Part shown: piece after piece, positions 1 to 64,000 of the stretch
Position numbering within the stretch: the first letter of the stretch is position 1
How the letters are laid out: the number at the start of each line of letters is the position of its first letter
NCBI GenBank assembly: GCA_020634975.1
Contig: JACKAQ010000001.1
Span: forward strand, 1,774,857 to 1,838,856
Source of the DNA: Calditrichia bacterium
GTDB taxonomy: Bacteria; Calditrichota; Calditrichia; RBG-13-44-9; J075
DNA: 64,000 bases
Direction: 5' to 3'
Notes under the pieces: model-generated
What the model saw: only the letters and a program-made list of their open reading frames with translations
What the model was told of the DNA's origin: nothing
The model's database searches: none
Program-made: the position numbers and the translations under genes

Positions 1-818
1 TCGCCAGTCAGGCAGTCGGCGGCAGCCAGGCAGATGCGCTGCCCGCAGCCACAGCGGTGGAGCTGTTTCACGATTTTACATTGATTCACGATGACATTAT
101 GGATCAGGATGAGCTGCGCCGGGGATTTCCCACACTGCATATCAAATACGACGAAAGCACCGCCATTTTGGCCGGCGATGCGCTGATCGGGCTGGCATTC
201 CGGGAATTGATGCGTTCACCCGCCGATGCCCGCGATCCTGCCGCCGAAATATTTACCGAAGCGCTGGTTCGCGTGTGCGAAGGGCAGGCGCTCGACAAAG
301 AATTTGAGAGCCGTAACGATGTGCAGCTCGATGAATATCTGGATATGATCGCCAAAAAAACCGCCTGGCTGATCCAGACATCCTGCGCGCTGGGCGCGAT
401 TTGCGGCAGCGGTACGCCGGAGCAAGTGCAACACCTCAGCGATTACGGCTACAATTTGGGCATGGGATTTCAGATTCAGGATGATCTGCTCGATTTTGTG
501 GCAGACGAAGTGAAGCTCGGCAAAAAAGTCGGCAGCGATTTCCGGATGCACAAAACCACTTACGTCACCCTCAAATACCGCGAAATGCTCGACGCTGATC
601 CTGCGTTGCAAGCAACCTATCCACGGGATTTACAGCAATACAGCGATTTCCCGGCATTCCAGAAAGCGCTGCGGGAACTGCAGATTATCGAAGCGGGCGA
701 GCAGGCAGCCACAACCTATTTCGACAAAGCACTGGCAGCACTCAAACAGGTGACGCCACAGGAATCCGGCAATCCGCTCTATCTGATCACGACTTTTCTT
801 CAGGAGCGCCAGTATTAG
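1..818 (+). CDS. polyprenyl diphosphate synthase (geranylgeranyl/farnesyl diphosphate synthase family), 5' partial at window edge
   Basis: The reading frame is open from base 3 and the ORF caller's GTG at 57 is internal. Both Asp-rich motifs are present (LIHDDIMD as the first, FQIQDDLLD as the second), which is the typical trans-isoprenyl diphosphate synthase architecture. Confidence 0.85.
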   Translation, partial: ASQAVGGSQADALPAATAVELFHDFTLIHDDIMDQDELRRGFPTLHIKYDESTAILAGDALIGLAFRELMRSPADARDPAAEIFTEALVRVCEGQALDKEFESRNDVQLDEYLDMIAKKTAWLIQTSCALGAICGSGTPEQVQHLSDYGYNLGMGFQIQDDLLDFVADEVKLGKKVGSDFRMHKTTYVTLKYREMLDADPALQATYPRDLQQYSDFPAFQKALRELQIIEAGEQAATTYFDKALAALKQVTPQESGNPLYLITTFLQERQY

Positions 819-1164
819 TCCGGGACATTTGGCGCATGAGGTTTAACAGGGCGTTTTGCAGCGCCTCCGGCAACTCCCGCCACAATGCCAGCAGCGCAGC
901 TTCCCTGCCGTAACCGGGCACCGGCTCCTGCACAGCCAGCAATGGTGCGGCATTCGCATCACCCGTTAACAGCCATTCCATCGAACACTTCCCCAATTTT
1001 GACAATTGAAAAAGCACATCCGGCGGCGGTATTCTTCCAGCGAGATATTGCGATACAGCCGGCTGGCTGATGCCCAGCCAGTTTGCCAAATCCTGTTGGG
1101 TCATTTCCGCATCGCGCATGATTTGCTGAATGCGCTCCGCGATTTGTTTGCCATTCATCTTCAT
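787..1164 (-). CDS. XRE-family helix-turn-helix transcriptional regulator
   Basis: 125 aa protein with an N-terminal HTH_XRE signature (MTQQDLANWLGISQPAVSQYL). It is convergent with the synthase and overlaps its 3' end by 32 bp. Confidence 0.7.
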   Translation of the reverse strand: MKMNGKQIAERIQQIMRDAEMTQQDLANWLGISQPAVSQYLAGRIPPPDVLFQLSKLGKCSMEWLLTGDANAAPLLAVQEPVPGYGREAALLALWRELPEALQNALLNLMRQMSRTNTGAPEEKS

Positions 1165-1254
1165 TCTCGCTCCGGTAAAATATTTTATATTATTGGCTCT
1201 TGAGCTATTTTGAGAAATAACAAAACTAAAAAATACTGAAATTTCAGATCGCTA

Positions 1255-2637
1255 TTGCCAAATCATATCACGATTGCTATATTACAAACAAAATATCACA
1301 AATACAATACAATGATTGCAATATCGCCACCATCGATTCCGGAGCGCTGGCTGCACTGGAGCTATCGCGAAGCCATCGGGCTGCCGCCGGAAATCCGGGG
1401 AACCCGGAACGAGCGCATCCGCATATTGCAACCCGGAACGCTCAATTTTGGCAATGGTCCGGATTTCCGGAGCGCGCTGCTGGAAATCGACGGTGTTCGC
1501 CAAATCGGTGATGTGGAAATTCACATATCACCGGAATGCTGGTATCAGCACGGGCACGATCACGACGAACGCTACGGGCAGGTTTGCCTGCACTTGCTCT
1601 GGGATGCGCCAAAAGGCATTCCCGAACGGCTGGCGCAACGTTTTTCCCACGTGCTGCTCTCGGGTCAGTTGACGATGCCGGTTGAAACATGGCGGGAAAC
1701 CATGCAAACGCTCGAGAGTAGCGCATCGCAACCGCCTGATATTGCTGATGTTACACTACATGAACTTGCCGGTTTCGCCGAACAACGCTTTCGCCGGAAA
1801 GTGCAGAAAATGCGTGACTGGCTGAGTCATTTTTCACCGGAGGACGTGCTGTTTCTCTCCCTCGGCGAAACGCTGGGCTACAGCGCAAACAAAAACGCGT
1901 TCCGGCAATTGCTCTGGCAGTTCCCGGCTTCCCGGCTGGGTGGAACGTTTTGCTCACCGGGGCATTCGCCGATGGATGTCTGGTTTTTTCTGGTATATGC
2001 GGGCGGGCTCGGCGAGCTGTTGCTGCGGCAATCTGCTTTCCGGCAAAGCGGGGCGTTTCCGCTACTGTTCAACCAGCACATCCGCAACTGGCAAAACCGG
2101 ATGATATTTCCGGTGCTTTCAGCGACAGATTGGCATTTTTCGCGGCTGCGGCCGTTCAACAGCCCCTTTATCCGTTTAGCCGGATTTGCTGCAATCTGGT
2201 TCAACTTTCGCAATACCGGGCTCTTCGAAATCCTGCTGTCTATTGCCCGGGAACGCCTGCCGGAAAGATTGTTGCGCAATCGCTGGCAATCCGCCATTGA
2301 TATCCGGCTGCAGCCGGCTTTTATCCGCAATTTGCAACACATGCTCGGCTTCAGGCAATTGCCCGAACGGGCAGCGGGAAACCAGCGCCAACGCCAGTTT
2401 TTGCTAAACGCCGTGTTGCCGCTGATGCACAGTTGGGCAGAACAGGGCGGAAATTTCGGGTTTCTGCAATATATCGAGCATATTTTTGAACAATTTCCGT
2501 CAACCGAAACACCGGAGATGCTCAACCATTTTATCGGCGGGCTGGATCGCCGGCATCCGTTCCGGAAAGGCGTTCAACGATCCGGTTTTTATCAACAGGG
2601 TTTGCTGGAATGGTCTGCGGGCAAAAAAAAAGCGTAA
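1255..2637 (+). CDS. DUF2851-family protein
   Basis: Carries the conserved block HISPECWYQHGHDHDERYGQVCLHLLWD typical of DUF2851. The true start may be an internal Met (for example MIAISPP near 1309). Confidence 0.6.
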   Translation: MPNHITIAILQTKYHKYNTMIAISPPSIPERWLHWSYREAIGLPPEIRGTRNERIRILQPGTLNFGNGPDFRSALLEIDGVRQIGDVEIHISPECWYQHGHDHDERYGQVCLHLLWDAPKGIPERLAQRFSHVLLSGQLTMPVETWRETMQTLESSASQPPDIADVTLHELAGFAEQRFRRKVQKMRDWLSHFSPEDVLFLSLGETLGYSANKNAFRQLLWQFPASRLGGTFCSPGHSPMDVWFFLVYAGGLGELLLRQSAFRQSGAFPLLFNQHIRNWQNRMIFPVLSATDWHFSRLRPFNSPFIRLAGFAAIWFNFRNTGLFEILLSIARERLPERLLRNRWQSAIDIRLQPAFIRNLQHMLGFRQLPERAAGNQRQRQFLLNAVLPLMHSWAEQGGNFGFLQYIEHIFEQFPSTETPEMLNHFIGGLDRRHPFRKGVQRSGFYQQGLLEWSAGKKKA

Positions 2638-2659
2638 AAGACAATTAGTCTTTTACGCT
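2623..2659 (-). terminator. intrinsic terminator hairpin for the minus-strand lipoprotein gene
   Basis: 12 bp stem (agcgtaaaagac / gtcttttacgct) with a 5-nt loop. It is preceded on the plus strand by A8, which reads as a U-tract on the minus strand. It overlaps the stop codon of the convergent DUF2851 gene. Confidence 0.6.
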
Positions 2660-2712
2660 TGGGTTAGGGGGGTGATTGGGCTTTTTTTGCTCTATCTTTA
2701 GCGATTTTTTTC

Positions 2713-3594
2713 TTAGCTGTTGGCGGCGATCACCAGATACCGGATCTTCCAGAATTCCTGGGGATTGGTAATTTCGAGAGTGGTTTTGCCTTCCGCCGAT
2801 TTGTGCAACTGATAGGAATTCGGGTTGTGCGGCGATAATACTTTCACTTTGCCCGGCTCTTTATCAATCTGAAGATTACCAACTTCCACAATGTCCGCAG
2901 GGGTAAAATCGGCTTCGTCGAATCCGGCAGCTAACCGTTTGGTCTTACGCAGACCCAAGAATCCGCCTTTTTCTTCGATAATGCCTTTGTCTTTCAACTC
3001 ATCTTCAGAAGCAACGATGTAATACACCGTATTCAACTGTTGCTGCTGCTGCTGAATCACCGTTTCTTTTTCCTTCAATTGCCATTCGGTTTCGTCGAAT
3101 TTAATGTTCAACGCTGCAAGATCATCTTTCAACTGAGTGATGTGAACTTCACGTTCCTCAATCGCTTTGTTGAGGCTTTCGATGGTGCTGCTCAACGCAT
3201 CATTTTTCACTTTTGAATCCTTAAAGCGTTGCTGTAATTCTGCCATTTTAGCTTTACTGGATTTCAAATAGGTGTCGATGGATTGAACATTTGCCAACAT
3301 TTTTTCGCGCAGCGGCGTTTTATCCTGTTCTTCAACATCGCTGGATGCCCTGCTCAAAAAACCTTCGCGCTGACGAATTTGCTCCAGATTATCATAAACA
3401 TCGTTAATGGTTTCGGAATATTCCTGCAGAAATTCGGACTGCGTTGCAGCTTCTTCCATTTTTTGTTCGTATTCCGCCTGAAGCTGCGCAATACGTTGTT
3501 CCATTTCTTTTACTTTTTTTTGGTCCGTACAACCCACAGCTACTACGATTGTCAACACGGTTACAACTATCTTATAAAAACTTTTGACCGACAT
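2713..3594 (-). CDS. coiled-coil lipoprotein, hypothetical
   Basis: Signal peptide plus lipobox (MSVKSFYKIVVTVLTIVVAVGC) from the Met at 3594, a long heptad-rich Q/E/K region and a C-terminal globular domain. The ORF extends upstream to 3708 without a signal peptide, so 3594 is the likelier start. Confidence 0.55.
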   Translation of the reverse strand: MSVKSFYKIVVTVLTIVVAVGCTDQKKVKEMEQRIAQLQAEYEQKMEEAATQSEFLQEYSETINDVYDNLEQIRQREGFLSRASSDVEEQDKTPLREKMLANVQSIDTYLKSSKAKMAELQQRFKDSKVKNDALSSTIESLNKAIEEREVHITQLKDDLAALNIKFDETEWQLKEKETVIQQQQQQLNTVYYIVASEDELKDKGIIEEKGGFLGLRKTKRLAAGFDEADFTPADIVEVGNLQIDKEPGKVKVLSPHNPNSYQLHKSAEGKTTLEITNPQEFWKIRYLVIAANS

Positions 3595-3880
3595 GCTGGC
3601 CAACTCCTTGATTAATGATACTTTTTTTTGACTCACAGCTAATTCTGGCGAACCAGTGTTTTTTCTTTTTTGCCAGGTTTGTTTATAAACAAGCGGCGTG
3701 CCAAACATTCAACAAGATTATTTATTTTGAATATTTTCAACATCTTAGGGAAATTCAACTTCCAAAATATCCCTGAACGGGTAGTGTTCGGTTTTACACA
3801 ATGTGTGCAAATAATTCTCGCAAAACCGGACAACGTGTTTAAACGAACACAGTCATGGAGGATAAACGCATCATTTTTGA

Positions 3881-5596
3881 TTAATTTGTGGCGGAAGAAT
3901 CCGGCAAGGCAGGCGTTTCGAAAATGGCAAATTGTTGATTTTCGTAAAGTGGGGCAACCGGGGGAAGGGCGATGCTTTTTTCATATATAACGAAACGGAT
4001 ATTGTTTTCACGGGCAACCGAAAGCGCATGTTGATGATAGAGCGACGGAAAAGCGGCACGGTTCCACGGCAACGATAAGCCGAGCGCCTGCATCCGCGCC
4101 CACCAGCGGAAAATGGTTTTCCGGCTGTAGTTGTGCGGGGCACCATCTTTGTAAGTGCCGTAAATAGGGCGTTTGGAAAAACTGCGGAAACCTTCGATAT
4201 AAATCGGCGTCATCAACAGCGCATCTGTTGGTGTGTTTTGGGCGCACCACACCTGCATATCTTCCCACGGTGTTGTGAGGGTAGTGTCAAAAATGCGCCC
4301 GGTTTCGGCGATGCGCTCGATCGTTTTTTCGCCGGTTACCAACAGCACGGCAGCCAGCGTTCCGGCAAGGTAAATCCGTTGCCAGTGCACCGGCTGTCGC
4401 CAAAATAGATAAACCAGCAATAGCGCCAATCCGACCAATACGATCATCCGCACAGACAGGGTGCGGTCGTCAATCACGTTTTCAATCATAAAAACAATGC
4501 CCAACAGTAGCCAGATGATCAACGGGCTTTTCGGTGAGTCGTTCGTCGTTGCTATCTTGTGGGCAATAAATGCACACAACACGATAAACAGAAAATAGGA
4601 ACATCGCGCCAACTGCAATTGCAGCAAAAATTTGACGGTGAAAACATCTGCAAGAACAAACAGCGCCAGCGCCGTAAGCGTACCCAGCACGACCGGCAGC
4701 AGTCGCCGGAACGCCGGATGATGCCGGAAAAACCACAACCCGAATCCGGCTAAACCGAGATGCACCCAACGATCCGGCACCCATTGCGAGGCAAAAAATG
4801 AAAAGCGCATCCGCTGCCGCACCAAATCCAGCCAGAGTGAAACATCAAACTGCGGTGGCGCGCCGGCGAGAATTTTCGGCAGCATCGGCAGCCAGCTTGG
4901 CGCAGAAATCAGCAAAAATATCGCAGCACTGCCAATTTTAGTAAAAACAGTGGTTTGGCGAAAACCCAACAGCCATTTGTAACCAAAAAACAGCGCAGCA
5001 TACAGCGCCGTAAACGGGTGGAAGAGAAAAATGCTCCCGCAAAGCGCCGCGCCGGACAGCCAATTTCCGCGATCCAGCAACACAAACGCCAGCAACGCAA
5101 TTGCAACGGCAACAACGTTCGGGTGAAAATAGCCGTAGGGATTCAGCCCGTATTCGCCCATTGCCGCGGCTGATGTGCCCAGCACAAGTGTCAGCGCCAA
5201 AACCAGCCATCCGTTATTTTCACCAAAAAACTGGCGATAAAACAGAAACACCGCCGCGATCATTAGTGCCGTCTGGAGAAAAAACAATCCCAGAAAAACG
5301 GTTTGCACATTGGCGACATTCAACAAAAGCGCGACTGCGTCCCAAATGTAAACCGGGTGATCGCCAAGCGTTTCGATCAGCAGATCGTTGTTCAGCAATG
5401 CGGGGTCAAATTTATGCCAGACAAACGCCAGATAGGTCGATAAATCTCCGATACCTAGCTGGTAACCCTGCAAAATTGCCAACACAAAAAATCCTGCCAG
5501 CCATGCGGCTGTTTGCCATTGAATGGTGTTCATCGCTGCCCTGTTGTTCTGTTTCGCGAAATTATACGCATTTTCGCTGAGAAAAAAAATTTGCAA
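3881..5596 (-). CDS. polytopic integral membrane protein, hypothetical (possible membrane glycosyltransferase-like)
   Basis: More than 12 predicted hydrophobic helices followed by a C-terminal soluble domain of about 150 aa. No specific family was recognised. An alternative start lies at 5533. Confidence 0.45.
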   Translation of the reverse strand: MQIFFLSENAYNFAKQNNRAAMNTIQWQTAAWLAGFFVLAILQGYQLGIGDLSTYLAFVWHKFDPALLNNDLLIETLGDHPVYIWDAVALLLNVANVQTVFLGLFFLQTALMIAAVFLFYRQFFGENNGWLVLALTLVLGTSAAAMGEYGLNPYGYFHPNVVAVAIALLAFVLLDRGNWLSGAALCGSIFLFHPFTALYAALFFGYKWLLGFRQTTVFTKIGSAAIFLLISAPSWLPMLPKILAGAPPQFDVSLWLDLVRQRMRFSFFASQWVPDRWVHLGLAGFGLWFFRHHPAFRRLLPVVLGTLTALALFVLADVFTVKFLLQLQLARCSYFLFIVLCAFIAHKIATTNDSPKSPLIIWLLLGIVFMIENVIDDRTLSVRMIVLVGLALLLVYLFWRQPVHWQRIYLAGTLAAVLLVTGEKTIERIAETGRIFDTTLTTPWEDMQVWCAQNTPTDALLMTPIYIEGFRSFSKRPIYGTYKDGAPHNYSRKTIFRWWARMQALGLSLPWNRAAFPSLYHQHALSVARENNIRFVIYEKSIALPPVAPLYENQQFAIFETPALPDSSATN

Positions 5597-5692
5597 ATGA
5601 ACGATGGATAATACAAAAGGTAAGTTTTTTGTGGTTATGTTGACACATTAGAAATGAGTGCTTCGCTGCTTCGTGAAAAATTTTGGGAGATA

Positions 5693-6070
5693 CTAAACTT
5701 CGGTTGAGGTGCCAGACGGCTCATCCGGCAATTCGCTGAGAATTTTTTCCAGTTTTGTTTTGAGGGAAGGCATGTTGCGGGTCATTTCCCGCCAAATGGT
5801 TTTGGCATTGATTTCGTGATATTCATCCACTAATGAGTGGCGGAGTCCGGCGATATTTTCCCAATCAATTTGCGTATGGACAGATTTTAGCTCCGGCGAA
5901 AGCCAGTGCGCCGCCTCGCCGATAATTTCCAGCCGTTTGAGCATCGCCAGCACCATTGTTTTATCGATGCTGAAATCCTGAAAATAACCGTAATAGGCGT
6001 AGGATTCGATCTGTTGAATCATTTCCAGCATGATCTCGATACGATGCCGGTCGTTCAGCGGACGCATCAT
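5693..6070 (-). CDS. HepT-like HEPN-domain protein (DUF86), orphan
   Basis: Matches the DUF86 block IIGEAAHWLSPELKSVHTQIDWENIAGLRHSLVDEY. At the canonical Rx4HxY site the conserved His is replaced by Asp. No MntA-type nucleotidyltransferase is adjacent. Confidence 0.6.
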   Translation of the reverse strand: MMRPLNDRHRIEIMLEMIQQIESYAYYGYFQDFSIDKTMVLAMLKRLEIIGEAAHWLSPELKSVHTQIDWENIAGLRHSLVDEYHEINAKTIWREMTRNMPSLKTKLEKILSELPDEPSGTSTEV

Positions 6071-6147
6071 TCTGCAATCGCCCGCGTTTTTTCAATATTT
6101 ATTTTAATTTCTCCAATTTTCACTTACCCTTTATCCTTTTTCTTCAA

Positions 6148-6570
6148 TTAACCCATGCTAAAATCCCTGCGCGCGGCAGAAATTGTTATCGTAAACCCGG
6201 CAATAACATCGATTAACGACATAACCAGCAACGCAAAAAACGTAGAATTTCCGGCGATCGGTGCCCATAAAAACGCAACCATGTACGAAATAAAAACAAA
6301 GGTAGATAAAATATGTTCAACAATTTGAGCATCGGTTGAGCGGGTGGATTTAATAATTTCGATAAACAGGCAGAACAATCCGCCCAAAATAATGACATCT
6401 TTTATTTGAATAACCCAAAAAATACCAGATGGCAACATTACACCACCCAACGCGACATCAAATGCTTCGCTTCCCACATCGGCGCTTCCACCCATAAAAA
6501 AAATAGCACCAATTGCCATATAAATTACCAAAACAATCCCGAACAACGGGATAGATTTTACTGCTTGCAT
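6148..6570 (-). CDS. small membrane protein with 4 predicted TM helices, hypothetical
   Basis: 140 aa with four hydrophobic helices and no recognisable motif. Confidence 0.4.
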   Translation of the reverse strand: MQAVKSIPLFGIVLVIYMAIGAIFFMGGSADVGSEAFDVALGGVMLPSGIFWVIQIKDVIILGGLFCLFIEIIKSTRSTDAQIVEHILSTFVFISYMVAFLWAPIAGNSTFFALLVMSLIDVIAGFTITISAARRDFSMG

Positions 6571-6746
6571 GCGGCCTCCTCAGCGAATATGCAGCGGTTA
6601 AAACACAGTATTTCTGTTGAAAATATATGATTATGGGGTGAATGAAGCAAACCTAAAAAGCTGCGGAACATATATTTACAAAAAAACGTGCATCCGGCAG
6701 ATAGTGTCGGATGCACGCTAAAATTTGTGGCTGGTCTGAGGTTCTG

Positions 6747-7133
6747 TTACCGGTTGACCAACAATTTTTTCTGAAGTTCGGTGCTGATCATCAGGAAAAA
6801 CGCTTCGGCATCTTTGTAATTTTTCTTTTCCAGGGTGCTGAAATTTTCCGGAAATTCGAGCACTTGCGTTGCCAGATAGGCTTTAAAGCGAATGCTTTCG
6901 GAAGCTCCGGATTCGGAAAGATTTTCCAATTCGGCCAATGCGGCACCGGTTTCTTCTTCCGGGAACAACAGTTTCAGTTTTGCGATGTGGAACACTGCGG
7001 ATTCCACAATTCCGACGTTATCGGATTTCAAAGATTTTGTGTAGCTTTTTACACCGCGGGTCAATGATTCCGGGGTTTGGGCTGCAACGGTAATGCTGAA
7101 GATTACCAAAAGGGTGGCGATAAACGTTTTCAT
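6747..7133 (-). CDS. secreted hypothetical protein
   Basis: N-terminal signal peptide (MKTFIATLLVIFSITVAAQ). 128 aa with no recognised domain. Confidence 0.4.
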   Translation of the reverse strand: MKTFIATLLVIFSITVAAQTPESLTRGVKSYTKSLKSDNVGIVESAVFHIAKLKLLFPEEETGAALAELENLSESGASESIRFKAYLATQVLEFPENFSTLEKKNYKDAEAFFLMISTELQKKLLVNR

Positions 7134-7271
7134 AATTTTCTCCTTTATTTTGAATTCGAACCGTGTTTTCTTTCGCTCAGTTATAGTTTACGGAAGTAGC
7201 TTATCATAGATGTTACCGCGTTGTAAATGGATGTCAAAAAATGTCACGGGAGAAAAAAGGATGCAGGATAA

Positions 7272-8066
7272 TTGATAAAGGATAAAAAGTTGTTGCGTTG
7301 GGCGGGTTTAATAATTTCAGGTGTGCTTGCCGTGGCTTTAATTGCCGGATGCGGCGACAGTGAAAACAGCGCGCAGCAATCGCTGACGGTTGCGGTGTCC
7401 GCAAATTTTCAGGCGCCATTCGAAAAACTGGCGGCAGCCTACCGGGACAGCACCGGTAAATCCGTGCAGCCGATTGTCAGTTCGTCCGGCAAGTTGACCA
7501 CCCAAATCCGCAACGGTGCACCGTTCGATCTGTTTTTTTCGGCGGATACGGGATATCCCAACCAACTGTTCCGGGATGGATTGGCAGTGCGCCAACCGCA
7601 AATTTACGCATCCGGCAAACTGGTGATCTGGTTTTCAGCTGCGCACCACGGACCGTTGGACATGTCTGCGCTGACAGATCTATCGCTGAAAGCGATTGCC
7701 GTTGCCAATCCCCAAATTGCACCGTATGGCGCGGCGGCAGTTACCGCGCTAGAAAATGCCGGTATATATAATGATATTGAACCGAGACTGGTTTTCGGAA
7801 GAAACGTGGCGCAGGTGAACCAATATTTGCGCAGCGGCGCGGCAGATGCGGCGATCACCGCTCAATCCGCTGTGGTTGGCAGCGATGTTCCCACAGCACA
7901 ATGGGCATTTGTGGACAGCACGCTCTACCAACCGATTGCCCAGTCAGCGGCGATCATCGCCAATCGACCGCCGCAATTGCAGGCTGCCGCCGCACATTTT
8001 CTGGATTTTTTGAACAGTCCGGTTGCCCGGAGTATTTTCCACCATTACGGATACCAATTGCCATGA
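7272..8066 (+). CDS. modA: molybdate ABC transporter substrate-binding protein ModA
   Basis: Lipoprotein signal (LIAGCGDS) followed by the ModA-type periplasmic binding fold (SANFQAPFEKLAAAY...SSGKL). The start is probably TTG at 7272. Confidence 0.8.
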   Translation: MIKDKKLLRWAGLIISGVLAVALIAGCGDSENSAQQSLTVAVSANFQAPFEKLAAAYRDSTGKSVQPIVSSSGKLTTQIRNGAPFDLFFSADTGYPNQLFRDGLAVRQPQIYASGKLVIWFSAAHHGPLDMSALTDLSLKAIAVANPQIAPYGAAAVTALENAGIYNDIEPRLVFGRNVAQVNQYLRSGAADAAITAQSAVVGSDVPTAQWAFVDSTLYQPIAQSAAIIANRPPQLQAAAAHFLDFLNSPVARSIFHHYGYQLP

Positions 8067-8479
8067 ATCGCGTACCCGCAGAAATTATCAATATTGAAAC
8101 CGCAGATGCTATTTCGCTGGTCGATCTGGTTGCATTCGGCGACACATTTTCCTGCGTGCTGATCGAAACGCCGGAAACCGCGCCGTATTTGCGGATCGGA
8201 AATCGCGTATCGCTGGTGTTTAAAGAAACGGAAATCGCCATCGCGAAAAATTTTTCCGGTCAGATCAGTTTGCGGAATCGCTTTGCGGCGACCATCCGCG
8301 CTATCGAAAACGGCGTGGTGCTCAGCAAAATTACGATGGATTTTCACGGCATTTCGATCATTTCGATCATCACCGCCCGATCCGCTGCAACACTCAACCT
8401 GCAACCCGGCGACGCCGTTACCGGATTGGTGAAAGCCAACGAAATCGCCATTTTCGCCGATGACGGGGGGGCAATTTGA
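8063..8479 (+). CDS. TOBE/Mop-domain (molybdopterin-binding) protein
   Basis: 138 aa with two TOBE-like halves. Its ATG overlaps the modA stop codon (ATGA). The longer ORF from 7901 is an in-frame upstream artefact. Confidence 0.6.
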   Translation: MNRVPAEIINIETADAISLVDLVAFGDTFSCVLIETPETAPYLRIGNRVSLVFKETEIAIAKNFSGQISLRNRFAATIRAIENGVVLSKITMDFHGISIISIITARSAATLNLQPGDAVTGLVKANEIAIFADDGGAI

Positions 8480-9147
8480 ACCTCGACTGGCAACCGTTGG
8501 CGCTCACATTTCAACTGGCGGGCATCACCACTGCGGTGCTGCTGCTGATCGGGATTCCGCTGGGTTACCTGCTGGCGAGTTGGGAAAATCGCTGGAAATA
8601 CGTACTGCAAACGCTGGTGAGCATGCCGCTGGTATTGCCGCCAACCGTACTCGGTTTTTACCTGCTGCTGGCGTTCAGTCCCACCGGCGCGTTCGGGCAA
8701 TTTCTGGAAAATACATTCGACCTGAGATTGGTGTTCTCGTTCGAAGGGCTGGTGATCGCTTCCATTATCTACAGTCTGCCGTTTATGGTCAATCCCATCC
8801 AGGCAGGATTCCAGAGTTTACCGGCATCGCTGGCGGAAGCGTCTGTTTCGTTGGGAAAATCTCGGTTGGAAACATTTTGGAAGGTGTTGCTGCCAAACAT
8901 CAAACCGTCCCTGCTGATCGGCACGGTGCTCAGTTTCGCGCACACGGTCGGCGAATTCGGGGTGATTTTGATGATCGGCGGCAGCATTCCCGGCGAAACA
9001 CGGGTTGCCGCCATCGCCATTTACGACGAAGTTGAAGCGCTAAATTATGCCACAGCACATACTTACGCGGCAATCTTATTGGGAATTACGTTCGCCATTT
9101 TGTTAACGGTGTATTTGGTCAATCGAAAATTATTGAAAGCGTTTTAG
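8476..9147 (+). CDS. modB: molybdate ABC transporter permease ModB
   Basis: Shows the ABC permease EAA-like loop and a ModB-like sequence (LVSMPLVLPPTVLGFYLLL...). Six TM helices. No ATPase (modC) follows it. Confidence 0.85.
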   Translation: MNLDWQPLALTFQLAGITTAVLLLIGIPLGYLLASWENRWKYVLQTLVSMPLVLPPTVLGFYLLLAFSPTGAFGQFLENTFDLRLVFSFEGLVIASIIYSLPFMVNPIQAGFQSLPASLAEASVSLGKSRLETFWKVLLPNIKPSLLIGTVLSFAHTVGEFGVILMIGGSIPGETRVAAIAIYDEVEALNYATAHTYAAILLGITFAILLTVYLVNRKLLKAF

Positions 9148-9920
9148 CGCGCGGAATGAATCGCATCGGCGAAATCGCGGAGTTGCGACAGGCTGTTTTT
9201 CTCCTCAAAAAAATTACCCACCACCACAAATCTGGCACCGGCTGCGGCTTTTTTCTGCGCCATTTCAGGCGTGCGGATGCCGCCACCGGCGATCACGGGG
9301 ATTTCCAGATGTGCGGAAACCAGCGCAATCATCTCCTCCGGAACGGTTTGCTGGGCGCCGCTGCCCGCTTCCAGATACACCATTTTCATGCCCATATATT
9401 GTGCAGCCAGCGCATGCGCCAGCGCGATGCCCGGTTTGGCGCGGGGAATTGGCATGGAGTTGCTCACAAACGAAGCGCTGGTGAGCGTGCCCGATTCGAT
9501 GAGCATGTAGCCGCAGGAAATCGCCTCCAGTCCCATGTTGAAAATTACCGGCGAGGCAACTGCCTGATTACCGATGAGGTGCTCCGGGTTGCGTCCGCTG
9601 ATCAGCGAAATAAACAGGATTGCGTCCGCATGCCGGGAAATCTGGAAAAGGCTGCCGGGAAAAATGACCACCGGATGATCGCCAGCTGCCGATTTCATCC
9701 GGCGGATGGTTTCATCAAAATCGCCGCCGTGGAGCAGGCTGCCGCCCACAAAAAAGGCATCCACACCGGCGTCGATGGCGTTTCCCATCAAATCCGGCAA
9801 CGCATCCGCGCTGATTTTGTCCGGGTCCAGCAGCAAAATAAACCCGCAGCCGTTGCGATCTGCTGTGTTCAATAATTTTTGGTAGGTGTTGGCGGATAGC
9901 GCCGAAGGTCTGGTTTTCAT
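9144..9920 (-). CDS. pcrB: PcrB-family (hepta/geranylgeranyl)glyceryl phosphate synthase (GGGPS group II)
   Basis: Has the (beta/alpha)8 PcrB/GGGPS signature (GCGFILLLDPDK...AIDAGVDAFFVGGS...VIAGGGIRTPE...FVVVGN). Length is 258 aa. Confidence 0.8.
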   Translation of the reverse strand: MKTRPSALSANTYQKLLNTADRNGCGFILLLDPDKISADALPDLMGNAIDAGVDAFFVGGSLLHGGDFDETIRRMKSAAGDHPVVIFPGSLFQISRHADAILFISLISGRNPEHLIGNQAVASPVIFNMGLEAISCGYMLIESGTLTSASFVSNSMPIPRAKPGIALAHALAAQYMGMKMVYLEAGSGAQQTVPEEMIALVSAHLEIPVIAGGGIRTPEMAQKKAAAGARFVVVGNFFEEKNSLSQLRDFADAIHSAR

Positions 9921-10114
9921 AAATACAAATCTTTCGTAACGGAATTCTCAACAGTTGTTGACGACAAAAGCGACAGATTTAATTAGAACCGTTATGCACA
10001 AAACCTAAATCAAACAATTACAACAGTTAATTTGGGTAATTTTTGTAAAAATTATTGGTACCGTATTTGCTAAAATAGAAATACAACCTGTACTCATACT
10101 TACCTCCATCATCA

Positions 10115-10147
10115 GGACCGGAGCCAGTTGGCTCCGGTCTTTTTATT
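10115..10147. terminator. intrinsic-terminator-like hairpin (plus-strand oriented: stem then T-tract)
   Basis: 10 bp stem (gaccggagcc / ggctccggtc), loop agtt, followed by tttttatttatt. It overlaps the HAD gene stop codon. No plus-strand ORF lies upstream of it. Confidence 0.5.
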
Positions 10148-11102
10148 TATTGCCCGACCGGGCAGACAACCAATCCGGCAATTCGCCGATGGAATCCAGC
10201 CAGATGGCGGCTGCGTTTTTGTGTTTCTCCGTAGAATCGTCGCTCAATTTCCCGGTTTTTACGGCAATGCCCTGCAATCCGGCGGCAATGCTGCCTTCGA
10301 TATCCGATTCCCAGTCATCGCCGATCATCGCAACATTTTCTTTGGGTAAGTTGAGTAAATTTACCGCCTGTTCGTAAAACGCCGGGCTCGGCTTCCCGAC
10401 CAGCGCGGCGGTTTGTCCGGTGGCGTATTCCAGCGCGGCAACGATCGCACCGGTGTCGATCGACAAACCGTCGCTGCGCCGCCAGTAGCGATTTTTCTGC
10501 ATCGCCAGCATTTTGGCGCCGCCCATCACATGTCGAAACGCCTGGTTGATTTTGTTGTATGTTAAATCTTCGCCCAGATCGCCAATAACCAGATAGTCCG
10601 GTTTCGCGGTTGTGATTCTGAAATCCTTGAATTCCCGGTGGGTATCGCCGCTGGTAAGCAGGCAAACGGATGCTGCTTTTTGGGCATGCAGCCAGCACGA
10701 TGCCGCATACGGCGCCGAGTAGATCTGGTCCACTTCAATTTTAAACCCCATCCGTTTGAGATTGTTCACCAACGAATAGCGGCTTTTCCGGGTGGTGTTG
10801 GTCGCCAGTAAAAACGGGATATTTTCGCGACGCAGATATTCCAGCGCTTCGATTGCGCCACGAATGATCTGGTTTTCAATACACAACACACCGTCGATAT
10901 CGATTAAAAATCCCCGGATTGGGGTTGCCGGCTGTTCCGGCTGTGCATGATCCGGCTGAATCTTTTCCGCATCGATTGCGGCCGGTTGCACGCCAGGTTG
11001 CCGTTTGCGTTTGCGATTAGCCATTTTTCCTCCGACACTGAAGCAGGTTATTTTACCATCATTCGGGCAATTTCTCAAGTTTTTTTTCGAAGCCGCGCAC
11101 AT
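10143..11102 (-). CDS. HAD-IIA family hydrolase (NagD/UMPase-like phosphatase)
   Basis: HAD motif I (LIDIDGVL), followed by the HAD-IIA cap and motifs (GKPSP...IGDDWESDI). There is a K/R- and Q/P-rich N-terminal extension of about 60 aa. Start is at 11024 or 11102. Confidence 0.75.
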   Translation of the reverse strand: MCAASKKNLRNCPNDGKITCFSVGGKMANRKRKRQPGVQPAAIDAEKIQPDHAQPEQPATPIRGFLIDIDGVLCIENQIIRGAIEALEYLRRENIPFLLATNTTRKSRYSLVNNLKRMGFKIEVDQIYSAPYAASCWLHAQKAASVCLLTSGDTHREFKDFRITTAKPDYLVIGDLGEDLTYNKINQAFRHVMGGAKMLAMQKNRYWRRSDGLSIDTGAIVAALEYATGQTAALVGKPSPAFYEQAVNLLNLPKENVAMIGDDWESDIEGSIAAGLQGIAVKTGKLSDDSTEKHKNAAAIWLDSIGELPDWLSARSGNK

Positions 11103-11235
11103 ATAGCCCGCAAACCGGATTTTTCACCGCGATCGCCCTTTACTTTTTTGGCGATGTTTTGTACCTTGGCACGTTCTAACCCCAGCAAAATCAACGGGGA
11201 TTCCCATTTGACCGAACCTATCGCGAAAGGATTGT

Positions 11236-13227
11236 ATGCTATTACGCCACCACGTCCGCCGATTAGTAACGATTTGTATTGTTGCACTCTTCACCGCAGT
11301 TATCAGCACAACAGCAGCGGCGCAGGAAACGACTTTCGATGCAAAGTTACCCCGCATTGCACTGGCGGATATCGCATTTACAGTGGAAATCCAGCCGGCG
11401 CTGACCGCCTATTTCAACAGCGATTCGGCGGGAATTCCCTACCAAATCAGCCTTTCGGACGGCACAGTACTGGCCAGCGGAAACGCGCAGTTGTTGCCGG
11501 ATGCGCCGGGAAACATCAGCATCGCAGATGTCATAATTCCCGAGAGCGGTGCAAAAAAACTGCAGATTCGCTTTGGCGATTCCGTGCAGGAGAAATCGCT
11601 GCGGGTGCTGCCGCCGGTGCTGAGCATCTTGCCGCCTTTGCTGGCGATTGTGCTGGCACTGGTCACCCGACAGGTGATTGTCGCGCTGTTTTTCGGCGTG
11701 TGGCTGGGTGTGACGTTTGTGTACGATTTTTCCGTTTTCAGCGGATTTTTGCACACGCTGGATGAATATATCGTGAACGCAGTGGCGAATCCCGATCACG
11801 CGTTTATCATTATTTTTAGCCTGCTGCTTGGCGGGATGGTCGGTGTGATCAGCAAATCCGGCGGCACGCAGGGTATTGTCGAAAAACTGGCTGTTTACGC
11901 AAAAGATGCCCGTGGCGGGCAAATTGCGACATGGCTGATGGGCGTGCTGATCTTTTTCGACGATTACGCCAACAGCCTGATTGTCGGCAACACAATGCGC
12001 CCATTGGCGGACAAGTTGCGCATTTCGCGGGAAAAACTGTCGTATCTGGTCGATTCGACCGCAGCACCGGTGTCGAATATCGCCATTATCTCCACCTGGA
12101 TCGGTTACGAAGTGAGCCTGATGAGCCAGGCATTCAAAACCCACGGCATCGACCGGAACGCGTATATCACGTTTATCGAAACGATTCCGTATAATTTTTA
12201 TCCGCTGTTTTCCCTGTTTTTGGGATTGCTGGTAGCGATAATGATGCGCGATTTCGGCCCAATGTACACAGCCGAAAAACGCGCCCGAACCACCGGCGAA
12301 GTGCTCGGCGCTACCGCCAACCCACTGGCAGATTTGGGCGGTGCAGAGCTGATGGCGGATGAAAGCACCCCAAAACGCTGGTACAACGCGCTCATTCCGG
12401 TGGCAGCGGTAATCCTCACCGTGGGCATCGGGCTGTTTGCCACAGGCTGGAACAGCGGGCTGGAAGGGCTGGCCCAACAATTGGCAGAGGAAGGCAAAAC
12501 CCTCGCCGATGCCGGATGGATTCACAAAACCAGCGCGATTATCGGTGCGGCAAATTCGTTTTCCGTACTGATGTGGGCATCGTTTATCGGTGGATTGGTA
12601 GCAATTGTTCTGGCGATGAGTCAACGCCTGCTAACGTTGCAGCAATCGCTGGACGCATGGCTCGGCGGCATCAAATCGATGATGCTGGCATGTATCATCC
12701 TCACCTCTGCATGGGCGATTGGCAGTATTTGCGGCGACCTGTTCACTGCCGACTATGTGGTTAGTCTCACCAAACAATTCCTTTCGCCGGAGTGGCTGCC
12801 GCTGCTCATTTTTCTCAGCGCTGCGGTAATAGCGTTTGCCACCGGCACATCGTGGGGAACGATGGCGATTCTCATGCCGATCGCCATTCCGTTGGCACAC
12901 AAATTCCCGATGGAAGTACCCGGCATCGACGAAGCGCATGCCACGGCGCTGCTGCTTTGTGTGACCGGCGCGGTGCTGGCCGGCGCAACCTTTGGCGACC
13001 ACTGTTCGCCAATTTCCGATACCACCATTTTATCTTCGATGGCTTCCGGATCGGATCACATCGACCATGTGCGCACCCAATTGCCATACGCGCTCACCGC
13101 CGGCGCTGTGGCCTGCATTTTCGGCTACATTCCAGTTGGCTTCGGGATGAACCACTGGCTGACACTGCCGTTCGGCGCGATTGCGGTTTGGGCGCTGGTA
13201 CGATTTTACGGCAAATCGACAGCCTGA
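11236..13227 (+). CDS. nhaC: NhaC-family Na+/H+ antiporter with N-terminal periplasmic extension
   Basis: 663 aa. A signal peptide and a roughly 120 aa extracytoplasmic domain precede a typical NhaC core (FDDYANSLIVGNTMRPL...). Confidence 0.75.
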   Translation: MLLRHHVRRLVTICIVALFTAVISTTAAAQETTFDAKLPRIALADIAFTVEIQPALTAYFNSDSAGIPYQISLSDGTVLASGNAQLLPDAPGNISIADVIIPESGAKKLQIRFGDSVQEKSLRVLPPVLSILPPLLAIVLALVTRQVIVALFFGVWLGVTFVYDFSVFSGFLHTLDEYIVNAVANPDHAFIIIFSLLLGGMVGVISKSGGTQGIVEKLAVYAKDARGGQIATWLMGVLIFFDDYANSLIVGNTMRPLADKLRISREKLSYLVDSTAAPVSNIAIISTWIGYEVSLMSQAFKTHGIDRNAYITFIETIPYNFYPLFSLFLGLLVAIMMRDFGPMYTAEKRARTTGEVLGATANPLADLGGAELMADESTPKRWYNALIPVAAVILTVGIGLFATGWNSGLEGLAQQLAEEGKTLADAGWIHKTSAIIGAANSFSVLMWASFIGGLVAIVLAMSQRLLTLQQSLDAWLGGIKSMMLACIILTSAWAIGSICGDLFTADYVVSLTKQFLSPEWLPLLIFLSAAVIAFATGTSWGTMAILMPIAIPLAHKFPMEVPGIDEAHATALLLCVTGAVLAGATFGDHCSPISDTTILSSMASGSDHIDHVRTQLPYALTAGAVACIFGYIPVGFGMNHWLTLPFGAIAVWALVRFYGKSTA

Positions 13228-13235
13228 TTTTTGGG

Positions 13236-13679
13236 ATGAAAAATAGCAAATTAACATCCTTTTCGCTGGTCATACTCCAGTTTTTGTTTGTCGGTATAAT
13301 TGCATTCAGCGGGCCTGTTATTCCTTCCAAATTGATGTGGGCGCTGCTCTTTTGGAGCGGGATCGGTTTGGGTATCTGGGCAATTTTGACGATGAAAATC
13401 GGCAATTTCAATATTATTCCGGATGTGAAAAATAATGGAAAAATGGTCATCTCCGGTCCGTATCGCCACATTCGACACCCGATGTATTCCGCTCTGCTAC
13501 TGAGCACCTTGGCGGAAATTGGCAATGCTTTTTCACCACTACGTCTGACGATGTGGATGCTGCTTTTCATCATTTTATTATTCAAATTGCATTATGAAGA
13601 GCGACTCCTTTTTGCCCATTTCCCGGAATATCCGGCATATGCAGCGCGAACCAAACGGCTGTTTCCATTTTTGATTTGA
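13236..13679 (+). CDS. isoprenylcysteine carboxyl methyltransferase (ICMT)-family membrane methyltransferase
   Basis: Carries the ICMT block (GPYRHIRHPMY...EE..L...F..Y..Y) and 4 TM helices. The ORF caller's 12792 start is an artefactual upstream extension. Confidence 0.65.
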   Translation: MKNSKLTSFSLVILQFLFVGIIAFSGPVIPSKLMWALLFWSGIGLGIWAILTMKIGNFNIIPDVKNNGKMVISGPYRHIRHPMYSALLLSTLAEIGNAFSPLRLTMWMLLFIILLFKLHYEERLLFAHFPEYPAYAARTKRLFPFLI

Positions 13680-13713
13680 TATGAATTCACCGTATTAAAA
13701 AACACATAAACCA

Positions 13714-15207
13714 ATGAAAAAATTTATTTTAGCAATCGATCAGGGCACATCCAGTTCCCGGGCAATTGTGTTCGATACAGCCGGAAAAATCCGTGCGGTT
13801 GCCCAACGGGAATTCCGGCAGCACTTCCCCAATTCCGGATGGGTGGAACATGATGCGCTGGAAATTTGGGGAACGCAGTCCGCCGTTGCGGCAGAGGCCA
13901 TTCGCGCCGTTGATCCGTCGGGGAAAAATATTGCGGCAATCGGCATCACCAATCAGCGGGAAACCACGGTGCTCTGGCACCGCGATACCGGAAAACCGCT
14001 GCACAACGCGATTGTCTGGCAGGATCGCCGCACCGCGGCGTATTGCGATTCGCTGAAAAATCAGGGTTGGGCGGAGAAAATCCGGCAAAAATCCGGATTG
14101 GTGATCGACGCATATTTTTCCGGCACCAAACTGAAATGGCTACTGGACAATGTTCCCGGTGCCCGCAAACTGGCGGAAAATGGCGAGCTGGCATTCGGTA
14201 CCATCGACAGTTGGCTGGTTTGGCAACTCACCGGCGGCAAATTGCACATCACCGATGCGAGCAACGCCAGCCGCACGATGTTGTTCAACATTCATACCGG
14301 CAAATGGGACGCGGAATTGCTGGATCTGCTGAACATTCCCGCATCTGTACTGCCGGAAGTCCGTGCCTCCAGCGAGCACTACGGCAACACCGTGAAACAA
14401 ACCGCATTCCCGTTCGAATTGCCTATTTCCGGGATTGCCGGCGATCAGCAAGCGGCATTATTCGGTCAGATGTGCACACAACCCGGTATGCTCAAAAACA
14501 CCTACGGCACCGGCTGTTTCATGATGCTGAACACGGGCGATTCGCCGGTTACATCGCAAAACCGGCTGCTCAGCACGGTTGCATGGAAAATTGACGGGAA
14601 AATAACGTATGCGCTGGAAGGCAGCATCTTCACCGCGGGCGCGGTGGTGCAGTGGCTGCGGGACGGGCTGGGCATCATCAAAACATCTGCGGAAGTGGAG
14701 CAACTGGCGCAATCCGTGACGGACAACGGCGGCATCTATTTTGTCCCGGCGTTTACCGGTCTCGGCGCACCGCATTGGGATTCGTTCGCACGCGGCGCGA
14801 TGGTCGGATTGTCGCGCGGGAGCACTGCCGGGCACATTGCCCGCGCGGCGCTGGAAAGCATCGCATTTCAGACAATGGATGTGCTGAAAGCGATGGAAGC
14901 GGATGCCGGTTTCCGGGTGAAATCGCTGCGGGTGGATGGCGGCGCAACGGCTAATAATTTGCTGATGCAGTTTCAATCCGATGTGCTGAACATTCCGGTG
15001 GATCGCCCGATAGTGCTGGAAACCACCGCGCTCGGCGCGGCGTATCTGGCCGGACTCGGCGTAAATTTCTGGAAAAACACCGGAGAAATTGCGGCGCAGT
15101 GGCAACTGGAACGCCAGTTCCGGCCGACAGCGGATGCATCAACCATTGCCGATTTGACCGGTAACTGGCAACGCGCGCTGGAACGCGCCAAAAACTGGGA
15201 TGTTTAA
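13714..15207 (+). CDS. glpK: glycerol kinase
   Basis: Full-length FGGY kinase ([15 protein letters not shown]...) colinear with GlpK over 497 aa. Confidence 0.95.
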
Positions 15208-15262
15208 CGCTTTCGCAGAACGCACTTTTGCGCTCCCGACACAATTTTTCGGAAACGCGAAC

Positions 15263-17161
15263 CTACCGCTTCAACACAAACTGCATGTTATCCCGTTTCA
15301 CAACTTCGCTGATAAATTCGCGATAAGCGGCGTATTTTTCGAGCGGAATTTCCCGCGTTTCCAGCCGGAATTGCCGCAAATAGCGCAGCCGATTATCCGC
15401 CAATTCGTATTCGATCCGGTAAGTGCCGAATTCAGATTCGATGGTTTCCTGCGGCGGTGCGGCTTCCAGCGCGTAACCGGGCGGTAAGCTGATATAAACC
15501 GTATCTGCATCCTCAAATGCGTAGTTAAATGAAACCGAAAACTTGCGTTCATCCGGCGATTCTTCCGGTGGGTATTTTTGAAAACTGGTTGATCACATTC
15601 GGGCTCAAAAATAACCGGCTGGCGCTGCGCGTCGCAAAATTTTTCATTTCGCCGGAAAAATGCACAACGCAGGGCTGATCGACATTTTCAGCAAGATTTT
15701 CGACAGTAAATTCCGCCAGATCGAATCGTGAGGCACTGAGGCTGATCAACCGACTGCGCAGCCAATCCTGCTGTTTTTCGATTTCCACACCAATAAACCG
15801 CCCACGAACATAGCTTGACCGGTTACCGGTTGTGGCAAACCAACCGCTCATTTGCAGCGCACCATCTTCGCCAATGCGGCCTTCGGTGCGGCTGGTCATC
15901 AAATTATCTTCCGGACGACTGACTGGTGTTTGGATAATTTTGCCGCCCTCGGCTTCAACCACCAGCACTTTTGCGCCTTCAACGGAATATGGTAATTCTC
16001 CGGCGGGAATGTAATCTGCGGTGCATTCCAGCCAAACCGTATCTTCCGGTAACGGCACGACGGCAATGCAATGGTTAAACTGGTTGGATGGAAATTCTTC
16101 AATAAAATTGATGGCATCGCGGGTGGGCGTAAGTGCCAAATGTGCGGGAATATTCACCACATCCAGCATCGCGACCATTAGGGTGGATAAATCTTTGCAA
16201 TCGCCATATTTATTTTCGAAAACAGATTGCGCGCTGTATGGCTGCCAACCGCCGATACCCAGATCGATGCTCACATAACGCGAATTATTCTGCAAATAGG
16301 CGTATAATTTGCTGATTTTGGTTTTGGCATCGTCATCAGGATTCACCAGCGCAGCAACTTCCTGACGAATGAGTTCGGGCAAAATCAGCCGGTCGGCTGT
16401 CAATCCGCGATACCACTGCGCCAGACCATTCCAGTCGCGGAAATGCCCGAATGAGTTCTCCAGCGCAAATCTTTCCGGGGTAAAATACAGGATCATCCGG
16501 TTGCTGTTGTTTTTCGACATATAATCTTCGCTCTCAAAAGCGGGGAGCAACGCGGCATTCCAAATGTGCGAAACACTGCTGGAGCGAATCGTTTTTGGTG
16601 ATGTTTCCATATTTACGGCATGGGTGCGAAACGCAACTGTCGTATCGCGCAACACCAGTTTGTAGCTGCTGCTTAACACGGGCACATTTTTTTGTGGAAA
16701 CCAGTCCGGCCAAAAAACAGTGTGCTCATTTCTGCTTCGGTGCTGTATTCCACAACATATGGAAATTTTGGCCAAGTTGAATTAATCCATTGATAACGCG
16801 AATCGCTATACAACGAATATCCGGGCGAATAATCTTCTTTCAGGATGTCGCTATTTTTGTATTTTTTTAGCTCTTCACCATCGGTGCTCAAAATTCGCAC
16901 ATCTATTTTTTTCTTTTTGATAAATTTGTTTTCGCTAACACCAGGAATACCGTAACCTTTGCCTTCATCGTTATTGATTTGAACTTTGCGGGAATAGCGA
17001 ACATAAGCTTTTCCCTGGCCGAGAACTTCGAATTCTGTCTCATCGGAAAGGATGATTGCATCGTGCGAACCAGACAAAATATCGACGGTTTGGGCTGTGC
17101 CGAAACCGCCCCACAACGCAACAGATAAAAATATCACACCGTAAATTGATCGCATTTCCAT
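15263..17161 (-). CDS. DUF3857/DUF3858 transglutaminase-like protein, interrupted by two frameshifts
   Basis: Signal peptide, a DUF3857 N-terminal region, a transglutaminase core with catalytic Cys (YGDCKDLSTLMVAML) and a DUF3858-like C-terminus (GTYRIEYELADNRLRYLRQ) that resumes in another frame. The frame breaks are near 16690 (T7 run) and near 15550. Confidence 0.65.
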
Positions 17162-17226
17162 AGTTCACCCAAAATAAATTCACCCGGCCACCGCTTCCGG
17201 CAAGCCGGGTAAGAGCTGTTTTTCAA

Positions 17227-19062
17227 TTATTCGCCTTCGCTGGTTGCGCCCTGACGAATGACAATTTGAGCTTGGTCGGCACCAATTATGCGATCGTAAA
17301 AATCGCGCAATGTGGCATAATCTCCGGAACCGTAGGTTAGCTGGCGGCGGATGTATTGGCGTTTCAGGGATATTTTGTTGCCGTCGGCTGTCCAGTCATT
17401 TACAAATGTAATATCAAAATTGGGTTTTTTGCTGGTGACGTTTTGCGGTAGTTCATCCAATACGTAACCTTCCGGTAATTCTATATTTATATCATCTGAT
17501 TCTGCAACATTATAAACAAACTCAACCGGGAAAAACCGTTTTTCGCGTTTAAACGGGTTCTCTTCCATTTTGTTGATTGCCGGCGTTGCGATATAAATCA
17601 TATTCCCAACCACCTGGGCAAATTCCGGTGAGCGGAAATGCGCAGAGATGTAAACCGGTTGTTCCAAATTTTCCAGCGCATCCACTGTAAAGGAATCTAA
17701 TTCAACTGTTTTGAAGCTGTTTTGCAACAGTGTTTTGACATATTCTTCATCGCCGTCTGCGGTAATTTCCTGACGTGCATCGATTGCGTGATAGCCCTCC
17801 ATCCGGATCGTTACAGAAGCGTGCAGCGTGCCGCTTTCGTCCAGTTTTGCATCGGCTTTGCAGTAGCGCATATTTGTTTTTTTGGGCTCTGGCAAATTAA
17901 TAAACTGCCCTTCAGCATCGTCAATCAACAAACCGATATCAACCAGCGTGCGCTCCGGCAAAATGTCGTAGGGATAATGTTTCAGACGCGAATCCAGCAG
18001 CACCAAACGCCGGCCGATCATCGCAGCGGTCAAAATATAGTTAAATTGGGAAAGCCGGGGCTGATTGCGAACAACCATCCCGTTGCTGCGGGTGCTGATC
18101 AGCATCGGATAAGCCTCAAGCCCTGCCAATCGCAACAGATTGATCAACAACAGGTTTTTTTCGCTACCGGTGCCTTTGAGATTTTTTAATATTTTTTCGC
18201 TTTTTTCATCATAATATGCGCCGCCCTGCGAAGTTGATTCGATATTATTCTGAACGTATGTATAAAGCGATTTTATTTTGTCCAGCGGCGTCATTTCCGG
18301 TGTTGTCTGGGCGGCGACCAGCGCTTTCAAATCGCCATCGTTGCTGTAAAATTTATCGAGATACTCGCGTTCTTCTTTGACCAACTCCGCCCAATCGCTG
18401 ATAAATTTGCGATACACATACGGGCTTTTGTAATCGATAATCTGGAAATGGATGGCAGCCTGGTAATCTTCTGTTGTGCGCATAAACGGCTCTTTGCGAA
18501 TCGGCGGCAGATCGCGCATTTCCCATGTGTATTTGGTTAATGCGATGCGCTGTCCGGGCACCAAAATTTCATCTTTATGGGGTTGAATTTCCGACATGTT
18601 CCGGTAAAACGCATTATAGCGAAAATAGGGCAACACCGTTACCGAATAACGGCTCAACCGGGTGTAAATTGAATTTTGGAAATACCATTGTTCTAAATTA
18701 TGAATATATTCGGAAACCATCCGGAACCGGTATTCAATTACCGAACCCACTTCCACACCCGGCATCGCAAACTTGATACGGTTTACTTTTTCGCCTTTTT
18801 CTTCAAAAATATCCTTTTTATCCAGCTTGATTTGCTTGCCGTTTGGAAGGGTTGTAATACCTTTGATGTCTTTTATGTCATCCTCGTAATAGTATGGAAT
18901 AACAATATCCGCCTGCCCCTTGCCTTCTTCGGTTAAAATCTTGATGCGGAAATGATACTCCCCTTCCACAAAATACATATTGCCGTCACTTTCTAATTTG
19001 AGATCGCCATCTGCAAATAGCACAACTGCCTCCGCTTCGGGATCATCCGCATAACTGGTCAT
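17227..19062 (-). CDS. DUF3857/DUF3858 transglutaminase-like paralog (Cys-to-Ser, no signal peptide)
   Basis: 611 aa and colinear with the neighbouring paralog. At the position of the catalytic Cys it has Ser instead (GTGSEKNLLLINLLRLAG). It starts directly at MTSYADD with no signal peptide. Confidence 0.65.
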   Translation of the reverse strand: MTSYADDPEAEAVVLFADGDLKLESDGNMYFVEGEYHFRIKILTEEGKGQADIVIPYYYEDDIKDIKGITTLPNGKQIKLDKKDIFEEKGEKVNRIKFAMPGVEVGSVIEYRFRMVSEYIHNLEQWYFQNSIYTRLSRYSVTVLPYFRYNAFYRNMSEIQPHKDEILVPGQRIALTKYTWEMRDLPPIRKEPFMRTTEDYQAAIHFQIIDYKSPYVYRKFISDWAELVKEEREYLDKFYSNDGDLKALVAAQTTPEMTPLDKIKSLYTYVQNNIESTSQGGAYYDEKSEKILKNLKGTGSEKNLLLINLLRLAGLEAYPMLISTRSNGMVVRNQPRLSQFNYILTAAMIGRRLVLLDSRLKHYPYDILPERTLVDIGLLIDDAEGQFINLPEPKKTNMRYCKADAKLDESGTLHASVTIRMEGYHAIDARQEITADGDEEYVKTLLQNSFKTVELDSFTVDALENLEQPVYISAHFRSPEFAQVVGNMIYIATPAINKMEENPFKREKRFFPVEFVYNVAESDDINIELPEGYVLDELPQNVTSKKPNFDITFVNDWTADGNKISLKRQYIRRQLTYGSGDYATLRDFYDRIIGADQAQIVIRQGATSEGE

Positions 19063-19075
19063 TGCCAGCTCTTCT

Positions 19076-20686
19076 TTGGGCTGGATTTGGATGCAATTGA
19101 GTCATCGAAAAAACAGGAGATCGGAAATGAATCGCACGGAAATGATCGAATCGCTGCGGCAAATGCCGGGGTTTTGGGATATCGTCATCATCGGTGGCGG
19201 CGCAACGGGATTGGGCGTAGCAGTGGAATCCGCATCGCGCGGCTACCGGACGCTGCTGCTGGAGCAGCACGATTTTGCCAAAGGCACCTCCAGCCGCAGC
19301 ACAAAGCTGATTCACGGCGGCGTGCGCTATTTGCGGCAGGGCAACATTTCGCTGGTGCTGGAAGCGCTGCACGAACGCGGATTGCTGGCGGAAAACGCCC
19401 CGCATCTGGTGCGGCACCAATCGTTTATCGTGCCAAATTACGAATGGTGGGAAGGACCGTTTTACGGCATCGGGCTGAAAATGTATGACATGCTCGCCGG
19501 AAAACTTGGGCTGCGTCCCTCCAAAATCCTCTCCCGCAGCGAAACGCTTAAACGCATTCCCACACTGGAGCCGGAAGGCTTACGCGGCGGCGTCATTTAT
19601 TACGACGGACAATTTGACGACGCGCGGCTGGCGGTCAATCTGGCGCAAACGGTTGTCGATCTGGGCGGAACGCCGCTCAATTACATGCAAGTTACCGGGC
19701 TGCAAAAATCCAACAACATGACCAGCGGCGTGACCGCGATGGACATGGAAACCGGCGAAAATTTCGAAATTGCCGCGCGGGTGGTGGTGAACGCAACCGG
19801 CGTTTTTACCGATGCGATCCGCAACATGGACGAGCCGGATGCCACCCCGATCATCCAGCCGAGTCAGGGCGTGCATCTGGTGCTGGACGCCGAATTTTTG
19901 CCGGGAAATGCCGCGGTTATGGTGCCGGAAACCGACGACGGTCGCGTGCTGTTCGCGGTGCCGTGGCACGGAAAAGTGGTCGTGGGAACGACGGATACAC
20001 CGATTGAATCGCCATCGCTGGAGCCGCGCGCGCTGGATAGCGAAATCGAATTTATCCTGAAACACGCCGCGCGATACCTCACCAAAGATCCCACCCGCGA
20101 CGACGTGCTCAGCGTGTTCGCCGGATTGCGTCCGCTGGTGAAAATGGAGGACGAGAAAAACACGGCGGCGCTGTCGCGCGATCACACCATTCTGGTGTCG
20201 TCATCCGGGCTGTTGACCATCACCGGCGGGAAGTGGACAACTTATCGCAAAATGGGCGAAGATACCGTTGCGCAAGCCGCGATGATTGCCGGACTGCCGC
20301 ATCGCCCCACCCGAACCGCGAATTTGCGCATCCACGGCTGGCTCAAAAATGTGGACGACAGCGATCCGCTGCACTTTTACGGCTCGGACGCGCTGTCCAT
20401 TCAACGAATGATCAAAGAAAGCCCCGAACTCGGCAAACCGCTGCACCCGAATTTACCCTATTGTCCGGCGGAAGTGCGCTGGTCCGTACAAAAAGAAATG
20501 GCACGAACCGTGGAAGATGTGCTCGCCCGCAGAACCCGCGCGCTGCTGCTCGATGCCCGCGCTGCCATCGAAATGGCACCAACTGTCGCCAAAATTATGG
20601 CGGACGAATTGAAAAAAAATGCGCAGTGGGAGCAGCAACAAACCCATGATTTTATTGAACTTGCGAAAGGCTACCTGCCATCGTGA
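19076..20686 (+). CDS. glpD: FAD-dependent glycerol-3-phosphate dehydrogenase
   Basis: FAD-binding GxGxxG motif (VIIGGGATG) and GlpD-type colinearity over about 520 aa. The probable start is MNRTEM near 19127. Confidence 0.9.
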   Translation: MGWIWMQLSHRKNRRSEMNRTEMIESLRQMPGFWDIVIIGGGATGLGVAVESASRGYRTLLLEQHDFAKGTSSRSTKLIHGGVRYLRQGNISLVLEALHERGLLAENAPHLVRHQSFIVPNYEWWEGPFYGIGLKMYDMLAGKLGLRPSKILSRSETLKRIPTLEPEGLRGGVIYYDGQFDDARLAVNLAQTVVDLGGTPLNYMQVTGLQKSNNMTSGVTAMDMETGENFEIAARVVVNATGVFTDAIRNMDEPDATPIIQPSQGVHLVLDAEFLPGNAAVMVPETDDGRVLFAVPWHGKVVVGTTDTPIESPSLEPRALDSEIEFILKHAARYLTKDPTRDDVLSVFAGLRPLVKMEDEKNTAALSRDHTILVSSSGLLTITGGKWTTYRKMGEDTVAQAAMIAGLPHRPTRTANLRIHGWLKNVDDSDPLHFYGSDALSIQRMIKESPELGKPLHPNLPYCPAEVRWSVQKEMARTVEDVLARRTRALLLDARAAIEMAPTVAKIMADELKKNAQWEQQQTHDFIELAKGYLPS

Positions 20687-20962
20687 AAACTGTTGGCAGA
20701 TCGCCGCACATCAGCGGTGCCACAGCATCTGCAAGTGTCAGGCGATTTAACTTGCTGATTTTCTGAAAATAGACTTTTATGCAAACCATGTTTTCACATC
20801 AATTGTGGCAGGTATTTTGCTTTTTTCCAAAATTTTTTGCCACGCTTATTTTCATGATTATCAACATCTTAGATAAACGATCGGCGACTGGCAGCAGATT
20901 TGCCGATATCCACCGTTTGGTTTCGAAAATTAAAAATGACTGCCGGAAGGTTAAATAGATTT

Positions 20963-22381
20963 ATGTTCACCGCGAAAAATATCAAACTGATTGTTGCCAT
21001 TGCGATTCCCATTTTATCCTTTTTCTGCCGGCAACGGCAATTCCCATCGATAATTTGAGCATCATCGAGCAGCGGGTTATCGCCCTGTTTGTGATGGCAA
21101 CCCTGTTCTGGATTCTCGAACCGATTCCCGTTTTTGCCACTTCCGTGCTGATCATCGCGCTGGAATTATTCATGATGTCCGATAAAGTTTTCTGCTGTTC
21201 CAGAACACCGCCGGACTGGAAAATTTTGGCAAAGCGATCAGCTATAAAGCGATAATGGCAACATTCGCCTCGCCGATTATCCTGCTGTTTTTGGGTGGAT
21301 TTTTTCTGGCGATGGCCGCCACCAAATACCGGCTGGATGTGAACCTCGCCCGGTGCTGCTCAAACCGTTCGGCACAAATCCCCGATGGGTGCTGCTCGGG
21401 TTAATGGTGATAACTGCCGTATTTTCGATGTTTATGAGCAACACCGCCACCACCGCGATGATGTTGGCGCTGCTCACGCCCATCCTCGCTTCGCTGGATG
21501 ATGGCGACGCGGGCAAAGCCGCATTTGTGCTGGGCATTCCGTTTGCGGCAAATATCGGCGGGATCGGAACGCCCATCGGCACGCCGCCAAATGCGGTTGC
21601 ACTAAAATATCTCACCGGAAAATTTGCCATCGGTTTCGGCGAGTGGATGAGCTTTGCCGTGCCGTTTGTAATCGTGATGCTCATTTTCGCATGGCGATTG
21701 CTGCTCTTTTTGTTTCCGCCCCAATCACCAAAACTGGAACTGACCATCAAAAGCAAATTTCTTAAAAACTGGAAAGCCGTCACGGTTTACGCAACTTTTG
21801 TGATCACCATTTTGCTGTGGTTGCTGGACGGATTTCACGGGATGAATTCATACGTCGTCGCGATGATTCCGGTGGCGGTGTTCAGCGCATCGGGCATCAT
21901 CACCAAAGAAGATCTGAAGCTGATCAGTTGGGATGTGCTCTGGCTGGTTTCCGGCGGTATCGCGCTGGGTATGGCAATGGAGGAAACCGGTTTGGCAAAA
22001 AACCTCATCGAAAACATCCCGTTCGATACTTTCCCGGCGATTGCTATCGTGCTGTCCACCACGCTCATCGCGCTGCTGATGGCAACGTTCATGTCGCATA
22101 CGGCGACATCCAACCTGATTTTGCCGATCGTTTCAGCGCTGGGCGTGAATCTCGCCAGCCTCGAATTGTTTGGCGGCGGAAAAATGTTGATTCTGTCGGT
22201 CACTTTCGCCTGTTCGCTGGCAATGGCGCTGGCAATTTCCACACCGCCAAATGCGATGGCGCAGGCTACCGGACTCGTTCGCAGCGACCAGTTGATGAAA
22301 AGCGGGTTGACCATCAGCATCGTCGGGCTATTGGGTGTTTACCTGCTGATGTTTATATTGAAACAGATTGCATTTTTTTAA
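20963..22381 (+). pseudogene. DASS/SLC13-family anion:Na+ symporter, disrupted by at least 3 frameshifts
   Basis: The N-terminus (MFTAKNIKLIVAIAIPILSFF), the segment EPIPVFATSVLIIALELFMM, the segment AIMATFASPIILLFLGGFFLAMAATKYRLDVNLA and the 342-aa C-terminal ORF with its SNTATTAMMLAL signature lie in three different frames. Confidence 0.7.
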
Positions 22382-22481
22382 TGGTGTGAGTATACGATTT
22401 GTTGATAAACAGTGGCTTCGACTGGCTCAGCCGCCACAAAAGGAAATTTATCCTTTATCACTTATCCTTTGAAAAATTGAA

Positions 22482-23836
22482 ATGAAAGATTTCTACCAAC
22501 ATTTGAACCTGAACGTGCTGATCAGCGCCTATTTTTCCGATCCCGAACAGCGGATTAATCTGGAAAAAGGCGACTATCTGATGCGCGAAGGTGACTACAA
22601 CGACCGGCTGTTTCTGGTGTTGAAAGGTTCGCTTTCCGGTTATTTTAACGATCCGGACGGTCATTCGCGATTTTATTTCCGGCTGCAAAGCGGCATGTTT
22701 GCCGGTGTCTACAGCTTTTTTTCGCAGACATTTCGCAGCAGCACAACCATCATTGCGGATGAACCGGCGGAAGTGGCATTTATCGATCGTTCCCAAAAAC
22801 CGGTGCGGCTGGATAAAAAAGAGAGCATCTGCGAACAATTTATGCCGGTAGTGGCGGCGGATTTGGCGCATCGCCAGCAGTTGGCGCAACACATTTCATT
22901 CGAAAAACAGCAAACGCTCAAAAAACTGATCGAAACCGAAAAACTGGCGTCGCTCGGACAAATGGCTGCGGGCATTTCTCACGAATTGAATAACGCCGTT
23001 GCCGTGCTGCAGCGCGGCTCGCAATGGCTCAGCGAAAATCTGGCTGTGCTGATTCAAAATGAGCAGCAGAAACAATTTTTTGATGCCGGCAACCAACACG
23101 GGCGCCATCTTTCTACCCGGGATGTTCGCCAGCGGAAGCGCGAATTGCAGCAGCGATTCGGCATTTCCGACGACGCTGCGGAGCACTTTGCCGAAACCGG
23201 CGTTCCCGATGACCTGTTGCCTAAAAACCCAAAGAAATGGAGCGCGATGCGGCAATGTTGCATCACTGCTGGGAAATTGGTGCATCGCTGTGCGGGATGC
23301 GTTCGGCGGCCAATCACGCCACATATGTATCGCGATCGGTGAAAACACTCGGCGCACCGCACTCTTATCGCCGCAATGACGAAGATGTTAACGAAAGCAT
23401 TCGCGAAGGGCTGGCGCTGATGTATAGCCCGCTTCGTAAAATCAATGTGATCAACGATTTAAAAGAGCTGCCGCTGATCACGGCGAATCGCGGAGAACTG
23501 GTGCAGATCTGGATCAACCTGATCAAAAATGCCTGCGACAGCCTGTTCAGCGATCCTACGCCGAACCCGCGCATCGCCATCCGCAGCAGTTTTTCGGACA
23601 ACAACATTTGTGTGGAAGTCGAGGACAACGGACCGGGAATTCCGGAAGATATCCGGGCAAATATTTTCCAGCCCAATTTTACCACCAAAGTGGAAGGGTT
23701 GTCTTTCGGGCTCGGTTTGGGGCTGACAATTGTGCAACGGCTGGTGGATAGTTACAGCGGAAAAATTTCGGTAACGAGCAAGCCGGGAAAAACCGTTTTC
23801 AAAATTTTGCTGCCGGTTCCGGAATCAAATTTTTGA
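22482..23836 (+). CDS. sensor histidine kinase with N-terminal cyclic-nucleotide-binding-like domain (one frameshift)
   Basis: A cNMP-binding-like N-terminus ([13 protein letters not shown]...FAGVYSFF), a HisKA H-box (ISHELNNAV) and HATPase_c N/G boxes ([25 protein letters not shown]). The frame breaks near 23225-23240 at an aaaaacccaaag run. Confidence 0.7.
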
Positions 23837-23930
23837 CAGGATAATCCCGAAGGCAGTCCTTCGGAGCAGGATAGACAGGATTTTTGATTTCATCAACGCG
23901 CATCCGCAACAAACGCGACGGAAACCGGCG

Positions 23931-24443
23931 TTGAAATTATCGTATTACAGAGGTCAATCAATGGAAAAACCGGAAATCATTTGCGTAGACGACGAACGTG
24001 AAGTGCTGGCTGCGCTCAAACGCGATCTCGCCGGATTTAAGGATTACTGCAATTTGACGTATTGCGAATCCGCCGAAGAAGCGCAGGAAGTGCTGGAAGA
24101 TCTGGATGCCGAAGGCAGACCGGTCGCGCTGATCGTTTGCGACCACATTATGCCGGGCAAAAACGGGGTGGATTTTTTGATCGAACTGAACAAAGATTCG
24201 CGCTTTGCCCGAACCAAAAAGCTGCTGCTCACCGGACTGGCAACCCAGCAGGATACCATTCAAGCCATCAATCAGGCGCAGCTCGATCGCTACATCGAAA
24301 AACCGTGGGCTGCGGAATCGCTGATTCAGGTGATGAAAGTGCTGTTGACGGAATTTGTGGTTGGCGCGGGAATGGATTACAGCGACGCGATGGAGATTCT
24401 CGATCAGCCGACGCTTTACAAATTTTTGCGCCGCCAAACCTGA
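23931..24443 (+). CDS. stand-alone response regulator receiver protein
   Basis: CheY-like REC domain (IICVDDE...LIVCDHIMPGKNG...KPW) with a short C-terminal tail. The probable start is at 23961. Confidence 0.75.
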   Translation: MKLSYYRGQSMEKPEIICVDDEREVLAALKRDLAGFKDYCNLTYCESAEEAQEVLEDLDAEGRPVALIVCDHIMPGKNGVDFLIELNKDSRFARTKKLLLTGLATQQDTIQAINQAQLDRYIEKPWAAESLIQVMKVLLTEFVVGAGMDYSDAMEILDQPTLYKFLRRQT

Positions 24444-24506
24444 CCGTTGCATCCTGAGCGGCGTTGGAAATGCGTATCGAAAGGTGCAAAAACACTTCTT
24501 CCCAAA

Positions 24507-24678
24507 AAGAAAAACGGGAAACCGCCGCCGCCTGTATTGTGCGATTTCCCGCCTTTAGAGATATGAGTTCTATTTTATTGCTGCCCAAAACCGGACAGTG
24601 CATCTTTTTTTAAGAAAACGGGAAACCGCCGCCGCCTGTAAATTTGCAGTTTCCCGCATCAGAGATATGAGTTCTATA
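24507..24678. repeat. two ~67 bp direct repeats (~85% identical, 105 bp period), each with an internal hairpin
   Basis: Copy A lies at 24507-24573 and copy B at 24612-24678. The core is aagaaaacgggaaaccgccgccgcctgta...tttcccgc...agagatatgagttctat, with stem CGGGAAA(C)/(G)TTTCCCG. On the minus strand each hairpin is followed by a T-rich tract. Confidence 0.7.
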
Positions 24679-25899
24679 TTGTCGCAGAGATTCCGTTTTC
24701 TGCAGGTTGTGTTGATTGTGTTCAACGTTCAACCTGAGATAAATATAGCGGAAAAAAGTGCGGTTTTCCATGCCCCAAAAGGGGGATTTTTCAATCGGGA
24801 AGCTGCTATTTTTTTGTTTTTGAACTGACCCCGCCAATTGCGCCACAGATTCAAGCACCATTTCCGGCGAAATTTCCCGCATGCAGCGAAAGTGCCCTTT
24901 GGGGCAGGTGGCTTTGCCGATATGACTGCACGGCCGGCAATTCAGCCCGCTATTTTCCACAATTGCGGCGTTTGGGTTGATCGGAAAAAATCCCAGCTCG
25001 CGGGTGGTGGAGCCGAAAATGGCGATTTGCGGCACAGCGAAAGCGGCGGCGGCGTGCATCAATCCGGAATCGTTGCTGATGAACAACGGCGTTTGGCTGA
25101 TCGCGCCGAATGTTTCGGTCAGCGATAATTCCCCGGCGATGTTTTCTGTGCAATCTGCACCTGCAGCCAAAATTTCCGCGCAAATGTCCCGCTCATCCGG
25201 TCCGCCAACCAGCAGCGTTCGCCAGCCGAAATCGGCGTGCAACCGGCGAATCAGCGCGGCGTAATTTTCCGGCAGCCAGCGTTTGGTGAAATGCCGGGCG
25301 CCCGGCGCCATCAGCACGTGAATGCCGTTTTCCCGCCAGTTTTGCCAGCGCGTATCCGTTGCTTTGCGGATCTCCGGTGAGAGATGCAGTTCGGTTTTTG
25401 TGTCGCGAATGTCCGTGCCGAGCGGCGCTGCGGCGCGCAAATATTTCTCCGCGACAGATGGCACATTGCCGTAAATTTTCGTATACCAGTTGATCTTGTA
25501 ATTCACCAGCAAATGCCGCAACACTTTGTTTTTTCTCATCTTGAGAACTAACTTCGCACCGCTGAACAGCCGCAGCCAGAAGCTGCGCAAATTGCCCTGC
25601 AAATCGAGAATCACATCGTATCCCGTCGCGCGGATGCGCAGTTTTTCCAGCGAAAGCGCGCCCTTTTTCCGAACGTCAATTTCGATGAGATTGGAAATAT
25701 GCGGATTTGCCCGCAGCACGTCCGCAAATTCCCGGCGAATCAAAAAGTCGATTTGCGCATCGGGAAATGTTTCGCGGAGCTGGCGGATCACCGGCGTTGT
25801 CAAAATCACGTCGCCGATGGAGCTCATGCGGATAATCAGTATTTTTCGGGGTTCTGGCATTTGGTGAATTGAAAATGGGCGGACAATTTGCCCGCCCAA
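24610..25899 (-). CDS. glycosyltransferase family 9 (heptosyltransferase-like)
   Basis: GT9 N-terminal motif (ILIIRMSSIGDVILTTP) and C-terminal GT-B region (FISNDSGLMHAAAAF). The last roughly 70 aa of the ORF read through the repeat pair and look non-native. Confidence 0.7.
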   Translation of the reverse strand: MGGQIVRPFSIHQMPEPRKILIIRMSSIGDVILTTPVIRQLRETFPDAQIDFLIRREFADVLRANPHISNLIEIDVRKKGALSLEKLRIRATGYDVILDLQGNLRSFWLRLFSGAKLVLKMRKNKVLRHLLVNYKINWYTKIYGNVPSVAEKYLRAAAPLGTDIRDTKTELHLSPEIRKATDTRWQNWRENGIHVLMAPGARHFTKRWLPENYAALIRRLHADFGWRTLLVGGPDERDICAEILAAGADCTENIAGELSLTETFGAISQTPLFISNDSGLMHAAAAFAVPQIAIFGSTTRELGFFPINPNAAIVENSGLNCRPCSHIGKATCPKGHFRCMREISPEMVLESVAQLAGSVQKQKNSSFPIEKSPFWGMENRTFFRYIYLRLNVEHNQHNLQKTESLRQYRTHISDAGNCKFTGGGGFPFS

Positions 25900-25917
25900 A
25901 GTTGGTTTGTCGTAAAT

Positions 25918-27094
25918 TTATCCGGCTGTTTCCGGCGTCATATCGATCGAATATTTTTTGACCAGGTCGCGGGCGATCACCAGTCGCAGCACTTCGGAGG
26001 TGCTTCGCCGATGGTGCCGAGTTTGGCATCGCGGTAATATTTTTCCACTGGATATTCCTTAATGTATCCGTAACCGCCAAACACCTGAATGGCTTCGTTG
26101 GCAACGCGAACCGCCACTTCGCTGGCGTACAGCTTGCCCATCGCAGATTCCAGGCTAACGTTTTTGCCGTTGTCTTTCATCGATGCGGCACGCATGATCA
26201 GCAATCGCGCGGCGTCAACTTCCACTGCCATATCGGCCAGTTTCATTTTGATGGCCTGGAACTGGTGGATTTTTTTGCCGAACGCCGAGCGTTCCTGCGC
26301 ATAGCGAACCGCGTGCTCGAACGCGCCACGGGCAATGCCCACGCACATCGCGCCGATGCTGATGCGCCGCCGTCGAGAATTTTCAGCGAATCGAAATAGC
26401 CGTGTCCCTCTTTGCCGAGGCGATTGGCAACCGGCACGCGGCAGTCTTCCAGAAACAATTCTGCGGTGTCGCTGGCGCGCATGCCGAGCTTGTCCATCGG
26501 CGCACCAACGGTGAATCCGGGTGTGCCATCGTCAATCACAAACGCGCTGATGCCTGCCTTCCCGCCCTCGGGATCGGTTTTGGCCATCACCACATGCGCT
26601 TTGGAATAATTGGGATTGGTGATAAAGGTTTTCGAACCGTTCAGCACGTAAAAATCACCGTCCCGACGCGCAACGGTTTTCAGCCCGAATGCGTCGCTGC
26701 CGCCGCTCGGTTCGGTGAGCGCCCACGATGCCAGCGATTCGCCGGAGGTGAGCATCGGCATGTATTTGCGGCGCTGCTCTTCCGATCCGTTGGTGAAAAT
26801 ATGGTTGCTGCCCAGCGAATTGTGCGCCGCAACGGATAGCGCAATCGACGGGTCAACCGCGGCAATTTCCTCAATAATCAGCGCGTATTCGATGTAACCC
26901 ATTCCCGAACCGCCGTATTGTTCGGGATAAAAAACGCCCAGCAAACCGAGTTCACCCATTTCTTTCATCAAATGTTTGGGGAACGTTTTGCTGTTATCGA
27001 ATTCCATCACATGCGGCGCGATGCGCTCCTGCGCAAATGCCCGCACCATATTCCTGATGGAAATTTGGTCGTCTGTCAATTCAAAATTCATCAT
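25918..27094 (-). CDS. acyl-CoA dehydrogenase, interrupted by two frameshifts
   Basis: N-terminal and middle ACAD domains (LTEPSGGSDAFGLKT...), a C-terminal helical domain in a second frame (FGGYGYIKEYPVEKYYRDAKL) and the final segment (GTSEVLRLVIARDLVKKYS) in a third frame. Confidence 0.7.
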
Positions 27095-27530
27095 GAAACG
27101 GGATCTCCTGTCATTGAATTTTCACAACTGTCGCGAAACGAATCAAAATATAATAGACAATCTCGCAGCACAACGCTTTATTAAAAATCACAGCCATCGA
27201 AAGCAACGGTTTTTATGATCGATAGCGAGCCCGCAGCGCATGAGCGCAAAGAATTTTTGTAACGATCCAGCCGCGGATAAACACGGATGAATCGTATGTT
27301 TATCAATCATTTACAGAATTTGTGTTCCGCAATCATTTTTGACAACCCGTATGCATTTGGGCAAACAATCGGTTTTCGAAGCTTCTGTTTGTATTATAGT
27401 GAATCATAATCCGCGTTTATCTGCGAAAATCTGCGGCTGAAATAGTTACTTCTCATTTGAATTTCGCCGGGTTATCGATATATTCTTTGCTGAATACAAC
27501 AATAGATGATGAAGTAAACGAGGCAATTTC

Positions 27531-30072
27531 ATGGCAAAATCCCGCAAAAAAACGGCGCAGCAATCCAAAAGCAACAGCGCCGAAATTCTGCAAGGCAAAT
27601 CCCCGAGCACTCTTTCGGAAACGCTGAATGAGAACCGCACCGCGCTCATTTTTTTCGGCGTGGTATTTTTGGCGATCATCATTTTATACAAACCGATCGT
27701 TTTCGACGGGCTGGATTCCAGCGGCAGCGACGTAATTTCAAACATCGGCAACACCAAAGCCGCCAAAGATTTTGAGAAACAGCTCGGCGAACGCTCACTC
27801 TGGAATCCGAATATGTTTTCCGGGATGCCGTATTACCACCGCCACAACGCTGCAAGCTGGTCGATCGATACGATTATCAACAAAATTGATCCGCTGCTGG
27901 ACTGGCGAATCTGGTATCTCTGGCTCGGCGCGATCGGCATGTTTTTGCTGATGCGATATTTGGGACTGAGCGCCATTTCCGGGATGATGGCCGCGTTTGC
28001 GTTCATCCTGTTGCCGCATTCGCATGCGCTGATTGTGGTCGGGCATTTTTCCAAATTGCGGGCGCTGGTGTGGATGCCGTATATCATGATCACTTTTTTG
28101 ATGCTGCTGCGCCGGCGCGATCTGCTGAGCATGCTGCTGTTTGCCGCCGCATTTGCGCTGCAACTGCGCACCCAGCACTACCAGATTGTGTTTTACACAA
28201 TGCTGCTGATGGCTTTCATCGGGTTTTGGCCGTATCTGAAACTGCTCATCGACAAAAAAACCGGCGATTTTCTCAAATTTAACGGATTGTTCATCGGCGC
28301 GATTGCGCTGGTGGTGCTCATTGTGGCGCAACCACTGTTTGTCACAGGCGATTACACGCCGTATTCCACCCGTGGCGGCAACGCAGTCAACATTTTTGAA
28401 GATATTTCCCAACAAGATAAAAAAGGCGTGGGCTTCGATTACGCCACCAACTGGTCGTACACGCTGGCGGAATTCTGGAATCTGGTGATTCCCAAATTCC
28501 ACGGCGGCACATCGGACGAAGGTATTCGCGTGCCGCAGCTCAACAATCAGCAAATTCCGGCGTATTGGGGCGATCTGCCGTTTACGCAATCGTATGAATA
28601 CATGGGCGTTTTGGTGGCGCTGCTGGCGCTGCTCGGCATCATTTTTTGCTGGAAAGATACGCTGGTTCGCAGCATCTCGCTCCTCACGTTGATGGCGCTG
28701 CTGCTCTCGCTCGGTAAACATTTTGCGCCGCTTTACAAATTATTTTTCTATTACTTGCCCTATTTCGACAAATTTCGCGTTCCCATGATGATCCTCACGC
28801 TGGTGTCTTTCAACGCGATTGTGCTGGCGGGATACGGTTTGAATTATCTGTTGACAACCGATTGGGACGCCGCAAAAACCAAAAATTTCTACCTGATTTT
28901 GGGGATTTGCGTTGTTGATGGCTTCGCCGCTGCTGTTTGGCGGCAGCCTGTCGCTGAGCAGCGCGAACGAATTTGCCCAGTACGCCCAGCGTTTCGGCGA
29001 GCAGCAGACGCAGCAATTGATTGATATTTTCCGCGAAGCCCGGCTGGAAGTGCTCCGCGAATCGACGATGCGCACCCTTTTCATCGTGTTGCTCGGCGGT
29101 GCCTGCATGTGGATGATGGTTCGCAACAGCGGAAAAAATGCCGTTTGGGGGCTGGCGCTGGTACTGCTCGTCACGGTGGATTTGGGCTGGATTTCCATCA
29201 ACTATCTTGACGGTAAATTTGTCGATCTCAAACGCGAAGAACAGCAGCGTTACGGAATGAACGCGATTGATCGCCTCATTTTGCAGGATAAATCGATGTT
29301 CCGGGTAGTGCCGCCGCTGCGAGTGCTCGCCAGCGATTCGCGCTGGCAATATTACCACCAGTCGATTGGCGGCTATTCGCCGGCAAAACCGCAGGTCGCG
29401 CAGGATATCATCACCAACAATTTAATTGATCGAACCAATCCGCAACTGCCGCTCAATTTGCGGGTGATCAGCATGCTCAATGCCAAATACATCATTTCTC
29501 AACAGCAATATAATTCGCCGGAGCTTACTTTTGTCGGCGCGGATCAGCAGCAAAATTTATTCCTTTACCGCAACAACGATGTGTTGCCGCGCGCCTTTTT
29601 TGTGGACAGCACCACCGTTATCAGCGACGGGGTGGAGCGCCTCAGATTCATGAACACGGCTGCGTTCGATCCGGCAACACTGGCGATCTTGGAAGCACCG
29701 CTGGATCAGCCAATTTCAGCACCGGACAGCAGTTCTGCCAGCGTCAAATTTTTCTCGCCAAACAAAGTAGAATTTGATGTTTACACGGATAAAACCGCGC
29801 TGCTGGTGGTCTCCGAAGTGTATTATCCGAAAGGATGGAAAGCCACGCTGGAAACCGGCGAAGAATTGCAGATTCACAAAACCAACCACATTTTGCGCTC
29901 GGTGGTGATACCCGCAGGCAACCACACGCTAACGATGACCTTTGAGCCGTCCACCTATTACACGAGCATCACCTATTCGTGGATTGGCTGGATAGTTGTG
30001 TATCTCGGCCTGGCGTTTTTCGGATTTCAATATTATCAACATCGCCAAAAACCGGAAGAAACAACTGCATAG
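27531..30072 (+). CDS. YfhO-family polytopic membrane protein (one frameshift)
   Basis: Two overlapping ORFs that together reconstruct a YfhO-like protein of about 840 aa with many TM helices. The frame switches near 28905-28930. Confidence 0.6.
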
Positions 30073-30099
30073 AACATCCTGTTTTTACTGAAATTGCAA

Positions 30100-30133
30100 A
30101 CGCCCGGGCAATCGCTGTCCGGGCGTTTTTTTT
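30100..30133 (+). terminator. intrinsic terminator downstream of the YfhO gene
   Basis: Stem acgcccgg / ccgggcgt, an 11-nt loop, then T8. Confidence 0.7.
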
Positions 30134-30277
30134 GCCATCGGTTTTACGGTAACTGCACCAATTTTGGAAAGTCTTGCAATTGTGAAAGATAGCCGTTATA
30201 CTATTTTAAGGACGTTGGTAAACAGACCAATATCCTGAAATTTTCCACTTTTCACCAACCCCAAAAGGAGGACGCTC

Positions 30278-30481
30278 ATGTCTGTCGCAAAAGTATCGGA
30301 AATTATTTGCAGCTCGGATAAAAGCTTTGAAGATGCCATCAAAACTGGTGTCAAACGCGCATCGAAAACGCTGAAAAATATCCGTGGTGCATGGGTAAAG
30401 GATCAGCAACTGGTTATCGATAACGGCAAAGTTACCGAATACCGCGTCACGCTGAAAGTGACGTTTGTGCTGAACGATTGA
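30278..30481 (+). CDS. dodecin-family flavin-binding protein
   Basis: 67 aa and colinear with dodecins (VSEIICSSDKSFEDAIKTGVKRASKTLKNIRGAWV...). Confidence 0.7.
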   Translation: MSVAKVSEIICSSDKSFEDAIKTGVKRASKTLKNIRGAWVKDQQLVIDNGKVTEYRVTLKVTFVLND

Positions 30482-30501
30482 TCGTTTTTGCATATTTGAA
30501 T

Positions 30502-30539
30502 AAAAAAAGCTGCCGTAATTTTGGCAGCTTTTTGTTTTT
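30502..30539. terminator. bidirectional intrinsic terminator between dodecin (+) and the SRPBCC gene (-)
   Basis: Stem aaagctgcc / ggcagcttt with an 8-nt loop. It is flanked by A7 upstream and a T-tract downstream. Confidence 0.7.
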
Positions 30540-30582
30540 GTGGATAAATTTCGGTGATTTTCGCAGATGCAGGAATAACAAA

Positions 30583-31032
30583 TTAGTTTTCAGATTCAGA
30601 CAATTCCTTCACTTTTTGCAGCGCTTTTTCCCAGGTTGTTTTGAACCAGTCGATATACGATTCCTCAATTCCCTGTTCGATAAACAGGGTGGAAATCCCG
30701 TTTTTTGATTCCAGACGATAGGTTTCCGTTGTGCCTGCCCATTTTTCGACAGTTTCACCTTCAAACACTTCTTCGCCATTTTTTAGCACGCCGTAATGCT
30801 CAAGAACAATGATTTTTCCCGGATTGTGTCGGACAACTTTGCTGATCATTCCACCGCCCTCCGGCGTTTTGAACAGCGCTTTGCTGCCTTCTTTCCAGTC
30901 GGTTTCCGCATACGATCCGGGATGAAACACCGATGTCCACACGCGATACGTTTTGTCCGCCAGCAGCACATCCCAGATTTTTTCCGGCGTTGCCGCGATA
31001 TCTATCGACCACTTAAGCATCCATTTTTTCAC
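30583..31032 (-). CDS. SRPBCC-superfamily (AHSA1/activator-of-Hsp90-ATPase-like) protein
   Basis: 149 aa with an AHSA1-like fold signature (WSIDIAATPEKIWDVLLADKTYRVW...). Confidence 0.6.
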   Translation of the reverse strand: MKKWMLKWSIDIAATPEKIWDVLLADKTYRVWTSVFHPGSYAETDWKEGSKALFKTPEGGGMISKVVRHNPGKIIVLEHYGVLKNGEEVFEGETVEKWAGTTETYRLESKNGISTLFIEQGIEESYIDWFKTTWEKALQKVKELSESEN

Positions 31033-31035
31033 GAC

Positions 31036-31443
31036 TTACTCCTTTGGAATTGCAGATTGATCCATATACATCACTTCCCATTGGTGCCCGTCCAGATCTG
31101 CGAAACTGTGCTGATACATCCACCCGTGATCCTGCGCAGGCATGTAAGTGGTGCCGCCGCCGGCGACTGCGTTATTCACTATTTCGTCTACCTCTTCCCG
31201 ACTGGCGCAATCCAACGCAATCAACACTTCAGTGCTTTTCGTCGCATCGCAGATTTCTTTTTTGGTAAACTGGCTGAATTTCGGCTTGGTCAGCAGCATC
31301 GCAAAAATATTATCCGCGATAATCATGCAGGTTGCCGTTTCATCCGTAAATTTCGGGTTGAAAGTGAACCCGAGTTTGGTAAAAAATTCAATCGATTTAT
31401 TTAAATCCTGTACTGGCAAATTCACAAAAATCTGGGTCGCCAT
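31036..31443 (-). CDS. VOC-family (glyoxalase/PhnB-like) protein
   Basis: Preceded by an AGGAGG Shine-Dalgarno 6 bp upstream of the ATG at 31443. PhnB-like VOC fold (MATQIFVNLPVQDLNKSIEFFTKLGF). The ORF caller's longer 31524 start is unlikely. Confidence 0.6.
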   Translation of the reverse strand: MATQIFVNLPVQDLNKSIEFFTKLGFTFNPKFTDETATCMIIADNIFAMLLTKPKFSQFTKKEICDATKSTEVLIALDCASREEVDEIVNNAVAGGGTTYMPAQDHGWMYQHSFADLDGHQWEVMYMDQSAIPKE

Positions 31444-31651
31444 CTTACCTCCTGAATGTTTAAAATGTTCGAATAATTGTAAAATCCGGTTGATCAACCA
31501 ACCGGATAAAATATAATTCAGCATTTACTGTTTTGCGTTGTGCAAAAACGACAATCTACAGGGTTGATTACGACAGAAAATCTGGTTAGATTTTTACACT
31601 CGATATCCGGTTTTCAATTTTATTGAAACGTTAATCCGAAAGGTTTATTCG

Positions 31652-32634
31652 ATGAAGCATATATCAATCCTGGTTCCGAACGGGCATTTCAGCATGGTCA
31701 ATCTGGAAGGCAGCCACCAGATTTTCAATCTGGTCAACGAAATTCTCGTTGAAATGGGCCGGAAACCGCTATTCGATATAAAATTGGTCGGGATGGAAAA
31801 AAGCGTCACCCAAACCAACGGGCTGTTCAGCATCAATCCCGATTTGCTGCTCAGCGAGGTGCCGCGAACGGATCTGATCATTATTCCCGCCATTCACGGG
31901 GAATATGCGCAGGTGTTGCAGCAAAACAGCGGATTTATCCCGTGGATTGTTGAACAATACAACGGCGGCGCAGAAGTGGTCAGCTTATGTGTGAGCGCAT
32001 TTTTTCTCGCGTCCACCGGATTACTGGATGGCAAACAATGCTCAACTCACTGGCGCTATGCCAATGAATTCCGTCAGTTGTTCCCCAAAGCCATTTTGCG
32101 GACGATGACCGGATTCTCACCGAAGCAGACGGCATTTACACCAGCGGCGGGGCGTATTCGTTCACCAATTTGCTGATATATCTGGTCGAGAAATTTGCCG
32201 GTCGCGATGTTGCAGTGGTTGCTGCAAAATCGTTTATGATTGATATCGACCGAAACAGCCAATCGCCGTTCATTATGTTCAACGGGCAGAAAAAGCACAA
32301 AGATGAAGCCGTGCTGCAAGCGCAACGGCTCATCGAGCAAAATTTTCAGGATAAATTTTCAGTAGATGAACTTTCCGAACGGTTTGGCGTGGGTCGCCGG
32401 ACATTTGAGCGACGCTTCAAAAAAGCGACAGCAAATACGGTGGTCGAATACATTCAGCGGGTGAAGGTGGAAGCCGCCAAAAAGCAGTTGGAAAAAGGGC
32501 GGAAAACCATCAACGAAGTGATGTTTAATGTGGGTTACAACGACACAAAAGCGTTCCGCGAAGTGTTCAAAAAAGTTACCGGGATGTCGCCGGTGGATTA
32601 CCGGAACAAATACAACACGGAACTGCGGAATTGA
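31652..32634 (+). CDS. GlxA-family transcriptional regulator (DJ-1/PfpI domain + AraC HTH), one frameshift
   Basis: DJ-1/PfpI N-terminal domain (ISILVPNGHFSMVNLEG...VVSLCVSAFFLASTGLLDG) and a C-terminal AraC-type HTH (RTFERRFKKATANTVVEYIQRVKVEAAKKQL). The frame breaks near 32095. Confidence 0.7.
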
Positions 32635-32653
32635 TTTCCTGATGTCGGTTAAT

Positions 32654-33082
32654 TTATTCCACCGACATCGTTTCATCTGTAATTTTGAAATCGAAATTGA
32701 ATTGCAGCCGCTCTTCGCCAAACCGCACCCGAACGATGTTGGTTTGCGCCTCCTGAATGTCCGTCAGCAAGCTATTATGAATATTCAACTTGCGAACGCT
32801 GCTATTTGTCGCAATTTCCCAATTGGATTCGGTGATATCGTTGTCATATCGCCGGTTACGGAATTGCAGATCGCACGGCTCGCCATCCATTTTCAATGAA
32901 AAGTGCTGTTGCACGTATGCGTTCAGCAGGCTATCGCTGGCGGGTGATTCGTTGGGAGAATCCAGTTTTGGCGATGCGCCGGACAGCGATTTCAACGCTG
33001 TATCCAGATCATCCGTAAACATGCGGATGCGCACGGTAACGCGCTGTTCTTCCGGCAAAAAACGAATGGTGCAAATGCTCAC
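32654..33082 (-). CDS. hypothetical protein
   Basis: 142 aa ORF with protein-like composition and no motif recognised. Confidence 0.35.
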   Translation of the reverse strand: MSICTIRFLPEEQRVTVRIRMFTDDLDTALKSLSGASPKLDSPNESPASDSLLNAYVQQHFSLKMDGEPCDLQFRNRRYDNDITESNWEIATNSSVRKLNIHNSLLTDIQEAQTNIVRVRFGEERLQFNFDFKITDETMSVE

Positions 33083-33160
33083 GTAAATTTCGTGAGCATT
33101 TGCCGTTGCAAAAAAACATATCCCATCCGGTCAGTAAAACCATCCGCAACAAATTTTTCA

Positions 33161-34564
33161 TCACATCCCGTATTGGTCAATCAAATAAATCAGTGCGGCA
33201 ATTGACGCTGTGCCCAACTCCAGTTCGCGACGATTCACGCTGTCGAACGTATCGTTTGCGGAGTGGTGCACATCGAACATGCGCTGGCTGTCCGGCATAA
33301 ATCCAATCATCGGCGAGCCGTCCGCTTTGTGCAGCGGACCGATATCCACGCCGCCACCGCCTTTGTTGAAAAACGAGATGGTTTCGCGGGGGAAAAGCGG
33401 CAACCAGTTGCGCATTTTTTCCAATGAAGAATCTTCTGCGGTTACACCAAAACCGCGCGGACTGAAGCCGCCGGCGTCGCTTTCGATCAAAACGATGTGA
33501 TTTTCACCGTTTTGGACAGCCAGTTCCGCATATTTTTTGCCGCCGCGCGTGCCGTTTTCTTCGTTCATAAACATCACCGCACGGAGTGTATGGCGCGGTT
33601 TGTAACCGATTTTCTGCAACGTTCGCAGCGCGATAATGGAATGCATGCATCCGGCGCCGTCGTCGTGCGCGCCGTGCCCGACATCCCAGCTATCGAGGTG
33701 TCCGCCAACGAGGATAATTTCATCGGGATTTTCGCTGCCTTTCAGCTCGCCAATAACGTTGTGCGACGGAGCATCTTCAAACCATTTGCTGTTGATTTTC
33801 AAAAATAATTTGAGCGCAGGATTGTTTTTCAACGCATCGGTGAGTTTATCTGCGGATTGAAAACCGAGTGCCGCTGCGGGAATTTTGGGCAGCGAATCCG
33901 CATAAATCAATGTTCCGGTATGCGGTTGATCATCAAATGATGATGTAACGGAACGAATAACAATGCCCAGCGCGCCGAATTCTGCCGCACGACTGGCACC
34001 GCGTGCCCGCTGATCTACCGCTCCGCCGTATCCGGCGCCGGTGCGGATCACCCGCTGATCGAACGCACGGTTATAAAACACAATTTTTCCGGCAATTTTT
34101 TCGCGACCCAGTTCGGCAACTTCGTCCAGCGATTGCACTTCCACCACTTCCGCCAGAATACCGTCATCCGCTGTGGGAACCGATCCGCCGATCGCCAGCA
34201 CGTTCAAATCAACGCGATTGCCAGATTTCGGGACAATTTGCGCGATCTCTTTTGCACCGCGTTCCCAGTGCGGCACCATCACGCTTTGCAAAAAAACGTT
34301 GTCGAACGGAAAACTTTCCATCACCTGCCGTGTCCACTGCACTGCTTTTGCGGCGTTTTCGGAGCCACTCAACCGTGGTCCGATAGTGTTGCACAAATAA
34401 TCCAGCAATTGGTAGGTTTCGCCACTTTGCAGGGCTTCATCAAAAATGGCTTTCACCATTTTTTCATCCTTGTTTTCTTCTGTTTCCATTTGGGCAAAAC
34501 CGGTAGCGGGCAATCCCCAAATCAGCAAACAGCACAAACTCAGGATTTTTAGACAACGATTCAT
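33161..34564 (-). CDS. M28-family zinc aminopeptidase with PA domain, secreted
   Basis: Signal peptide (MNRCLKILSLCCLLIWGLPATGFA), M28 metal-binding motifs (GGHLDSWDVGHGAHDDGAG...NEENG) and an inserted PA-like region. Confidence 0.8.
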   Translation of the reverse strand: MNRCLKILSLCCLLIWGLPATGFAQMETEENKDEKMVKAIFDEALQSGETYQLLDYLCNTIGPRLSGSENAAKAVQWTRQVMESFPFDNVFLQSVMVPHWERGAKEIAQIVPKSGNRVDLNVLAIGGSVPTADDGILAEVVEVQSLDEVAELGREKIAGKIVFYNRAFDQRVIRTGAGYGGAVDQRARGASRAAEFGALGIVIRSVTSSFDDQPHTGTLIYADSLPKIPAAALGFQSADKLTDALKNNPALKLFLKINSKWFEDAPSHNVIGELKGSENPDEIILVGGHLDSWDVGHGAHDDGAGCMHSIIALRTLQKIGYKPRHTLRAVMFMNEENGTRGGKKYAELAVQNGENHIVLIESDAGGFSPRGFGVTAEDSSLEKMRNWLPLFPRETISFFNKGGGGVDIGPLHKADGSPMIGFMPDSQRMFDVHHSANDTFDSVNRRELELGTASIAALIYLIDQYGM

Positions 34565-34787
34565 CGTGCGTCCTCTTTTCTTGTGAGTGATCTTTTTTTC
34601 GCGATATTCGCATGTCTGTTGCAATCAACAGCATAAAATTTGCGCAAAGCATTCGCGTTTCGCGTTTCATTGCTCGATTTCCAAAACAGTCCTTATTCTA
34701 ACTGTTTTCCGCAAATTTTGCAAAAAATAAATCGTCTATTTGAAAAAGAGGTTGGCGATGGTAAACAGCAGCGATTTTGGATGATAC

Positions 34788-37284
34788 CTATTTACTATCA
34801 TGAAATCTGCTAATAATCCGGAACAACTCTTTCGTATCGATCGGTTTGGAAATGTATTCATCCATTCCGGCTTGCATGCATTTTTCGCGATCGCCCTGCA
34901 TGGCGTTTGCCGTTAGTGCGATAATTGGCACATGTGTGCCGGAATTCAGCTCCCGCTGGCGGATTTCGCGGGTGGCGGTCAGACCATCCATCCGGGGCAT
35001 TTGCATGTCCATCAACACAATATCAAACCGAACAGATTCGTGAGCGGCGATGCCTTCCAAACCGTCGTTGGCAACGGTAATTTCGTATCCTTTTTTCTCG
35101 AGCAGCCGCCGGATTAATTTTTGGTTTACCGGGTTATCTTCGACAATCAAAACACGACGACCGTCACCGTTAACATTTTCGTCCTCTGCTTCGTTTTTGA
35201 TATCACAACGGCGCAGTAACTTTCTGTTTTCGTTGACTTTAGGCTGCTCATACAAAAACAGCAGCAACTCGGTAATCCGCACCGCGGAAATCGGTTTTTG
35301 ATAAACACCAGCCGGTCCGACAACGATTCCAGCAATTCCTGATTTCGCCCGTGATGGTGATATTGCATGACAATCACCGGTAAATTGGCGCTGATTATTT
35401 TCTGAATAAAATGGCTGCGGCTTCCTGCTCATTTTGGATGAGATCGGAATCGAGAATGATGGCCGGTATAGCCATCGAAATTTCCGGAAACCAGTGTTCG
35501 CTAACGGAATGAATATCAGAAAATGTCCACACTCTCCGGCAAATACCAGAAAGCGATTTCTCATAATAGCGGGCTGTCGATGCGGATTTTGTGATCACCA
35601 CAACGGAAACATTTCCCAGTTTGTCCAATGGCAATTTCAGGAAATTTGCCGGTGTCGGCGTATCCAGTTTTACTGTAAACCAGAATTCCGACCCTTTGCC
35701 CACTTCGCTGTTAACACCAATTTCGCCGCCCATCAGAAACGCCAGTTCGCGGGAGATGCTCAACCCCAAACCGGTGCCGCCGTAAATGCGCGTGATGGAG
35801 CCGTCCGCCTGCGAAAAGCTCTGGAATATCAAATCTTTTTTTTCCGGCGGAATACCGACGCCGGTATCTTTTATCGAAAATCGAATGGTGGCGGGGCCGT
35901 TTTCCGGGCGATCGAGCAGCTCGGCACGAAGGCGAATTTCACCATTCGAGGTAAATTTTGCGGCATTGCTCAACAAATTGAGCATTATCTGGCGAATTCT
36001 GGTGGGATCACCAAGGTAGGCGCCATACAATCCCGGATCGATCTCCAATACAAAATCGAGCTTTTTTTGCTGAATTTGCAGCGCAATTATCGCAGCCGTT
36101 TGTTCCGTCAGTTCGCCGGTACAGAAGGGTAGTTGTTCGAGGGTCAATTTTCCGGCCTCTATTTTTGAAAAATCCAGAATATCGTTTACCAGGTTCAACA
36201 ACGATTTCGCGCTGGAGAAAATCGTTTCTGCATAATCGTGCTGTTCCGGCGTTAAGTTTGTTTTCAGCAAAAGTTCGTTCATCCCCAAAACGCCGTTTAT
36301 CGGCGTGCGAATTTCGTGGCTCATATTTGCCAAAAATTCACTTTTCATCAGGGTAGATTCTTCCGCCATTTTGCGGGCTTTGTTCAACGCATCCACGGTT
36401 TCTTGCAGGCGCGTTTTTTGGGTTTCCAGCTCCCGGGTACGCTCCTTTACTTTGTAACGGAGCAACATTCCCCAAAACGATACGATCAGCAAACAACCAA
36501 CGATTCCCAACACCAGATAATATTTGATATCGCTGGATAACCCGCTGATTTCAATATCTTTCGGCGACCGGGGATAAATCTGGTAATTGCCGTCGTACGG
36601 TTCGGTGCGATCGTATTGCCCCAAAATGCCGGTTACAGCTATTAGATCGCCGGGTTCAAAACGGGTGAATTCCAGATCGTCCTGCTGCGTTTTTTGGCGA
36701 AATGCCAATATCACTTCCCGGCTTTGCAAATGGAGCATCAGATATTCGCCGGTTTCGATTTTTTCATATTTGAGCAGGCGGGCTTCAAATTGAACCAGTT
36801 GGCCTTCGAATGATTCCATATTTGCGAGGGTTAACTCAACCTCAACGGGATCGGGCGGTTTTGAATCACCGCGATACTGGATAATCTGCTCTGCATCAAT
36901 ATGGGCTAAGCCATTGTTTTGACCGATTTTACCAGCGACGAGTACACTGTCGCCAACTTGCAAATTTCGACTGATGGTTTTGGAAATCACCTGAATGCCT
37001 GCGGTGCCATCCTGAATAAAAATTCGCAATTCGCTCGGGTGAAACACACCTGCCGCCACAGTAACACGACCGGAAATGGTTACTTTTTGACCGATTTTAT
37101 CCGGTAAACCATCGAAATTTTTATCGATCCGGGCTTGCTCAATCGTCATTTTTATCGGCAGCCCGGACGCCGGGTTCATCACAGACGGTTTTGAGCCCCC
37201 CCAAACACTGAGAAAAATGAGAATGATTAATATTCGATAATACTTATTTTCACCCATGAATCGCCCAAATTCCCTTTGAAACAT
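34788..37284 (-). CDS. hybrid sensor histidine kinase with periplasmic OB-fold-like sensor domain and two receiver domains (two frameshifts)
   Basis: N-terminal signal/TM, a periplasmic domain of about 230 aa, a TM helix, a HisKA H-box (MSHEIRTPING), HATPase_c (DTGVGIP...GGTGLGL), a first REC-like domain (PAIILDSDL...) and a second canonical REC (RVLIVEDNP...DIVLMDMQMPRMDG...KPI). The frame changes at two A-runs near 35395 and near 35290. Confidence 0.7.
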
Positions 37285-37585
37285 AGCTTTTCCGCTACAC
37301 TATTTTCGACGGAACCATTGCATACTTTACGCCCTATATTTTTAATACTATTTTAGCAGGGCTAGATTGTTAGCAACCTATATTTCGCAATAATGAAACT
37401 TACCCCGTTTCAATTTATTACTTCCAACAACAAAACTCAAACCCATATTAATCAACAGCTTAACAGCAAATAAAATCGACCGCTCATCACCAGATTTGAG
37501 CCGCTACCGACAGATATTTTTTTATAGAAATTGTGGTTGGTGTGATATAAAAAAGTGAATCGCAAAATAACCGGAGTATGCTAAA

Positions 37586-38314
37586 TTATCGCTGAATCAG
37601 CCATTTTATTAGCGGAAAGTTCAACTTTACAACATCATTTTGGACAAAAAATTTCAGCAAGTCTGCGGCGCGTCCAATCACGTTACTGTGCAGCACTTCC
37701 TCCAAAAAATTGACCAGTTTATCTGTCAGCGCCATGCTTTTCTCGAAATTTTGGCTGTCATCGGAAAGCCAGAATTTCAACAGATGAATGTATTCTTTCG
37801 CCAAAACATCATACATTTGGGCATTGAGCAAAAAAGAGCGCTGCAGATCGGGAATTTGCGGATCGCTTTCCAAAATTTCGCCAATGACATCGGCAACTTC
37901 GCGATGAAACGCCGTCCCGGTATTTTGGAAAACCATTTCCCCGAACGTTTCGTCCACAAATTCGCGCTGTTCCTGTAGCAGATCGAACATCATGTAAATA
38001 AAATTGCCCAGCTTTTCAGCCAAACTCATGCTGTGGTAAGCTTCAATTTGCAGCGACATTTCCCGGCAGCGCTGCACGCACAGCGGGTAAAATTGTCCGA
38101 GCACCTGATTTTTGCTGTTGAATTGCTGATAAAATTCACCCTGTTTGATTTTCGCCTTCTGGCAAAGCTGTTTCAGCGTAAAGTTGCCGCCAGTGGTGAT
38201 GTGCAAATCGATTGCCGCATCAATGATCTGCTGACGAATTTCCAGGTTTTCCCGCATGCTATATCCTTTATTTACAACTACCGATGATTGTTTGTTGATA
38301 TTTGCGATATTCAC
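37586..38314 (-). CDS. TetR/AcrR-family transcriptional regulator
   Basis: N-terminal TetR HTH (IIDAAIDLHITTGGNFTLKQLCQKAKIKQGEFYQQF) and an all-helical C-terminal domain. Start is at 38257 or 38314. Confidence 0.7.
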   Translation of the reverse strand: MNIANINKQSSVVVNKGYSMRENLEIRQQIIDAAIDLHITTGGNFTLKQLCQKAKIKQGEFYQQFNSKNQVLGQFYPLCVQRCREMSLQIEAYHSMSLAEKLGNFIYMMFDLLQEQREFVDETFGEMVFQNTGTAFHREVADVIGEILESDPQIPDLQRSFLLNAQMYDVLAKEYIHLLKFWLSDDSQNFEKSMALTDKLVNFLEEVLHSNVIGRAADLLKFFVQNDVVKLNFPLIKWLIQR

Positions 38315-38703
38315 AAATTAGTTCAGCTTATTAAATTGTGAAAAGCGTGTCAAGGAAGTTATTTTTTTCGCTCGAAAGCAACCATTTAATCACCGAAAAT
38401 TACCGCCGGAACGTAACACAATTTTCTACCGTACCGGGAAACACGCTTCCCAACTGTGGAAAAACGTTTCCTCACATCATCATTTTTGAACAAAAGAGTA
38501 AGCATTTAAACTATTATAAATAATCGACATAGTATGTTTTTGTGATCAAGTTTATTTGCAATGGTACCTTTTTTGTAAATTTTGTTCGCAAGGAAGAGGT
38601 ATTGAGTCGGCGAAGTTTTTTTTCGCCGTTGCCGCAGAGACACATCTAAGCCGCCTGGGCTTTGCTGAGCTCCATTTCAAAAAAGTAGCTTTAACGTACC
38701 TGA

Positions 38704-39900
38704 TTGCCAACAAAACTGGAGATTTGTTGGTTGACAGGCAAAACAGGCCAATTTATGATGCAGCGCTACTTGAACGACTCGGGCTTTCAGCGAGGTTCGT
38801 GGCAATACCGGGAAAAAATTCTGCTTTCCGGCGTGCTGATGAGTCTTCTGTTGCTGAACAGCCGTTACATCCATCACGGACATGCGTCCGCAACGCTAAA
38901 ACCGGTCACCATTTTTGTCTGGCTGATTGTCGCTACCGGATTTGCTTTGCTGATGTTTCCTGTCGTTATCTGGCTATGCCAACGGTTTCCGCTGGCGCAG
39001 GCACCGGTGAAACACGGGCTGGTCCATTTGGGAATAACCATCGGTGTTGCGATTGCACACCTATTTGTTTTTCGTGATGTTACGTGGCTGATCTGCTCGT
39101 ATTGCCCTGATGCATTTCCAAATGTTTATGCTGCTATCGGAAGCTTTTTTTCAAACCAGATGTTGCCGGCATTGTGTATTTATCCAACGATGCTTGGCAG
39201 CCATTACGCAGTGCTGTTTTGGCACAGCTCCCGCGAACGCGATCGCCAAACCCGGCGGTTGCAGGATGCTCTGCAACGGGCAGAATTGCGCTCGTTGAAT
39301 GCCCAGATCAACCCGCATTTTTTGTTCAATGCGTTGCAGATGATCAGCGCGCTGGTGCACAACGACGCCAACCGTGCAGATCAGGCGATTGTTCAGCTCA
39401 GCAATTTGCTGCGGCTTACCCTTCGCCAAACGGATGTGGAAGTGATCGCGCTGGAACAGGAGCTTGCGATGCTGAAATTGTATCTGGACATCATGCAAAC
39501 TCGTTTTGAGAACACGCTGCAAATTACATTTGACATCGAACCCAAAACGCTGAACGCAGAAGTGCCTTATTTGCTGATGCAGCCATTGGTCGAAAACGCG
39601 ATTGAATACGGCGCAAATCCGGTTGACGATAGCCGGAACATACGCATCAGCGCAGCTATTTCCGGCAGAAAATTACAGTTGGATATCGCCGATAACGGCA
39701 GAGGCTTTTCGTTGGAAGAAGCAAACTGGCAAGATGCCGGCGTTGGTATCTCCAATACTATCAAACGGTTAGAGCAATTATACGGCACCCGTCACCAATT
39801 CCGGATTTCTGACGGGATAGCTGGCGGCGCCAATGTAACAATTTTGATTCCTTTTCGTATTCATAAAGATGCCGCCGCAGTAAACCCTTCAAAGGAGTGA
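38704..39900 (+). CDS. LytS/YehU-type sensor histidine kinase
   Basis: Six TM helices followed by the His_kinase internal region (INPHFLFNALQMISALV) and HATPase_c (LLMQPLVENAIEYG...DNGRGF). Confidence 0.8.
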   Translation: MPTKLEICWLTGKTGQFMMQRYLNDSGFQRGSWQYREKILLSGVLMSLLLLNSRYIHHGHASATLKPVTIFVWLIVATGFALLMFPVVIWLCQRFPLAQAPVKHGLVHLGITIGVAIAHLFVFRDVTWLICSYCPDAFPNVYAAIGSFFSNQMLPALCIYPTMLGSHYAVLFWHSSRERDRQTRRLQDALQRAELRSLNAQINPHFLFNALQMISALVHNDANRADQAIVQLSNLLRLTLRQTDVEVIALEQELAMLKLYLDIMQTRFENTLQITFDIEPKTLNAEVPYLLMQPLVENAIEYGANPVDDSRNIRISAAISGRKLQLDIADNGRGFSLEEANWQDAGVGISNTIKRLEQLYGTRHQFRISDGIAGGANVTILIPFRIHKDAAAVNPSKE

Positions 39901-39904
39901 AAAA

Positions 39905-40678
39905 ATGAAGTACATTCGAACGTTAATCGTCGATGATGAACCGCTGGCACGCGAAAAACTGCGCCATTTACTGGACGCAGAAAACGATGTGCAAGTGGTC
40001 GCCGAATGCGATAATGGCGAAAAAGCGCTCGCAATGGTTCGCGTAACCGCACCGGAAATCGTATTTCTGGATATTAATTTGCCCGGAATGATGGGCACGG
40101 AAATCGCGGATACACTCAACCAGCTCGTCAAACCGCCGGCGGTGGTTTTTGTTTCGGCACACAATCAATTTGCGATGAAAGCCTTCGAACTGAACGTGCT
40201 CGATTACCTGCTGAAGCCGTTTGATCCGGCGCGACTCAAAAAAGCCATTCAAAAATACCGCGATTTACACCAGACAGAAACGCCGGAAGCGCTGGATTCG
40301 CACCTGCAAAGCCTGCTTTCCCAGCTCACTCGTCGCCCGCGATACATGGAGCGCGTGCTCATCCGCAGCGGCGATGATATTTTGATCATGAAAACAGATG
40401 ATATCGATTGGATTGAAGCGGCGGGAAACTACGTCTATCTGCACACCGGCAAAAAATCGCGTTTGCTACGCGAAACGATGAACAATTTGCAGGAAAAACT
40501 CGATCCGGATAAATTTATCCGCATCCATCGCTCCTGCATCGTGAATATCGAGCGGATTCGCAAAATGCAGCCGTCATCGCATGGGGAATTGATCATCGTG
40601 ATGAGCGACAACACCGAGCTGACCCTCACACGAACATACCGGGACAACCTCATCGGGCGATTCGAAATCCCGGCTTAG
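39905..40678 (+). CDS. LytTR-family response regulator
   Basis: REC domain (LIVDDEPLAR...IVFLDINLPGMMG) and a C-terminal LytTR DNA-binding domain (FIRIHRSCIVNIERI). It starts 4 bp after the kinase stop. Confidence 0.85.
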   Translation: MKYIRTLIVDDEPLAREKLRHLLDAENDVQVVAECDNGEKALAMVRVTAPEIVFLDINLPGMMGTEIADTLNQLVKPPAVVFVSAHNQFAMKAFELNVLDYLLKPFDPARLKKAIQKYRDLHQTETPEALDSHLQSLLSQLTRRPRYMERVLIRSGDDILIMKTDDIDWIEAAGNYVYLHTGKKSRLLRETMNNLQEKLDPDKFIRIHRSCIVNIERIRKMQPSSHGELIIVMSDNTELTLTRTYRDNLIGRFEIPA

Positions 40679-40684
40679 CAGCTA

Positions 40685-43027
40685 CTAAGCATCAACTTTG
40701 TAATCGACTTGCGGGGCTTCCTGCAGTGCCACCAAACCGCTGTCGATGTGATGATTCAGCGTGCTGACCACTTCATCTTTCGCGGAAAAATAGAGGATTT
40801 GCCAACCTTGTTTGGAAATTTCCACCAGCATATCCAATTGCTGCCGCAACCGTTTGGAATCGGATTTGAGAAACGGGTCATCGAGAATAAAAAAGCCCTT
40901 TTCCGATTGTAGCAACCGTTCGCCAAGCGCGATCCGCACGGCAAAATAAAGCTGGTCATACGCACCGCTTGATAGCCACGAGGGCAGCAATTTTTTGCCG
41001 TCGCTGCGCTGAATGCGAATGCCACTTTCATCTGCATCGTAATGCACAACCGGATAAAGCGCATCGGTTATTTCGCTGTAAATATTAGAGATACGACTAC
41101 CTTCTCCAAACAATTCGCGAATTTTTTCGCGCTCTTCCCGTTCGATTTCTTCAAAAATATTGATGGATGTCCGCACGTTGTGCTGACGCATTTCCGTATC
41201 GCTAATGAACTGTTTGAGCATGTGATCCAGCTGCTTCAGATCGCTGAGTGTACGGCTGGGAAAGCGGTCTTCTTCCGGCAATACAACCTCGTACGCCCGA
41301 CGTTCGATATCACCGAGGCGGGTGCGAAATTCATGCAATTGCTGCTGCAACATCTGAATTTCCGACAGCAAATCATCCCGTTCATCGGTTGCCTGTGCCA
41401 GCGTTTTTTCCTCGAATGCAATGTTCGCTGCTTCGGATTGGTAGCTTCGCAAATCGTAAACCGATGATTCCCACTGCTGCAATTGCTCCGTCAAATCGCC
41501 GGATGCCGGACCAAAAAAGCTGGTGAGAACCGTGACAGACTCGTTGATTTTTTGCTCCACCCGCTGGCGCTCTTTCAGCTTGCGCTGGTATTCCGCCGGC
41601 GTGTCCATTTTGCTGGATTGATGAATTTTTTTGATGCTGTTTTGCGCTTCGGAAATACGTGCCTGTAATCCTTCGATGCGCTCATCGCGCAAATTTGCGT
41701 AGGTTTTCTCTAGAAACTGAACGCGGCTCTCTGCTTCATTAATTTGCTTTTGTTGTCGCTGATAGGTTTCTTCCAGCCGCAAAATCTGCTCCTGTATCTG
41801 CGATAGATTCTCGCCAGGAAGGTTGATTTCTTCAGCCATCAGCAAGGCATCCGACACCCGTAACTGATGTTCGCCGGTGGGGCTGATAAACCGGAAATAG
41901 TAAAAAAGCGACATCAAAAAAGTGCCGGTTGCAGACGATGCCGCCGCAACCAAAATGCCCGTATTTCCCGGCTGCCACATCACTCCCGCCAGCGAAATTA
42001 GCGCCACCAGTAAAAACACGGCTATCGCCGTAGTGAAGAACGGTTTGCTCGCCATAAACTTGGCGTTGTCTTTACGGTATTCGTTCATTTGCTGCATGAG
42101 CGGGCGGAGCCGGTTATCTACCGCAAACTTCCGTTGGCGAACCACCTCAAACGTATTGCGTTGTTCGAGTAATTTGCGCTGCTCTTCCGCAAGCTCATTT
42201 TCGATGGACTGGCTTTGCCGGATGCTGGCGTTCAATTCGGCTTCTTTTTCGCGAACCACATTTTCCATCTGCTGCCATTGCAGATAAATTTCGTCGTTAA
42301 GTTCTGGAAAAACATTGAGTTGTTGCTGGAGATTGTAAATCAGGTCGAGATGACGCCGCCCGTTTTCATAGCGCTCCCGCTGGCGGGCTTTGCCCAATCC
42401 GCTGATGCGCTCTTCGGCGCTTCGCAGCCGTTGCTGGATTTCCACCAGATTTTCTTCCACAATATCGTAGCCATCGGACGCAGCTTCGTGATAGAGCAAT
42501 TCGCACTCATCCACCAATTCCCGCGCTGCCAGCAATCGCTTTTTGAGATAGTGGCTTTCGCGAGTATTCACCACTTCCATCGTTGGCGTAAAATCACCGA
42601 TTTCCCGCAATTTGTCGATCACTTTTTGCACCGATCCGGTTCGCAAACCGGTCAGGCGTTCGGAAATGGCGTCGTAAAATTCGCTTTCGCGGGAGATCGT
42701 CAAATCGCTGTTGCGAATGATGAACAGGTTGCGATATTCCTCCGCAGTAACGTTCATGATGCTGGAAATATCACCGGCTTCCGGCAGCATAAACGTTTCG
42801 CCGGACTGATTTTCAAGTTGCAAATACCCTTCCGGCCGGTGCGAAACCCGGTCGATGCCCGGGAAAATTTTTGCGCGTTTGCCGAGCAGGAAATTGACCA
42901 TCGCTTCGAGAGTGAGGGTTTTTCCGTCTTCGTTATTGCCATAAAAAAGGTTGAAGTTTTCCAGTTTGACCACGCCGCTTTCGCCCAACGGGCCATAGCG
43001 ATGGACTCGGAACTCCTTTATTCTCAT
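40685..43027 (-). CDS. YhaN-like SbcC/SMC-type ATPase with central transmembrane hairpin
   Basis: N-terminal Walker A (GNNEDGKT) in an AAA_23-like head, long coiled coils, two adjacent hydrophobic helices mid-protein (FFTTAIAVFLLVALISLAGV, ILVAAASSATGTFLMSLFYYF), a C-terminal signature-like motif (SSGAYDQLYFAVRIAL) and Walker B/D-loop (FFILDDPF). Confidence 0.7.
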   Translation of the reverse strand: MRIKEFRVHRYGPLGESGVVKLENFNLFYGNNEDGKTLTLEAMVNFLLGKRAKIFPGIDRVSHRPEGYLQLENQSGETFMLPEAGDISSIMNVTAEEYRNLFIIRNSDLTISRESEFYDAISERLTGLRTGSVQKVIDKLREIGDFTPTMEVVNTRESHYLKKRLLAARELVDECELLYHEAASDGYDIVEENLVEIQQRLRSAEERISGLGKARQRERYENGRRHLDLIYNLQQQLNVFPELNDEIYLQWQQMENVVREKEAELNASIRQSQSIENELAEEQRKLLEQRNTFEVVRQRKFAVDNRLRPLMQQMNEYRKDNAKFMASKPFFTTAIAVFLLVALISLAGVMWQPGNTGILVAAASSATGTFLMSLFYYFRFISPTGEHQLRVSDALLMAEEINLPGENLSQIQEQILRLEETYQRQQKQINEAESRVQFLEKTYANLRDERIEGLQARISEAQNSIKKIHQSSKMDTPAEYQRKLKERQRVEQKINESVTVLTSFFGPASGDLTEQLQQWESSVYDLRSYQSEAANIAFEEKTLAQATDERDDLLSEIQMLQQQLHEFRTRLGDIERRAYEVVLPEEDRFPSRTLSDLKQLDHMLKQFISDTEMRQHNVRTSINIFEEIEREEREKIRELFGEGSRISNIYSEITDALYPVVHYDADESGIRIQRSDGKKLLPSWLSSGAYDQLYFAVRIALGERLLQSEKGFFILDDPFLKSDSKRLRQQLDMLVEISKQGWQILYFSAKDEVVSTLNHHIDSGLVALQEAPQVDYKVDA

Positions 43028-44085
43028 TCGTTTATCTCCATCATTGCCTTCACGGTAACATCCAGAATGCGCTGCTTTTCCGCGTCATCCAAATCTCTGG
43101 CATCCAGCCGTTCCCGGAATCTTTTGAACAGATCGTTCTCCAGCACTTCGTGCACATCGCGAAATTCAATGCTGGCGATATCGCCTTTTTCGCTGACCAG
43201 CCGCAACAACGCCTCGCGCAGTTCCGTTTCGCTCATCGCCAATTTTTTGCTGTTGATAAATCCGTTGATGTGCAGCAGCATTCCGGCGTGTTCCGGCAAA
43301 TTAACCATCCGTTCGGTGATCGTTTGCAGCGGCGTTTTCTCCGCAAACGGATCCAGCGAAATTCGCAAAATGTGATAATAAAAACTATTGAGCAATCGCG
43401 GCTGCGGCACTTCGCCAATGGTAAATAAATTCACTTTGCGGATGCCCGTTTCCCGGCGGGTAACCGAAACCGGTGACCCGGAATACACAAAGTATTGATT
43501 TTCCTGAATTTCGTGCACCGAAAAATTGCTATGAAAATGTCCCGCGAGTACGTATTGCCACGGCAATCGCTGAAAATAGCTGAGCTTTACGGGCAAATAC
43601 CGTTGCCGCCCTTCCTCGCCATATTCCGCCCATCCGCCAATCATATCATACAATTCGCCGTGGAATAAAAGCACGTGGGTTGCGTCAGGTTCGGCGCGTT
43701 CCGCAGCCATTGTCAAAAATGGCAGGATTTCTTCTTCACCCATTTCTTCGTAGGGAAATCCCCAAAAGCATACGCCGTCGATGGTTTCCGGCATCAGCAA
43801 ATCACGCAATATGGTCACGTTATCACCAAAATAGGTGCCATCCGGATAAGCGTTGGCATCGTGATTTCCCGGGATGATCAGCACGTTCCCGCCAAATCGT
43901 TCGAAAACTTCGCGGATTTTTGGGCGTAATGTTTGCCCGTCGGCATCGCTATCGAACAGATCGCCGCTGATGGCCAGCACACGAACATTTTCTGATTGCG
44001 CCAGTTCAACAACCCGTTCCAGTGCCTGCCATCGCACATCGGTAATGCTGCGTAAATGCAAATCTGCTGTGTGTAAAATTTTCAT
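43024..44085 (-). CDS. YhaO-like calcineurin-type metallophosphoesterase (SbcD-like nuclease)
   Basis: MPP motifs (ILHTADLHL, GDLFD, GNHD, GHFH). Its stop overlaps the ATPase start (ATGA), which suggests translational coupling. Confidence 0.75.
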   Translation of the reverse strand: MKILHTADLHLRSITDVRWQALERVVELAQSENVRVLAISGDLFDSDADGQTLRPKIREVFERFGGNVLIIPGNHDANAYPDGTYFGDNVTILRDLLMPETIDGVCFWGFPYEEMGEEEILPFLTMAAERAEPDATHVLLFHGELYDMIGGWAEYGEEGRQRYLPVKLSYFQRLPWQYVLAGHFHSNFSVHEIQENQYFVYSGSPVSVTRRETGIRKVNLFTIGEVPQPRLLNSFYYHILRISLDPFAEKTPLQTITERMVNLPEHAGMLLHINGFINSKKLAMSETELREALLRLVSEKGDIASIEFRDVHEVLENDLFKRFRERLDARDLDDAEKQRILDVTVKAMMEINE

Positions 44086-44372
44086 AAATTTGCGTTTTGC
44101 TTCCGTTTCGGATCCGGTTTTGTGGTAATATCACTACAAAATAACGGAAATTTTGTCTTTTATGCAAGATATGAATTTTGGTGAGTTGGGAATGTGACGC
44201 AAGTGACGCCATTTTTTTCTGGCTGTTTGAAAATTACGTATGTTAGGTTTACTTTGCACCGGCGAATGATGATTTAAAAATTGAAGATGAAATCGTAATA
44301 ATACCGCCCTTCGGCTTTGCTCGGGGAGTAAACGTTAGGTCGCCGGGCTCGCCGATGCGTATTCTTAAACTT

Positions 44373-44397
44373 TTATCCTTTATCCTTTATCCTTTAT
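44373..44397 (+). repeat. 3x tandem 9-mer tcctttatc immediately upstream of the ATG at 44400
   Basis: The sequence ttatcctttatcctttatcctttat ends 2 nt before the start codon. It relates to the motif that recurs at 22447-22471, 48463-48473 and 6127-6141. Confidence 0.6.
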
Positions 44398-44399
44398 AA

Positions 44400-45230
44400 A
44401 TGATAACATCAGAGAAAACAAGTCGTTACCAATTCCCGCCGGGAACGCAAACCTGGCGAATAAACAAAGAAATCGCACTGCTGCTCGGCGGCGGGCGCGC
44501 GCTGCTGATGCAAATTGCCCACCCGATGGTCGCACAGGGTGTTGCTGATCACAGCGATTTTCGAGAACGACCGCTAGACCGACTGTTTCGCACATTGTTC
44601 AGCATTATCCAGATTGTATTTGCGGAGCGCGAAGTTGCCCAACAAGTTGCCGCCCGCGTTCGCACTGTTCACCGCAGCGTTACCGGCGAAATGGGCGAAA
44701 CGGTTGGTTCGTTCGAACAAAAGCGGCGGTATTTTGCAGAAAATCCGGTGCTGCTGATGTGGGTTTTTGCCACGCTGGTGGATACTTCGATTGTCATTTA
44801 CGAGCTGCTGTTTCAACCGTTGAGCGATGCGGAAAAAGAGCAGTTTTACCGGGAAAGCTGCATTTGGGGCGGTTGGTTGGGCGTTTCGGCAGATGTGCTG
44901 CCGCCGGATTATCCGGCATTTTGCAGCTATCTGCAAAGCATGGCAGACACCGGACAACTGGCAGTTGGCGTTGCGGGGCGCGAGATTTGCGAAAGTATTT
45001 TTCGTCCGAATATTCGTTGGATTCCCAATATTGCGCTGGCGCCGGTGAAATTTTTGACGATCGGGATGCTGCCAAAATCATTACGCCCCGCATTCGGTTT
45101 CGATTGGTCTGATCGGCAGGAAAAACGCTTCCGCCGGATTATTTCCATTTTTCGTTGGTTGTTGCGATTCACGCCGGAACGGATGCGGTCATTGCCGATG
45201 GCCTGGAAAATTCGCCGGGAAACCCGTTGA
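44400..45230 (+). CDS. MpaB/rubber-oxygenase-family (DUF2236) protein
   Basis: DUF2236 signature (LLGGGRALLMQIAHPMVAQGV...RVRTVHRSV). Confidence 0.7.
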   Translation: MITSEKTSRYQFPPGTQTWRINKEIALLLGGGRALLMQIAHPMVAQGVADHSDFRERPLDRLFRTLFSIIQIVFAEREVAQQVAARVRTVHRSVTGEMGETVGSFEQKRRYFAENPVLLMWVFATLVDTSIVIYELLFQPLSDAEKEQFYRESCIWGGWLGVSADVLPPDYPAFCSYLQSMADTGQLAVGVAGREICESIFRPNIRWIPNIALAPVKFLTIGMLPKSLRPAFGFDWSDRQEKRFRRIISIFRWLLRFTPERMRSLPMAWKIRRETR

Positions 45231-45391
45231 AATCACGCTCTTCAAACGATGTTACCAGGGTAGGTTATTGCGCAATTGAAACATCGTGAAAAACAAACCG
45301 ATTTTTTATCAAAGTTCAATATTGTGTAATTTAAACCTTTTGATGGAAAACCAAGTTCAACTACATTTATCTCAAAAATTATGGTAGGTGC

Positions 45392-45426
45392 AAAAAAAAA
45401 ACGGGACAAAAATAAACTGTCCCGCG
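45392..45426 (-). terminator. intrinsic terminator for the hemerythrin gene
   Basis: Stem cgggaca / tgtcccg with a 9-nt loop. It is preceded on the plus strand by A10, which reads as a U-tract on the minus strand. Confidence 0.75.
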
Positions 45427-45454
45427 AAAATAAGTTACAATTTTTTGCCACTAT

Positions 45455-45874
45455 TTAGTGGGAGGAATCGGTGTGAACGCACGATGCCAGACCGCCGTCA
45501 ATTTTTTTGATGTGTGATACCAGCCAGTCTGTCAGCTCTTTGTACATCCGCATCGCCAGATCGTCGGAAGCGCCGTTGCGATAATCGCTTTCAAACTGCA
45601 AAAATGTTTCAATAAATTTGGCGTGAGCACCTTTGTTGGCTTTTGCTGTCGGACAATTGAACTTTTCCATACATTTTTCTTCGCGCTCAAAATGCCAAAC
45701 GGTGTAATATTTCAGCAAATTGATGACTTTTTTTACTGCCTGACGCCCTTTTTTCTGCTCGATAACATCCGCAAGTTCATTAATAATATCGATGAGATAT
45801 TTGTGCTGGATATCCACCGCGCGATTACCGGAACTTAGCGAGTCATCCCAGGCGATTCTCAGAGATCCACTCAT
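45455..45874 (-). CDS. bacteriohemerythrin-like protein
   Basis: Hemerythrin cation-binding His/Glu pattern (DIQHKYL, WHFEREE, HAKF, HIKKID) in 139 aa. Confidence 0.7.
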   Translation of the reverse strand: MSGSLRIAWDDSLSSGNRAVDIQHKYLIDIINELADVIEQKKGRQAVKKVINLLKYYTVWHFEREEKCMEKFNCPTAKANKGAHAKFIETFLQFESDYRNGASDDLAMRMYKELTDWLVSHIKKIDGGLASCVHTDSSH

Positions 45875-46020
45875 GATCCCCTCCTTGTTTGATGATAAAT
45901 TAGCCCCTTAAACGATACAAAACCAAAAAGCATGGTTGAGCTAAAATATATCGGAATGAGAACGCGACCGGTTGCCGAATTGCACAAGATCCGCAAACGA
46001 TTTTCTGAAGTGGTGATTTT

Positions 46021-46797
46021 TTATTGGGGAAGATCGAGCTGCCAATTGCGCAGTTCGGCGAGAAAACGATATTGGGTTAAATCCAGATGCAGCGGCGTTA
46101 CCGCCACATATTGGCGGGAGATGGCGACTTCGTCCACGTCGTCGTCGGTATCGAGCACCAGTTTTTTGCCACCCAGCCAGTAGTAGGTGCGGTTGGTGAG
46201 ATCGGTGCGTTTTTCAAAAAATTCCTCAAACCTGCCGCGCCCCTGCCGGGTAATTTTGATACCTTTGATTTCCGAAAGCGGCAATGCGGGAATGTTTACG
46301 CTGAGCAACGTATCTTCCGGTATTCCATTTTTTAAAGCAGCATCCGCCAACACTTTTGCCACTTCCGCGGCACCGGAAAAATCGCGGTTGGTGAAGCTGG
46401 TGAGGGAAAAAGCAATGGATGGAATGCCCATTATCGCGCCTTCGGTTGCGGCGGAAACTGTCCCGGAATAAATGACATTTACGGCGGCGTTACTGCCCTG
46501 ATTGATGCCGGAAACGACCAAATCCGGTTTGAATTCCAGAATGCCTTTTACGCCCAATTTTACGCAATCTGCGGGTGTGCCGTTCACCGACCATCCGAAA
46601 AATTCGCCGTGGCGTTCCACTTTTGCGACCCGCAGCGGATCAGACAGTGTGATCGCATGCCCAACCGCGCTTTTCTCGGAATCGGGTGCAACCACGTATG
46701 GCTCGCCGATGCTTTTCATGGCATTGCACAACGCCCAAATACCGTGAGAAAAAATGCCGTCGTCGTTGGTCACCAGAATTTTTGGGCGTTCGCTCAT
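46021..46797 (-). CDS. surE: 5'/3'-nucleotidase SurE
   Basis: Begins ILVTNDDGIFSHGI and is colinear with SurE over 258 aa. Confidence 0.9.
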   Translation of the reverse strand: MSERPKILVTNDDGIFSHGIWALCNAMKSIGEPYVVAPDSEKSAVGHAITLSDPLRVAKVERHGEFFGWSVNGTPADCVKLGVKGILEFKPDLVVSGINQGSNAAVNVIYSGTVSAATEGAIMGIPSIAFSLTSFTNRDFSGAAEVAKVLADAALKNGIPEDTLLSVNIPALPLSEIKGIKITRQGRGRFEEFFEKRTDLTNRTYYWLGGKKLVLDTDDDVDEVAISRQYVAVTPLHLDLTQYRFLAELRNWQLDLPQ

Positions 46798-46812
46798 GAA
46801 AATACAGCTCCG

Positions 46813-47757
46813 TTATTTTCCGTTTTTGGCAGTCGTTCGAGTGGTTTTGGCAGGCGTTTTTGGCGTTTCTGCAGCAACATCTGTTTTGGATTGGTTGTTG
46901 GTCATCGGTTCATCCGTGGGTAGCGGCCAAAGCAAACGGAGCAAACGGGCAAGAGTTTCGCGCATCTCGTGGCGATGAACAATCATATCGATAAACCCGT
47001 GTTCCTGAACAAATTCCGCGGTCTGGAAACCGTCCGGCAAATCCTGTCCGATGGTTTGTTTGATCACCCGCTGCCCGGCAAAACCGATCAGCGCGCCGGG
47101 TTCAGCAATTTGCACATCGCCGAGCATGGCAAAACTGGCGGTTGTTCCGCCGGTTGTCGGATCGGTTAAAATGGCGATAAACGGCACGCCGGCATCTTCC
47201 AGCTGCGCCAGCTTTGCGCTGGTTTTCGCCAATTGCATCAGCGAGAGTGCGCTTTCCATCATTCGCGCACCGCCGGATGCGGAAATGATGAGCAACGGAT
47301 GGCGTTTTTCCCGGGCGATATCGGTTGCACGGGCAATTTTTTCGCCAACAACCGACCCCATACTCCCGCCGATAAACGAGAAATCCATGATTGCCGCAAT
47401 CACCGGCTGTCCTTCGATAGTGGCAGAACCCGTGACAACAGCGTCGTTTAATCCGGTTGCTTTTTGGGCGGCTTTCAGCCGGTCGGTATATTTTTTGGAA
47501 TCCTTGAATTTCAGCGGATCAACGGATTTGATGTGCCCGTTGACTTCTTTGAAGCTTTTTTCATCAAAATAAAACTCGATAAATTCTTTACTGGTGATGC
47601 GAAAATGGTTGTCACATTTGGGGCAAACGAACATGCGTTTCTGTAATTCCGCACGATAAATGATTTCGCCGCAGTTTTCGCATTTTACCCATAAACCATC
47701 TGGTATGGTTTTTTTTTCGCCGGTGTCGATGCCTTTTTTTCGTTTGAACCAATCCAT
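46813..47757 (-). CDS. accD: acetyl-CoA carboxylase carboxyltransferase subunit beta
   Basis: N-terminal Zn-ribbon (CENCGEIIYRAELQKRMFVCPKCDNH) plus a carboxyltransferase domain. It carries a Lys/Thr-rich C-terminal tail. Confidence 0.9.
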   Translation of the reverse strand: MDWFKRKKGIDTGEKKTIPDGLWVKCENCGEIIYRAELQKRMFVCPKCDNHFRITSKEFIEFYFDEKSFKEVNGHIKSVDPLKFKDSKKYTDRLKAAQKATGLNDAVVTGSATIEGQPVIAAIMDFSFIGGSMGSVVGEKIARATDIAREKRHPLLIISASGGARMMESALSLMQLAKTSAKLAQLEDAGVPFIAILTDPTTGGTTASFAMLGDVQIAEPGALIGFAGQRVIKQTIGQDLPDGFQTAEFVQEHGFIDMIVHRHEMRETLARLLRLLWPLPTDEPMTNNQSKTDVAAETPKTPAKTTRTTAKNGK

Positions 47758-47855
47758 TATTGCACTCCCGATTTATACATCGTTTAAAATACGCACTGAA
47801 AGCGACAATGTAAACTAAAAAAAATGACGTCCTTAATATATTGATTTAAATAAAC

Positions 47856-48449
47856 TTACCAAAATTTCGCATCGACCATCAGCAGCAGCGAAATGCCTGC
47901 CGCAGCGCCGGAAACGAATAAATTCCATTCGCGGTGTTGCGCGCGGAACACGTTCATAACCAGATATGCCGCACCCATCGTTACAGCAACAATCAGCAAT
48001 TGCCCGAGCTCCAACCCGACGTTAAACGCGAACAGCGGTTGCAGCAAACTTTCCTCATCGCCGAGCAGCATCCGCAGATAATTGGAAAAACCCATACCGT
48101 GGATCAGCCCGAAAAACATTGCCAGTCCATAATTCCAGCTCATTTTCCGGCGCTCGGCCCGTTCAACGTGTTCAAAAATATTCAGAAATGCGGTCACAAA
48201 AATGGTCAGCGGGATGAGAAATTCCACGATATCGCCGGGAATGACAAAAACACCCAGCGTTGCCAGCGCCAACGTTAGCGAGTGACCGATCGTAAACGCG
48301 GTAACCAGCACCAGAATGTGTTTCCACTGCGCCGCACGATACACAGCACACAGCGCCACGATAAACAACATATGGTCGTATGCCGCCAGATCGGCGATGT
48401 GGTTGAATCCCAATTTCAGATAACTTTCAAATGTGGTCATATTTATCAA
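47856..48449 (-). CDS. HupE/UreJ-family metal (Ni/Co) transporter-like membrane protein
   Basis: HupE/UreJ conserved block (GFNHIADLAAYDHMLFIVAL) and 6 TM helices. The likely ATG is at 48440. Confidence 0.6.
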   Translation of the reverse strand: MINMTTFESYLKLGFNHIADLAAYDHMLFIVALCAVYRAAQWKHILVLVTAFTIGHSLTLALATLGVFVIPGDIVEFLIPLTIFVTAFLNIFEHVERAERRKMSWNYGLAMFFGLIHGMGFSNYLRMLLGDEESLLQPLFAFNVGLELGQLLIVAVTMGAAYLVMNVFRAQHREWNLFVSGAAAGISLLLMVDAKFW

Positions 48450-48480
48450 TTATAAAAGGTTAAGGATAAAGGAATATTGA

Positions 48481-49482
48481 TTACGCCTGCGGATCGACTT
48501 CTCCTGCGATGGGTTCGTGCAGCAATTTTTTCACCGTTTCCAACGCATTTGGATGGGTGCCCAACAGGTGCATCAGTTTCACAATTACGGCTTCCATTGT
48601 CATATCCTGCGCGCCGACGGCACCGGCTTCGGCGATCAATTTGCCGTTCTGGTAGCGTTGCAAATCCACAAATCCGTGGCGGCTCTGCGATGCGATCACC
48701 ACCAGTTTTCCGGCATCGGAGAGCGATTGCACCAACGGCACCAGCGATTTTTCCTGCGTGGCAACGTTGCCCAATCCCAACGCCTGAACCACAATCGCTT
48801 TCAGCGGGGAATCAATCATCCAACGCAAATATTCCGGATGCAGCCCCGGGAAAAAGGGCATCGCCAGCACTTCATCGGAAATGGCGGTGAGCAATTCCGG
48901 CTTTCCGGACGGTCGCAAACAATTGTCGTGCAGGGTAATTTCCAATCCCACATCCGCCAGCGGCGGATAATTGGGGCTGACAAACGCGCCGTAATCGATG
49001 CCGGAAACCTTTGCAGAACGATTGCCGCGCAACAGTTCCGTGCCGAAAAAAATGCTCACCTCAGGAATATCCCGCGTGGCCAGCTCTGCCGCGTTAATCA
49101 GGTTCATCCGGGCATCGGAGCGGATTTCCGCGAGCGGACGCTGCGATCCGGTGAGCACCACCGGTTTCGACAAATTGCGCAACATGTACGATAACGCCGC
49201 AGCAGTATAAATCATGGAATCCGTGCCGTGGATAACCACAAATCCGTCGTAATTGGGCAATTCATCAAAAATAAGCGTGGCAAGCTGCTGCCAGTGGGTT
49301 GGGGTAATATTGGCGCTATCCAGATTGAACAACGCCCGGAAATCGATTTCAGCGATCTGCCGCAACTCCGGAACAAACTGGGTGATGTTCGCCTGAACCT
49401 GATTGGGCGCCAGCGTTGGCGCGGGCTTCAACGGCACCATTCCGAATGTGCCGCCGGTATGTATGATGAGAATTTTTTTCAT
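48481..49482 (-). CDS. ansA: L-asparaginase (type I)
   Basis: N-terminal threonine motif (ILIIHTGGTFGM) and a later block (VVIHGTDSM). The start is at 49482, and the 49530 upstream extension is unlikely. Confidence 0.85.
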   Translation of the reverse strand: MKKILIIHTGGTFGMVPLKPAPTLAPNQVQANITQFVPELRQIAEIDFRALFNLDSANITPTHWQQLATLIFDELPNYDGFVVIHGTDSMIYTAAALSYMLRNLSKPVVLTGSQRPLAEIRSDARMNLINAAELATRDIPEVSIFFGTELLRGNRSAKVSGIDYGAFVSPNYPPLADVGLEITLHDNCLRPSGKPELLTAISDEVLAMPFFPGLHPEYLRWMIDSPLKAIVVQALGLGNVATQEKSLVPLVQSLSDAGKLVVIASQSRHGFVDLQRYQNGKLIAEAGAVGAQDMTMEAVIVKLMHLLGTHPNALETVKKLLHEPIAGEVDPQA

Positions 49483-49611
49483 TTGGGCAACGATTTCAAA
49501 ACGATTTTGCCACAGAGTCACGGAGAACACAGAGAGGATATAAAATATTGATTTTTGGAACGTTGTGCACTCTGTGTCTCTGTGGCAATTTTTGTGTTTT
49601 ATGTTGGAAAA

Positions 49612-50922
49612 CTATAAAACGATGCCGCTCAACACACCGGCGATGGTCGCGGTCATCATTGTGGCGAGGGTGCCGCCGAGGACAGCGCGCAAACCGAATT
49701 TCGCCAAATCCGACCGGCGATCCGGCGCAATCCCGCCGATGCCGCCAATCTGTATTGCAATGGATGAAAAATTGGCGAATCCGCACAATGCGTAAGTGGC
49801 GATAAGTGTTGCTTTTTCAGATAGTTGTCCCGCAGGAATTTGCGATAATTCCAGATAAGCCACAAATTCGTTGATGATTACTTTTTGCCCGATCAACGAA
49901 CCGATCGTCACGGAATCGCCCCACGGCACACCGATCAGCCAGGCGATCGGGCTGAGCGCGTAGCCGATCAACACTTGCAGCGTAATCGGCTCACCGGCGA
50001 TGGTCAATCCCAATAGTTCGGTGAAAATGCCCTCAAAAATCCAGTTGACCATGGCAATCAGCGCGATGAACGCCAGCAGCATTCCCGCAACGTTCAACGC
50101 CAGCTTCAAACCGTCTGCCGCACCGCTGGCTGCCGCATCAATAATATTGGATGCGGTTTTTTCCACATGCACTTTTACTTCGCCCATGGTTTGGGAGGTT
50201 TCGGTTTCCGGCACCAGAACTTTGGCGATGACGATGGTTGCCGGCGCAGCCATAATACTGGCGGAAAGCAGGTGTTTCGCATAGAACAATTGCAGTTGCG
50301 GATCGCCGCCGCCGAGCAGACCAACGTATGCCGCCAGCACGCCGCCGGCGATCGTCGCCATCCCGCCGACCATCAGCGTCAACAGTTCCGATTGGGTCAT
50401 TGGCGACACATACGGGCGCACCACCAACGGCGCTTCTGTTTGCCCGATAAACACGTTCGCCGCAACGGAAATCGATTCCGCACCGCTGACGCGCATGGCT
50501 TTGGCCATCACCCACGCCATACCCTGCACCACTTTTTGCATCGCACCGAGGTGATACAAAACAGACATCAGCGAGGAAAAGAAAATGATCGTCGGCAGCA
50601 CCTGGAACGCGAAATAAAAGCCTTTGCTGCCATCTGCCAGATCACCAAAAATAAACATTGATCCTTCGTTGGTAAACGCAATCACTTTCACAAAAATAGT
50701 GCTGATGAAACTAAAAAAACGTGATCCCCAGGTGGTGAGAATAACAATTACGGCAAAGAGCAACTGCAGCCCGATACCGATTCCCACCAATCGCCAACTG
50801 ATGGCGCCGCGATTGTTGGAAAACAGCACGGCAATACCAACCAACACCGTTAATCCGAATAACCCAAATAGCATATCTGTTAACATAGCTGCTCCAGAAC
50901 TTGATTTGTCGATGACTGTCAC
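49612..50922 (-). CDS. nupC: NupC/CNT-family concentrative nucleoside transporter
   Basis: CNT N-terminal (LFGLFGLTVLVGIAVLFSNNR) and C-terminal nucleoside-binding hairpins. The likely start is at 50886. Confidence 0.85.
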   Translation of the reverse strand: MTVIDKSSSGAAMLTDMLFGLFGLTVLVGIAVLFSNNRGAISWRLVGIGIGLQLLFAVIVILTTWGSRFFSFISTIFVKVIAFTNEGSMFIFGDLADGSKGFYFAFQVLPTIIFFSSLMSVLYHLGAMQKVVQGMAWVMAKAMRVSGAESISVAANVFIGQTEAPLVVRPYVSPMTQSELLTLMVGGMATIAGGVLAAYVGLLGGGDPQLQLFYAKHLLSASIMAAPATIVIAKVLVPETETSQTMGEVKVHVEKTASNIIDAAASGAADGLKLALNVAGMLLAFIALIAMVNWIFEGIFTELLGLTIAGEPITLQVLIGYALSPIAWLIGVPWGDSVTIGSLIGQKVIINEFVAYLELSQIPAGQLSEKATLIATYALCGFANFSSIAIQIGGIGGIAPDRRSDLAKFGLRAVLGGTLATMMTATIAGVLSGIVL

Positions 50923-50979
50923 GGCAACAATTGGCAGAAAGCCGGCTAAAACCTGGCGATCACCCCGCGTTGTAAACGT

Positions 50980-51630
50980 CTATTTTTCAGTTGTTTCCGC
51001 AGATTTTTTATTCTCTTTTTTTGCTTCTGCCGGCGGCTCGAAACAGTTGCGGCAACGCGCTTCGTAAATATTCGTCGCGCCGACAACCACGCGGCTGGCA
51101 TCTTTGCTGGTTCGCTGGGTGAAGGATGCGGGATTGCCGCAGCTCACGCAAATTGCCTGCGTTTTGGTGATGTATTCCGCCATCGCCAGCAGTTGCGGAA
51201 TGGGCTCAAACGGCTCACCGCGATAGTCCATATCCAGCCCCGCGACGATCACGCGTTTGCCCATATTGGCCAATCGCTGGCATACTTCGATGAGCGTTGC
51301 ATCAAAAAATTGTGCTTCGTCGATGCCCACAACGTGGCTTTCCAACGCGTTTTCGAGAATTTCGGCGGGACTTTCAACCACCATCGAGGGAATCCGCTGT
51401 TCCGAATGCGACACAATGTGATCTTCGCTGTAGCGATTATCGATTTTCGGCTTAAAAATTGCCACTTTTTGCTTTGCGATGAGCGCCCGCCGCAACCGGC
51501 GAATCAGCTCTTCGGATTTGCCGCTGAACATGCAACCGCACACCACTTCTATCCACCCGACATTCCGCTGAATTATTGGAACCATTCCAAACTCCAAATT
51601 GAAACCCTTTGTTGATTCTTTATTCCACAA
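50980..51630 (-). CDS. tdk: thymidine kinase
   Basis: P-loop ([11 protein letters not shown]) and a C-terminal Zn ribbon ([13 protein letters not shown]...CRNC). The likely start is at 51585. Confidence 0.9.
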
Positions 51631-51862
51631 AGCCCAAAGATATTCATTCCCACCTAAAGAACAAACAGATTTTTTAAGCGAAAATTCCCGTTCGCGTTTG
51701 ATTAAACCGCTACCAGAAACCCAAAAAACAACTGAAAAGTTTGAATAATGTCCGCTAAAACTTGCCGGAATATCTATTTTAGGGTTATATTAAAAGATAA
51801 AATACGCAACACGTAAACGAACCGGGTTGCACATTGCAAAAGAAATATTTTCAGGGTGAGTT

Positions 51863-52582
51863 ATGATCCGGACACTGCTTTTTTTTATCGCGCTGGGTAT
51901 TAACACAACGATAGGCGGAATTGGCGTAATGGTGATCGGATTGTTTCAGCGGCATTCCAAAATTGCGCTGGAATGGATTATGAAACCCTGGGCGAAAGCC
52001 CTGGTATGGATCGCCGGGATAAAGCTGACGGTAGAAGGCGTGGAAAATGTGGATTTCCGGCAATCGTATATCGTGCTGAGCAATCACCAAAGCCATATGG
52101 ATATTCCCGTGCTGCTGGCGGCAATGCCCAATCATTTCACCTTTATCGCCAAAAAAGAGCTGTTCCGGATTCCCATTTTTGCCCAGGCAATGCGCGGATT
52201 CGGTATTCTGGAAATCGATCGCAGCAACCGCAACCGGGCGATTGCCACGCTAAAAGACGCGGCGCAAATTGCCAAATCCAAAAACATCTCCATTTTGGCA
52301 TTCCCGGAAGGCACCCGCAGCGAGGACGGGCAGTTGAAGCCGTTCAAGAAAGGGCCGTTTATGCTGGCGCTGGATGCCCGTTTGCCGGTGTTGCCGGTGT
52401 CGATCAGCGGCACTTTTCCCATTTTGCCCAAAGGAAAATTGCTCATTCGCGGCGGGCAGCAGGTTCGGGTAACCATTCACCCGCCGGTAATTGTGGAAAA
52501 TGCCAGTTACGAAAGCCGTGAACAATTAATGGACGAAACCTACCAGCGAGTAGCCTCGGGATTTATGCAATATGAATCATGA
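51863..52582 (+). CDS. plsC: 1-acyl-sn-glycerol-3-phosphate acyltransferase
   Basis: LPLAT motifs (NHQSHMD, FPEGTRS). Its end overlaps the upp start by 11 bp. Confidence 0.85.
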   Translation: MIRTLLFFIALGINTTIGGIGVMVIGLFQRHSKIALEWIMKPWAKALVWIAGIKLTVEGVENVDFRQSYIVLSNHQSHMDIPVLLAAMPNHFTFIAKKELFRIPIFAQAMRGFGILEIDRSNRNRAIATLKDAAQIAKSKNISILAFPEGTRSEDGQLKPFKKGPFMLALDARLPVLPVSISGTFPILPKGKLLIRGGQQVRVTIHPPVIVENASYESREQLMDETYQRVASGFMQYES

Positions 52583-53207
52583 TTTCAAAAATTTGACAGT
52601 GGTGGATCACCCGCTGATCGCCGACAAACTCACCCGGCTCCGGTCGGTGGAAACACCGCATCACGAGTTCAAAATGCTGCTGGATGCCGTCAGCTCGCTG
52701 CTGTTTTACGAAGCCAGCCGCAATTTGGCGACCCAAAACCAGCGCATCCGCACACCGCTGGAGCAGGTGGAAATGCCGCGTTTGGCCGGCGATGTGCTGT
52801 TGGTGCCCATTTTGCGGGCAGGACTGGCGATGGTCAACGGCATCACGCCGATTTTGCCGGAGGTGATTGTCGGGATGATTGGCATGTATCGCGATCACGA
52901 TACGCTGCAGCCGGTGGATTATTATTTAAAATTGCCAAAAAACCTGGATCAAAAGCAGGTGTTTCTGGTCGATCCGATGCTGGCGACGGGCGGCAGCGCA
53001 TCCGATGCGCTGAAAAAGTTGCGGGAGCACGGCGCTAAAACCATCACAATGATTGCGCTGATTGCTGCGCCGGAGGGCGTAAAACGGGTGACGGAAGCTT
53101 TCCCGGATGTGCGGATTTTTGCCGCTGCGCTGGATCGCCAGTTGAATGAGATCGGTTACATTTTGCCCGGTCTCGGCGATGCGGGCGACCGTTATTTTGG
53201 CGTTTGA
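52572..53207 (+). CDS. upp: uracil phosphoribosyltransferase
   Basis: PRPP-binding motif (VFLVDPMLATGGS) and full UPRT colinearity. Confidence 0.9.
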   Translation: MNHDFKNLTVVDHPLIADKLTRLRSVETPHHEFKMLLDAVSSLLFYEASRNLATQNQRIRTPLEQVEMPRLAGDVLLVPILRAGLAMVNGITPILPEVIVGMIGMYRDHDTLQPVDYYLKLPKNLDQKQVFLVDPMLATGGSASDALKKLREHGAKTITMIALIAAPEGVKRVTEAFPDVRIFAAALDRQLNEIGYILPGLGDAGDRYFGV

Positions 53208-53296
53208 GAACCTGCTGTTTGGCGTGTTTCGAATCTCCGCGGCCACTCAACTGGATTTAACAGAAACTATCCACATTTTCAAAAATTTCCGAAAAC

Positions 53297-53330
53297 AAAA
53301 AGGCACGCAAATCTGCGTGCCTTTTTTCAT
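53297..53330. terminator. bidirectional intrinsic terminator between upp (+) and the TAXI gene (-)
   Basis: Stem ggcacgca / tgcgtgcc with loop aatc. It is flanked by A5 upstream and T6 downstream. Confidence 0.75.
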
Positions 53331-53374
53331 TGTGTTTTAATTTCGTTGCGAAGCCCGTGCTCCGCGATGCCGGT

Positions 53375-54400
53375 TTATTCGCTCGCTTCCGGCCAAATGC
53401 CGATTTCCTTAAAATAGCGGATCGCACCGGGATGGAACGGCGTGCCGGTATCGCGAATCACGTTTTTGGGGTTGATCGCCCGTCCCGCCGGATGCTGCTT
53501 TACTACCGCTTCCCGCTGTTCGTATAAAATTTTGGTGAATTGATACACCGTTTCTTCCGCCACATTTGCCGATGTAACCAAATGCATAGAACCCACGTTA
53601 AGCCCTTGATATTCATCAACTTGTCCGCGATAGGTTTCTGCCGGAATATTTGCCGCGTTGAAAAAGGGGTAATCCGCGATCAGCTTTTCCCGTGCCGCCG
53701 CGTCAAACGGAATGAAGACGATATCCTGCGTTGCGCATGCCTGCGTGATCGATGCTGTTGGCACCGCGCCGCCCAAAAATGCGGCAGCCGCGGAACCATC
53801 GGCGAGCATGTCCACTGCGCCGGCCTGCGTGTTGTTCAACGGCGTGAAATCGTCATATGTCAATCCGTGCGCCGCTAAAATCGGGCGGATAAAATATTCG
53901 AATCCCGCACCGGCGGGACCGACCACTACCCGCTTTCCGCGCAAATCTGCTATCGAATTGATATTATTGGACTTCGGTGCGATAAACAGCGCGATATTCG
54001 GCGCCAGCGTCATCACCGAACGGACGGTGTAGGCTTTCTCCCAATCGCCTTCGCCGCGCACTGCGAAATAGGAAATCGCTGCGTTGGCCATCGCAAAATC
54101 GAGTTCGCCGCGGTCCAGCCGCCGGATATTTTCCTGCGTGCCTTTGGTCGCTTCCGCGGAAATTTGCCAGCCTGATTCGCCGGCGTTATCGTTTACGGTT
54201 TGGGCAATCGCGCCGCCAACCACAAAAAATGCCCCGCCGGGCGGTGCCGTTCCCAAGCTCAAAAATTGCCGGTCGGCAGGTTTGGCGGATTGTTGTTCGG
54301 CATCGCCGCCACCGCCGCACGCCAAAAACAATCCCGCACCAACCAGCAAAACAACGCCGATTGCCGTGTATTTTCTGAAATTTCTGATCGAAAATTGCAT
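53375..54400 (-). CDS. TAXI-family TRAP transporter solute-binding protein, orphan (no DctQM nearby)
   Basis: Lipoprotein signal (LFLACGGGG) and the TAXI fold (FLSLGTAPPGGAFFVVGGAIA...FAMANAA...). Confidence 0.75.
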   Translation of the reverse strand: MQFSIRNFRKYTAIGVVLLVGAGLFLACGGGGDAEQQSAKPADRQFLSLGTAPPGGAFFVVGGAIAQTVNDNAGESGWQISAEATKGTQENIRRLDRGELDFAMANAAISYFAVRGEGDWEKAYTVRSVMTLAPNIALFIAPKSNNINSIADLRGKRVVVGPAGAGFEYFIRPILAAHGLTYDDFTPLNNTQAGAVDMLADGSAAAAFLGGAVPTASITQACATQDIVFIPFDAAAREKLIADYPFFNAANIPAETYRGQVDEYQGLNVGSMHLVTSANVAEETVYQFTKILYEQREAVVKQHPAGRAINPKNVIRDTGTPFHPGAIRYFKEIGIWPEASE

Positions 54401-54558
54401 GTATTTCCCCGTTATTTGATTGATTTTTTTCCGATTATTTCGCGCCTCGCCGACATTCGCTAACGCGAAAATATGCGAAATTGTTGTGCAAAGTTGAGAA
54501 ATTTTTATATTTAAAGCTAAAGATAGCGTAATTCATTCAATAAAAAAAGTGGACGGAT

Positions 54559-55623
54559 ATGCAGTTAAAATATGTTTTGGCGATTTGGGGACTGTTATTT
54601 TGTATCGCGGCGACCGCGAATGTACCGCAGAAAAAATGGATTGTCGGCACAAAGGAAGCAGCGCCGTTTTCCATGAAACAGCCGGACGGCAGTTGGCGCG
54701 GCATCAGCATCGACCTGTGGGAACAGATCGCCAAAAACGAAGGCTACACCTTTGAATATCGCGAAATGAGCCTCGAAGAAATGCTGCAGGGGCTGGAAAA
54801 CAACCAGATTGACCTCGCCGTTGCGGCACTGACCATCACACCGGATCGCGAAAAAGCGTTCGATTTCAGCCACGCGTTTTACAACACCGGGCTGAGCGTT
54901 GCGGTGCGCACAACCGGCGGAAACACCTACTGGCAGCTATTTTTGGGATTATTCTCCAAAGATTTTTTGCAAGTTGTTGCGGCGCTCGCGCTGTTGCTTT
55001 TTGCCGTAGGCGCGCTGGTTTGGCTGGTGGAACGCCGCCGCAATCCCGAACAATTTGGCGGCACGGCGATGCACGGGCTCGGCGCCGGTTTCTGGTGGTC
55101 GGCAGTCACGATGACCACCGTCGGCTATGGCGATAAAGCACCGGTCACCTTTTGGGGACGCATCCTCGGGCTGATCTGGATGTTTATGGCAATCATCATT
55201 ATTTCGAGCTTTACGGCGGGTATCGCATCTGCGTTAACGGTGAACCAGTTGCAATCGAACATCAACAGTGCGGATGATTTGCGGCATGTGAAAGTCGCTA
55301 CGGTGCGCGGCTCCACCAGCGAAAATTATCTGGTTCGCGATAACATCGGGCACCGCAGTTTTGACACGATCGGCAGTGCGCTGCAAGCCGTTGCCGACGG
55401 AACGGTGGACGCCGCCGTGTACGACGCGCCGATTCTGCGATACCTCGCCCAAAGCGAATATCAGGGATCGCTGAATGTGCTGCCGTTCACCTTCTCCCGG
55501 CAGGATTACGGCATCGGGCTACCGGATAGCAGCGACCTGCGCGAGCCGCTCAACCGGGCGTTGCTTTCGGAAATCCGTCGCGAAGAGTGGGAGAATGTGC
55601 TGAAGCGCTATCTCGGGGAATAA
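54559..55623 (+). CDS. GluR0-type prokaryotic ionotropic glutamate-receptor-like K+ channel
   Basis: Signal peptide, a periplasmic-binding-protein S1 lobe, M1, a pore helix with K+ selectivity filter (TTVGYGD), M2, and an S2 lobe. Confidence 0.75.
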   Translation: MQLKYVLAIWGLLFCIAATANVPQKKWIVGTKEAAPFSMKQPDGSWRGISIDLWEQIAKNEGYTFEYREMSLEEMLQGLENNQIDLAVAALTITPDREKAFDFSHAFYNTGLSVAVRTTGGNTYWQLFLGLFSKDFLQVVAALALLLFAVGALVWLVERRRNPEQFGGTAMHGLGAGFWWSAVTMTTVGYGDKAPVTFWGRILGLIWMFMAIIIISSFTAGIASALTVNQLQSNINSADDLRHVKVATVRGSTSENYLVRDNIGHRSFDTIGSALQAVADGTVDAAVYDAPILRYLAQSEYQGSLNVLPFTFSRQDYGIGLPDSSDLREPLNRALLSEIRREEWENVLKRYLGE

Positions 55624-55744
55624 TATATGTTTAAAGAGTTAAATTACCACAACGTCGTAAAACGCGCTGTGGTAAATATTTTCCTGAACAAATTATTCAG
55701 AGATTCCTGCCTGCGCAGGAATGACACAACAATATGCTGAGCGA

Positions 55745-56038
55745 TTATTTCTCCAATAACTGATTCATCGCTTTAGCCAGTTTGAAATCGAATTCGGTGA
55801 GTCCGCCGGCGTCGTGCGTATCCAGATCGATCACCACTTTATTGTAAACATTAAACCATGCCGGGTGGTGATTTTGCTTTTCGGCGAGGATCGCTGCGCG
55901 AGTCATGAATCCGAATGCCGCCACAAAATCCGGGAACTGGATTTCCCGGTGCAGCTTGCCGTCGACAATTTTCCAACCGGGAATTTCACCCAACATTTTT
56001 TTTGCATCTGTCTCATTTATTTTTGTCCTGCTGGTCAT
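55745..56038 (-). CDS. pterin-4a-carbinolamine dehydratase (PCD/DCoH)
   Basis: PCD signature ([16 protein letters not shown]). A GGAGGAAAT Shine-Dalgarno precedes the ATG at 56038. Confidence 0.85.
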
Positions 56039-56239
56039 ATTTCCTCCTTTGGTTTGATTATTCAAGATATGTCGACCAATTGCAGTTGTCAACCGTTTGC
56101 CAAATCTCAAGTTTGCGAATCTTGCCTGTTTATGCTAAATTGTCACCGACCAACATCGGGAAGCGTTGACGGCACCTGCTGACAAATTGAAATTTTCTGG
56201 CTCACCTGCCGGAAAAACAGTTTACCATCCAATTTTTAT

Positions 56240-59200
56240 TTGGGGAAATTGATGCTGGGACAATCCATTCTCCATTACAACATCATCGAAAAGCTCGGCG
56301 AAGGCGGAATGGGCGTGGTGTATCTCGCTGAAGATACGCGGCTCGGGCGAAATGTTGCCATCAAATTTTTGCCGGATCATATTGCCAACGACAGCGAATC
56401 GCGGGAGCGGTTTGTCAACGAGGCAAAAGCAGCCGCTGCGCTCAATCACCCCAACATCGCCCAAATTTACGCCATCGAAAATAGCGAAGATGCACAATTT
56501 ATTGTGATGGAATATGTTGACGGTAACGAACTCATTGAGGCGATTCGTGAATCGCCCCTACATCCAGAGGTTGCCATCGACTACGCAAACCAAATTGCGA
56601 ACGGGTTGCATGCAGCACATGAAAAAGGCATTATTCATCGCGATATCAAACCGACGAACATCATGATTACCGGTGACGGGCAGGTGAAAATCATGGATTT
56701 CGGGCTGGCGAAAATGGCCGATGCCGCGCTGAAAACCCGCCAGGGCACAACACTCGGCACTTTCGCATACATGAGCCCGGAGCAGGCGCAGGGCATGACG
56801 GTCGATTATCGCACCGACATCTGGTCGCTGGGCGTGGTGTTTTATCAAATGATTGCCGGAAAAGCACCGTTCGAGGGCGATTACGAACAGGTGCTGATTT
56901 ACGCCATCCTCAACGAATCGCCGGAAAAACTCGCGGAAACGCGACCGGAAATTCCCGCCGAAATCGATGCGATTATCGAAAAAGCGCTCGCCAAAAATCC
57001 CGATGAACGCTTTGCGACGATGGCGGAAATGATCGCCGCGCTGAATGCGATTCAATCAAAACCAGGTAAAAGCGCAGGCGAAACAAAATTGCCCAAAGAA
57101 GATCCGCAGGCAGAGCAAATCGGGCCGTATAAAATTCGTCAGCAGATCGGCGAGGGCGGCATGGGCGAAGTGTATCTCGCGGAGCAAATCGCCCCGGTGC
57201 GCCGAAAAGTAGCGCTCAAAATCATCAAATTGGGGATGGACAGCAAACAAATTGTGGCGCGATTCGAAGCGGAACGGCAGGCGCTGGCAGTGATGGATCA
57301 TCCGAACATCGCCAAAGTTTTTGAAGCCGGAACCACCGACAAAGGTCGCCCATATTTTGTGATGGAATACGTTCCCGGCGTGCCGTTGAACACCTATTGC
57401 GATACGGAACGGCTTTCCACCAACGAACGGCTGGAGTTGTTCACCGCCATCTGCGGTGCCGTGCAGCATGCTCACCAAAAGGGCGTTATTCACCGCGATT
57501 TGAAGCCGTCGAACATCCTCGTTTCGCTGCAGGACGGCAAACCGGTGCCCAAAATTATCGATTTCGGCATCGCGAAAGCAATCCACACGCCGCTCACCGA
57601 CAGCACGTTGGTGACTGCCATCGGCGAGGTGGTGGGCACGCCCGCATACATGAGCCCGGAGCAACTGGAAAATTCCCAACTGGATATTGACACGCGATCG
57701 GATATTTATTCGCTCGGCGTGATACTGTTTGAATTGCTCGCCGGCGCGTTGCCCTTCGATTTCAGCGAATACCAAAAACCGGGCGATTCGCTGCAAAAAA
57801 TGATTCGCGAAACCGATCCGCCAACGCCCAGCAAACGGCTGCAAACCATCGGCGATGTGCGGGAAAAAATCGCCAGAAATCGCCGCACGGATGCCGGATC
57901 GCTGCACAAAAAGCTCGCGGGCGATCTCGACTGGATCACCGTGAAAGCGATGGAAAAAGATCGCAATCGCCGCTACGAGACCGCTAACGGTTTGGCGATG
58001 GACATCCGGCGATATTTGAATGACGAACCGGTTTTTGCGCGACCGCCGAGCGCAGGCTACCGTATTTCAAAATTTGTGCGGCGCAACCGATTGGCGGTGA
58101 TCGCTGCCGGCGTTGCCGTTTCAGGATTGCTGATCGGGTTCATTTTCGCAACAGCCGGATTTGTCCGCGCCACCAAAGCGGAGCAGAAAGCCTCCCGCGA
58201 AGCTGAATCTGCCCGGCAAGTCTCCAATTTTTTGATCGATCTGTTCAAAATTTCCGATCCCACCGAAGCCGTTGGCGACACGATTTCTGCGCGGCAATTG
58301 CTCGACCGCAGCGCCGAGCGCATCGGCGCAGAGCTCAAAAATGAGCCGGTAATTCAGGCGCGACTAATGCACACGATGGGCAAAGTATATTCGGAAATGG
58401 GGCTGTTCGGGCGATCCAAACCGCTGCTGGATTCCGCGCTGGCCAAACAGCGGGCGCTGCTCGACACCCAAAATCCGGAACTCGGCGCGACGCTGCACGA
58501 TCTCGGTTACACTTATTATCAGCTTGGCGAATTTGACAGTGCGCAGGTGCTGATGGAACAATCGCTGCAAATTTTCCGCGAAAACGGCAATCACGAAAAA
58601 GTGGTGCAAAATCTCCGGCAGCTCGGCGATGTCTGGGAGGAAAAAGGCGACCAGGAAAAGCAGCTCAACTATCATCAGGAATCTGTTGAATATGCTGAAC
58701 AAACCATCGGTAAAAATAATATTCAGTACGCGGAATCGGTGTCGAAACTCTCGTTTGCGCTGGCAAATCAGGGCAAATACGAGGCAGCGGAGCCGCTGGT
58801 TCGGGAAGCGTTGCGCATCGCCAAAGCGCAGGTCGGCGACGATCACTGGCTGACCAGCCGCATCAAAATTGATCTCGCGTGGTGGCTGCTGGATTTGAGC
58901 CGCAACGACGAAGCCGTCCAATTGTTCAACGAGGCGCTGGAAACATTCAAAAAAATATACGGGCCGGATCATCCGGAAACGGCCATCGCGATGAGCAATC
59001 TGGCGTCCACTTACACATCGCTCAATCGCCACGAAGATGCCATTGAACTGCACAAACAGGCAGTAACCATTTTCAAAAAACGCTACGGCAATGTGCATTA
59101 CGACGTGGCAACGGCGATGAACAATTACGGACGTTCGCTGGTGCTCAAAGGCGATTACGACGCTGCGGAAAAAGTGTTGTGGGAAGTGGTGTCCATTTAC

Positions 59201-59590
59201 GAAACGCTATATGGCAAAGACACGCCGCGACCGGCGGCAGCATACACCAATCTCGGTCGCGCTGCACTCGCAAAAAAGGATTTCCGGCGGGCTGAGGAAT
59301 ACCTCAAAAAAGCGGTGGCGATGTTTACCGAACTGGTTGGCGATGCGCATCCGGTGCTCAGCTATCCCATGTTTGAACTGGCGAAGCTGAAAACCGAAAC
59401 CGGCGATGTTGCGGCAGCGGAAGTGGTTTTCCGGCAGGTAATCGCGCTTCGCGAAGCGGCATTTGGCGAAGCCAACGAAGAAGTGCTGCAAGCCCAAACC
59501 GCTTATGCCGCGTTACTGCGGCAGATGAATCGCCCGGCAGCAGCAGATTCGGTAGTAAAACGGGTAGCAGAGATGTCGATTCAAAATTGA
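56240..59590 (+). CDS. Ser/Thr protein kinase with two tandem kinase domains, one TM helix and a C-terminal TPR array
   Basis: Kinase domain 1 is at roughly 56270-57050 (GEGGMGVVYLAED, HRDIKPTN, DFGLAK, YMSPEQ). Kinase domain 2 is at roughly 57120-57920 (GEGGMGEVYLAEQ, HRDLKPSN, DFGIAK, YMSPEQ). A TM helix lies at about 58090-58160, followed by about 400 aa of TPR-like repeats. Confidence 0.85.
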   Translation: MGKLMLGQSILHYNIIEKLGEGGMGVVYLAEDTRLGRNVAIKFLPDHIANDSESRERFVNEAKAAAALNHPNIAQIYAIENSEDAQFIVMEYVDGNELIEAIRESPLHPEVAIDYANQIANGLHAAHEKGIIHRDIKPTNIMITGDGQVKIMDFGLAKMADAALKTRQGTTLGTFAYMSPEQAQGMTVDYRTDIWSLGVVFYQMIAGKAPFEGDYEQVLIYAILNESPEKLAETRPEIPAEIDAIIEKALAKNPDERFATMAEMIAALNAIQSKPGKSAGETKLPKEDPQAEQIGPYKIRQQIGEGGMGEVYLAEQIAPVRRKVALKIIKLGMDSKQIVARFEAERQALAVMDHPNIAKVFEAGTTDKGRPYFVMEYVPGVPLNTYCDTERLSTNERLELFTAICGAVQHAHQKGVIHRDLKPSNILVSLQDGKPVPKIIDFGIAKAIHTPLTDSTLVTAIGEVVGTPAYMSPEQLENSQLDIDTRSDIYSLGVILFELLAGALPFDFSEYQKPGDSLQKMIRETDPPTPSKRLQTIGDVREKIARNRRTDAGSLHKKLAGDLDWITVKAMEKDRNRRYETANGLAMDIRRYLNDEPVFARPPSAGYRISKFVRRNRLAVIAAGVAVSGLLIGFIFATAGFVRATKAEQKASREAESARQVSNFLIDLFKISDPTEAVGDTISARQLLDRSAERIGAELKNEPVIQARLMHTMGKVYSEMGLFGRSKPLLDSALAKQRALLDTQNPELGATLHDLGYTYYQLGEFDSAQVLMEQSLQIFRENGNHEKVVQNLRQLGDVWEEKGDQEKQLNYHQESVEYAEQTIGKNNIQYAESVSKLSFALANQGKYEAAEPLVREALRIAKAQVGDDHWLTSRIKIDLAWWLLDLSRNDEAVQLFNEALETFKKIYGPDHPETAIAMSNLASTYTSLNRHEDAIELHKQAVTIFKKRYGNVHYDVATAMNNYGRSLVLKGDYDAAEKVLWEVVSIYETLYGKDTPRPAAAYTNLGRAALAKKDFRRAEEYLKKAVAMFTELVGDAHPVLSYPMFELAKLKTETGDVAAAEVVFRQVIALREAAFGEANEEVLQAQTAYAALLRQMNRPAAADSVVKRVAEMSIQN

Positions 59591-59612
59591 CCAACACATT
59601 GGAAACCAAGGT

Positions 59613-62050
59613 ATGATTGGTAAAAAAATTCTCCATTACAACATTGTCAAAAAGCTCGGCGAGGGCGGGATGGGCGTGGTGTATCTTGCCGAAGACACCC
59701 GGCTCGATCGACAAGTTGCCATCAAATTTCTGCCCGGTCACATCGCTACGGATACAGAAGCTCGGCAGCGATTCGAAATTGAGGCAAAAGCGGCGGCATC
59801 GCTGAATCATCCGAATATCGCCAACGATCCACGCTATCGAACATGCAGAAGAAGATGTGTTTATTTTGTCATGGAATACATCGACGGGCAGGCCGACGCC
59901 AAATGCATGAGATTGCCGGACTGGAACGGCTGCCCGGATCGAACGGCTGGAACTGATATCGCCATCCAGATTGCCAAAGGGTTGCAGGCAGCACGATGAA
60001 AAAGGGATTGTTCATCGCGATATCAAATCCGGCAATATCATGGTCACCGCTGACCGGCAGGTGCAAATTGATGGATTTCGGCATCGCGAAAGTTGGCACG
60101 CAGCAAAACTCACCCAGGTCGGCATCGACACTGGGCACGCCCGCATATATGTCGCCGGAACAGGCGCAGGGCGAACCGGTGGATCAGCGCAGCGATTTGT
60201 GGTCGCTGGGCGTTGTGCTGTACGAACTACTTATCGGCGAAATGCCGTTTGCAGGCGATTTCAGCGCAGGCGGTTATTTACGCGATTCTCAACGAAACAT
60301 TCGCGAGCCGGTCGATCAAAAACGGGCGGATGTGCCCCGGCGATTGCTGCAAATCTGTCCAGCGCAATTGAAAAGAAATGCTCCAAAAAATCCGGAAAAC
60401 CGCTATGCCAGCGCATCGATTGCTGGGCGAATTGCAACGTGCGGATCGGCAGGTGGATAGTATTTCCCGCTCTCAATGGATTCCATCCGCCGAAAAACCG
60501 GAAAAAATCGACCATCAACAAACAGGCGATTATCAGCACGCTTTTTATTTTTCCGTGTTTATTATCGCTGTGGTTTTATGGTCCCGCTTTACCGGACGAA
60601 CGTCCGACCTGCCAGATTATGCCCAACAGCTCAATTCCATTGCTGTGTTGCCGTTCGACGATCTCAGCCCGGAACAGGATCAGGAATATTTTTGCGCGAC
60701 AGCCGACCGAGGCGAAATTTTCACCAAACTTGCGCGATTGGGCGAACTGAAAGTGATTGCCCGGACATCCGTAATGCGCTATCGCAACAAAATTGTCTCC
60801 GAAAAAGCATTCGGGAAATTGGGGAGGAACTGGATGTGTCTACCGTGCTGGAAGGCAGCATTCGCAAACATGAGGATAACATCCGCGTGACCGCGCAGTT
60901 GATCCGCACGAATGACGAGTCGCATATCTGGGCGGAATCGTATGACAAAAACTCGATGATGTGTTTGACACTGCAGGATGATGTTGCCAAATCCATTGCA
61001 GAAGCCTTGCATGTGCAACTATCACCGAAAGCCATCGCCGCCATCGAGGAAAATAGCAAAAACAGGATACGCGCCTATACGAACTCGTGAAGCGCGGTAA
61101 CCACATGCTTTTCGCAGGAAAAGAAACAGAGAAAAGGCACTCGAATTTTATAAAACAACACTGGCAACCGATTCAACTTATGCACCGGCATCATCGGCAT
61201 TACTATGCGCTGGCATCACAAATGGGTGTTTAGCGGATTCCGGGACAGGGGTGCGCATCGCCGCAAGCTTGACTGGGCGGAAAAATCTATCCGGCTGGCG
61301 CCGGACAATCCCGATGCGCTCGCGGTTTTGGCGCATTCCTATCTGACTTCCGGCGTGAGCATTGATTCAACATACGCAGTGCTTTCAACAAGCGCTGGAC
61401 GCAAACCGAACAGCGAGGCGTTGCGCTGGAAGCTGCCGGATTTTTCTACATCAGCAGAATTGGTTTGTGGGACGCGGGGCTCAACTAATCGCCAAAAGCA
61501 GCCATTGATCCATTCGGGATGTAATATTTTCACCATCGCTGCGGCAATGTGCAATTATATCGACATTGGCGATGAACAACTACGGACGTTCGCTGGTGCT
61601 CAAAGGCGATTACGACGCTTGAGCAAAGTATTGTGGGAAGTGGTGTCCATTTACGAAACGCTTCTGGCGGTATTAACCGCGACGCGACCGGCGGCGGATA
61701 GCCAATCTCGGTCGCGCTGCACTCGCAAAAAAGATTTTCGGCGGGCTGAGGAATTGGCAAAAAAGCGGTGCCGATGTTTACGTTCTGGTTGGCGATGCGC
61801 ATCGCGGTGCTCAGCTATCCGGAAAATGAATTGGCGAAGCTGAAAAGGACGAAACCGGTTTATTTGCTGCAGATATGCCGGACGAGGCAGGTGATTGCGC
61901 TTCGCGAAAGCAGCATTCGGCGAATCCAACGAAGAGTGCTGTATCAATATCAAACACCGATTCCGCGTTGCTGCGGCAGATGAATCGCCCGGCAGCGATG
62001 ATCAACAACTTTTCGGCGGATACAGCAGTTTTCGGTGGAATAATTTCGAA
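59613..62050 (+). pseudogene. decayed paralog of the upstream Ser/Thr kinase (kinase domain + TM + TolB_N-like periplasmic domain + TPR remnant)
   Basis: The N-terminus is about 80% identical to kinase domain 1 (MIGKKILHYNIVKKLGEGGMGVVYLAEDTRLDRQVAIKFLP). It is then broken into at least 5 frames. A periplasmic-domain fragment (IAVLPFDDLSPEQDQEY...VIARTSVMRY...TAQLIRTNDESHIWAESYD) follows. The region 61560-62010 is a mutated copy of 59100-59560. Confidence 0.7.
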
Positions 62051-62105
62051 TTTTTTGACGATCAACATTCAGCGTTTAATTCCATAATTTACAGGAGCTT
62101 GATTG

Positions 62106-62501
62106 ATGAAAATCGACTTGATCACCATTTTGACGAATGACGCGCCAAAACTCAGCAAATTTTACCGTGATGTGCTCGGTTTTTCCGTGGCGCAAAATAC
62201 CGGAAAATATGTGGAATTGGCCAACGAATCCGTGCGATTTGCCATTTGCGAACGCCCGATAATGACGCAGGCAACCGGACACAAATCCTATCGCGAAAAG
62301 CCCGCCGGACAGTCGTTTGAGTTGGCATTTGTGCTGGATTCCCCGGCGGCGGTGGACGCCAAATATGATGAAATTATCGCCAACGGCGCAACGCCGGTAA
62401 AAGCGCCAGCAACCATGCCGTGGGGCATGCACACCGCGTTTTTCGCCGATCCGGACGGGAATATTCACGAGCTGTTTTGTCATCCGCAGGCGGAAAAATA
62501 A
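62106..62501 (+). CDS. VOC-family (glyoxalase/bleomycin-resistance-like) protein
   Basis: VOC fold (LSKFYRDVLGF...) in 131 aa. Its stop codon overlaps the next ATG. Confidence 0.65.
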   Translation: MKIDLITILTNDAPKLSKFYRDVLGFSVAQNTGKYVELANESVRFAICERPIMTQATGHKSYREKPAGQSFELAFVLDSPAAVDAKYDEIIANGATPVKAPATMPWGMHTAFFADPDGNIHELFCHPQAEK

Positions 62502-63378
62502 TGTTGCTCTATCAGGAAATTGTGCCGGACAAGCGGCTGGCAAATCACATTTTATCCTATTGGAAATTCGAATATCACCCGGATTCATCCGACGGAAAAC
62601 CGCCGGAAATGCTCGATCACACAGTGTTGCCGGACGGTTGTGTGTCGCTGGTATTTCATTATAATCAATATGTTAAGCAACGATTTTCTGTGCTGTTCAG
62701 GCGCGGATGCAGAATTATAACACACAGATGTATCCCGGCAGCGTGTTTGTGGGTGTGCGGTTTTTTCCCGGCGTTGTGGATGCACTGTTCGGTATCAGCG
62801 GCGCGGCGTTGCGCGATCAATCCATCGATGCGAGCACGATTTGCAGCAACCTCAATTTGGGCAAATTGCTGGAATGCATCTGCAAAAATTTCGACCAATA
62901 CGAGCTGTTCGACGAAGAATTGCTGCCATTCATCACCAAATTTGCCGGAAAACCGGACGAGCGGATTACCCGCGCCGTTTCGCTGATTGTCGCGGCAAAC
63001 GGCAACATCAAAATGGCGGATATCGCCGGAAAAGTGCACCTCAGTGAGCGGCAGTTGCAGCGCATTTTCCGCGAAAAAGTGGGGCTGACGCCCAAAGAAT
63101 TTGCACGGATTCGCCGCATCCGCACATCGCTGATCAAGATGGTGCTGGAAAACCGGGATTTGCAGGAGGTTATTCACAACGCGGGATATTTCGATCAGGC
63201 TCATTTTATCCGCGATTTCGGCGCAATTGCCGGCACCAATCCCACTTTGTTTAAAAAAATACATTTCGCAAATCGATCATCGCAACATTTCACCGCCCGA
63301 TGCACAGCGTTGATGTTGTCGTTTTTTACAATCATTTCTCGCCCGGAAAAGCTATTTTTTTTTACAAATAAAATTTAA
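62501..63378 (+). CDS. AraC-family transcriptional regulator (frameshifted near 62700)
   Basis: An N-terminal effector-like domain in one frame and a C-terminal AraC HTH in another (ITRAVSLIVAANGNIKMADIAGKVHLSERQLQRIFREKVGLTPKEFARIRRI...DLQEVIHNAGYFDQAHFIRDF). Confidence 0.6.
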
Positions 63379-63388
63379 GGAGACAGAT

Positions 63389-63937
63389 ATGCCTGCTACT
63401 GATATTTCATGCCTCAAATCGCTGTTTTTCATTAGCTTAACAATGTCGTTATTTCTGTGTGCAAGCGTCGTTTCTGCACAGGAAGGGCCGTCCGAAAAAC
63501 ATGTGGCGGCAATGAAAAGCTCGATTTTTGATCGGGAAATGGAAAGGAATTGGCTGGCAAATGACGCCGCAAGGCGCCAAAGAAGATGCGATGGTCGAAG
63601 AAAATATCCGCCGAAACTGGACGGTTTGGTGCTGATGGTGGAAGGTGTCGGTAAACGAACGGACCCCGAAACCGGGAAAGAAATGATTGTGCACAATGCG
63701 CTCGGTCTGATGTCGTATGATCCGCATGGCGGCGGTTACAAAATGCAATCGCATTTATCGAACGGGCGATCCACCACCGCCGATGCCAAATTCAACGATG
63801 ATGGCTCATTTGTCTGGTGGTTCAAAACGCCGCAGGGCACCATTCGCTATACGATCAAACTGAACAGCGCCGATCAATGGCACGAAATCGGGGAGTTTTC
63901 CGCAGACGGCGAGAACTGGCGCCAATTTTTGAGATGA
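63389..63937 (+). CDS. secreted hypothetical protein
   Basis: Signal peptide (LFFISLTMSLFLCASVVSA). 182 aa with no domain recognised. A local frame error cannot be excluded. Confidence 0.35.
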   Translation: MPATDISCLKSLFFISLTMSLFLCASVVSAQEGPSEKHVAAMKSSIFDREMERNWLANDAARRQRRCDGRRKYPPKLDGLVLMVEGVGKRTDPETGKEMIVHNALGLMSYDPHGGGYKMQSHLSNGRSTTADAKFNDDGSFVWWFKTPQGTIRYTIKLNSADQWHEIGEFSADGENWRQFLR

Positions 63938-64000
63938 CGCTGGATCGCGTGGAAACAGAGTAATCCGTTTTGGAGCAATTTGCGGATTGAAAAGCATTCT

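Follow-up and report, generated by a model that had tools for sequence, protein, structure and literature searches.

A group-II GGGP synthase gene and its HAD-IIA phosphatase neighbor in a Calditrichia bacterium

The locus analyzed here encodes an ordinary FCB-type, group-II geranylgeranylglyceryl phosphate (GGGP) synthase, whose neighbor, a HAD-IIA phosphatase gene, is lineage-specific and probably incidental. We found little sign of a working link between the two. The best explanation of the whole, and in our judgment a reasonably likely one, is that of an ordinary synthase gene and an incidental neighbor, transcribed as separate or loosely coupled units. Both genes lie in a 64-kb stretch of DNA, hereafter the window; its source is a Calditrichia bacterium, a member of the FCB group, and its named homologs come from Calditrichia/Calditrichota. 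A preliminary description of this DNA had proposed that the phosphatase supplies the dephosphorylation step of a prenylglyceryl phosphate pathway. The genes it named are all present, in place or very nearly so, with family matches far beyond chance.

The PcrB homolog and its predicted substrates

The minus-strand gene at 9144–9920 encodes an intact group-II GGGP synthase (PcrB/GGGPS) of 258 aa, as judged by Pfam, NCBIfam and PDB matches. It matches PF01884 with E = 3e-39 (135 bits, cutoff 23.9) and exceeds the NCBIfam cutoffs of NF003198 (275 bits, cutoff 247) and TIGR01769 'GGGP' (197 bits, cutoff 162); only 41.6 bits were obtained with NF003199. The best matches in the PDB are the GGGPS of Flavobacterium johnsoniae (4JEJ; E = 1.4e-51, residues 12–241) and that of M. 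thermautotrophicus (4MM1; E = 3.2e-50). All PDB matches (4JEJ, 4MM1 and variants, 6NKE and 6JO3) belong to group II, and no chain of group I, to which A. fulgidus GGGPS and Bacillus PcrB belong, was among them at E ≤ 1e-3. NCBIfam scores and PDB matches thus agree with the preliminary description, which had assigned the enzyme to group II; it is not a heptaprenyl PcrB of the kind found in Firmicutes.

At the proposed position of the C20 limiter, the protein has Ile. I94 aligns with I90 of the F. johnsoniae enzyme, another bacterial FCB protein, and with V86 of the M. thermautotrophicus enzyme, the proposed limiter in helix α3′. Across 26 FCB PcrB homologs, whose alignment has 61 invariant columns, this position is I, V or L. 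A small aliphatic limiter goes with C20 specificity, by a rule described as not sharply defined (PMC9385802), and Bacteroidetes enzymes of group II have been found to produce C20 GGGP (Peterhoff et al. 2014, summarized in PMC7888582 and PMC9385802). By these features the window enzyme is predicted to be limited to C20. Its quaternary structure can be predicted similarly. F151 aligns with W141 of the M. thermautotrophicus enzyme (the alignment was checked against 5NF1, its W141A variant), the 'aromatic anchor' of the ring interface and a hallmark of hexamers, and F or Y occupies this position in 26 of 26 aligned homologs. Dimeric GGGPS of Flavobacteriales carry a charged residue here, whereas the window protein has Phe151, so a hexameric assembly, the usual one in group II, is predicted for it (PMC7888582).

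The window enzyme is also homologous to PcrB of Bacillus subtilis, which acts in the PcrB–phosphatase–YvoF–LhaT pathway (Ac-HepG carrier; PMC12345273, PMC9179154). Yet the Bacillus protein belongs to group I and is C35-specific, with Ala at the Trp limiter position (Ala100) and Tyr104 lower down (PMC9385802); the group-II window protein has no such opened limiter to accept C35. Unlike the Bacillus C35 pathway, moreover, the local prenyl synthase looks short-chain. This gene (3–818, plus strand; PF00348, E = 7e-59), the 5′ end of which is cut by the window edge, encodes a short-chain trans-polyprenyl diphosphate synthase, probably a GGPP synthase. Ahead of its first Asp-rich motif (DDIMD), which carries no insertion, the sequence HDFTLIHDDIMD has Phe (–5) and Thr (–4). 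Its closest NCBIfam matches, IdsA and archaeal GGPP synthase, all fall below cutoff, and the equivalog cutoff was not reached even with a full-length ortholog. The one basis for its predicted chain length is the –5 Phe rule (PMC9385802). The synthase, described earlier as GGPPS/FPPS-type, thus has the traits expected of a GGPP synthase of the short-chain, archaeal type. It could plausibly provide GGPP (C20), which the GGGPS would join to glycerol phosphate, with G1P preferred, to yield GGGP and PPi.

Two glycerol genes, noted earlier for their proximity, are indeed present on the plus strand: glpK at 13714–15207 (NF000756, 805 bits, cutoff 498) and a gene for a GlpD-like FAD-dependent glycerol-3-phosphate dehydrogenase at 19076–20686 (DAO, E = 9e-61; DAO_C, E = 5.5e-24; NF008899, 293 bits, below the cutoff of 360). 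But GlpK makes and GlpD oxidizes G3P, not G1P. In the window and in loci L082 and L086, both genes are no more than 10 kb away, but neither is near PcrB in L084 or L168. As G3P enzymes without conserved synteny, they were ruled out as a source of G1P.

The HAD-IIA phosphatase and the spacer

Upstream of PcrB on the same strand, 10143–11024 encodes a 293-aa HAD-IIA phosphatase in the HDHD2/LHPP-like family TIGR01458. The longest ORF extends to 11102, but a start there is unlikely and was dropped; translation most probably begins at ATG 11024. Orthologs, called at 274–293 aa, start at a Met equivalent to M27 of the longest ORF. A Shine–Dalgarno element (GGAGGA) precedes ATG 11024, and a promoter-like TTGAGA-17-TAAAAT lies at 11078–11050 on the minus strand, inside the longer ORF. 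Both elements fall in the divergent promoter region (11025–11235) that separates the HAD gene from an antiporter gene.

The gene is intact and, as the preliminary description had it, encodes a HAD-IIA phosphatase. The ORF matches Hydrolase_6 (E = 2e-20) and Hydrolase_like (E = 5e-19) in Pfam and, in NCBIfam, TIGR01458 (HAD-IIA-hyp3; 188 bits, cutoff 176). Its motifs, DxDG (D42, D44), TNTT (75–78), K211 and GDD..D (236, 237, 241), are invariant in 23 homologs. The top PDB matches are HDHD2 (2.7e-42) and LHPP (4.1e-39), and an AF2 model (pLDDT 88.5) aligns by Foldseek with HDHD2 (3HLT) at TM 0.80/0.91 and 34% identity. Hence score, C2-cap fold and all four motifs are shared with HDHD2/LHPP. Two features set the window protein apart from these relatives: a disordered basic, Q/P-rich tail of ∼35 residues and the clade-specific residues A74, W238 and S245. 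Of all positions, only these three are the same in every PcrB-adjacent HAD and differ in 17 of 17 other homologs. They adjoin catalytic motifs II and IV, and could mark a change of substrate.

One reading, which follows the preliminary description and which we regard as unlikely, is that the HAD would be a dedicated GGGP phosphatase, producing geranylgeranylglycerol much as HepGP is converted to HepG in Bacillus. Such a lipid might function as carrier or anchor, not as bulk membrane lipid. The substitutions beside motifs II and IV favor this idea. So does the gap that such an enzyme would fill, because the Bacillus pathway, which requires a dephosphorylation step, has no dedicated enzyme assigned to it, and the step is still ascribed to a 'non-specific phosphatase' (PMC12345273). 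A basic N-terminal tail, in addition, could favor membrane association. The K/R- and Q/P-rich extension of the preliminary description does exist, but with the start at ATG 11024 it comprises only ∼35 residues. Residues 1–35 are predicted to be disordered and to lack secondary structure (pLDDT ∼57), and the length and sequence of the tail differ even between the closest relatives. Within the clade that has the HAD–PcrB adjacency, P0126 and P0127 have short, non-basic N-termini, and a membrane-targeting role for the tail was set aside. Also against a GGGP phosphatase is the capped HAD-IIA fold. Characterized structural relatives all use small soluble substrates (for example, pNPP, PLP, phosphoglycolate, glycerol phosphate, NagD substrates and PPi). 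Most likely, this soluble HDHD2/LHPP-like protein would act on a small soluble phosphoester or pyrophosphate, presumably as its Calditrichia orthologs do.

Such substrates would also allow indirect help to PcrB, either by hydrolysis of the PPi released, as by LHPP, or by control of the glycerol phosphate pool, as by HAD-IIA glycerol-phosphate phosphatases. In line with this, the pyrophosphatase LHPP is among its closest relatives of known structure, more distant ones include the glycerol-phosphate phosphatases Rv1692 and PGP, and glpK and glpD are nearby in the window, L082 and L086. There is a parallel in B. subtilis, where the HAD pyrophosphatase gene yvoE/ppaX adjoins yvoF. But yvoE is dispensable for the pathway (PMC12345273), the glycerol genes are missing from the neighborhood in L084 and L168, and TIGR01458 HADs are widespread in phyla and loci devoid of PcrB. 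We consider an indirect role of this kind rather improbable.

The spacer between the two genes (9921–10142, minus strand; 35% GC) measures 222 bp in the window and 168–222 bp across loci with the pair. It contains a hairpin at 10114–10141 (–21.7 kcal/mol, z = –7.0), which begins 5 nt past the HAD stop codon and is kept through compensatory changes in L082 and L086. It also contains a conserved 29-nt block, GATGATGGAGGTAAGTATGAGTACAGGTT, identical in the window, L001, L082 and L086, that comprises the Shine–Dalgarno element and ATG of a small ORF (10005–10097). No RNA family in the gap was matched in an Rfam scan of positions 8000–12000 (E ≤ 1). This arrangement differs from tight spacing or translational coupling without an intervening terminator, and both the gap and its strong hairpin argue against a dedicated phosphatase. 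Read on the coding strand, the hairpin lacks a U tract, and the conserved Shine–Dalgarno and ATG come immediately after it; therefore, read-through into PcrB is possible. Still, HAD and PcrB probably form separate or only loosely coupled transcription units, because the HAD gene is bounded by a promoter-like site of its own and a strong hairpin at its 3′ end, and ∼190 bp of AT-rich sequence lies upstream of PcrB.

Gene order around HAD and PcrB

In a neighbor-joining (NJ) tree of PcrB, all loci with the HAD–PcrB pair fall in one clade. Because adjacency is confined to a monophyletic group, it has a single origin; no recurrence in independent lineages was seen. When all window proteins were compared by tblastn with 80 GTDB PcrB loci, no HAD-IIA, glpK/glpD or polyprenyl synthase gene was found near PcrB, except for a polyprenyl synthase gene in L079. 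An antiporter homolog is also near PcrB in L079. For HAD-IIA, the count within 10 kb of PcrB was 0 of 80 other FCB loci. Conversely, PcrB is present in only one (L088) of 80 metagenomic loci with a TIGR01458 gene, and no neighbor of the HAD family recurs among them. In other Calditrichia, orthologs with 57–59% identity to the window HAD adjoin DUF1684 genes, with overlapping stop and start codons, in three different contexts, and in MAG CAZFVV01 the HAD (L169) and PcrB (L005) genes are on different contigs. The proposal that the HAD supplies the dephosphorylation step fares poorly against these data. Orthologs of the HAD are paired with an unrelated gene, an outcome that the preliminary description had itself named as speaking against its proposal. 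Moreover, the adjacency arose once and is absent from the other FCB loci, and in the window a gap with a hairpin intervenes between the pair.

Some aspects of gene order do favor a GGGP phosphatase. The same-strand pair has been kept in about six distinct genomes despite rearrangement of the flanks: antiporter/HAD/PcrB/modB in the window, antiporter/HAD/PcrB/wzx in L084 and hydrolase/HAD/PcrB/wzx in L168. Between these three arrangements, PcrB itself differs by about 30%. Furthermore, in a sister Calditrichaceae group, a gene for a GmhB-like HAD-IIIA phosphatase occupies the same position upstream of PcrB. We nevertheless prefer an incidental origin of the pair, in which a single rearrangement, at the base of a small clade of Calditrichia, would have put HAD beside PcrB and, at the same time, parted PcrB from the GmhA-like gene that was its partner in the ancestral order.

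The gene divergent from HAD encodes an NhaC-family Na+/H+ antiporter-like membrane protein (11236–13227, plus strand; PF03553, E = 6e-59) and adjoins HAD in L082/83, L086/87 and L084/85 but not L168, that is, in only part of the clade. It is followed by a gene for an ICMT/PEMT-family membrane methyltransferase (13236–13679, plus strand; PF04140, E = 1.2e-7; PF04191, E = 6e-7), present in L001 and L084 and not called in L082 or L086. On the other side, molybdate transport genes (7272–9147, plus strand) encoding ModA (TIGR01256, 176 bits), a Mop-TOBE protein (TIGR00638, 62 bits) and ModB (TIGR02141, 235 bits) converge on the 3′ end of PcrB and are unrelated neighbors.

Elsewhere in the FCB group, PcrB has other partners. 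Of the 80 loci, 62 have a GmhA-like isomerase gene after PcrB; over the 58 loci measured, the median spacing is 16 bp, compared with 168–222 bp between HAD and PcrB. A Bac_transf/WbaP-like initiating sugar transferase gene is downstream in 32 loci. In Calditrichota, genes for a Wzx-type flippase and glycosyltransferases come after PcrB, including in L084 and L168 of the HAD clade. Such synteny is consistent with a role of FCB PcrB in envelope glycan synthesis, whereby GGGP would give rise to a lipid carrier or anchor and not to bulk archaeal-type membrane lipid, and the GmhB-like and HAD-IIA phosphatases beside PcrB would belong to the pathway. The recent demonstration that Ac-HepG of Bacillus is a carrier lipid (PMC12345273) fits as well. 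But the case is one of synteny, and with alaS beside PcrB equally often (53 loci), simple conservation of gene order accounts for some of it. Besides, no glycan genes flank PcrB in the window, and the GGGPS and DGGGPS of Cloacimonetes, expressed in a heterologous host, yield archaeal-type phospholipids (PMC7852524). We give a glycan role of this sort a small chance.

Pathway partners and possible fates of GGGP

Genes for the remaining steps of known ether-lipid pathways were sought as well. The 64-kb window has no gene for UbiA, G1P dehydrogenase (G1PDH) or a YvoF-like protein. Hydrophobic ORFs of at least 200 aa with the UbiA-type motif N[DQ]xxDxxxD are absent from the window and from 171 fetched loci, and no YvoF-type O-acetyltransferase was found among the ∼56 window ORFs scanned with Pfam. 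This last result is a difference from the Bacillus pathway and another point against a dedicated GGGP phosphatase.

Whether FCB bacteria have ether-lipid capacity, previously called an open question for this locus, has already been answered in part. Published work records homologs of GGGPS and DGGGPS in Calditrichaeota/Caldithrix and in every FCB phylum surveyed (PMC6431249; PMC7852524, with its supplement), so a GGGPS in Calditrichia is already expected. The window enzyme shares its superphylum and group-II bacterial clade with GGGPS of the Ca. Cloacimonetes GGGPS–DGGGPS system and FCB homologs (Villanueva et al. 2020, PMC7852524; Coleman et al. 2019, PMC6431249). These systems are without G1PDH, as is the window, and G1P dehydrogenase (EgsA/AraM) is reported absent from most FCB phyla, including Caldithrix (PMC6431249). 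Co-localization of GGGPS and DGGGPS has been published as restricted to Cloacimonetes, in agreement with the lack of UbiA-type genes in our loci. GGGP could receive a second prenyl group from a DGGGPS of the UbiA type, a route proposed for FCB bacteria, or be dephosphorylated instead. In the literature searched, we found no paper that assigns a GGGP phosphatase in Bacteroidetes/FCB, and none that mentions GGGPS together with phosphoheptose isomerase.

A broader scenario would combine several of these observations. An HDHD2/LHPP-type HAD, altered at A74, W238 and S245, may have been recruited as a dedicated GGGP phosphatase in place of the GmhB-like HAD of sister lineages. Geranylgeranylglycerol or a derivative would then serve envelope glycan or acyl transfer as a lipid carrier or anchor, like Ac-HepG in Bacillus, instead of being a bulk 'archaeal' membrane lipid. 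We regard this as improbable. Were the HAD to process GGGP, bacterial prenylglyceryl phosphate pathways would gain their first dedicated phosphatase, and a monoether (carrier-type) fate of GGGP in FCB bacteria would be indicated, not a conversion to archaeal-type diethers. On present evidence, what the locus chiefly adds is another group-II GGGPS from an FCB genome, as the literature leads one to expect. The more useful lead is the tight, FCB-wide coupling of PcrB to GmhA-like and polysaccharide-synthesis genes, which could guide work on the role of GGGP in bacteria.

Group II synthase, polyprenyl synthase and glycerol genes

The PcrB gene (258 aa; window 9144–9920, minus strand) matches the Pfam PcrB family at E = 3e-39. 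Its product also exceeds the NCBIfam cutoffs of NF003198 (275 bits versus 247) and of TIGR01769, 'phosphoglycerol geranylgeranyltransferase' (197 versus 162), and scores 42 bits only with NF003199, the model of the second GGGPS/HepGPS subfamily (GGGPS, geranylgeranylglyceryl phosphate synthase). When searched against all PDB sequences, PcrB best matched the Flavobacterium johnsoniae GGGPS (4JEJ, E = 1.4e-51), followed by the Methanothermobacter GGGPS (4MM1, E = 3.2e-50) and other solved GGGPS chains, among them 6NKE and 6JO3 (E = 3e-40 and 1.4e-38). All top matches are group II, and no group I chain (Archaeoglobus GGGPS, Bacillus PcrB) was matched at E ≤ 1e-3. Family scores and PDB matches thus bear out the group II assignment made in the preliminary description.

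In group II enzymes, chain length is proposed to be limited by I90 in FjGGGPS and by V86 in MtGGGPS (PMC9385802, a family review). In alignments to the PDB chains, I94 of the window PcrB falls in the same column, which would put it at the C20 limiter; the column holds I, V or L in the 26 FCB homologs aligned. Hexameric group II enzymes are marked by an 'aromatic anchor', W141 in MtGGGPS, whereas dimeric Flavobacteriales enzymes carry a charged residue at this position (PMC7888582). The window PcrB differs from these dimers in having F151 aligned with W141, and the column is F or Y in 26/26 homologs. With I94 at the limiter and F151 at the anchor, PcrB looks like a hexamer-type GGGPS with a C20 limit, and it is predicted to prefer G1P. 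Every strongly conserved position of the family alignment is found in it, including D32, the YLEAGSGA segment and the GGGIR loop.

GGGPS and DGGGPS (the UbiA-type next enzyme) have orthologs in 12 of 12 FCB phyla surveyed, Caldithrix included, and G1PDH was found only in Fibrobacteres and Cloacimonetes (Coleman et al., PMC6431249). Cloacimonetes GGGPS and DGGGPS yield archaeal-type lipids in E. coli; Calditrichaeota are listed as having homologs of both, and the two genes co-localise in Cloacimonetes only (Villanueva et al., PMC7852524). The synthase is a further example of a well-described enzyme type, and its occurrence in this phylum is as expected. The 64-kb window contains no gene for a UbiA-type prenyltransferase, a G1P dehydrogenase or a YvoF-like acetyltransferase.

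A polyprenyl synthase at the window edge and nearby glpK and glpD genes had also been reported, and all were found: a partial synthase ORF at 3–818 (plus strand), glpK at 13714–15207 and a glpD-like gene at 19076–20686. The polyprenyl synthase reads ...HDFTLIHDDIMD..., with Phe at –5, Thr at –4 and a DDxxD without insertion, the pattern described for archaeal type-I GGPP synthases (PMC9385802). Among NCBIfam models it is most similar to short-chain archaeal IdsA and GGPP synthases, and neither it nor a full-length ortholog reached any equivalog cutoff. The gene lies 8 kb from PcrB on the opposite strand, with unrelated genes in between, and is close to PcrB only in the nearest relatives and in one other PcrB locus (L079).

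Integrity and other genes of the window

The window has a GC content of ~50%, and its nearest protein relatives come from MAGs labelled Calditrichia, Calditrichota or Calditrichaeota. One related locus (L001) shares 93.5% DNA identity over ~18 kb with complete synteny. Compared with intact orthologs, several genes are broken up between reading frames: those for a transglutaminase-like protein and a CitMHS transporter are each split in three, and that for a cNMP-binding histidine kinase in two. Similar-looking damage was seen in a DJ-1/AraC pair, in kinase fragments and in an acyl-CoA dehydrogenase whose C-terminal domain is missing. The affected positions are 15266–17161, 21016–22381, 22479–23818, 26243–27094, 31652–32634 and 59613–60750, and they reflect either assembly indel errors or pseudogenes. 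The kinase fragments (59613–60750) lie 3′ of the gene for a 1116-aa protein that matches the Ser/Thr kinase domain twice and has a long TPR array (56240–59590, plus strand). Unlike the frame-split genes, PcrB and the HAD gene are intact.

Members of the MpaB/Lcp family cleave or oxidise isoprenoid chains, and a protein with the 'rubber oxygenase' catalytic domain of this family is encoded at 44400–45230 (plus strand, E = 6.6e-61). An ICMT/PEMT-family membrane methyltransferase gene (13236–13679, plus strand) lies 3′ of the antiporter gene, 3 kb from PcrB; it has the same position in L001 and L084 and is not called in L082 or L086. A HepT-like RNase toxin gene (5693–6070, E = 5.7e-17) adjoins an unannotated 140-aa ORF (6148–6570), both on the minus strand. 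The ORF is kept in relatives, and the two are possibly a toxin–antitoxin pair.

The HAD-IIA phosphatase and the spacer

The longest ORF of the HAD-IIA phosphatase gene upstream of PcrB spans 10143–11102 (minus strand); it has HAD domains and scores 188 versus 176 on TIGR01458 (HAD-IIA-hyp3, HDHD2/LHPP family). A start at 11102 is unlikely. Called orthologs are 274–293 aa long and begin at the Met that corresponds to M27 of this ORF, GGAGGA precedes the ATG at 11024, and a promoter-like TTGAGA-17-TAAAAT (11078–11050) falls within the longer ORF. Thus the protein is most likely 293 aa, starting at ATG 11024. An unusual N-terminal extension had been described. The extension exists (MANRKRKRQPGVQPAAIDAEKIQPDHAQPEQPATP), but with this start it is ~35 residues long, and its length and composition vary freely across 23 aligned homologs, nearest relatives included; in two of the closest (P0126, P0127) the tail is short and non-basic. 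AlphaFold2 models the protein with a mean pLDDT of 88.5 and gives the tail no secondary structure (pLDDT ~57).

All four HAD motifs are invariant in the 23 homologs (D42/D44, T75–T78, K211 and D236/D237/D241; 293-aa numbering). Among solved proteins, HDHD2 (E = 2.7e-42) is nearest, followed by LHPP (E = 4.1e-39), and the model superimposes on HDHD2 with TM 0.80/0.91. Further solved relatives include pNPP, PLP, NagD, phosphoglycolate and glycerol-phosphate phosphatases. To our knowledge, the characterised relatives all act on small soluble substrates, with no lipid phosphatase among them. At three alignment columns only, A74, W238 and S245, do all six HADs from the clade with PcrB alongside share a residue that none of the other 17 homologs has. 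They sit beside catalytic motifs II (TNTT) and IV (GDD), the latter reading GDDW in this clade versus GDD(L/M/I) in all other homologs. This pattern favours a link to PcrB but is suggestive only, because such columns are easiest to find in conserved regions.

HAD and PcrB are separated by 168–222 bp. In the window, a hairpin with a perfect 10-bp GC-rich stem (10114–10141; –21.7 kcal/mol, z = –7.0) begins 5 nt past the HAD stop. The equivalent site in L082 and L086 also carries a hairpin, which differs in sequence (z = –3.3 and –4.9) and is maintained by compensatory changes. On the coding strand, an A tract precedes it and no U tract follows. Directly after it comes a 29-nt block, GATGATGGAGGTAAGTATGAGTACAGGTT, shared without any change by the window, L001, L082 and L086, which comprises a GGAGG Shine–Dalgarno element, a 6-nt spacer and the ATG of a small ORF. 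This ORF encodes 30 aa in the window (10005–10097, minus strand) and 16 aa in L082 and L086, and its conservation is limited to the first five or six codons, MSTG(C/Y)I. The whole arrangement spans 10005–10141 in the window (minus strand), 9786–9850 in L082 and 9816–9880 in L086; L084, L088 and L168 have a spacer of another kind. No Rfam family matched the spacer. The block and ORF could encode a leader peptide or a small protein, or could form a regulatory site upstream of PcrB. We read HAD and PcrB as probably separate or loosely coupled transcription units, with read-through possible.

Gene neighbourhoods of HAD and PcrB

When one genome per GTDB species was scanned by alignment, 80 PcrB loci were obtained from Calditrichota, Ignavibacteriota and Bacteroidota, with PcrB 52–66% identical to that of the window. 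None has a HAD-IIA gene within 10 kb of PcrB, even at E ≤ 0.01. Close HAD homologs are common in Calditrichia. The genes of three orthologs (57–59% identity) run 1–4 nt into the start of a DUF1684 gene, each in an otherwise different neighbourhood (L169 8001–9526, L170 8001–9421, L171 8001–9466), which suggests a functional pair, and none has PcrB within 8 kb. In MAG CAZFVV01 the two genes are unlinked, with PcrB on L005 and the HAD ortholog on L169. Of 80 metagenomic loci with TIGR01458-type genes, only L088 includes PcrB, and none of the neighbouring genes is shared by more than 10 of these loci. In two metagenomic loci (L090 240–3965, L091 5118–8765), a 49%-identical TIGR01458 HAD gene lies ~2 kb 3′ of a GT9 heptosyltransferase gene whose product is 50% identical to that of window 24610–25899.

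The HAD–PcrB pair was found in L082/83, L086/87, L084/85, L168 and L088 (PcrB 65–72% and HAD 62–66% identical to the window proteins). A neighbour-joining tree of PcrB places these loci together with the window in one clade, nested among Calditrichota with a BCAM0308-like or GmhB-like gene 5′ of PcrB and a GmhA-like gene 3′. HAD beside PcrB is a clade-specific feature. In the simplest history, a single rearrangement in the clade ancestor would have placed HAD beside PcrB and parted each from its earlier partner; thus, the comparative support for the pair comes down to one evolutionary event. Inside this clade the pair is kept while the outer flanks differ, with an antiporter or alpha/beta hydrolase gene upstream and modB, or a Wzx-type flippase and glycosyltransferase genes, downstream. 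This persistence is weak evidence for a link, since there are only two breakpoints among three junctions. A point in favour comes from six Calditrichaceae loci, in which another HAD phosphatase, GmhB-like (HAD-IIIA; 171 bits versus a cutoff of 178), is encoded immediately 5′ of PcrB.

The HAD had been put forward as a plausible candidate for dephosphorylating the PcrB product. The single-clade adjacency, the 80 loci lacking a nearby HAD-IIA gene and the orthologs adjoining the unrelated DUF1684 gene speak against this proposal. Even with the clade-specific residues and the GmhB-like neighbour in its favour, we consider direct dephosphorylation of GGGP by the HAD improbable; indirect help, via PPi or glycerol phosphate, seems about as likely. 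In Bacillus, Ac-HepG is an acetyl carrier in lipoprotein N-acetylation, and the pathway persists when yvoE, which lies next to yvoF, is deleted (PMC12345273). We found no paper assigning a GGGP phosphatase in FCB bacteria.

Other neighbours of PcrB recur widely. A GmhA-like SIS isomerase gene lies directly 3′ of PcrB in 62 of the 80 loci, in all three phyla, at a median gap of 16 bp (58 loci measured) and with frequent overlaps (e.g. L002 1126–2478, L015 9313–12855, L018 4945–7819). Its product scores 198 bits on TIGR00441, just below the cutoff of 209. Also on the 3′ side, a WbaP-like sugar transferase gene follows in 32/80 loci and, in Calditrichota, genes for a Wzx-type flippase and glycosyltransferases; alaS is 5′ of PcrB in 53/80. 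No paper linking GGGPS with phosphoheptose isomerase was found. The linkage of PcrB with these isomerase, phosphatase and sugar transfer genes may indicate a role for GGGP in envelope glycan synthesis.

Follow-up and report, generated by a model that had tools for sequence, protein, structure and literature searches.

SMC and Rad50 proteins are usually described as soluble rings or rods that are closed by a hinge or by a zinc hook. The zinc hook of Rad50 is a constitutive dimerisation module that is interchangeable with an SMC hinge (PMC6969161, PMC7752040). The described systems closest to the genes reported here are SbcE/SbcF (YhaN/YhaO) of Bacillus subtilis and the COG4717/Pfam AAA_27 "YhaN" proteins of Bacillota. 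In Bacillus, the central domain of SbcE is hydrophobic and completely insoluble and carries a conserved proline, and the protein acts in double-strand-break repair and in transformation, forming polar foci in competent cells (PMC2811018). SbcE-YFP appears as discrete foci and not as a uniform membrane signal, and SbcE gathers at the DNA-uptake pole; Y2H data are cited in support of an interaction between SbcE and SbcF (YhaO), and co-precipitation of the two failed (PMC2811018). In B. pumilus, H2O2 induces the yhaONM cluster approximately 8.7-fold, and the cluster is listed among those under lexA/SOS control (PMC3896406). Neither SbcE/YhaN nor a membrane apex is mentioned in a recent review of Mre11/Rad50 (PMC7752040) or in a recent review of SMC-based immunity (PMC10586767).

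Here we describe two overlapping genes on a Calditrichia chromosome, one for an Mre11/SbcD-type nuclease and the other for a Rad50-like ATPase. All positions refer to the window, which is the whole stretch of 64,000 nucleotides that was analysed. Like SbcCD and Mre11-Rad50, the pair combines a nuclease that has an intact Mre11 active site with an ABC ATPase whose predicted coiled coil is antiparallel. Unlike these systems, it carries no CxxC hook, its predicted apex is a membrane hairpin, its arms are shorter (~160 residues), and the catalytic Glu, His, and Gln residues of Rad50 are substituted in the Calditrichia ATPase. We consider it moderately probable that the two proteins form a self-contained Mre11/Rad50-type complex of the SbcE/SbcF (YhaN/YhaO) kind that is tethered to the membrane and processes DNA ends.

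Two coupled genes and their nuclease subunit

The nuclease gene (43024-44085; 353 aa, assigned as an Mre11/SbcD-type Mn-phosphoesterase) and the ATPase gene (40685-43027; 780 aa, assigned as a Rad50/SMC-like ABC ATPase with a transmembrane apex) both lie on the minus strand, as do all features within them that are listed below. They share a 4-nt ATGA stop/start overlap (43024-43027; junction ...GAA TGA / ATG AGA) of the type expected for translational coupling. The two genes nearly always abut or overlap in related loci as well, and the gap measured by tblastn is 0-24 nt in 83 of 87 cases. Both are real genes rather than chance open reading frames, given the hundreds of full-length homologues of the ATPase and the more than 2000 of the nuclease. 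The reading frames, motifs, hydrophobic segments, ATGA overlap, and neighbours reported in a preliminary description of this DNA are all present where it placed them.

An imperfect palindrome of 24 bp (44118-44141) is located 33-56 nt upstream of the nuclease start; besides the window, only a 98%-identical strain has it. It is a possible operator whose connection with the nuclease/ATPase system is uncertain. Whereas the yhaONM cluster includes yhaM and is listed as LexA-controlled, Calditrichia-type pairs have no yhaM-type third gene, and the region upstream of the pair examined here contains none of five LexA-box types and no Cheo box.

The nuclease matches Pfam Metallophos (7e-14) and, by sequence, the PDB entry for SbcD (7dog_A, 1e-5); matches of the pair to the NCBIfam SbcD and SMC models fall far under the cut-offs of those models. 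An AF2 model (pLDDT 90.3) was compared with the PDB by Foldseek, and the top 50 matches are all Mre11 or SbcD, with no other metallophosphatase among them. The best match is 3tho_B (1.6e-16, more than 350 columns), and the alignments extend over 340-415 columns, which covers the entire 353-aa model including the capping domain. Phosphoesterase motifs I-V (43528-44070) read D8xH10, G41D42, G73N74H75D76, H142, and G182H183xH185. Residues D8, H10, G41, D42, G73, N74, H75, D76, H142, and G182 are invariant among 57 homologues, while H183 and H185 show at least 90% conservation in this set and no variation in an 11-sequence alignment. The presence of all five motifs (DxH, GD, GNHD/E, H, and GHxH) together with the Mre11 fold bears out the earlier identification of a calcineurin-like, SbcD-type partner, and the 353-aa protein is strongly predicted to be an intact Mre11/SbcD-fold phosphoesterase.

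The C-terminal portion of the nuclease (aa 312-351; 43033-43152) is modelled as helices 312-315, 318-329, and 334-351, with at least 90% conservation at L319, F320, F323, L327, and A347. The analogous Rad50-binding domain of Mre11 makes this segment a candidate helix-loop-helix for docking onto the base of the coiled coil of the ATPase.

ATPase heads and a predicted membrane apex

Foldseek placed Rad50 (7zr1_C, 6e-14) first for the ATPase, with Rad50, Smc5/6, and MukB as the best matches, and a profile search of the PDB returned P. furiosus Rad50 (9e-10). Rad50 is therefore the best match both by structure and by sequence profile, in agreement with the preliminary assignment to SbcC/Rad50-like SMC-type proteins. 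The Walker A, signature, and D-loop sequences align to P. furiosus Rad50, as is expected for an SMC-type ABC ATPase that is split across the N and C termini. The Pfam AAA_27 model (PF13514) gives 23.2 bits, just above its gathering score of 22, with only residues 1-49 of the ATPase matching the 206-position model; a precomputed PF13514 match is carried by many homologues.

Walker A (GNNEDGKT, aa 30-37; 42917-42940) has invariant N32, E33, G35, and K36 in 47 sequences, and the ABC signature (LSSGAYDQLY, aa 685-694; 40946-40975), which aligns with LSGGERIALGL of P. furiosus Rad50, has invariant L685, S686, G688, D691, and Q692. The catalytic Walker B Glu, H-loop His, and Q-loop Gln of Rad50 and SbcC are replaced by D717, A749 (followed by K750), and N106, respectively. 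The Walker B and D-loop segment FFILDDPFLKSD (aa 712-723; 40859-40894; core FFILDDPF, aa 712-719) aligns with LLILDEPTPYLD of Rad50, such that Asp717 occupies the place of the catalytic Glu. This DD pair occurs in 177 of 185 family members and DE in none of the 185. In the H-loop equivalent (QILYFSAKDE, aa 743-752; 40772-40801), Ala749 aligns with the Rad50 His and is followed by an invariant Lys750; across the family this position reads SAK, TAK, or SSK and never contains His. The strand equivalent to the Q-loop (FIIRNSDLT, aa 102-110; 42698-42724; family motif R[ND]S[DN]) has Asn or Asp for Gln, in a register against Rad50 (N106) that we assigned ourselves rather than by a tool alignment. 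With these three substitutions fixed throughout the family, ATP is probably turned over slowly or by a different catalytic route, and for this reason ATP binding, not rapid hydrolysis, may be the main switch. The mechanism could depart from that of Rad50.

Such a non-canonical catalytic set would also be compatible with a pair that did not act on DNA, and instead joined a membrane coiled-coil ATPase (e.g., for remodelling or tethering) to a phosphodiesterase for another phosphoester, such as nucleotides or lipids. Metallophos enzymes act on many substrates, and one homologue is named by JGI after the membrane coiled-coil protein YoxC. We nevertheless hold this explanation to be very improbable, given the full-length resemblance of the nuclease model to Mre11/SbcD including its capping domain, the standing of Rad50 as the best structural and sequence match of the ATPase, and a gene order and coupling that are as in sbcDC and yhaON.

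In the AF2 model of the ATPase (pLDDT 84), helices 161-326 and 380-638 flank the apex, and the N- and C-terminal half-heads are strongly predicted to be joined by an antiparallel coiled coil of ~160 residues per arm, or ~24 nm. The apex itself is strongly predicted, from sequence and model, to comprise two transmembrane helices and a loop of ~4 residues at the place where Rad50 and SbcC carry the CxxC zinc hook. The ATPase contains only one Cys and no CxxC, and a central-region CxxC occurs in only 2 of 47 homologues.

Membrane insertion was judged by hydropathy scales rather than by a dedicated topology predictor. Predicted transmembrane helix 1 (aa 328-351; 41975-42046) has a Kyte-Doolittle (KD) 19-mer maximum of 2.47 and a Hessa sum of -1.9 kcal/mol, coincides with an AF2 helix (328-351), and includes conserved residues S345, L346, and G348. 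The putative external loop QPGN (aa 352-355; 41963-41974) contains the conserved proline P353, found in 30 of 47 sequences, and loops average 4 residues. Predicted transmembrane helix 2 (aa 356-379; 41891-41962; KD 1.59) runs on into the C-terminal arm as part of one unbroken AF2 helix (356-400), and is marginal in the Calditrichia protein, with a Hessa sum of +2.1 kcal/mol. No segment in the rest of the ATPase falls under +10.7 on the Hessa scale.

The hydrophobic hairpin is kept in 184 of 185 full-length family members, with median Hessa sums of -1.6 and +0.4 for the first and second helices, segments of 22-24 residues that average 0.06 and 0.04 acidic residues per sequence, and flanks on both sides that are rich in K/R. 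The two adjacent hydrophobic helices noticed earlier in the middle of the coiled coil are located at its predicted apex and are almost universally retained. In contrast, the accompanying statement that membrane insertion had been described for Bacillus YhaN was too strong, since what the source describes is a central domain that is hydrophobic and insoluble and has a conserved proline (PMC2811018).

It is conceivable that the hairpin instead forms a four-helix dimerisation core, soluble and buried, in place of the zinc hook or hinge, and that the complex is a cytosolic paralogue of SbcCD. The marginal second helix (+2.1), the discrete foci of Bacillus SbcE-YFP (PMC2811018), and the role of the Rad50/SMC apex as a dimerisation module would all fit this arrangement. 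However, we regard it as improbable. The length of the segments, their near lack of acidic residues, and their basic flanks argue for the bilayer, as do the value of -1.9 kcal/mol for the first helix and the family medians. Moreover, the sequence of the segments drifts freely while hydrophobicity is kept, which is typical of lipid-facing helices and not of a packed core, and the SbcE central domain is completely insoluble (PMC2811018).

Relatives, distribution, and gene context

By hhalign, the ATPase family matches a Clostridial group labelled YhaN by JGI at 99.5% over the C-terminal arm and head and at 96.8% over the N-terminal 81 residues. On this basis the family is a sister of the COG4717 "YhaN" group, as represented by Clostridial proteins rather than by B. 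subtilis YhaN itself. The clade is a widespread branch of the little-known YhaN/SbcE family. In place of a zinc hook, both branches carry a conserved proline within a hydrophobic central domain or a two-helix hairpin, and in both the nuclease gene lies immediately upstream of the ATPase gene, as in one Clostridial YhaN locus examined here (L093). The earlier label "YhaN-like" therefore holds insofar as the ATPase is related to a COG4717 family sharing its hairpin and upstream nuclease, but the Calditrichia-type ATPases are not ordinary YhaN proteins. Whereas the Clostridial group keeps Q138 (invariant), D702-E703, and H736, the Calditrichia-type clade has N/D, DD, and AK at these positions. 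Bacillus YhaN is ~960 aa in length, compared with ~780 aa for the Calditrichia ATPase, and there is no yhaM-type gene beside the latter. In addition, YhaN is known in Bacillota, whereas the Calditrichia-type clade extends across many phyla and into archaea.

At least 640 clusters at 50% identity make up the ATPase family, which is present in at least 302 species from more than 15 bacterial phyla and four archaeal lineages. The species count (~302 of 185,579 in a GTDB scan) is a lower bound because two peptide patterns were used. The nuclease gene is directly upstream of the ATPase gene in all 87 loci that have room for it, and the two genes are an obligate two-gene module. A Thermoplasmatota ATPase is 72.6% identical to one from Aerophobetes, and the nuclease is 81% identical to a bacterial one; these values are clear signs of inter-domain transfer. 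Beyond Calditrichia, the module is exchanged among phyla and across domains. Its patchy distribution would be unusual for a core repair function.

Within Calditrichia the pair appears to be chromosomal and inherited vertically. Homologues in this group form an identity series (98, 62, 53-56, 44-46, and 37-40%), compared with ~31-37% for all other phyla, and they share flanking genes, with MpaB upstream and, in two lineages, HU and xseAB downstream.

Genes for a LytS protein (His_kinase/HATPase_c; 38704-39900, plus strand) and a LytTR response regulator (Response_reg+LytTR; 39905-40678, plus strand) are convergent to the nuclease/ATPase pair, and a TetR gene (TetR_N/TetR_C_23; 37586-38314, minus strand) lies beyond them. 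Apart from the 98%-identical strain (L013), which shares them, these neighbours are absent near the pair in the other lineages examined, and they are not among the recurrent neighbour families seen across 46 GTDB loci. We infer that they are unrelated neighbours, and the proposal of a "sensor/regulator plus ATPase-nuclease island" is not supported, given the convergent orientation and the restriction of these neighbours to one near-identical strain. Among the same 46 loci, each neighbour family accounts for at most 4 of 150 neighbours, and no conserved third gene is evident among the recurrent families.

The matches of the ATPase to defence proteins are weaker than those to Rad50. PADLOC returned a weak and generic LmuB match (3e-6, 24.7 bits), and Foldseek listed LmuB and JetC at ~1e-5 to 1e-6. 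Lamassu (LmuB) and Wadjet (JetC) share the SMC-like fold, but the pair differs from both in its Mre11-type partner and predicted membrane-hairpin apex. No LmuA effector, LmuC, or JetA/B/D partner is encoded at the locus. Lamassu (LmuABC) was rejected on the basis of the weak LmuB match, the Mre11-like partner, and the lack of a further conserved gene. The pair as a whole matches no known defence system.

A tentative and rather unlikely alternative is that the pair surveys foreign DNA, with a membrane-hung head that would meet and degrade linear ends entering by phage injection, conjugation, or transformation, as a stand-alone defence or anti-plasmid module. Its patchy spread, the transfer of the intact pair across phyla and domains, and its self-contained nature in variable contexts are compatible with such a role, and four loci (L011, L042, L043, and L023) adjoin type I restriction R subunits, a helicase-REase gene, or mobile-element genes. 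Likewise, SMC-like ATPases are sensors in Lamassu and Wadjet (PMC10586767), whose LmuB and JetC are among the Foldseek matches, and Bacillus SbcE is found at the DNA-uptake pole (PMC2811018). This reading is opposed by the generic PADLOC result, the missing Lamassu and Wadjet partners, the apparently vertical inheritance in Calditrichia, and the lack of defence genes around the pair in the window. The preliminary description raised a likeness to anti-phage systems, and only a few loci lie beside restriction genes: sampled contexts are variable and mostly comprise ordinary metabolic, translation, or repair genes, with no frequently recurring neighbour family, and no copies of the pair were found in phage records, plasmid records, or IMG/VR contigs.

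Proposed working and meaning

If the pair is a membrane-tethered end-processing complex of the SbcE/SbcF kind, the heads and nuclease would be cytoplasmic and the hairpin would reside in the inner membrane. Two hairpins could pack in the bilayer and thereby provide constitutive dimerisation at the apex, which is the job of the zinc hook in Rad50. ATP-driven engagement of the heads would then clamp DNA ends or hairpins and gate the nuclease, as in SbcCD, and the anchor would confine nuclease/ATPase activity to DNA at the cell periphery. The simplest role in Calditrichia would be repair or recombination, as reported for Bacillus SbcEF.

A bolder proposal, which we think unlikely, is that the clade constitutes a distinct membrane-tethered Mre11/Rad50 class that checks DNA as it passes through or comes into contact with the cytoplasmic membrane during phage infection, conjugation, or transformation. 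The bilayer would be its dimerisation platform, and the complex would serve as a stand-alone innate immunity system or DNA-entry checkpoint in bacteria and archaea. Because the Glu-to-Asp, His-to-Ala/Lys, and Gln-to-Asn/Asp changes are fixed, its ATP-bound state would be a long-lived clamp that works by ATP binding rather than fast hydrolysis.

For annotation purposes, the pair should not be named SbcCD, and the adjoining two-component system should not be linked to it. The family is a large, coherent clade that joins a predicted membrane-hairpin apex to a systematically altered ATPase catalytic triad. If these predictions are true, the pair would offer a compact two-protein system in which to ask what the coiled-coil apex gives to Mre11/Rad50. 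The clade would also bear on whether DNA-end processing is confined to the cell envelope, and on whether YhaN/YhaO-type pairs serve in repair or in the control of incoming DNA.

Paired genes for an Mre11-type nuclease and a Rad50-type ATPase

Two genes on the reverse strand of the window, encoding a 353-aa nuclease (43024-44085) and a 780-aa ATPase (40685-43027), have open reading frames that share a 4-nt ATGA, read as ...GAA TGA in one frame and as ATG AGA in the other. Among homologous loci with room upstream, an Mre11-like gene abuts the ATPase gene in 87 of 87. The two genes are strongly predicted to be obligately paired and translationally coupled. ORF listing, Pfam searches, and hydropathy analysis bear out the pair, motifs, central hydrophobic helices, and neighboring genes given in the preliminary description.

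The nuclease matches the Pfam Metallophos family (7e-14), and its top PDB sequence match is S. aureus SbcD (7dog_A, 1e-5); NCBIfam SbcD models match over its N-terminal motifs only, far under their cut-offs. Of the residues in the five phosphoesterase motifs, D8, H10, G41, D42, G73-N74-H75-D76, H142, and G182 are invariant in an alignment of 57 homologues, wherein conservation of H183 and H185 is at least 90%; these two histidines are invariant in an 11-sequence alignment. The first 50 Foldseek matches of the AlphaFold2 model (mean pLDDT 90.3) are all Mre11 or SbcD, with alignments that cover the whole model, and the top match is T. maritima Mre11 in the Mre11:Rad50 complex (3tho_B, 1.6e-16). 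An intact Mre11-type enzyme is strongly predicted. By analogy, the conserved C-terminal helices (aa 318-329 and 334-351) are a candidate ATPase-binding element.

The ATPase carries a Walker A motif (GNNEDGKT, aa 30-37), a signature motif (LSSGAYDQLY, aa 685-694), and a Walker B motif (FFILDDPF, aa 712-719). PDB sequence searches retrieve Rad50 heads only, at 4e-5 when the ATPase itself is the query and at 9e-10 for the family profile. In the AlphaFold2 model (mean pLDDT 84.2), an N-terminal half-head is followed by helices (161-326), a helix at 328-351, a four-residue turn, a continuous helix at 356-400, helices to residue 638, and the C-terminal half-head. Rad50 is the top Foldseek match (7zr1_C, 6e-14), followed by Smc5/6, MukB, condensin, LmuB, and JetC. 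Each arm comprises ~160 helical residues, or roughly 24 nm as estimated from predicted secondary structure, and near-invariant tryptophans at conserved breaks (W251 and W519) point to jointed arms. Three 890-aa homologues (P0042, P0176, and P0289) carry an insertion of ~110 residues in the N-terminal coiled-coil arm, and their profile matches fall in three stretches.

A hydrophobic apex and an altered ATPase site

Because the ATPase lacks CxxC and has only a single cysteine, a hydrophobic hairpin stands where the zinc hook would be. Its first segment (aa 328-351) peaks at 2.47 on the Kyte-Doolittle scale (19-mer window), with a Hessa-scale sum of -1.9 kcal/mol, and its second (aa 356-379) reaches 1.59 and +2.1 kcal/mol; the lowest Hessa score of any other 19-mer in the protein is +10.7. 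The hydrophobic windows lie at relative position 0.42-0.49 in all 47 aligned homologues and are kept in 184/185 members of a larger family set. On average, the segments span 24 and 22 residues around a loop of ~4 residues, nearly lack Asp/Glu (0.06 and 0.04 per sequence), and carry 3.5-3.6 Lys+Arg on both flanks, with family median Hessa values of -1.6 and +0.4 kcal/mol. Only S345, L346, G348, and P353 are conserved, while the remaining hairpin sequence varies freely, a drift that fits lipid-facing helices. From hydropathy, the helices probably adopt an N-in/C-in topology, joined by a minimal external loop. A Rad50-type ATPase with a coiled coil and a two-helix hydrophobic apex is strongly predicted.

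Catalytic motifs were paired by HMMER alignment of the family profile to P. furiosus Rad50. The family signature LSGGaYDQLY aligns with LSGGERIALGL, Walker B FFilDDPF with LLILDEPT, iKaDkeR with PYLDEER, and QilYFsAKdE with QVILVSHDEE. This alignment places Asp717 at the Walker B glutamate and Ala749, which is followed by invariant Lys750, at the H-loop histidine. The R-N/D-S-D strand of the ATPase presumably occupies the Rad50 Q-loop position, in a putative register that no alignment tool supplied. Among 185 full-length family members, Walker B reads DD in 177 and DE in none, the H-loop position reads SAK, TAK, or SSK and never includes His, and the Q-loop equivalent is R[ND]S[DN]. The invariance of D716, D717, K750, and E752 in the family alignment argues for a site maintained by selection rather than one in decay. 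We infer that it is probably kinetically different from that of Rad50.

Relation to YhaN/SbcE and spread of the family

The Pfam AAA_27 match on the ATPase is just over threshold and covers residues 1-49 only, and JGI names for its homologues are YhaN, SbcC, or YoxC. The only distant YhaN-like protein reached by word-indexed search from the window ATPase, P0054, seeded a Clostridial family labelled YhaN by JGI, which served in our comparison as a proxy for B. subtilis YhaN itself. These proteins are ~755 aa long and match PF13514 strongly. As with the window pair, a Metallophos gene lies directly upstream, and a two-helix hydrophobic hairpin is present (residues 355-410). In contrast to the window clade, however, they retain canonical Q138, D702-E703, and H736. 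The two families align by hhalign from just past the hairpin to the C terminus (99.5% probability, E=3e-23), as do the N-terminal 81 residues (96.8%). Together with the Foldseek and PDB searches, these alignments support the Mre11/Rad50- and YhaN-like reading first proposed.

B. subtilis YhaN (SbcE) was described in 2009 as an SbcC-like protein with no CxxC and a unique, completely insoluble central domain, which has a hydrophobic first half and a highly conserved proline (PMC2811018). The same report cites yeast two-hybrid data in favor of an interaction between SbcE and SbcF (YhaO), although co-precipitation failed, and assigns SbcE a role in double-strand-break repair and transformation, with polar foci in competent cells (PMC2811018). 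Listed as lexA/SOS-controlled, the yhaONM cluster shows ~8.7-fold peroxide induction in B. pumilus (PMC3896406). A literature search on COG4717, AAA_27, and membrane-anchored Rad50 returned nothing relevant past the 2009 paper. Thus, the window pair and SbcEF have architecture and ancestry in common, but the window clade is separate, with its active site altered, and lacks both a third gene and any recognizable LexA box. We conclude that the pair is a new variant inside the known but neglected YhaN/SbcE family.

Word-indexed search yielded 53 full-length ATPase homologues, and 640 clusters at E<=1e-30 emerged when 1.84 billion representatives were searched exhaustively with an HMMER profile. 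The top 150 of these clusters score at least 654 bits and are mostly full-length (~775 aa), with about a dozen truncated or carrying an insertion. A scan by peptide pattern, with each GTDB species represented by one genome, gives a lower bound of 302 carrier species. Bacterial carriers include members of Calditrichota, Aerophobetes, Sumerlaeota, Thermodesulfobacteriota, Chloroflexota, Bacillota, Atribacteria, Planctomycetota, Spirochaetota, Aminicenantes, Thermotogota, Bacteroidota/Ignavibacteria, and Marinimicrobia, and archaeal carriers in Thermoplasmatota, Methanoperedens, Bathyarchaeia, and Methanobacteriota.

One Thermoplasmatota ATPase shares 72.6% identity with an ATPase from Aerophobetes, its accompanying nuclease is 81% identical to a bacterial nuclease, and several copies in Bacillota and Chloroflexota match those of other phyla at 67-71% identity. 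Therefore, the pair has been transferred horizontally as a unit, although MAG binning errors could inflate this signal. Within Calditrichia, identities are graded from 98% to ~37%, with all other phyla lower (31-37%), and two Calditrichia lineages have rpsT in common on the upstream side and, on the downstream side, HU, a TPR protein, and xseAB; one of the two also carries the divergent MpaB/Lcp gene found in the window. These patterns fit vertical inheritance in this class. The 98%-identical copy (L013) resides on a Calditrichia chromosome of 6.3 Mb. Divergent from the nuclease gene is an MpaB/Lcp-type oxygenase gene (44400-45230, forward strand), the sole window neighbor conserved past the near-identical strain; it recurs in a 46%-identical Calditrichia lineage (L001:7774-8625 and L002:2060-2911) and accounts for 3 of 150 neighbors overall.

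Genomic context and proposed role

Genes around the pair in the window have metabolic, transport, and signaling functions. Pfam identifies a LytS-type kinase (38704-39900) and a Response_reg-LytTR regulator (39905-40678) on the forward strand, and a TetR (37586-38314) on the reverse strand. The LytS/LytTR genes are convergent to the ATPase gene, with stop codons (TAG at 40676-40678, forward; TAG at 40685-40687, reverse) six bases apart. These genes had been grouped with the pair as a sensor/regulator plus ATPase-nuclease island. However, LytTR, His_kinase, and TetR are absent from the recurrent families among 150 crude-called neighbors (two genes per side) at 46 GTDB loci. Given this and the convergent orientation, the island is an accident of the strain's gene order.

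A promoter and terminator scan of 40000-45500 gave counts not clearly above shuffled expectation, and the region ahead of the nuclease gene holds no conserved operator and no LexA box of any of five known types. The interval 33-56 nt ahead of the nuclease start codon holds a 24-bp imperfect palindrome (halves TTTTGTGGTAAT and ATCACTACAAAA; 44118-44141), which the window shares with L013 and with no other Calditrichia. It is a candidate operator particular to this strain, perhaps one bound by the TetR encoded nearby. An 18-bp near-palindrome, GCTTAGCAGCTACTAAGC (40673-40690), covers both convergent stop codons with no T-run after it, and may form a hairpin common to both gene ends. In four Calditrichaceae loci (L001, L014, L015, and L016), a promoter-like element, TTCTTG-N17-19-TGCTGTAAnATTTTT, occurs just upstream of the nuclease gene; it is absent in the window lineage.

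Elsewhere in the window, a 1116-aa protein (56240-59590, forward strand) has two Pkinase-domain stretches and a long TPR array (TPR_12/TPR_10), and related FG-GAP/Pkinase giants lie near the pair at another Calditrichia locus (L003). A response-regulator ORF as listed (34788-35564, reverse strand) overlaps the upstream HisKA/HATPase_c kinase ORF (35395-37284, reverse strand) by 170 nt; because its receiver domain begins at aa 138, the true start codon is probably well downstream.

The 150 neighbors include 204 Pfam families, with at most four proteins per family (ResIII 4, MpaB 3). Seven lineages with gene calls have ordinary neighbors (greA, lysS, purH, and dnaK; gatCAB, purA, and selAB; glycosidases; HIT and PNP), and one examined locus is set among type I R-M, transposase, and integrase genes. 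PADLOC matches at E<=1e-10 among the 150 are scattered, chiefly a few type I restriction and helicase proteins, and are too few for statistics; spot-checked neighbors include two HsdR-like proteins and one helicase-REase, as well as an MrfA-like helicase, DnaE, and a tricorn protease. No family member was found in phage records, plasmid records, or 2.9 million IMG/VR contigs, where any matches are to short, generic ABC motifs. Thus, where a defense role had been raised, homologue neighborhoods are mostly ordinary and variable, and association with defense islands is weak at best.

A Vescimonas "plasmid" match covers C-terminal ATPase motifs only (14% of the query) and was not counted as a family member; the PLSDB gene table, which is incomplete, lists no nuclease gene upstream. 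Membership in Lamassu or Wadjet was rejected since partner genes are missing and scores are weak. At a Bathyarchaeia locus (L045:1496-4885), the two genes directly upstream of the pair encode a further ATPase of the SMC_N/AAA_23 type (694 aa) and a 434-aa product, and may be a canonical Rad50/Mre11 or Lamassu-like module. One neighbor protein matches PADLOC LmuB at 1e-36 and may be this 694-aa ATPase.

We propose that the proteins form a 2:2 complex with its heads in the cytoplasm. The zinc hook is described as a constitutive dimerization module that is exchangeable for an SMC hinge (PMC6969161; PMC7752040). In its place, the apex would dimerize inside the bilayer, and activity would be confined to membrane-proximal DNA. 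The nuclease would be gated by ATP-dependent clamping of DNA ends, as in SbcCD, with slow or altered ATP turnover. One serious rival for the biological role is that the pair restricts incoming DNA, as might be expected from its patchy, transfer-prone distribution. We nevertheless favor repair or recombination-type end processing, because of the analogy to SbcEF and the stable chromosomal position in Calditrichia; this assignment is the weakest step of the proposal, in which the pair may process DNA ends at the membrane.

Follow-up and report, generated by a model that had tools for sequence, protein, structure and literature searches.

The window, a stretch of 64,000 nucleotides of Calditrichia bacterium DNA, contains a real gene whose sequence identifies the product as a membrane-bound receptor Ser/Thr kinase carrying two Hanks-type domains, each with a complete catalytic set (here termed TK; MCB9067631.1; 56252–59590, plus strand). 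The disrupted DNA that follows it on the same strand (59613–62070) is, by sequence comparison, most likely a collapsed multi-strain consensus and not the outcome of duplication and decay. Taking both parts together, we consider it probable that the region holds a genuine two-kinase receptor gene next to a separate second kinase locus (K2) that has been garbled by multi-strain consensus.

Layout and catalytic residues of the tandem kinase

The open reading frame runs from 56240 to 59590 and encodes 1116 residues from a TTG at 56240, or 1112 residues from an ATG at 56252. The ATG, four codons after the TTG, is the start in all orthologs (P0001; P0414 at 100% identity). In Pfam, Pkinase matches the protein over two stretches (359 bits, cut-off 31.7; E 1.7e-107 for the whole protein) and TPR_12 and TPR_10 match it over six stretches apiece, and phmmer places the kinase domain limits at residues 5–266 and 287–596. 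Kinase domain 1 (K1, 56264–57049) is followed by a linker (57050–57109) that is predicted to be disordered (pLDDT <50 at model residues 269–286) and is not conserved in the family alignment A1. Kinase domain 2 (Kb, 57110–58039) carries a C-terminal helical extension and a juxtamembrane motif, ARPPS..YR..KF.RR. A single hydrophobic peak at residues 618–640 of the 1116-residue frame (Kyte-Doolittle maximum 2.54 at 618–636) marks the one transmembrane (TM) helix (58091–58159), which has a basic N-terminal flank (RISKFVRRNR). A TPR array of the TPR_12/TPR_10 type occupies 58490–59572, with Pfam matches from residue 751 to 1111. TK has the layout of a receptor-type Ser/Thr kinase (STK), namely one TM helix after the kinase region and then a repeat domain. 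The TPR array is placed outside the cytoplasm because the kinase domains must be cytoplasmic, and TK would be oriented in the membrane with kinases inside and TPR outside.

K1 and Kb each contain the full catalytic set of glycine loop, VAIK Lys, alpha-C Glu, HRD Asp, Asn, DFG Asp and APE/SPE motif. The residues invariant in 19 family members (1112-residue numbering) are G16xGG, K38, E57, H129-R130-D131, N136, D149-F150-G151 and S175-P176-E177 in K1, and G300xGG, K323, E341, H414-R415-D416, N421, D437-F438-G439 and S468-P469-E470 in Kb. The Pfam matches and this invariance confirm the initial annotation's description of one polypeptide with two complete Hanks-type domains, and the hydropathy peak and TPR matches bear out the single TM helix and TPR array that it also described. 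Both domains would be expected to catalyse phosphotransfer.

In an AlphaFold2 model of TK (pLDDT 79.8) both kinase domains are folded with confidence and the linker between them is disordered, and the model and its Foldseek matches give both domains a bilobal kinase fold. The best PDB matches are PknB, PknS and Stk1, at 37–42% identity, E-values down to 5e-24 and target TM-scores of 0.81–0.92. The relative orientation of K1 and Kb is not reliably predicted (pTM 0.53). The pseudokinase-kinase pair of TYK2 (4oli) aligns over 615 columns at 21 Å rmsd, a figure to be read with the unreliable inter-domain geometry of the model. By its residues neither domain of TK is a pseudokinase: K, HRD and DFG are kept in both and are invariant in the family.

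Occurrence and ancestry of the tandem kinase

More than 12 independent assemblies contain an intact TK. The window's protein is 100% identical to P0414 and 99% identical to proteins of 11 further assemblies, with orthologs at 95–96% identity in loci L001 and L004–L006 and at 65% in L002. Gene neighbourhoods are not conserved among the loci compared. The possibility that TK is an assembly collapse of two genes is ruled out by the K1/Kb junction, which is the same in short-read, Logan and long-read assemblies.

Dual-kinase receptors had been described as rare in the initial annotation, which needs qualifying: at least two kinase domains are present in 23 of the 120 best TK homologs and in 46 of the 150 best 50%-cluster representatives. 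Given its intact presence in more than 12 assemblies and the 46 multi-kinase representatives, TK is a real member of a recurring, uncharacterised layout. By the same sequence comparisons, the TK family is a recurring and unstudied group of bacterial membrane kinases.

The two kinase domains have different relatives. K1 shares 63% amino acid identity with the K2 kinase domain and 48–71% with other members of the kinase-TM-FlgO/TPR family, against 34% with Kb. Kb is 58–68% identical to very many single-kinase receptor proteins. On these identities, TK is a fusion in which a K1 domain from the kinase-TM-FlgO/TPR clade precedes an entire receptor kinase from a different clade (Kb, TM helix and TPR array).

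The disrupted locus downstream of the tandem kinase

The intact homolog of K2 is P0279 (MCB0264306.1/MCB0268159.1), a protein of 785 residues with a kinase domain, a TM helix, a FlgO/TolB_N-like domain and TPR. Genes of this family are often found in tandem arrays. In at least six other assemblies an intact K2 immediately follows a tandem kinase of 99% identity; the K2 cluster has 17 members that are 99.4–100% identical, and K2 is absent from L001, L004, L005 and L006. Judged from these assemblies, K2 is polymorphic in the population, some strains having it intact and others lacking it. The TolB_N-like middle module named in the initial annotation stands insofar as relatives of K2 have precomputed TolB_N/FlgO matches (PF04052/PF17680) and the JGI name 'TolB-like protein', although the Pfam FlgO score falls just below the cut-off of 22.6 bits in both the window copy (21.4) and intact K2 (20.0).

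In the window, TK and K2 are separated by a 22-bp spacer (59591–59612) that is identical in L003 and has no terminator-like site; promoter and terminator scans there were at chance level. The first 210 bp of K2 (59613–59822) are pristine, with 67 of 70 codons equal to those of the intact K2 of L003, three synonymous changes and no indel. Comparison of the window with L003 reveals no indels over 13.3 kb and then an abrupt break at 59823. From there to 62022 the sequence has 36 frameshifting indels and 6 stop codons relative to the intact ortholog and is broken over all three frames. The K2 body (59823–61567), defined by alignment to L003 K2, comprises the rest of the kinase domain, the TM helix and the FlgO/TolB_N-like and TPR-like regions up to residue 638, and is annotated in the metagenome-assembled genome (MAG) as fragments MCB9067632, MCB9067633 and MCB9067636. 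The window copy is collinear with residues 1–638 of P0279, including the IAVLPF...AESYD module, at about 78% DNA identity (99% in the first 210 bp), but in its body 24 indels shift the frame and 3 stop codons occur. The C-terminal 147 residues of the family have no clean counterpart in this copy. In their place is a 'tail copy' (61568–62070; 12 frameshifts, 3 stop codons) with a backbone like the TK 3' end and spacer of K2-less strains, joined to the K2 body out of frame after residue 638 at a 5-bp microhomology, GGCGA. An intact glyoxalase/VOC-family gene (62106–62501, plus strand, by Pfam) is the right-hand anchor common to all haplotypes, and its exact protein also occurs in another MAG (MCB0266332.1). 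The AraC-family regulator that follows (DUF6597 and HTH_18; 62498–63378, plus strand) is interrupted twice, by the loss of 1 bp at 62702 and by an A7 run that has become A8 at 63253; the eight other members of its cluster are 270 or 234 residues long.

The initial annotation had interpreted the downstream region as a decayed partial duplicate of TK, produced by tandem duplication, replacement of the middle by the TolB_N-like module, and decay. Such a history would account for two similarities at the DNA level, one between the 5' part and domain 1 (72%), the other between the 3' part and the TK tail (79%), both well above anything that chance would give. The first similarity, which had been called a close copy (blastn, 59628–60296 against 56267–56917, 63% at the amino acid level), is that of ordinary paralogs, and other family members are closer (up to 71%). 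Moreover, 59613–61567 is the ortholog of a separate gene, P0279, that is intact elsewhere and has TM, FlgO-like and TPR-like regions and a C-terminus of its own, and neither domain 2 nor the TM/TPR body of TK has left a trace in the downstream copy. The second similarity (blastn, 61487–61996 against 59024–59541, 34 gap positions, E 7e-111) has its high-identity part from 61568, and the resemblance to the TK tail is real, but its source is of the K2-less type and is mixed with the K2 3' end. The TK-like blocks side with the K2-less strain type over the window's own TK at 36 versus 16 sites, and at 43 versus 2 at the 3' end; the tail copy is equidistant to all alleles, and its 3' end and the following spacer are collinear with the K2-less haplotype. 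By this comparison, the tail copy is not derived from the adjacent TK tail. The existence of intact K2 elsewhere and the origin of the tail contradict tandem duplication with shuffling and decay, and we regard it as extremely improbable.

The tail copy is interrupted in register by patches of K2's own 3' end at 61662–61677, 61859–61885 and 61940–61962. The scrambled patches match the K2 3' end as a 13-mer, 10-mer, 9-mer and 8-mer at offsets 46344–46355, with patch scores of 20 and 17, where the controls reached at most 13 and 12. A two-parent jumping alignment of the tail gives a gain of 17 versus a null of 2.1 ± 1.2 (about 12 SD), and the two parent sequences have no detectable homology to one another. 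Mismatches in the tail fall in clusters (0 of 2000 shuffles), and their mutation spectrum is flat. Among the 54 codons that have changed, just 4 are synonymous, and the codon-position profile is flat as well. This in-register alternation of two non-homologous templates, with short switch points, could in principle be a natural mosaic from one replication-based repair event, with repeated template switching (MMBIR-like) between two structural alleles that pairing within the common glyoxalase gene kept in register. That route would require about eight in-register switches in 500 bp, for which we know of no bacterial precedent; it leaves the frameshifts of the K2 body unexplained, and the mosaic is seen once only, in a presumably long-read MAG with other frameshift errors. 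We judge it very unlikely.

The K2 body has a different character. It exhibits third-codon-position bias along its whole length, which makes it a real diverged allele that evolved under selection. There are about 400 mismatches to 28 indels, a ratio unlike that of raw long-read error, and a real diverged allele must therefore be assumed besides noise. The indels are mostly non-homopolymeric, with 19 insertions versus 9 deletions, a pattern expected neither from simple Nanopore error nor from pseudogenes, in which deletions usually prevail. The initial annotation was correct that simple sequencing noise does not account for indels so numerous and so largely outside homopolymers. That argument is, however, compatible with a mixed-haplotype consensus artefact, to which the mosaic points. 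The signal of blending with TK in the K2 body is modest, with a few in-register TK patches and a jumping-alignment gain of 21 versus 9.4 ± 3.8.

The broken locus could alternatively be a real strain-specific pseudogene, in which a diverged-lineage K2 allele was cut at residue 638, joined to a K2-less-type TK 3' end by homology-facilitated illegitimate recombination or deletion, and then decayed, with homologous exchange with a K2-intact strain finally refreshing everything left of 59822. The out-of-frame microhomology junction, the collinearity of the tail 3' end and spacer with the K2-less haplotype, the flat codon-position profile of the tail, the variable size and non-homopolymeric nature of the indels, the polymorphism of K2 among strains and the indel-free upstream 13 kb of the contig relative to an independent assembly are all in keeping with such a history. 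It needs at least three successive events, however, and does not explain in-register K2 3'-end patches in the tail when the parents share no homology. The clustered, flat-spectrum and largely non-synonymous changes of the tail are unlike point-mutation decay, the K2 body keeps selection-type divergence despite its 24 frameshifts, and the broken copy occurs in no second assembly. Among about 15 billion proteins, its fragments come from a single contig (H6629_ locus tags, NCBI Calditrichia MAG), and a 32-mer spanning the breakpoint is absent from JGI metagenome contigs. We consider a real pseudogene somewhat unlikely.

The source is a 3.54 Mb MAG contig, and sporadic 1-bp frameshifts occur in housekeeping genes elsewhere in the window. 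A long-read platform and pipeline can be presumed for this MAG from the length of the contig. Long-read MAGs are known to suffer from frameshifts (10.1101/2021.08.23.457338; PMC9262707), and Flye-type assemblers merge related strains into consensus contigs (PMC8302730). Under the preferred reading of a collapsed consensus, a long-read metagenome assembly would have collapsed several structural haplotypes into an unreliable sequence at 59613–62070. At 59822/59823 the contig would pass from a haplotype that matches K2-carrying strains at 99% identity into a diverged allele of K2; sparse coverage of this allele is probable and would account for the density of small indels in the K2 body. Over the final ~500 bp before the glyoxalase gene, reads of K2-less strains (TK tail, spacer, glyoxalase) would have piled onto the 3' end of K2, and thereby produced an in-register mosaic resembling a decayed copy of the tail.

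The two edges of the locus differ: the left edge (59591–59822) is without blending and the right edge has blending, an asymmetry that counts against a collapsed consensus.

Proposed mechanism and comparison with known kinases

We propose that the TPR array outside the membrane may bind a ligand or partner and thereby change the oligomeric state of TK, upon which its PknB-like domains would autophosphorylate their threonine-rich activation loops. The additional N-terminal kinase, K1, could provide a second output within the same protein, or it could activate Kb or be its substrate in a putative one-polypeptide kinase relay. In its fullest form, TK would be a self-contained relay of two active Hanks domains from different clades, co-conserved across distant lineages, with one phosphorylating and activating the other as a bacterial counterpart of RSK/MSK, and would be one case of a wider undescribed habit of K1-type kinases to form multi-kinase polypeptides of two to six domains. 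We offer this as a speculative and rather unlikely extension.

The kinase domains of TK share fold and motifs with PknB/PknA of M. tuberculosis, Stk1 of S. aureus and PknS of X. citri (37–42% identity, TM-score 0.8–0.9 per domain). PknB-type kinases also have the same order of N-terminal cytoplasmic kinase, juxtamembrane segment, one TM helix and extracytoplasmic repeats, but TK has two kinase domains in the chain instead of one, and a TPR array instead of PASTA or other domains. No FHA or PP2C substrate or partner gene is found near TK. TPR-bearing bacterial STK families (PknG, Myxo1, GN-NS1, Strep1/2) have a kinase followed by C-terminal TPR, as does TK. In an atlas of bacterial STKs, TPR is the one accessory domain common to several families, and tandem or dual kinase domains are not mentioned in the text for its 42 families (10.1101/2025.01.12.632604).

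Two kinase domains in one polypeptide are also present in RSK/MSK, JAK/TYK2, plant tandem kinase proteins and obscurin/SPEG. JAK/TYK2 and plant tandem kinase proteins combine a kinase with a pseudokinase, and TK is unlike the JAKs and most of the plant proteins in that both of its catalytic sets are complete. The closest functional analogy is with RSK/MSK, in which two active kinase domains are present and one activates the other. The origin of these eukaryotic proteins is unrelated to that of TK, which adds a membrane anchor and a TPR ectodomain to the two-kinase arrangement.

A second kinase gene at a polymorphic locus

Downstream of the tandem kinase gene (TK), the window contains a region, 59613–62070, in which the reading frame is broken across all three frames. 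An intact counterpart is present on contig L003, where a TK copy with 99% identity is followed, after the same 22-bp spacer, by a separate kinase gene that we term K2. The 785-aa product of this gene (P0279) has a Pkinase domain at residues 9–260, a transmembrane helix, a FlgO-like module at residues 331–425, and a TPR-like C-terminus. The cluster headed by P0279 comprises 17 sequences of 99.4–100% identity, and the next-closest relative beyond it is just 50% identical. K2 relatives in JGI metagenome contigs have only 30–70% identity, with no close ortholog among them. K2 lies directly after TK in at least six independent assemblies, two NCBI MAGs among them; that L003 is a chimeric contig was rejected since the TK-K2 arrangement recurs in five further assemblies. 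In four relatives at the 95% level (L001, L004, L005 and L006), K2 is absent and TK is followed by a 63-bp spacer and the glyoxalase gene, located at 62106–62501 in the window. Since K2 is present in some strains and absent from these four, the TK-glyoxalase locus is structurally polymorphic.

Structural differences at the locus are also seen beyond K2. The AraC gene and a 192-aa gene are absent from L055–L057, where the glyoxalase gene (128 aa) adjoins a deoxyhypusine-synthase gene; this arrangement differs both from L001 and L004–L006 and from L059, which has an intact K2, a 131-aa glyoxalase, and a next ORF that begins where the AraC-family gene of other strains begins. The last 13 codons of TK (59552–59590, compared with L001 13301–13336) differ between K2-carrying strains (...SVVKRVAEMSIQN*) and K2-less strains, and the divergence between the two TK types climbs over the final 600 bp from 8% to 12% to 19% per 200 bp. 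Promoter and terminator scans gave hits at chance level.

The initial annotation described the broken region as a decayed partial duplicate of TK, with a 5' end closely copied from the first kinase domain (K1) and a 3' end copied from the TK tail. Both similarities were confirmed using blastn: 59628–60296 matches K1 at 72%, and 61487–61996 matches 59024–59541 at 79% with 34 gap positions. The 5' match is not a close copy, and similarity of the tail to TK truly starts at 61568. Other metagenome contigs (L026 3901–13715; L017; L015; L016; L023) carry between two and five paralogous kinase-TM-FlgO/TolB_N-like-TPR genes side by side in tandem. The 5' likeness of K2 to K1 is ordinary paralogy inside this family, whose genes frequently lie in such arrays.

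Body and tail of the broken K2

The window and L003 are approximately 99% identical with zero indels across 46252–59822, a stretch that takes in the spacer and the opening 210 bp of K2, where 67 of 70 codons are identical and three are synonymous. At 59823, identity drops sharply to approximately 78%. In the body of the broken gene (59823–61567), 24 of the 28 indel events cause frameshifts, and three stop codons are present; insertions outnumber deletions. Indels throughout the broken K2 are 1–13 bp in size and lie mostly outside homopolymers, and the middle piece gives a Pfam FlgO match just below threshold. Mismatches to intact K2 in the body amount to 18.9%, 13.8% and 39.3% at codon positions 1, 2 and 3, respectively, with a third-position excess in every 50-codon bin, including residues 301–650, where there is no TK homology. 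Because this excess runs throughout, the body is a genuine K2 allele whose divergence took place under purifying selection, rather than raw error or in-situ decay. Plain long-read error was rejected on the same third-position bias, found even without TK homology, and in-situ decay after the split from K2-intact strains was rejected because the flanks are 99% identical and the body only approximately 78%. A cheap-gap realignment could not separate indel-type from substitution-type damage, as all mismatches turned into gap pairs.

The tail (61568–62070) has a different character. Twelve frameshifts and three stop codons fall within 61568–62022, the codon-position mismatch profile is flat (20.8%, 18.0% and 22.3%), as is the mutation spectrum, and just 4 of the 54 altered codons keep their amino acid. 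Differences unique to the tail are strongly clustered (0 of 2000 shuffles), with six perfect runs of 34–55 bp. The scrambled patches carry exact, collinear strings from the 3' end of K2, namely ATATGCCGGACGA, TGTATCAATA, CCGATTCC and TCAACAACT (offsets 46344–46355), and score 20 and 17 against in-register K2, compared with control maxima of 13 and 12. A two-parent jumping alignment of the tail gains 17 net of eight switches (null gain 2.1 ± 1.2), and the TK blocks skip nearly the lengths that are replaced (13 to 16, 29 to 27, and 21 to 23 nt). The tail is an in-register mosaic of two unrelated sequences. The two parents, the 3' ends of TK and K2, have no detectable homology to one another, and homologous gene conversion is therefore unable to explain the register. 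The 3' extremity of the tail, like the spacer after it, matches the K2-less strain type and not the adjacent TK (43 versus 2 diagnostic sites); over the tail as a whole, 36 sites match the K2-less type (against L006) and 16 the adjacent gene. Intragenomic gene conversion from the adjacent TK tail was rejected on the basis of this K2-less donor. The body exhibits a weaker blending signal (jumping-alignment gain of 21 versus a null of 9.4 ± 3.8), and one blended patch holds an odd 13-bp "insertion". Left-edge blending in register with the TK stop codon showed no enrichment; of the two edges, only the right is blended.

These results contradict a tandem duplication and shuffling of TK, since K2 is a distinct gene that is intact elsewhere and the tail donor is of the K2-less type; we consider that model highly improbable.

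Assembly context and origin of the broken K2

Pieces of the broken K2 were deposited as separate proteins (MCB9067632, MCB9067633 and MCB9067636), which occur on one contig only among approximately 15 billion proteins, and a 32-mer spanning the breakpoint has no match in JGI metagenome contigs. From the 3.54 Mb contig, we infer that the MAG is a long-read assembly. Frameshifts are a weakness of long-read MAGs documented in the literature, and long-read metagenome assemblers merge related strains into consensus contigs (PMC8302730).

Other, ordinary genes in the window also carry frameshifts of a single base that split them. An acyl-CoA dehydrogenase gene (25977–27091, minus strand) is divided into two ORFs, one for the N-terminal and middle domains and one for the C-terminal domain, by loss of one C near 26400 (GGCGGC[C]GCATC), probably an assembly error in a housekeeping gene. 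A YfhO-family membrane protein gene (27531–30072, plus strand) is split into two overlapping ORFs, with a lesion near 28900 at a T4G4 run. The AraC-family regulator gene (62498–63378, plus strand) has a 1-bp deletion at 62702 (GGGC[C]GCGG) and an A7 to A8 change at 63253; all eight other members of its cluster are longer than the 223-aa fragment in the window (seven of 270 aa and one of 234 aa). The dehydrogenase and AraC lesions share the GGC[C]GC context, which suggests that basecalling fails systematically there, possibly through methylation of a GGCC-type motif. The gene at 63389–63937 has indels of −2, −1 and −1 relative to L001.

We consider it probable that the broken K2 is a collapsed consensus of strains whose locus differs in structure. 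This is also the simplest way to account for its singleton status, the abrupt haplotype switch at 59823, the very dense local indels and the in-register mosaic. A poorly covered strain with a diverged K2 allele would have supplied the backbone, and glyoxalase-anchored reads of K2-less strains would have piled on the last ~500 bp of that allele. A genuine pseudogene seems rather unlikely and leaves the in-register K2 patches of the tail unexplained; it would have arisen through illegitimate recombination at a GGCGA microhomology, followed by a homologous exchange that refreshed part of it. When a long-read MAG collapses several strains into one consensus, the result can mimic gene duplication, domain shuffling and pseudogene decay, and the two-parent in-register mosaic test can reveal such regions without the need for reads.

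The tandem kinase and its family

The TK ORF (56240–59590, plus strand) begins with TTG and runs uninterrupted through 1116 codons. In orthologs the start codon is the ATG at 56252, four codons downstream, giving a protein of 1112 aa. Pfam identifies two protein-kinase stretches (whole-protein E-value 1.7e-107) and six stretches each of TPR_12 and TPR_10, and a single hydrophobic peak spans residues 618–640 with a basic stretch just N-terminal to it. The two-kinase, TM and TPR layout first read from the sequence is thereby upheld, with the start codon corrected. Both kinase domains retain a complete catalytic set, whose residues are invariant in an alignment of 19 members. In an AlphaFold2 model (pLDDT 79.8), both kinase domains are well folded and a disordered linker (residues 269–286) connects them; the relative geometry of K1 and the second domain, Kb, is unreliable (pTM 0.53).

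An NCBI Calditrichia MAG encodes, on a contig of 3.54 Mb, a protein that is 100% identical to TK (P0414, MCB9067631.1), and copies with 98.7–99.7% identity are present in 11 further assemblies. Orthologs at 95–96% occur on a 6.28 Mb Calditrichia chromosome (OZ245730.1) and in Logan assemblies, and one at 65% in GCA_028284905.1. The recurrence of TK in so many assemblies rules out assembly collapse as the source of the K1/Kb junction.

A GluR0-like prokaryotic ligand-gated potassium channel (54559–55623, plus strand; SBP_bac_3/Lig_chan-Glu_bd with an inserted Ion_trans_2 pore) is encoded two genes 5' of TK in all relatives. The gene neighbourhood is not conserved across distant orthologs, where TK is followed by a STAS protein, a sigma-54 activator or glyoxalase. 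A GAF/sigma-54 activator lies 3' of the 65% ortholog (L002 13362–14876) and a STAS-domain protein 3' of the 46% orthologs (L052/L053, 9169–9522); both are possible, non-conserved candidate signalling partners.

The complete TK layout is common to proteins of ~1028 aa with 44–47% identity, and 23 of the 120 best TK matches have two kinase domains. An exhaustive search with the two-kinase module found at least two kinase domains in 46 of the best 150 cluster representatives at 50% identity. Nine of these 46 have the same order of domain types as TK, 25 pair two domain-1-type kinases, and 10 have 3–6 kinase domains. Four giant predicted proteins, P0122 (2573 aa), P0123 (2592 aa), P0125 (2457 aa) and P0130 (2510 aa), have 4–6 domain-1-type kinase domains by our own count on predicted gene models, with 7–8 matched stretches in the search output. 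K1 is 63% identical to the K2 kinase domain and 48–71% to other kinase-TM-FlgO/TPR kinases but only 34% to Kb, which is itself 58–68% identical to very many single-kinase receptors. TK therefore reads as a fusion of a domain-1-type kinase ahead of a complete receptor kinase from another clade, and this fusion is old.

Bacterial proteins with at least two catalytically complete Hanks-type domains are thus no one-offs and form many sequence clusters in metagenomic data. An atlas of 42 bacterial STK families does not mention tandem or dual kinase domains, and our literature search for bacterial tandem or dual Hanks kinases returned eukaryotic cases only, with no paper found describing bacterial ones. 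The conserved pairing of two kinase clades in one receptor makes it a candidate bacterial intramolecular kinase cascade that is open to testing. The pseudokinase-kinase pair of TYK2 superposes on the TK model only poorly, with an rmsd of 21 Å, a value subject to the unreliable inter-domain geometry of the model. The nearest solved structures are those of PknB, PknS and Stk1, all single kinase domains with 37–42% identity to TK.
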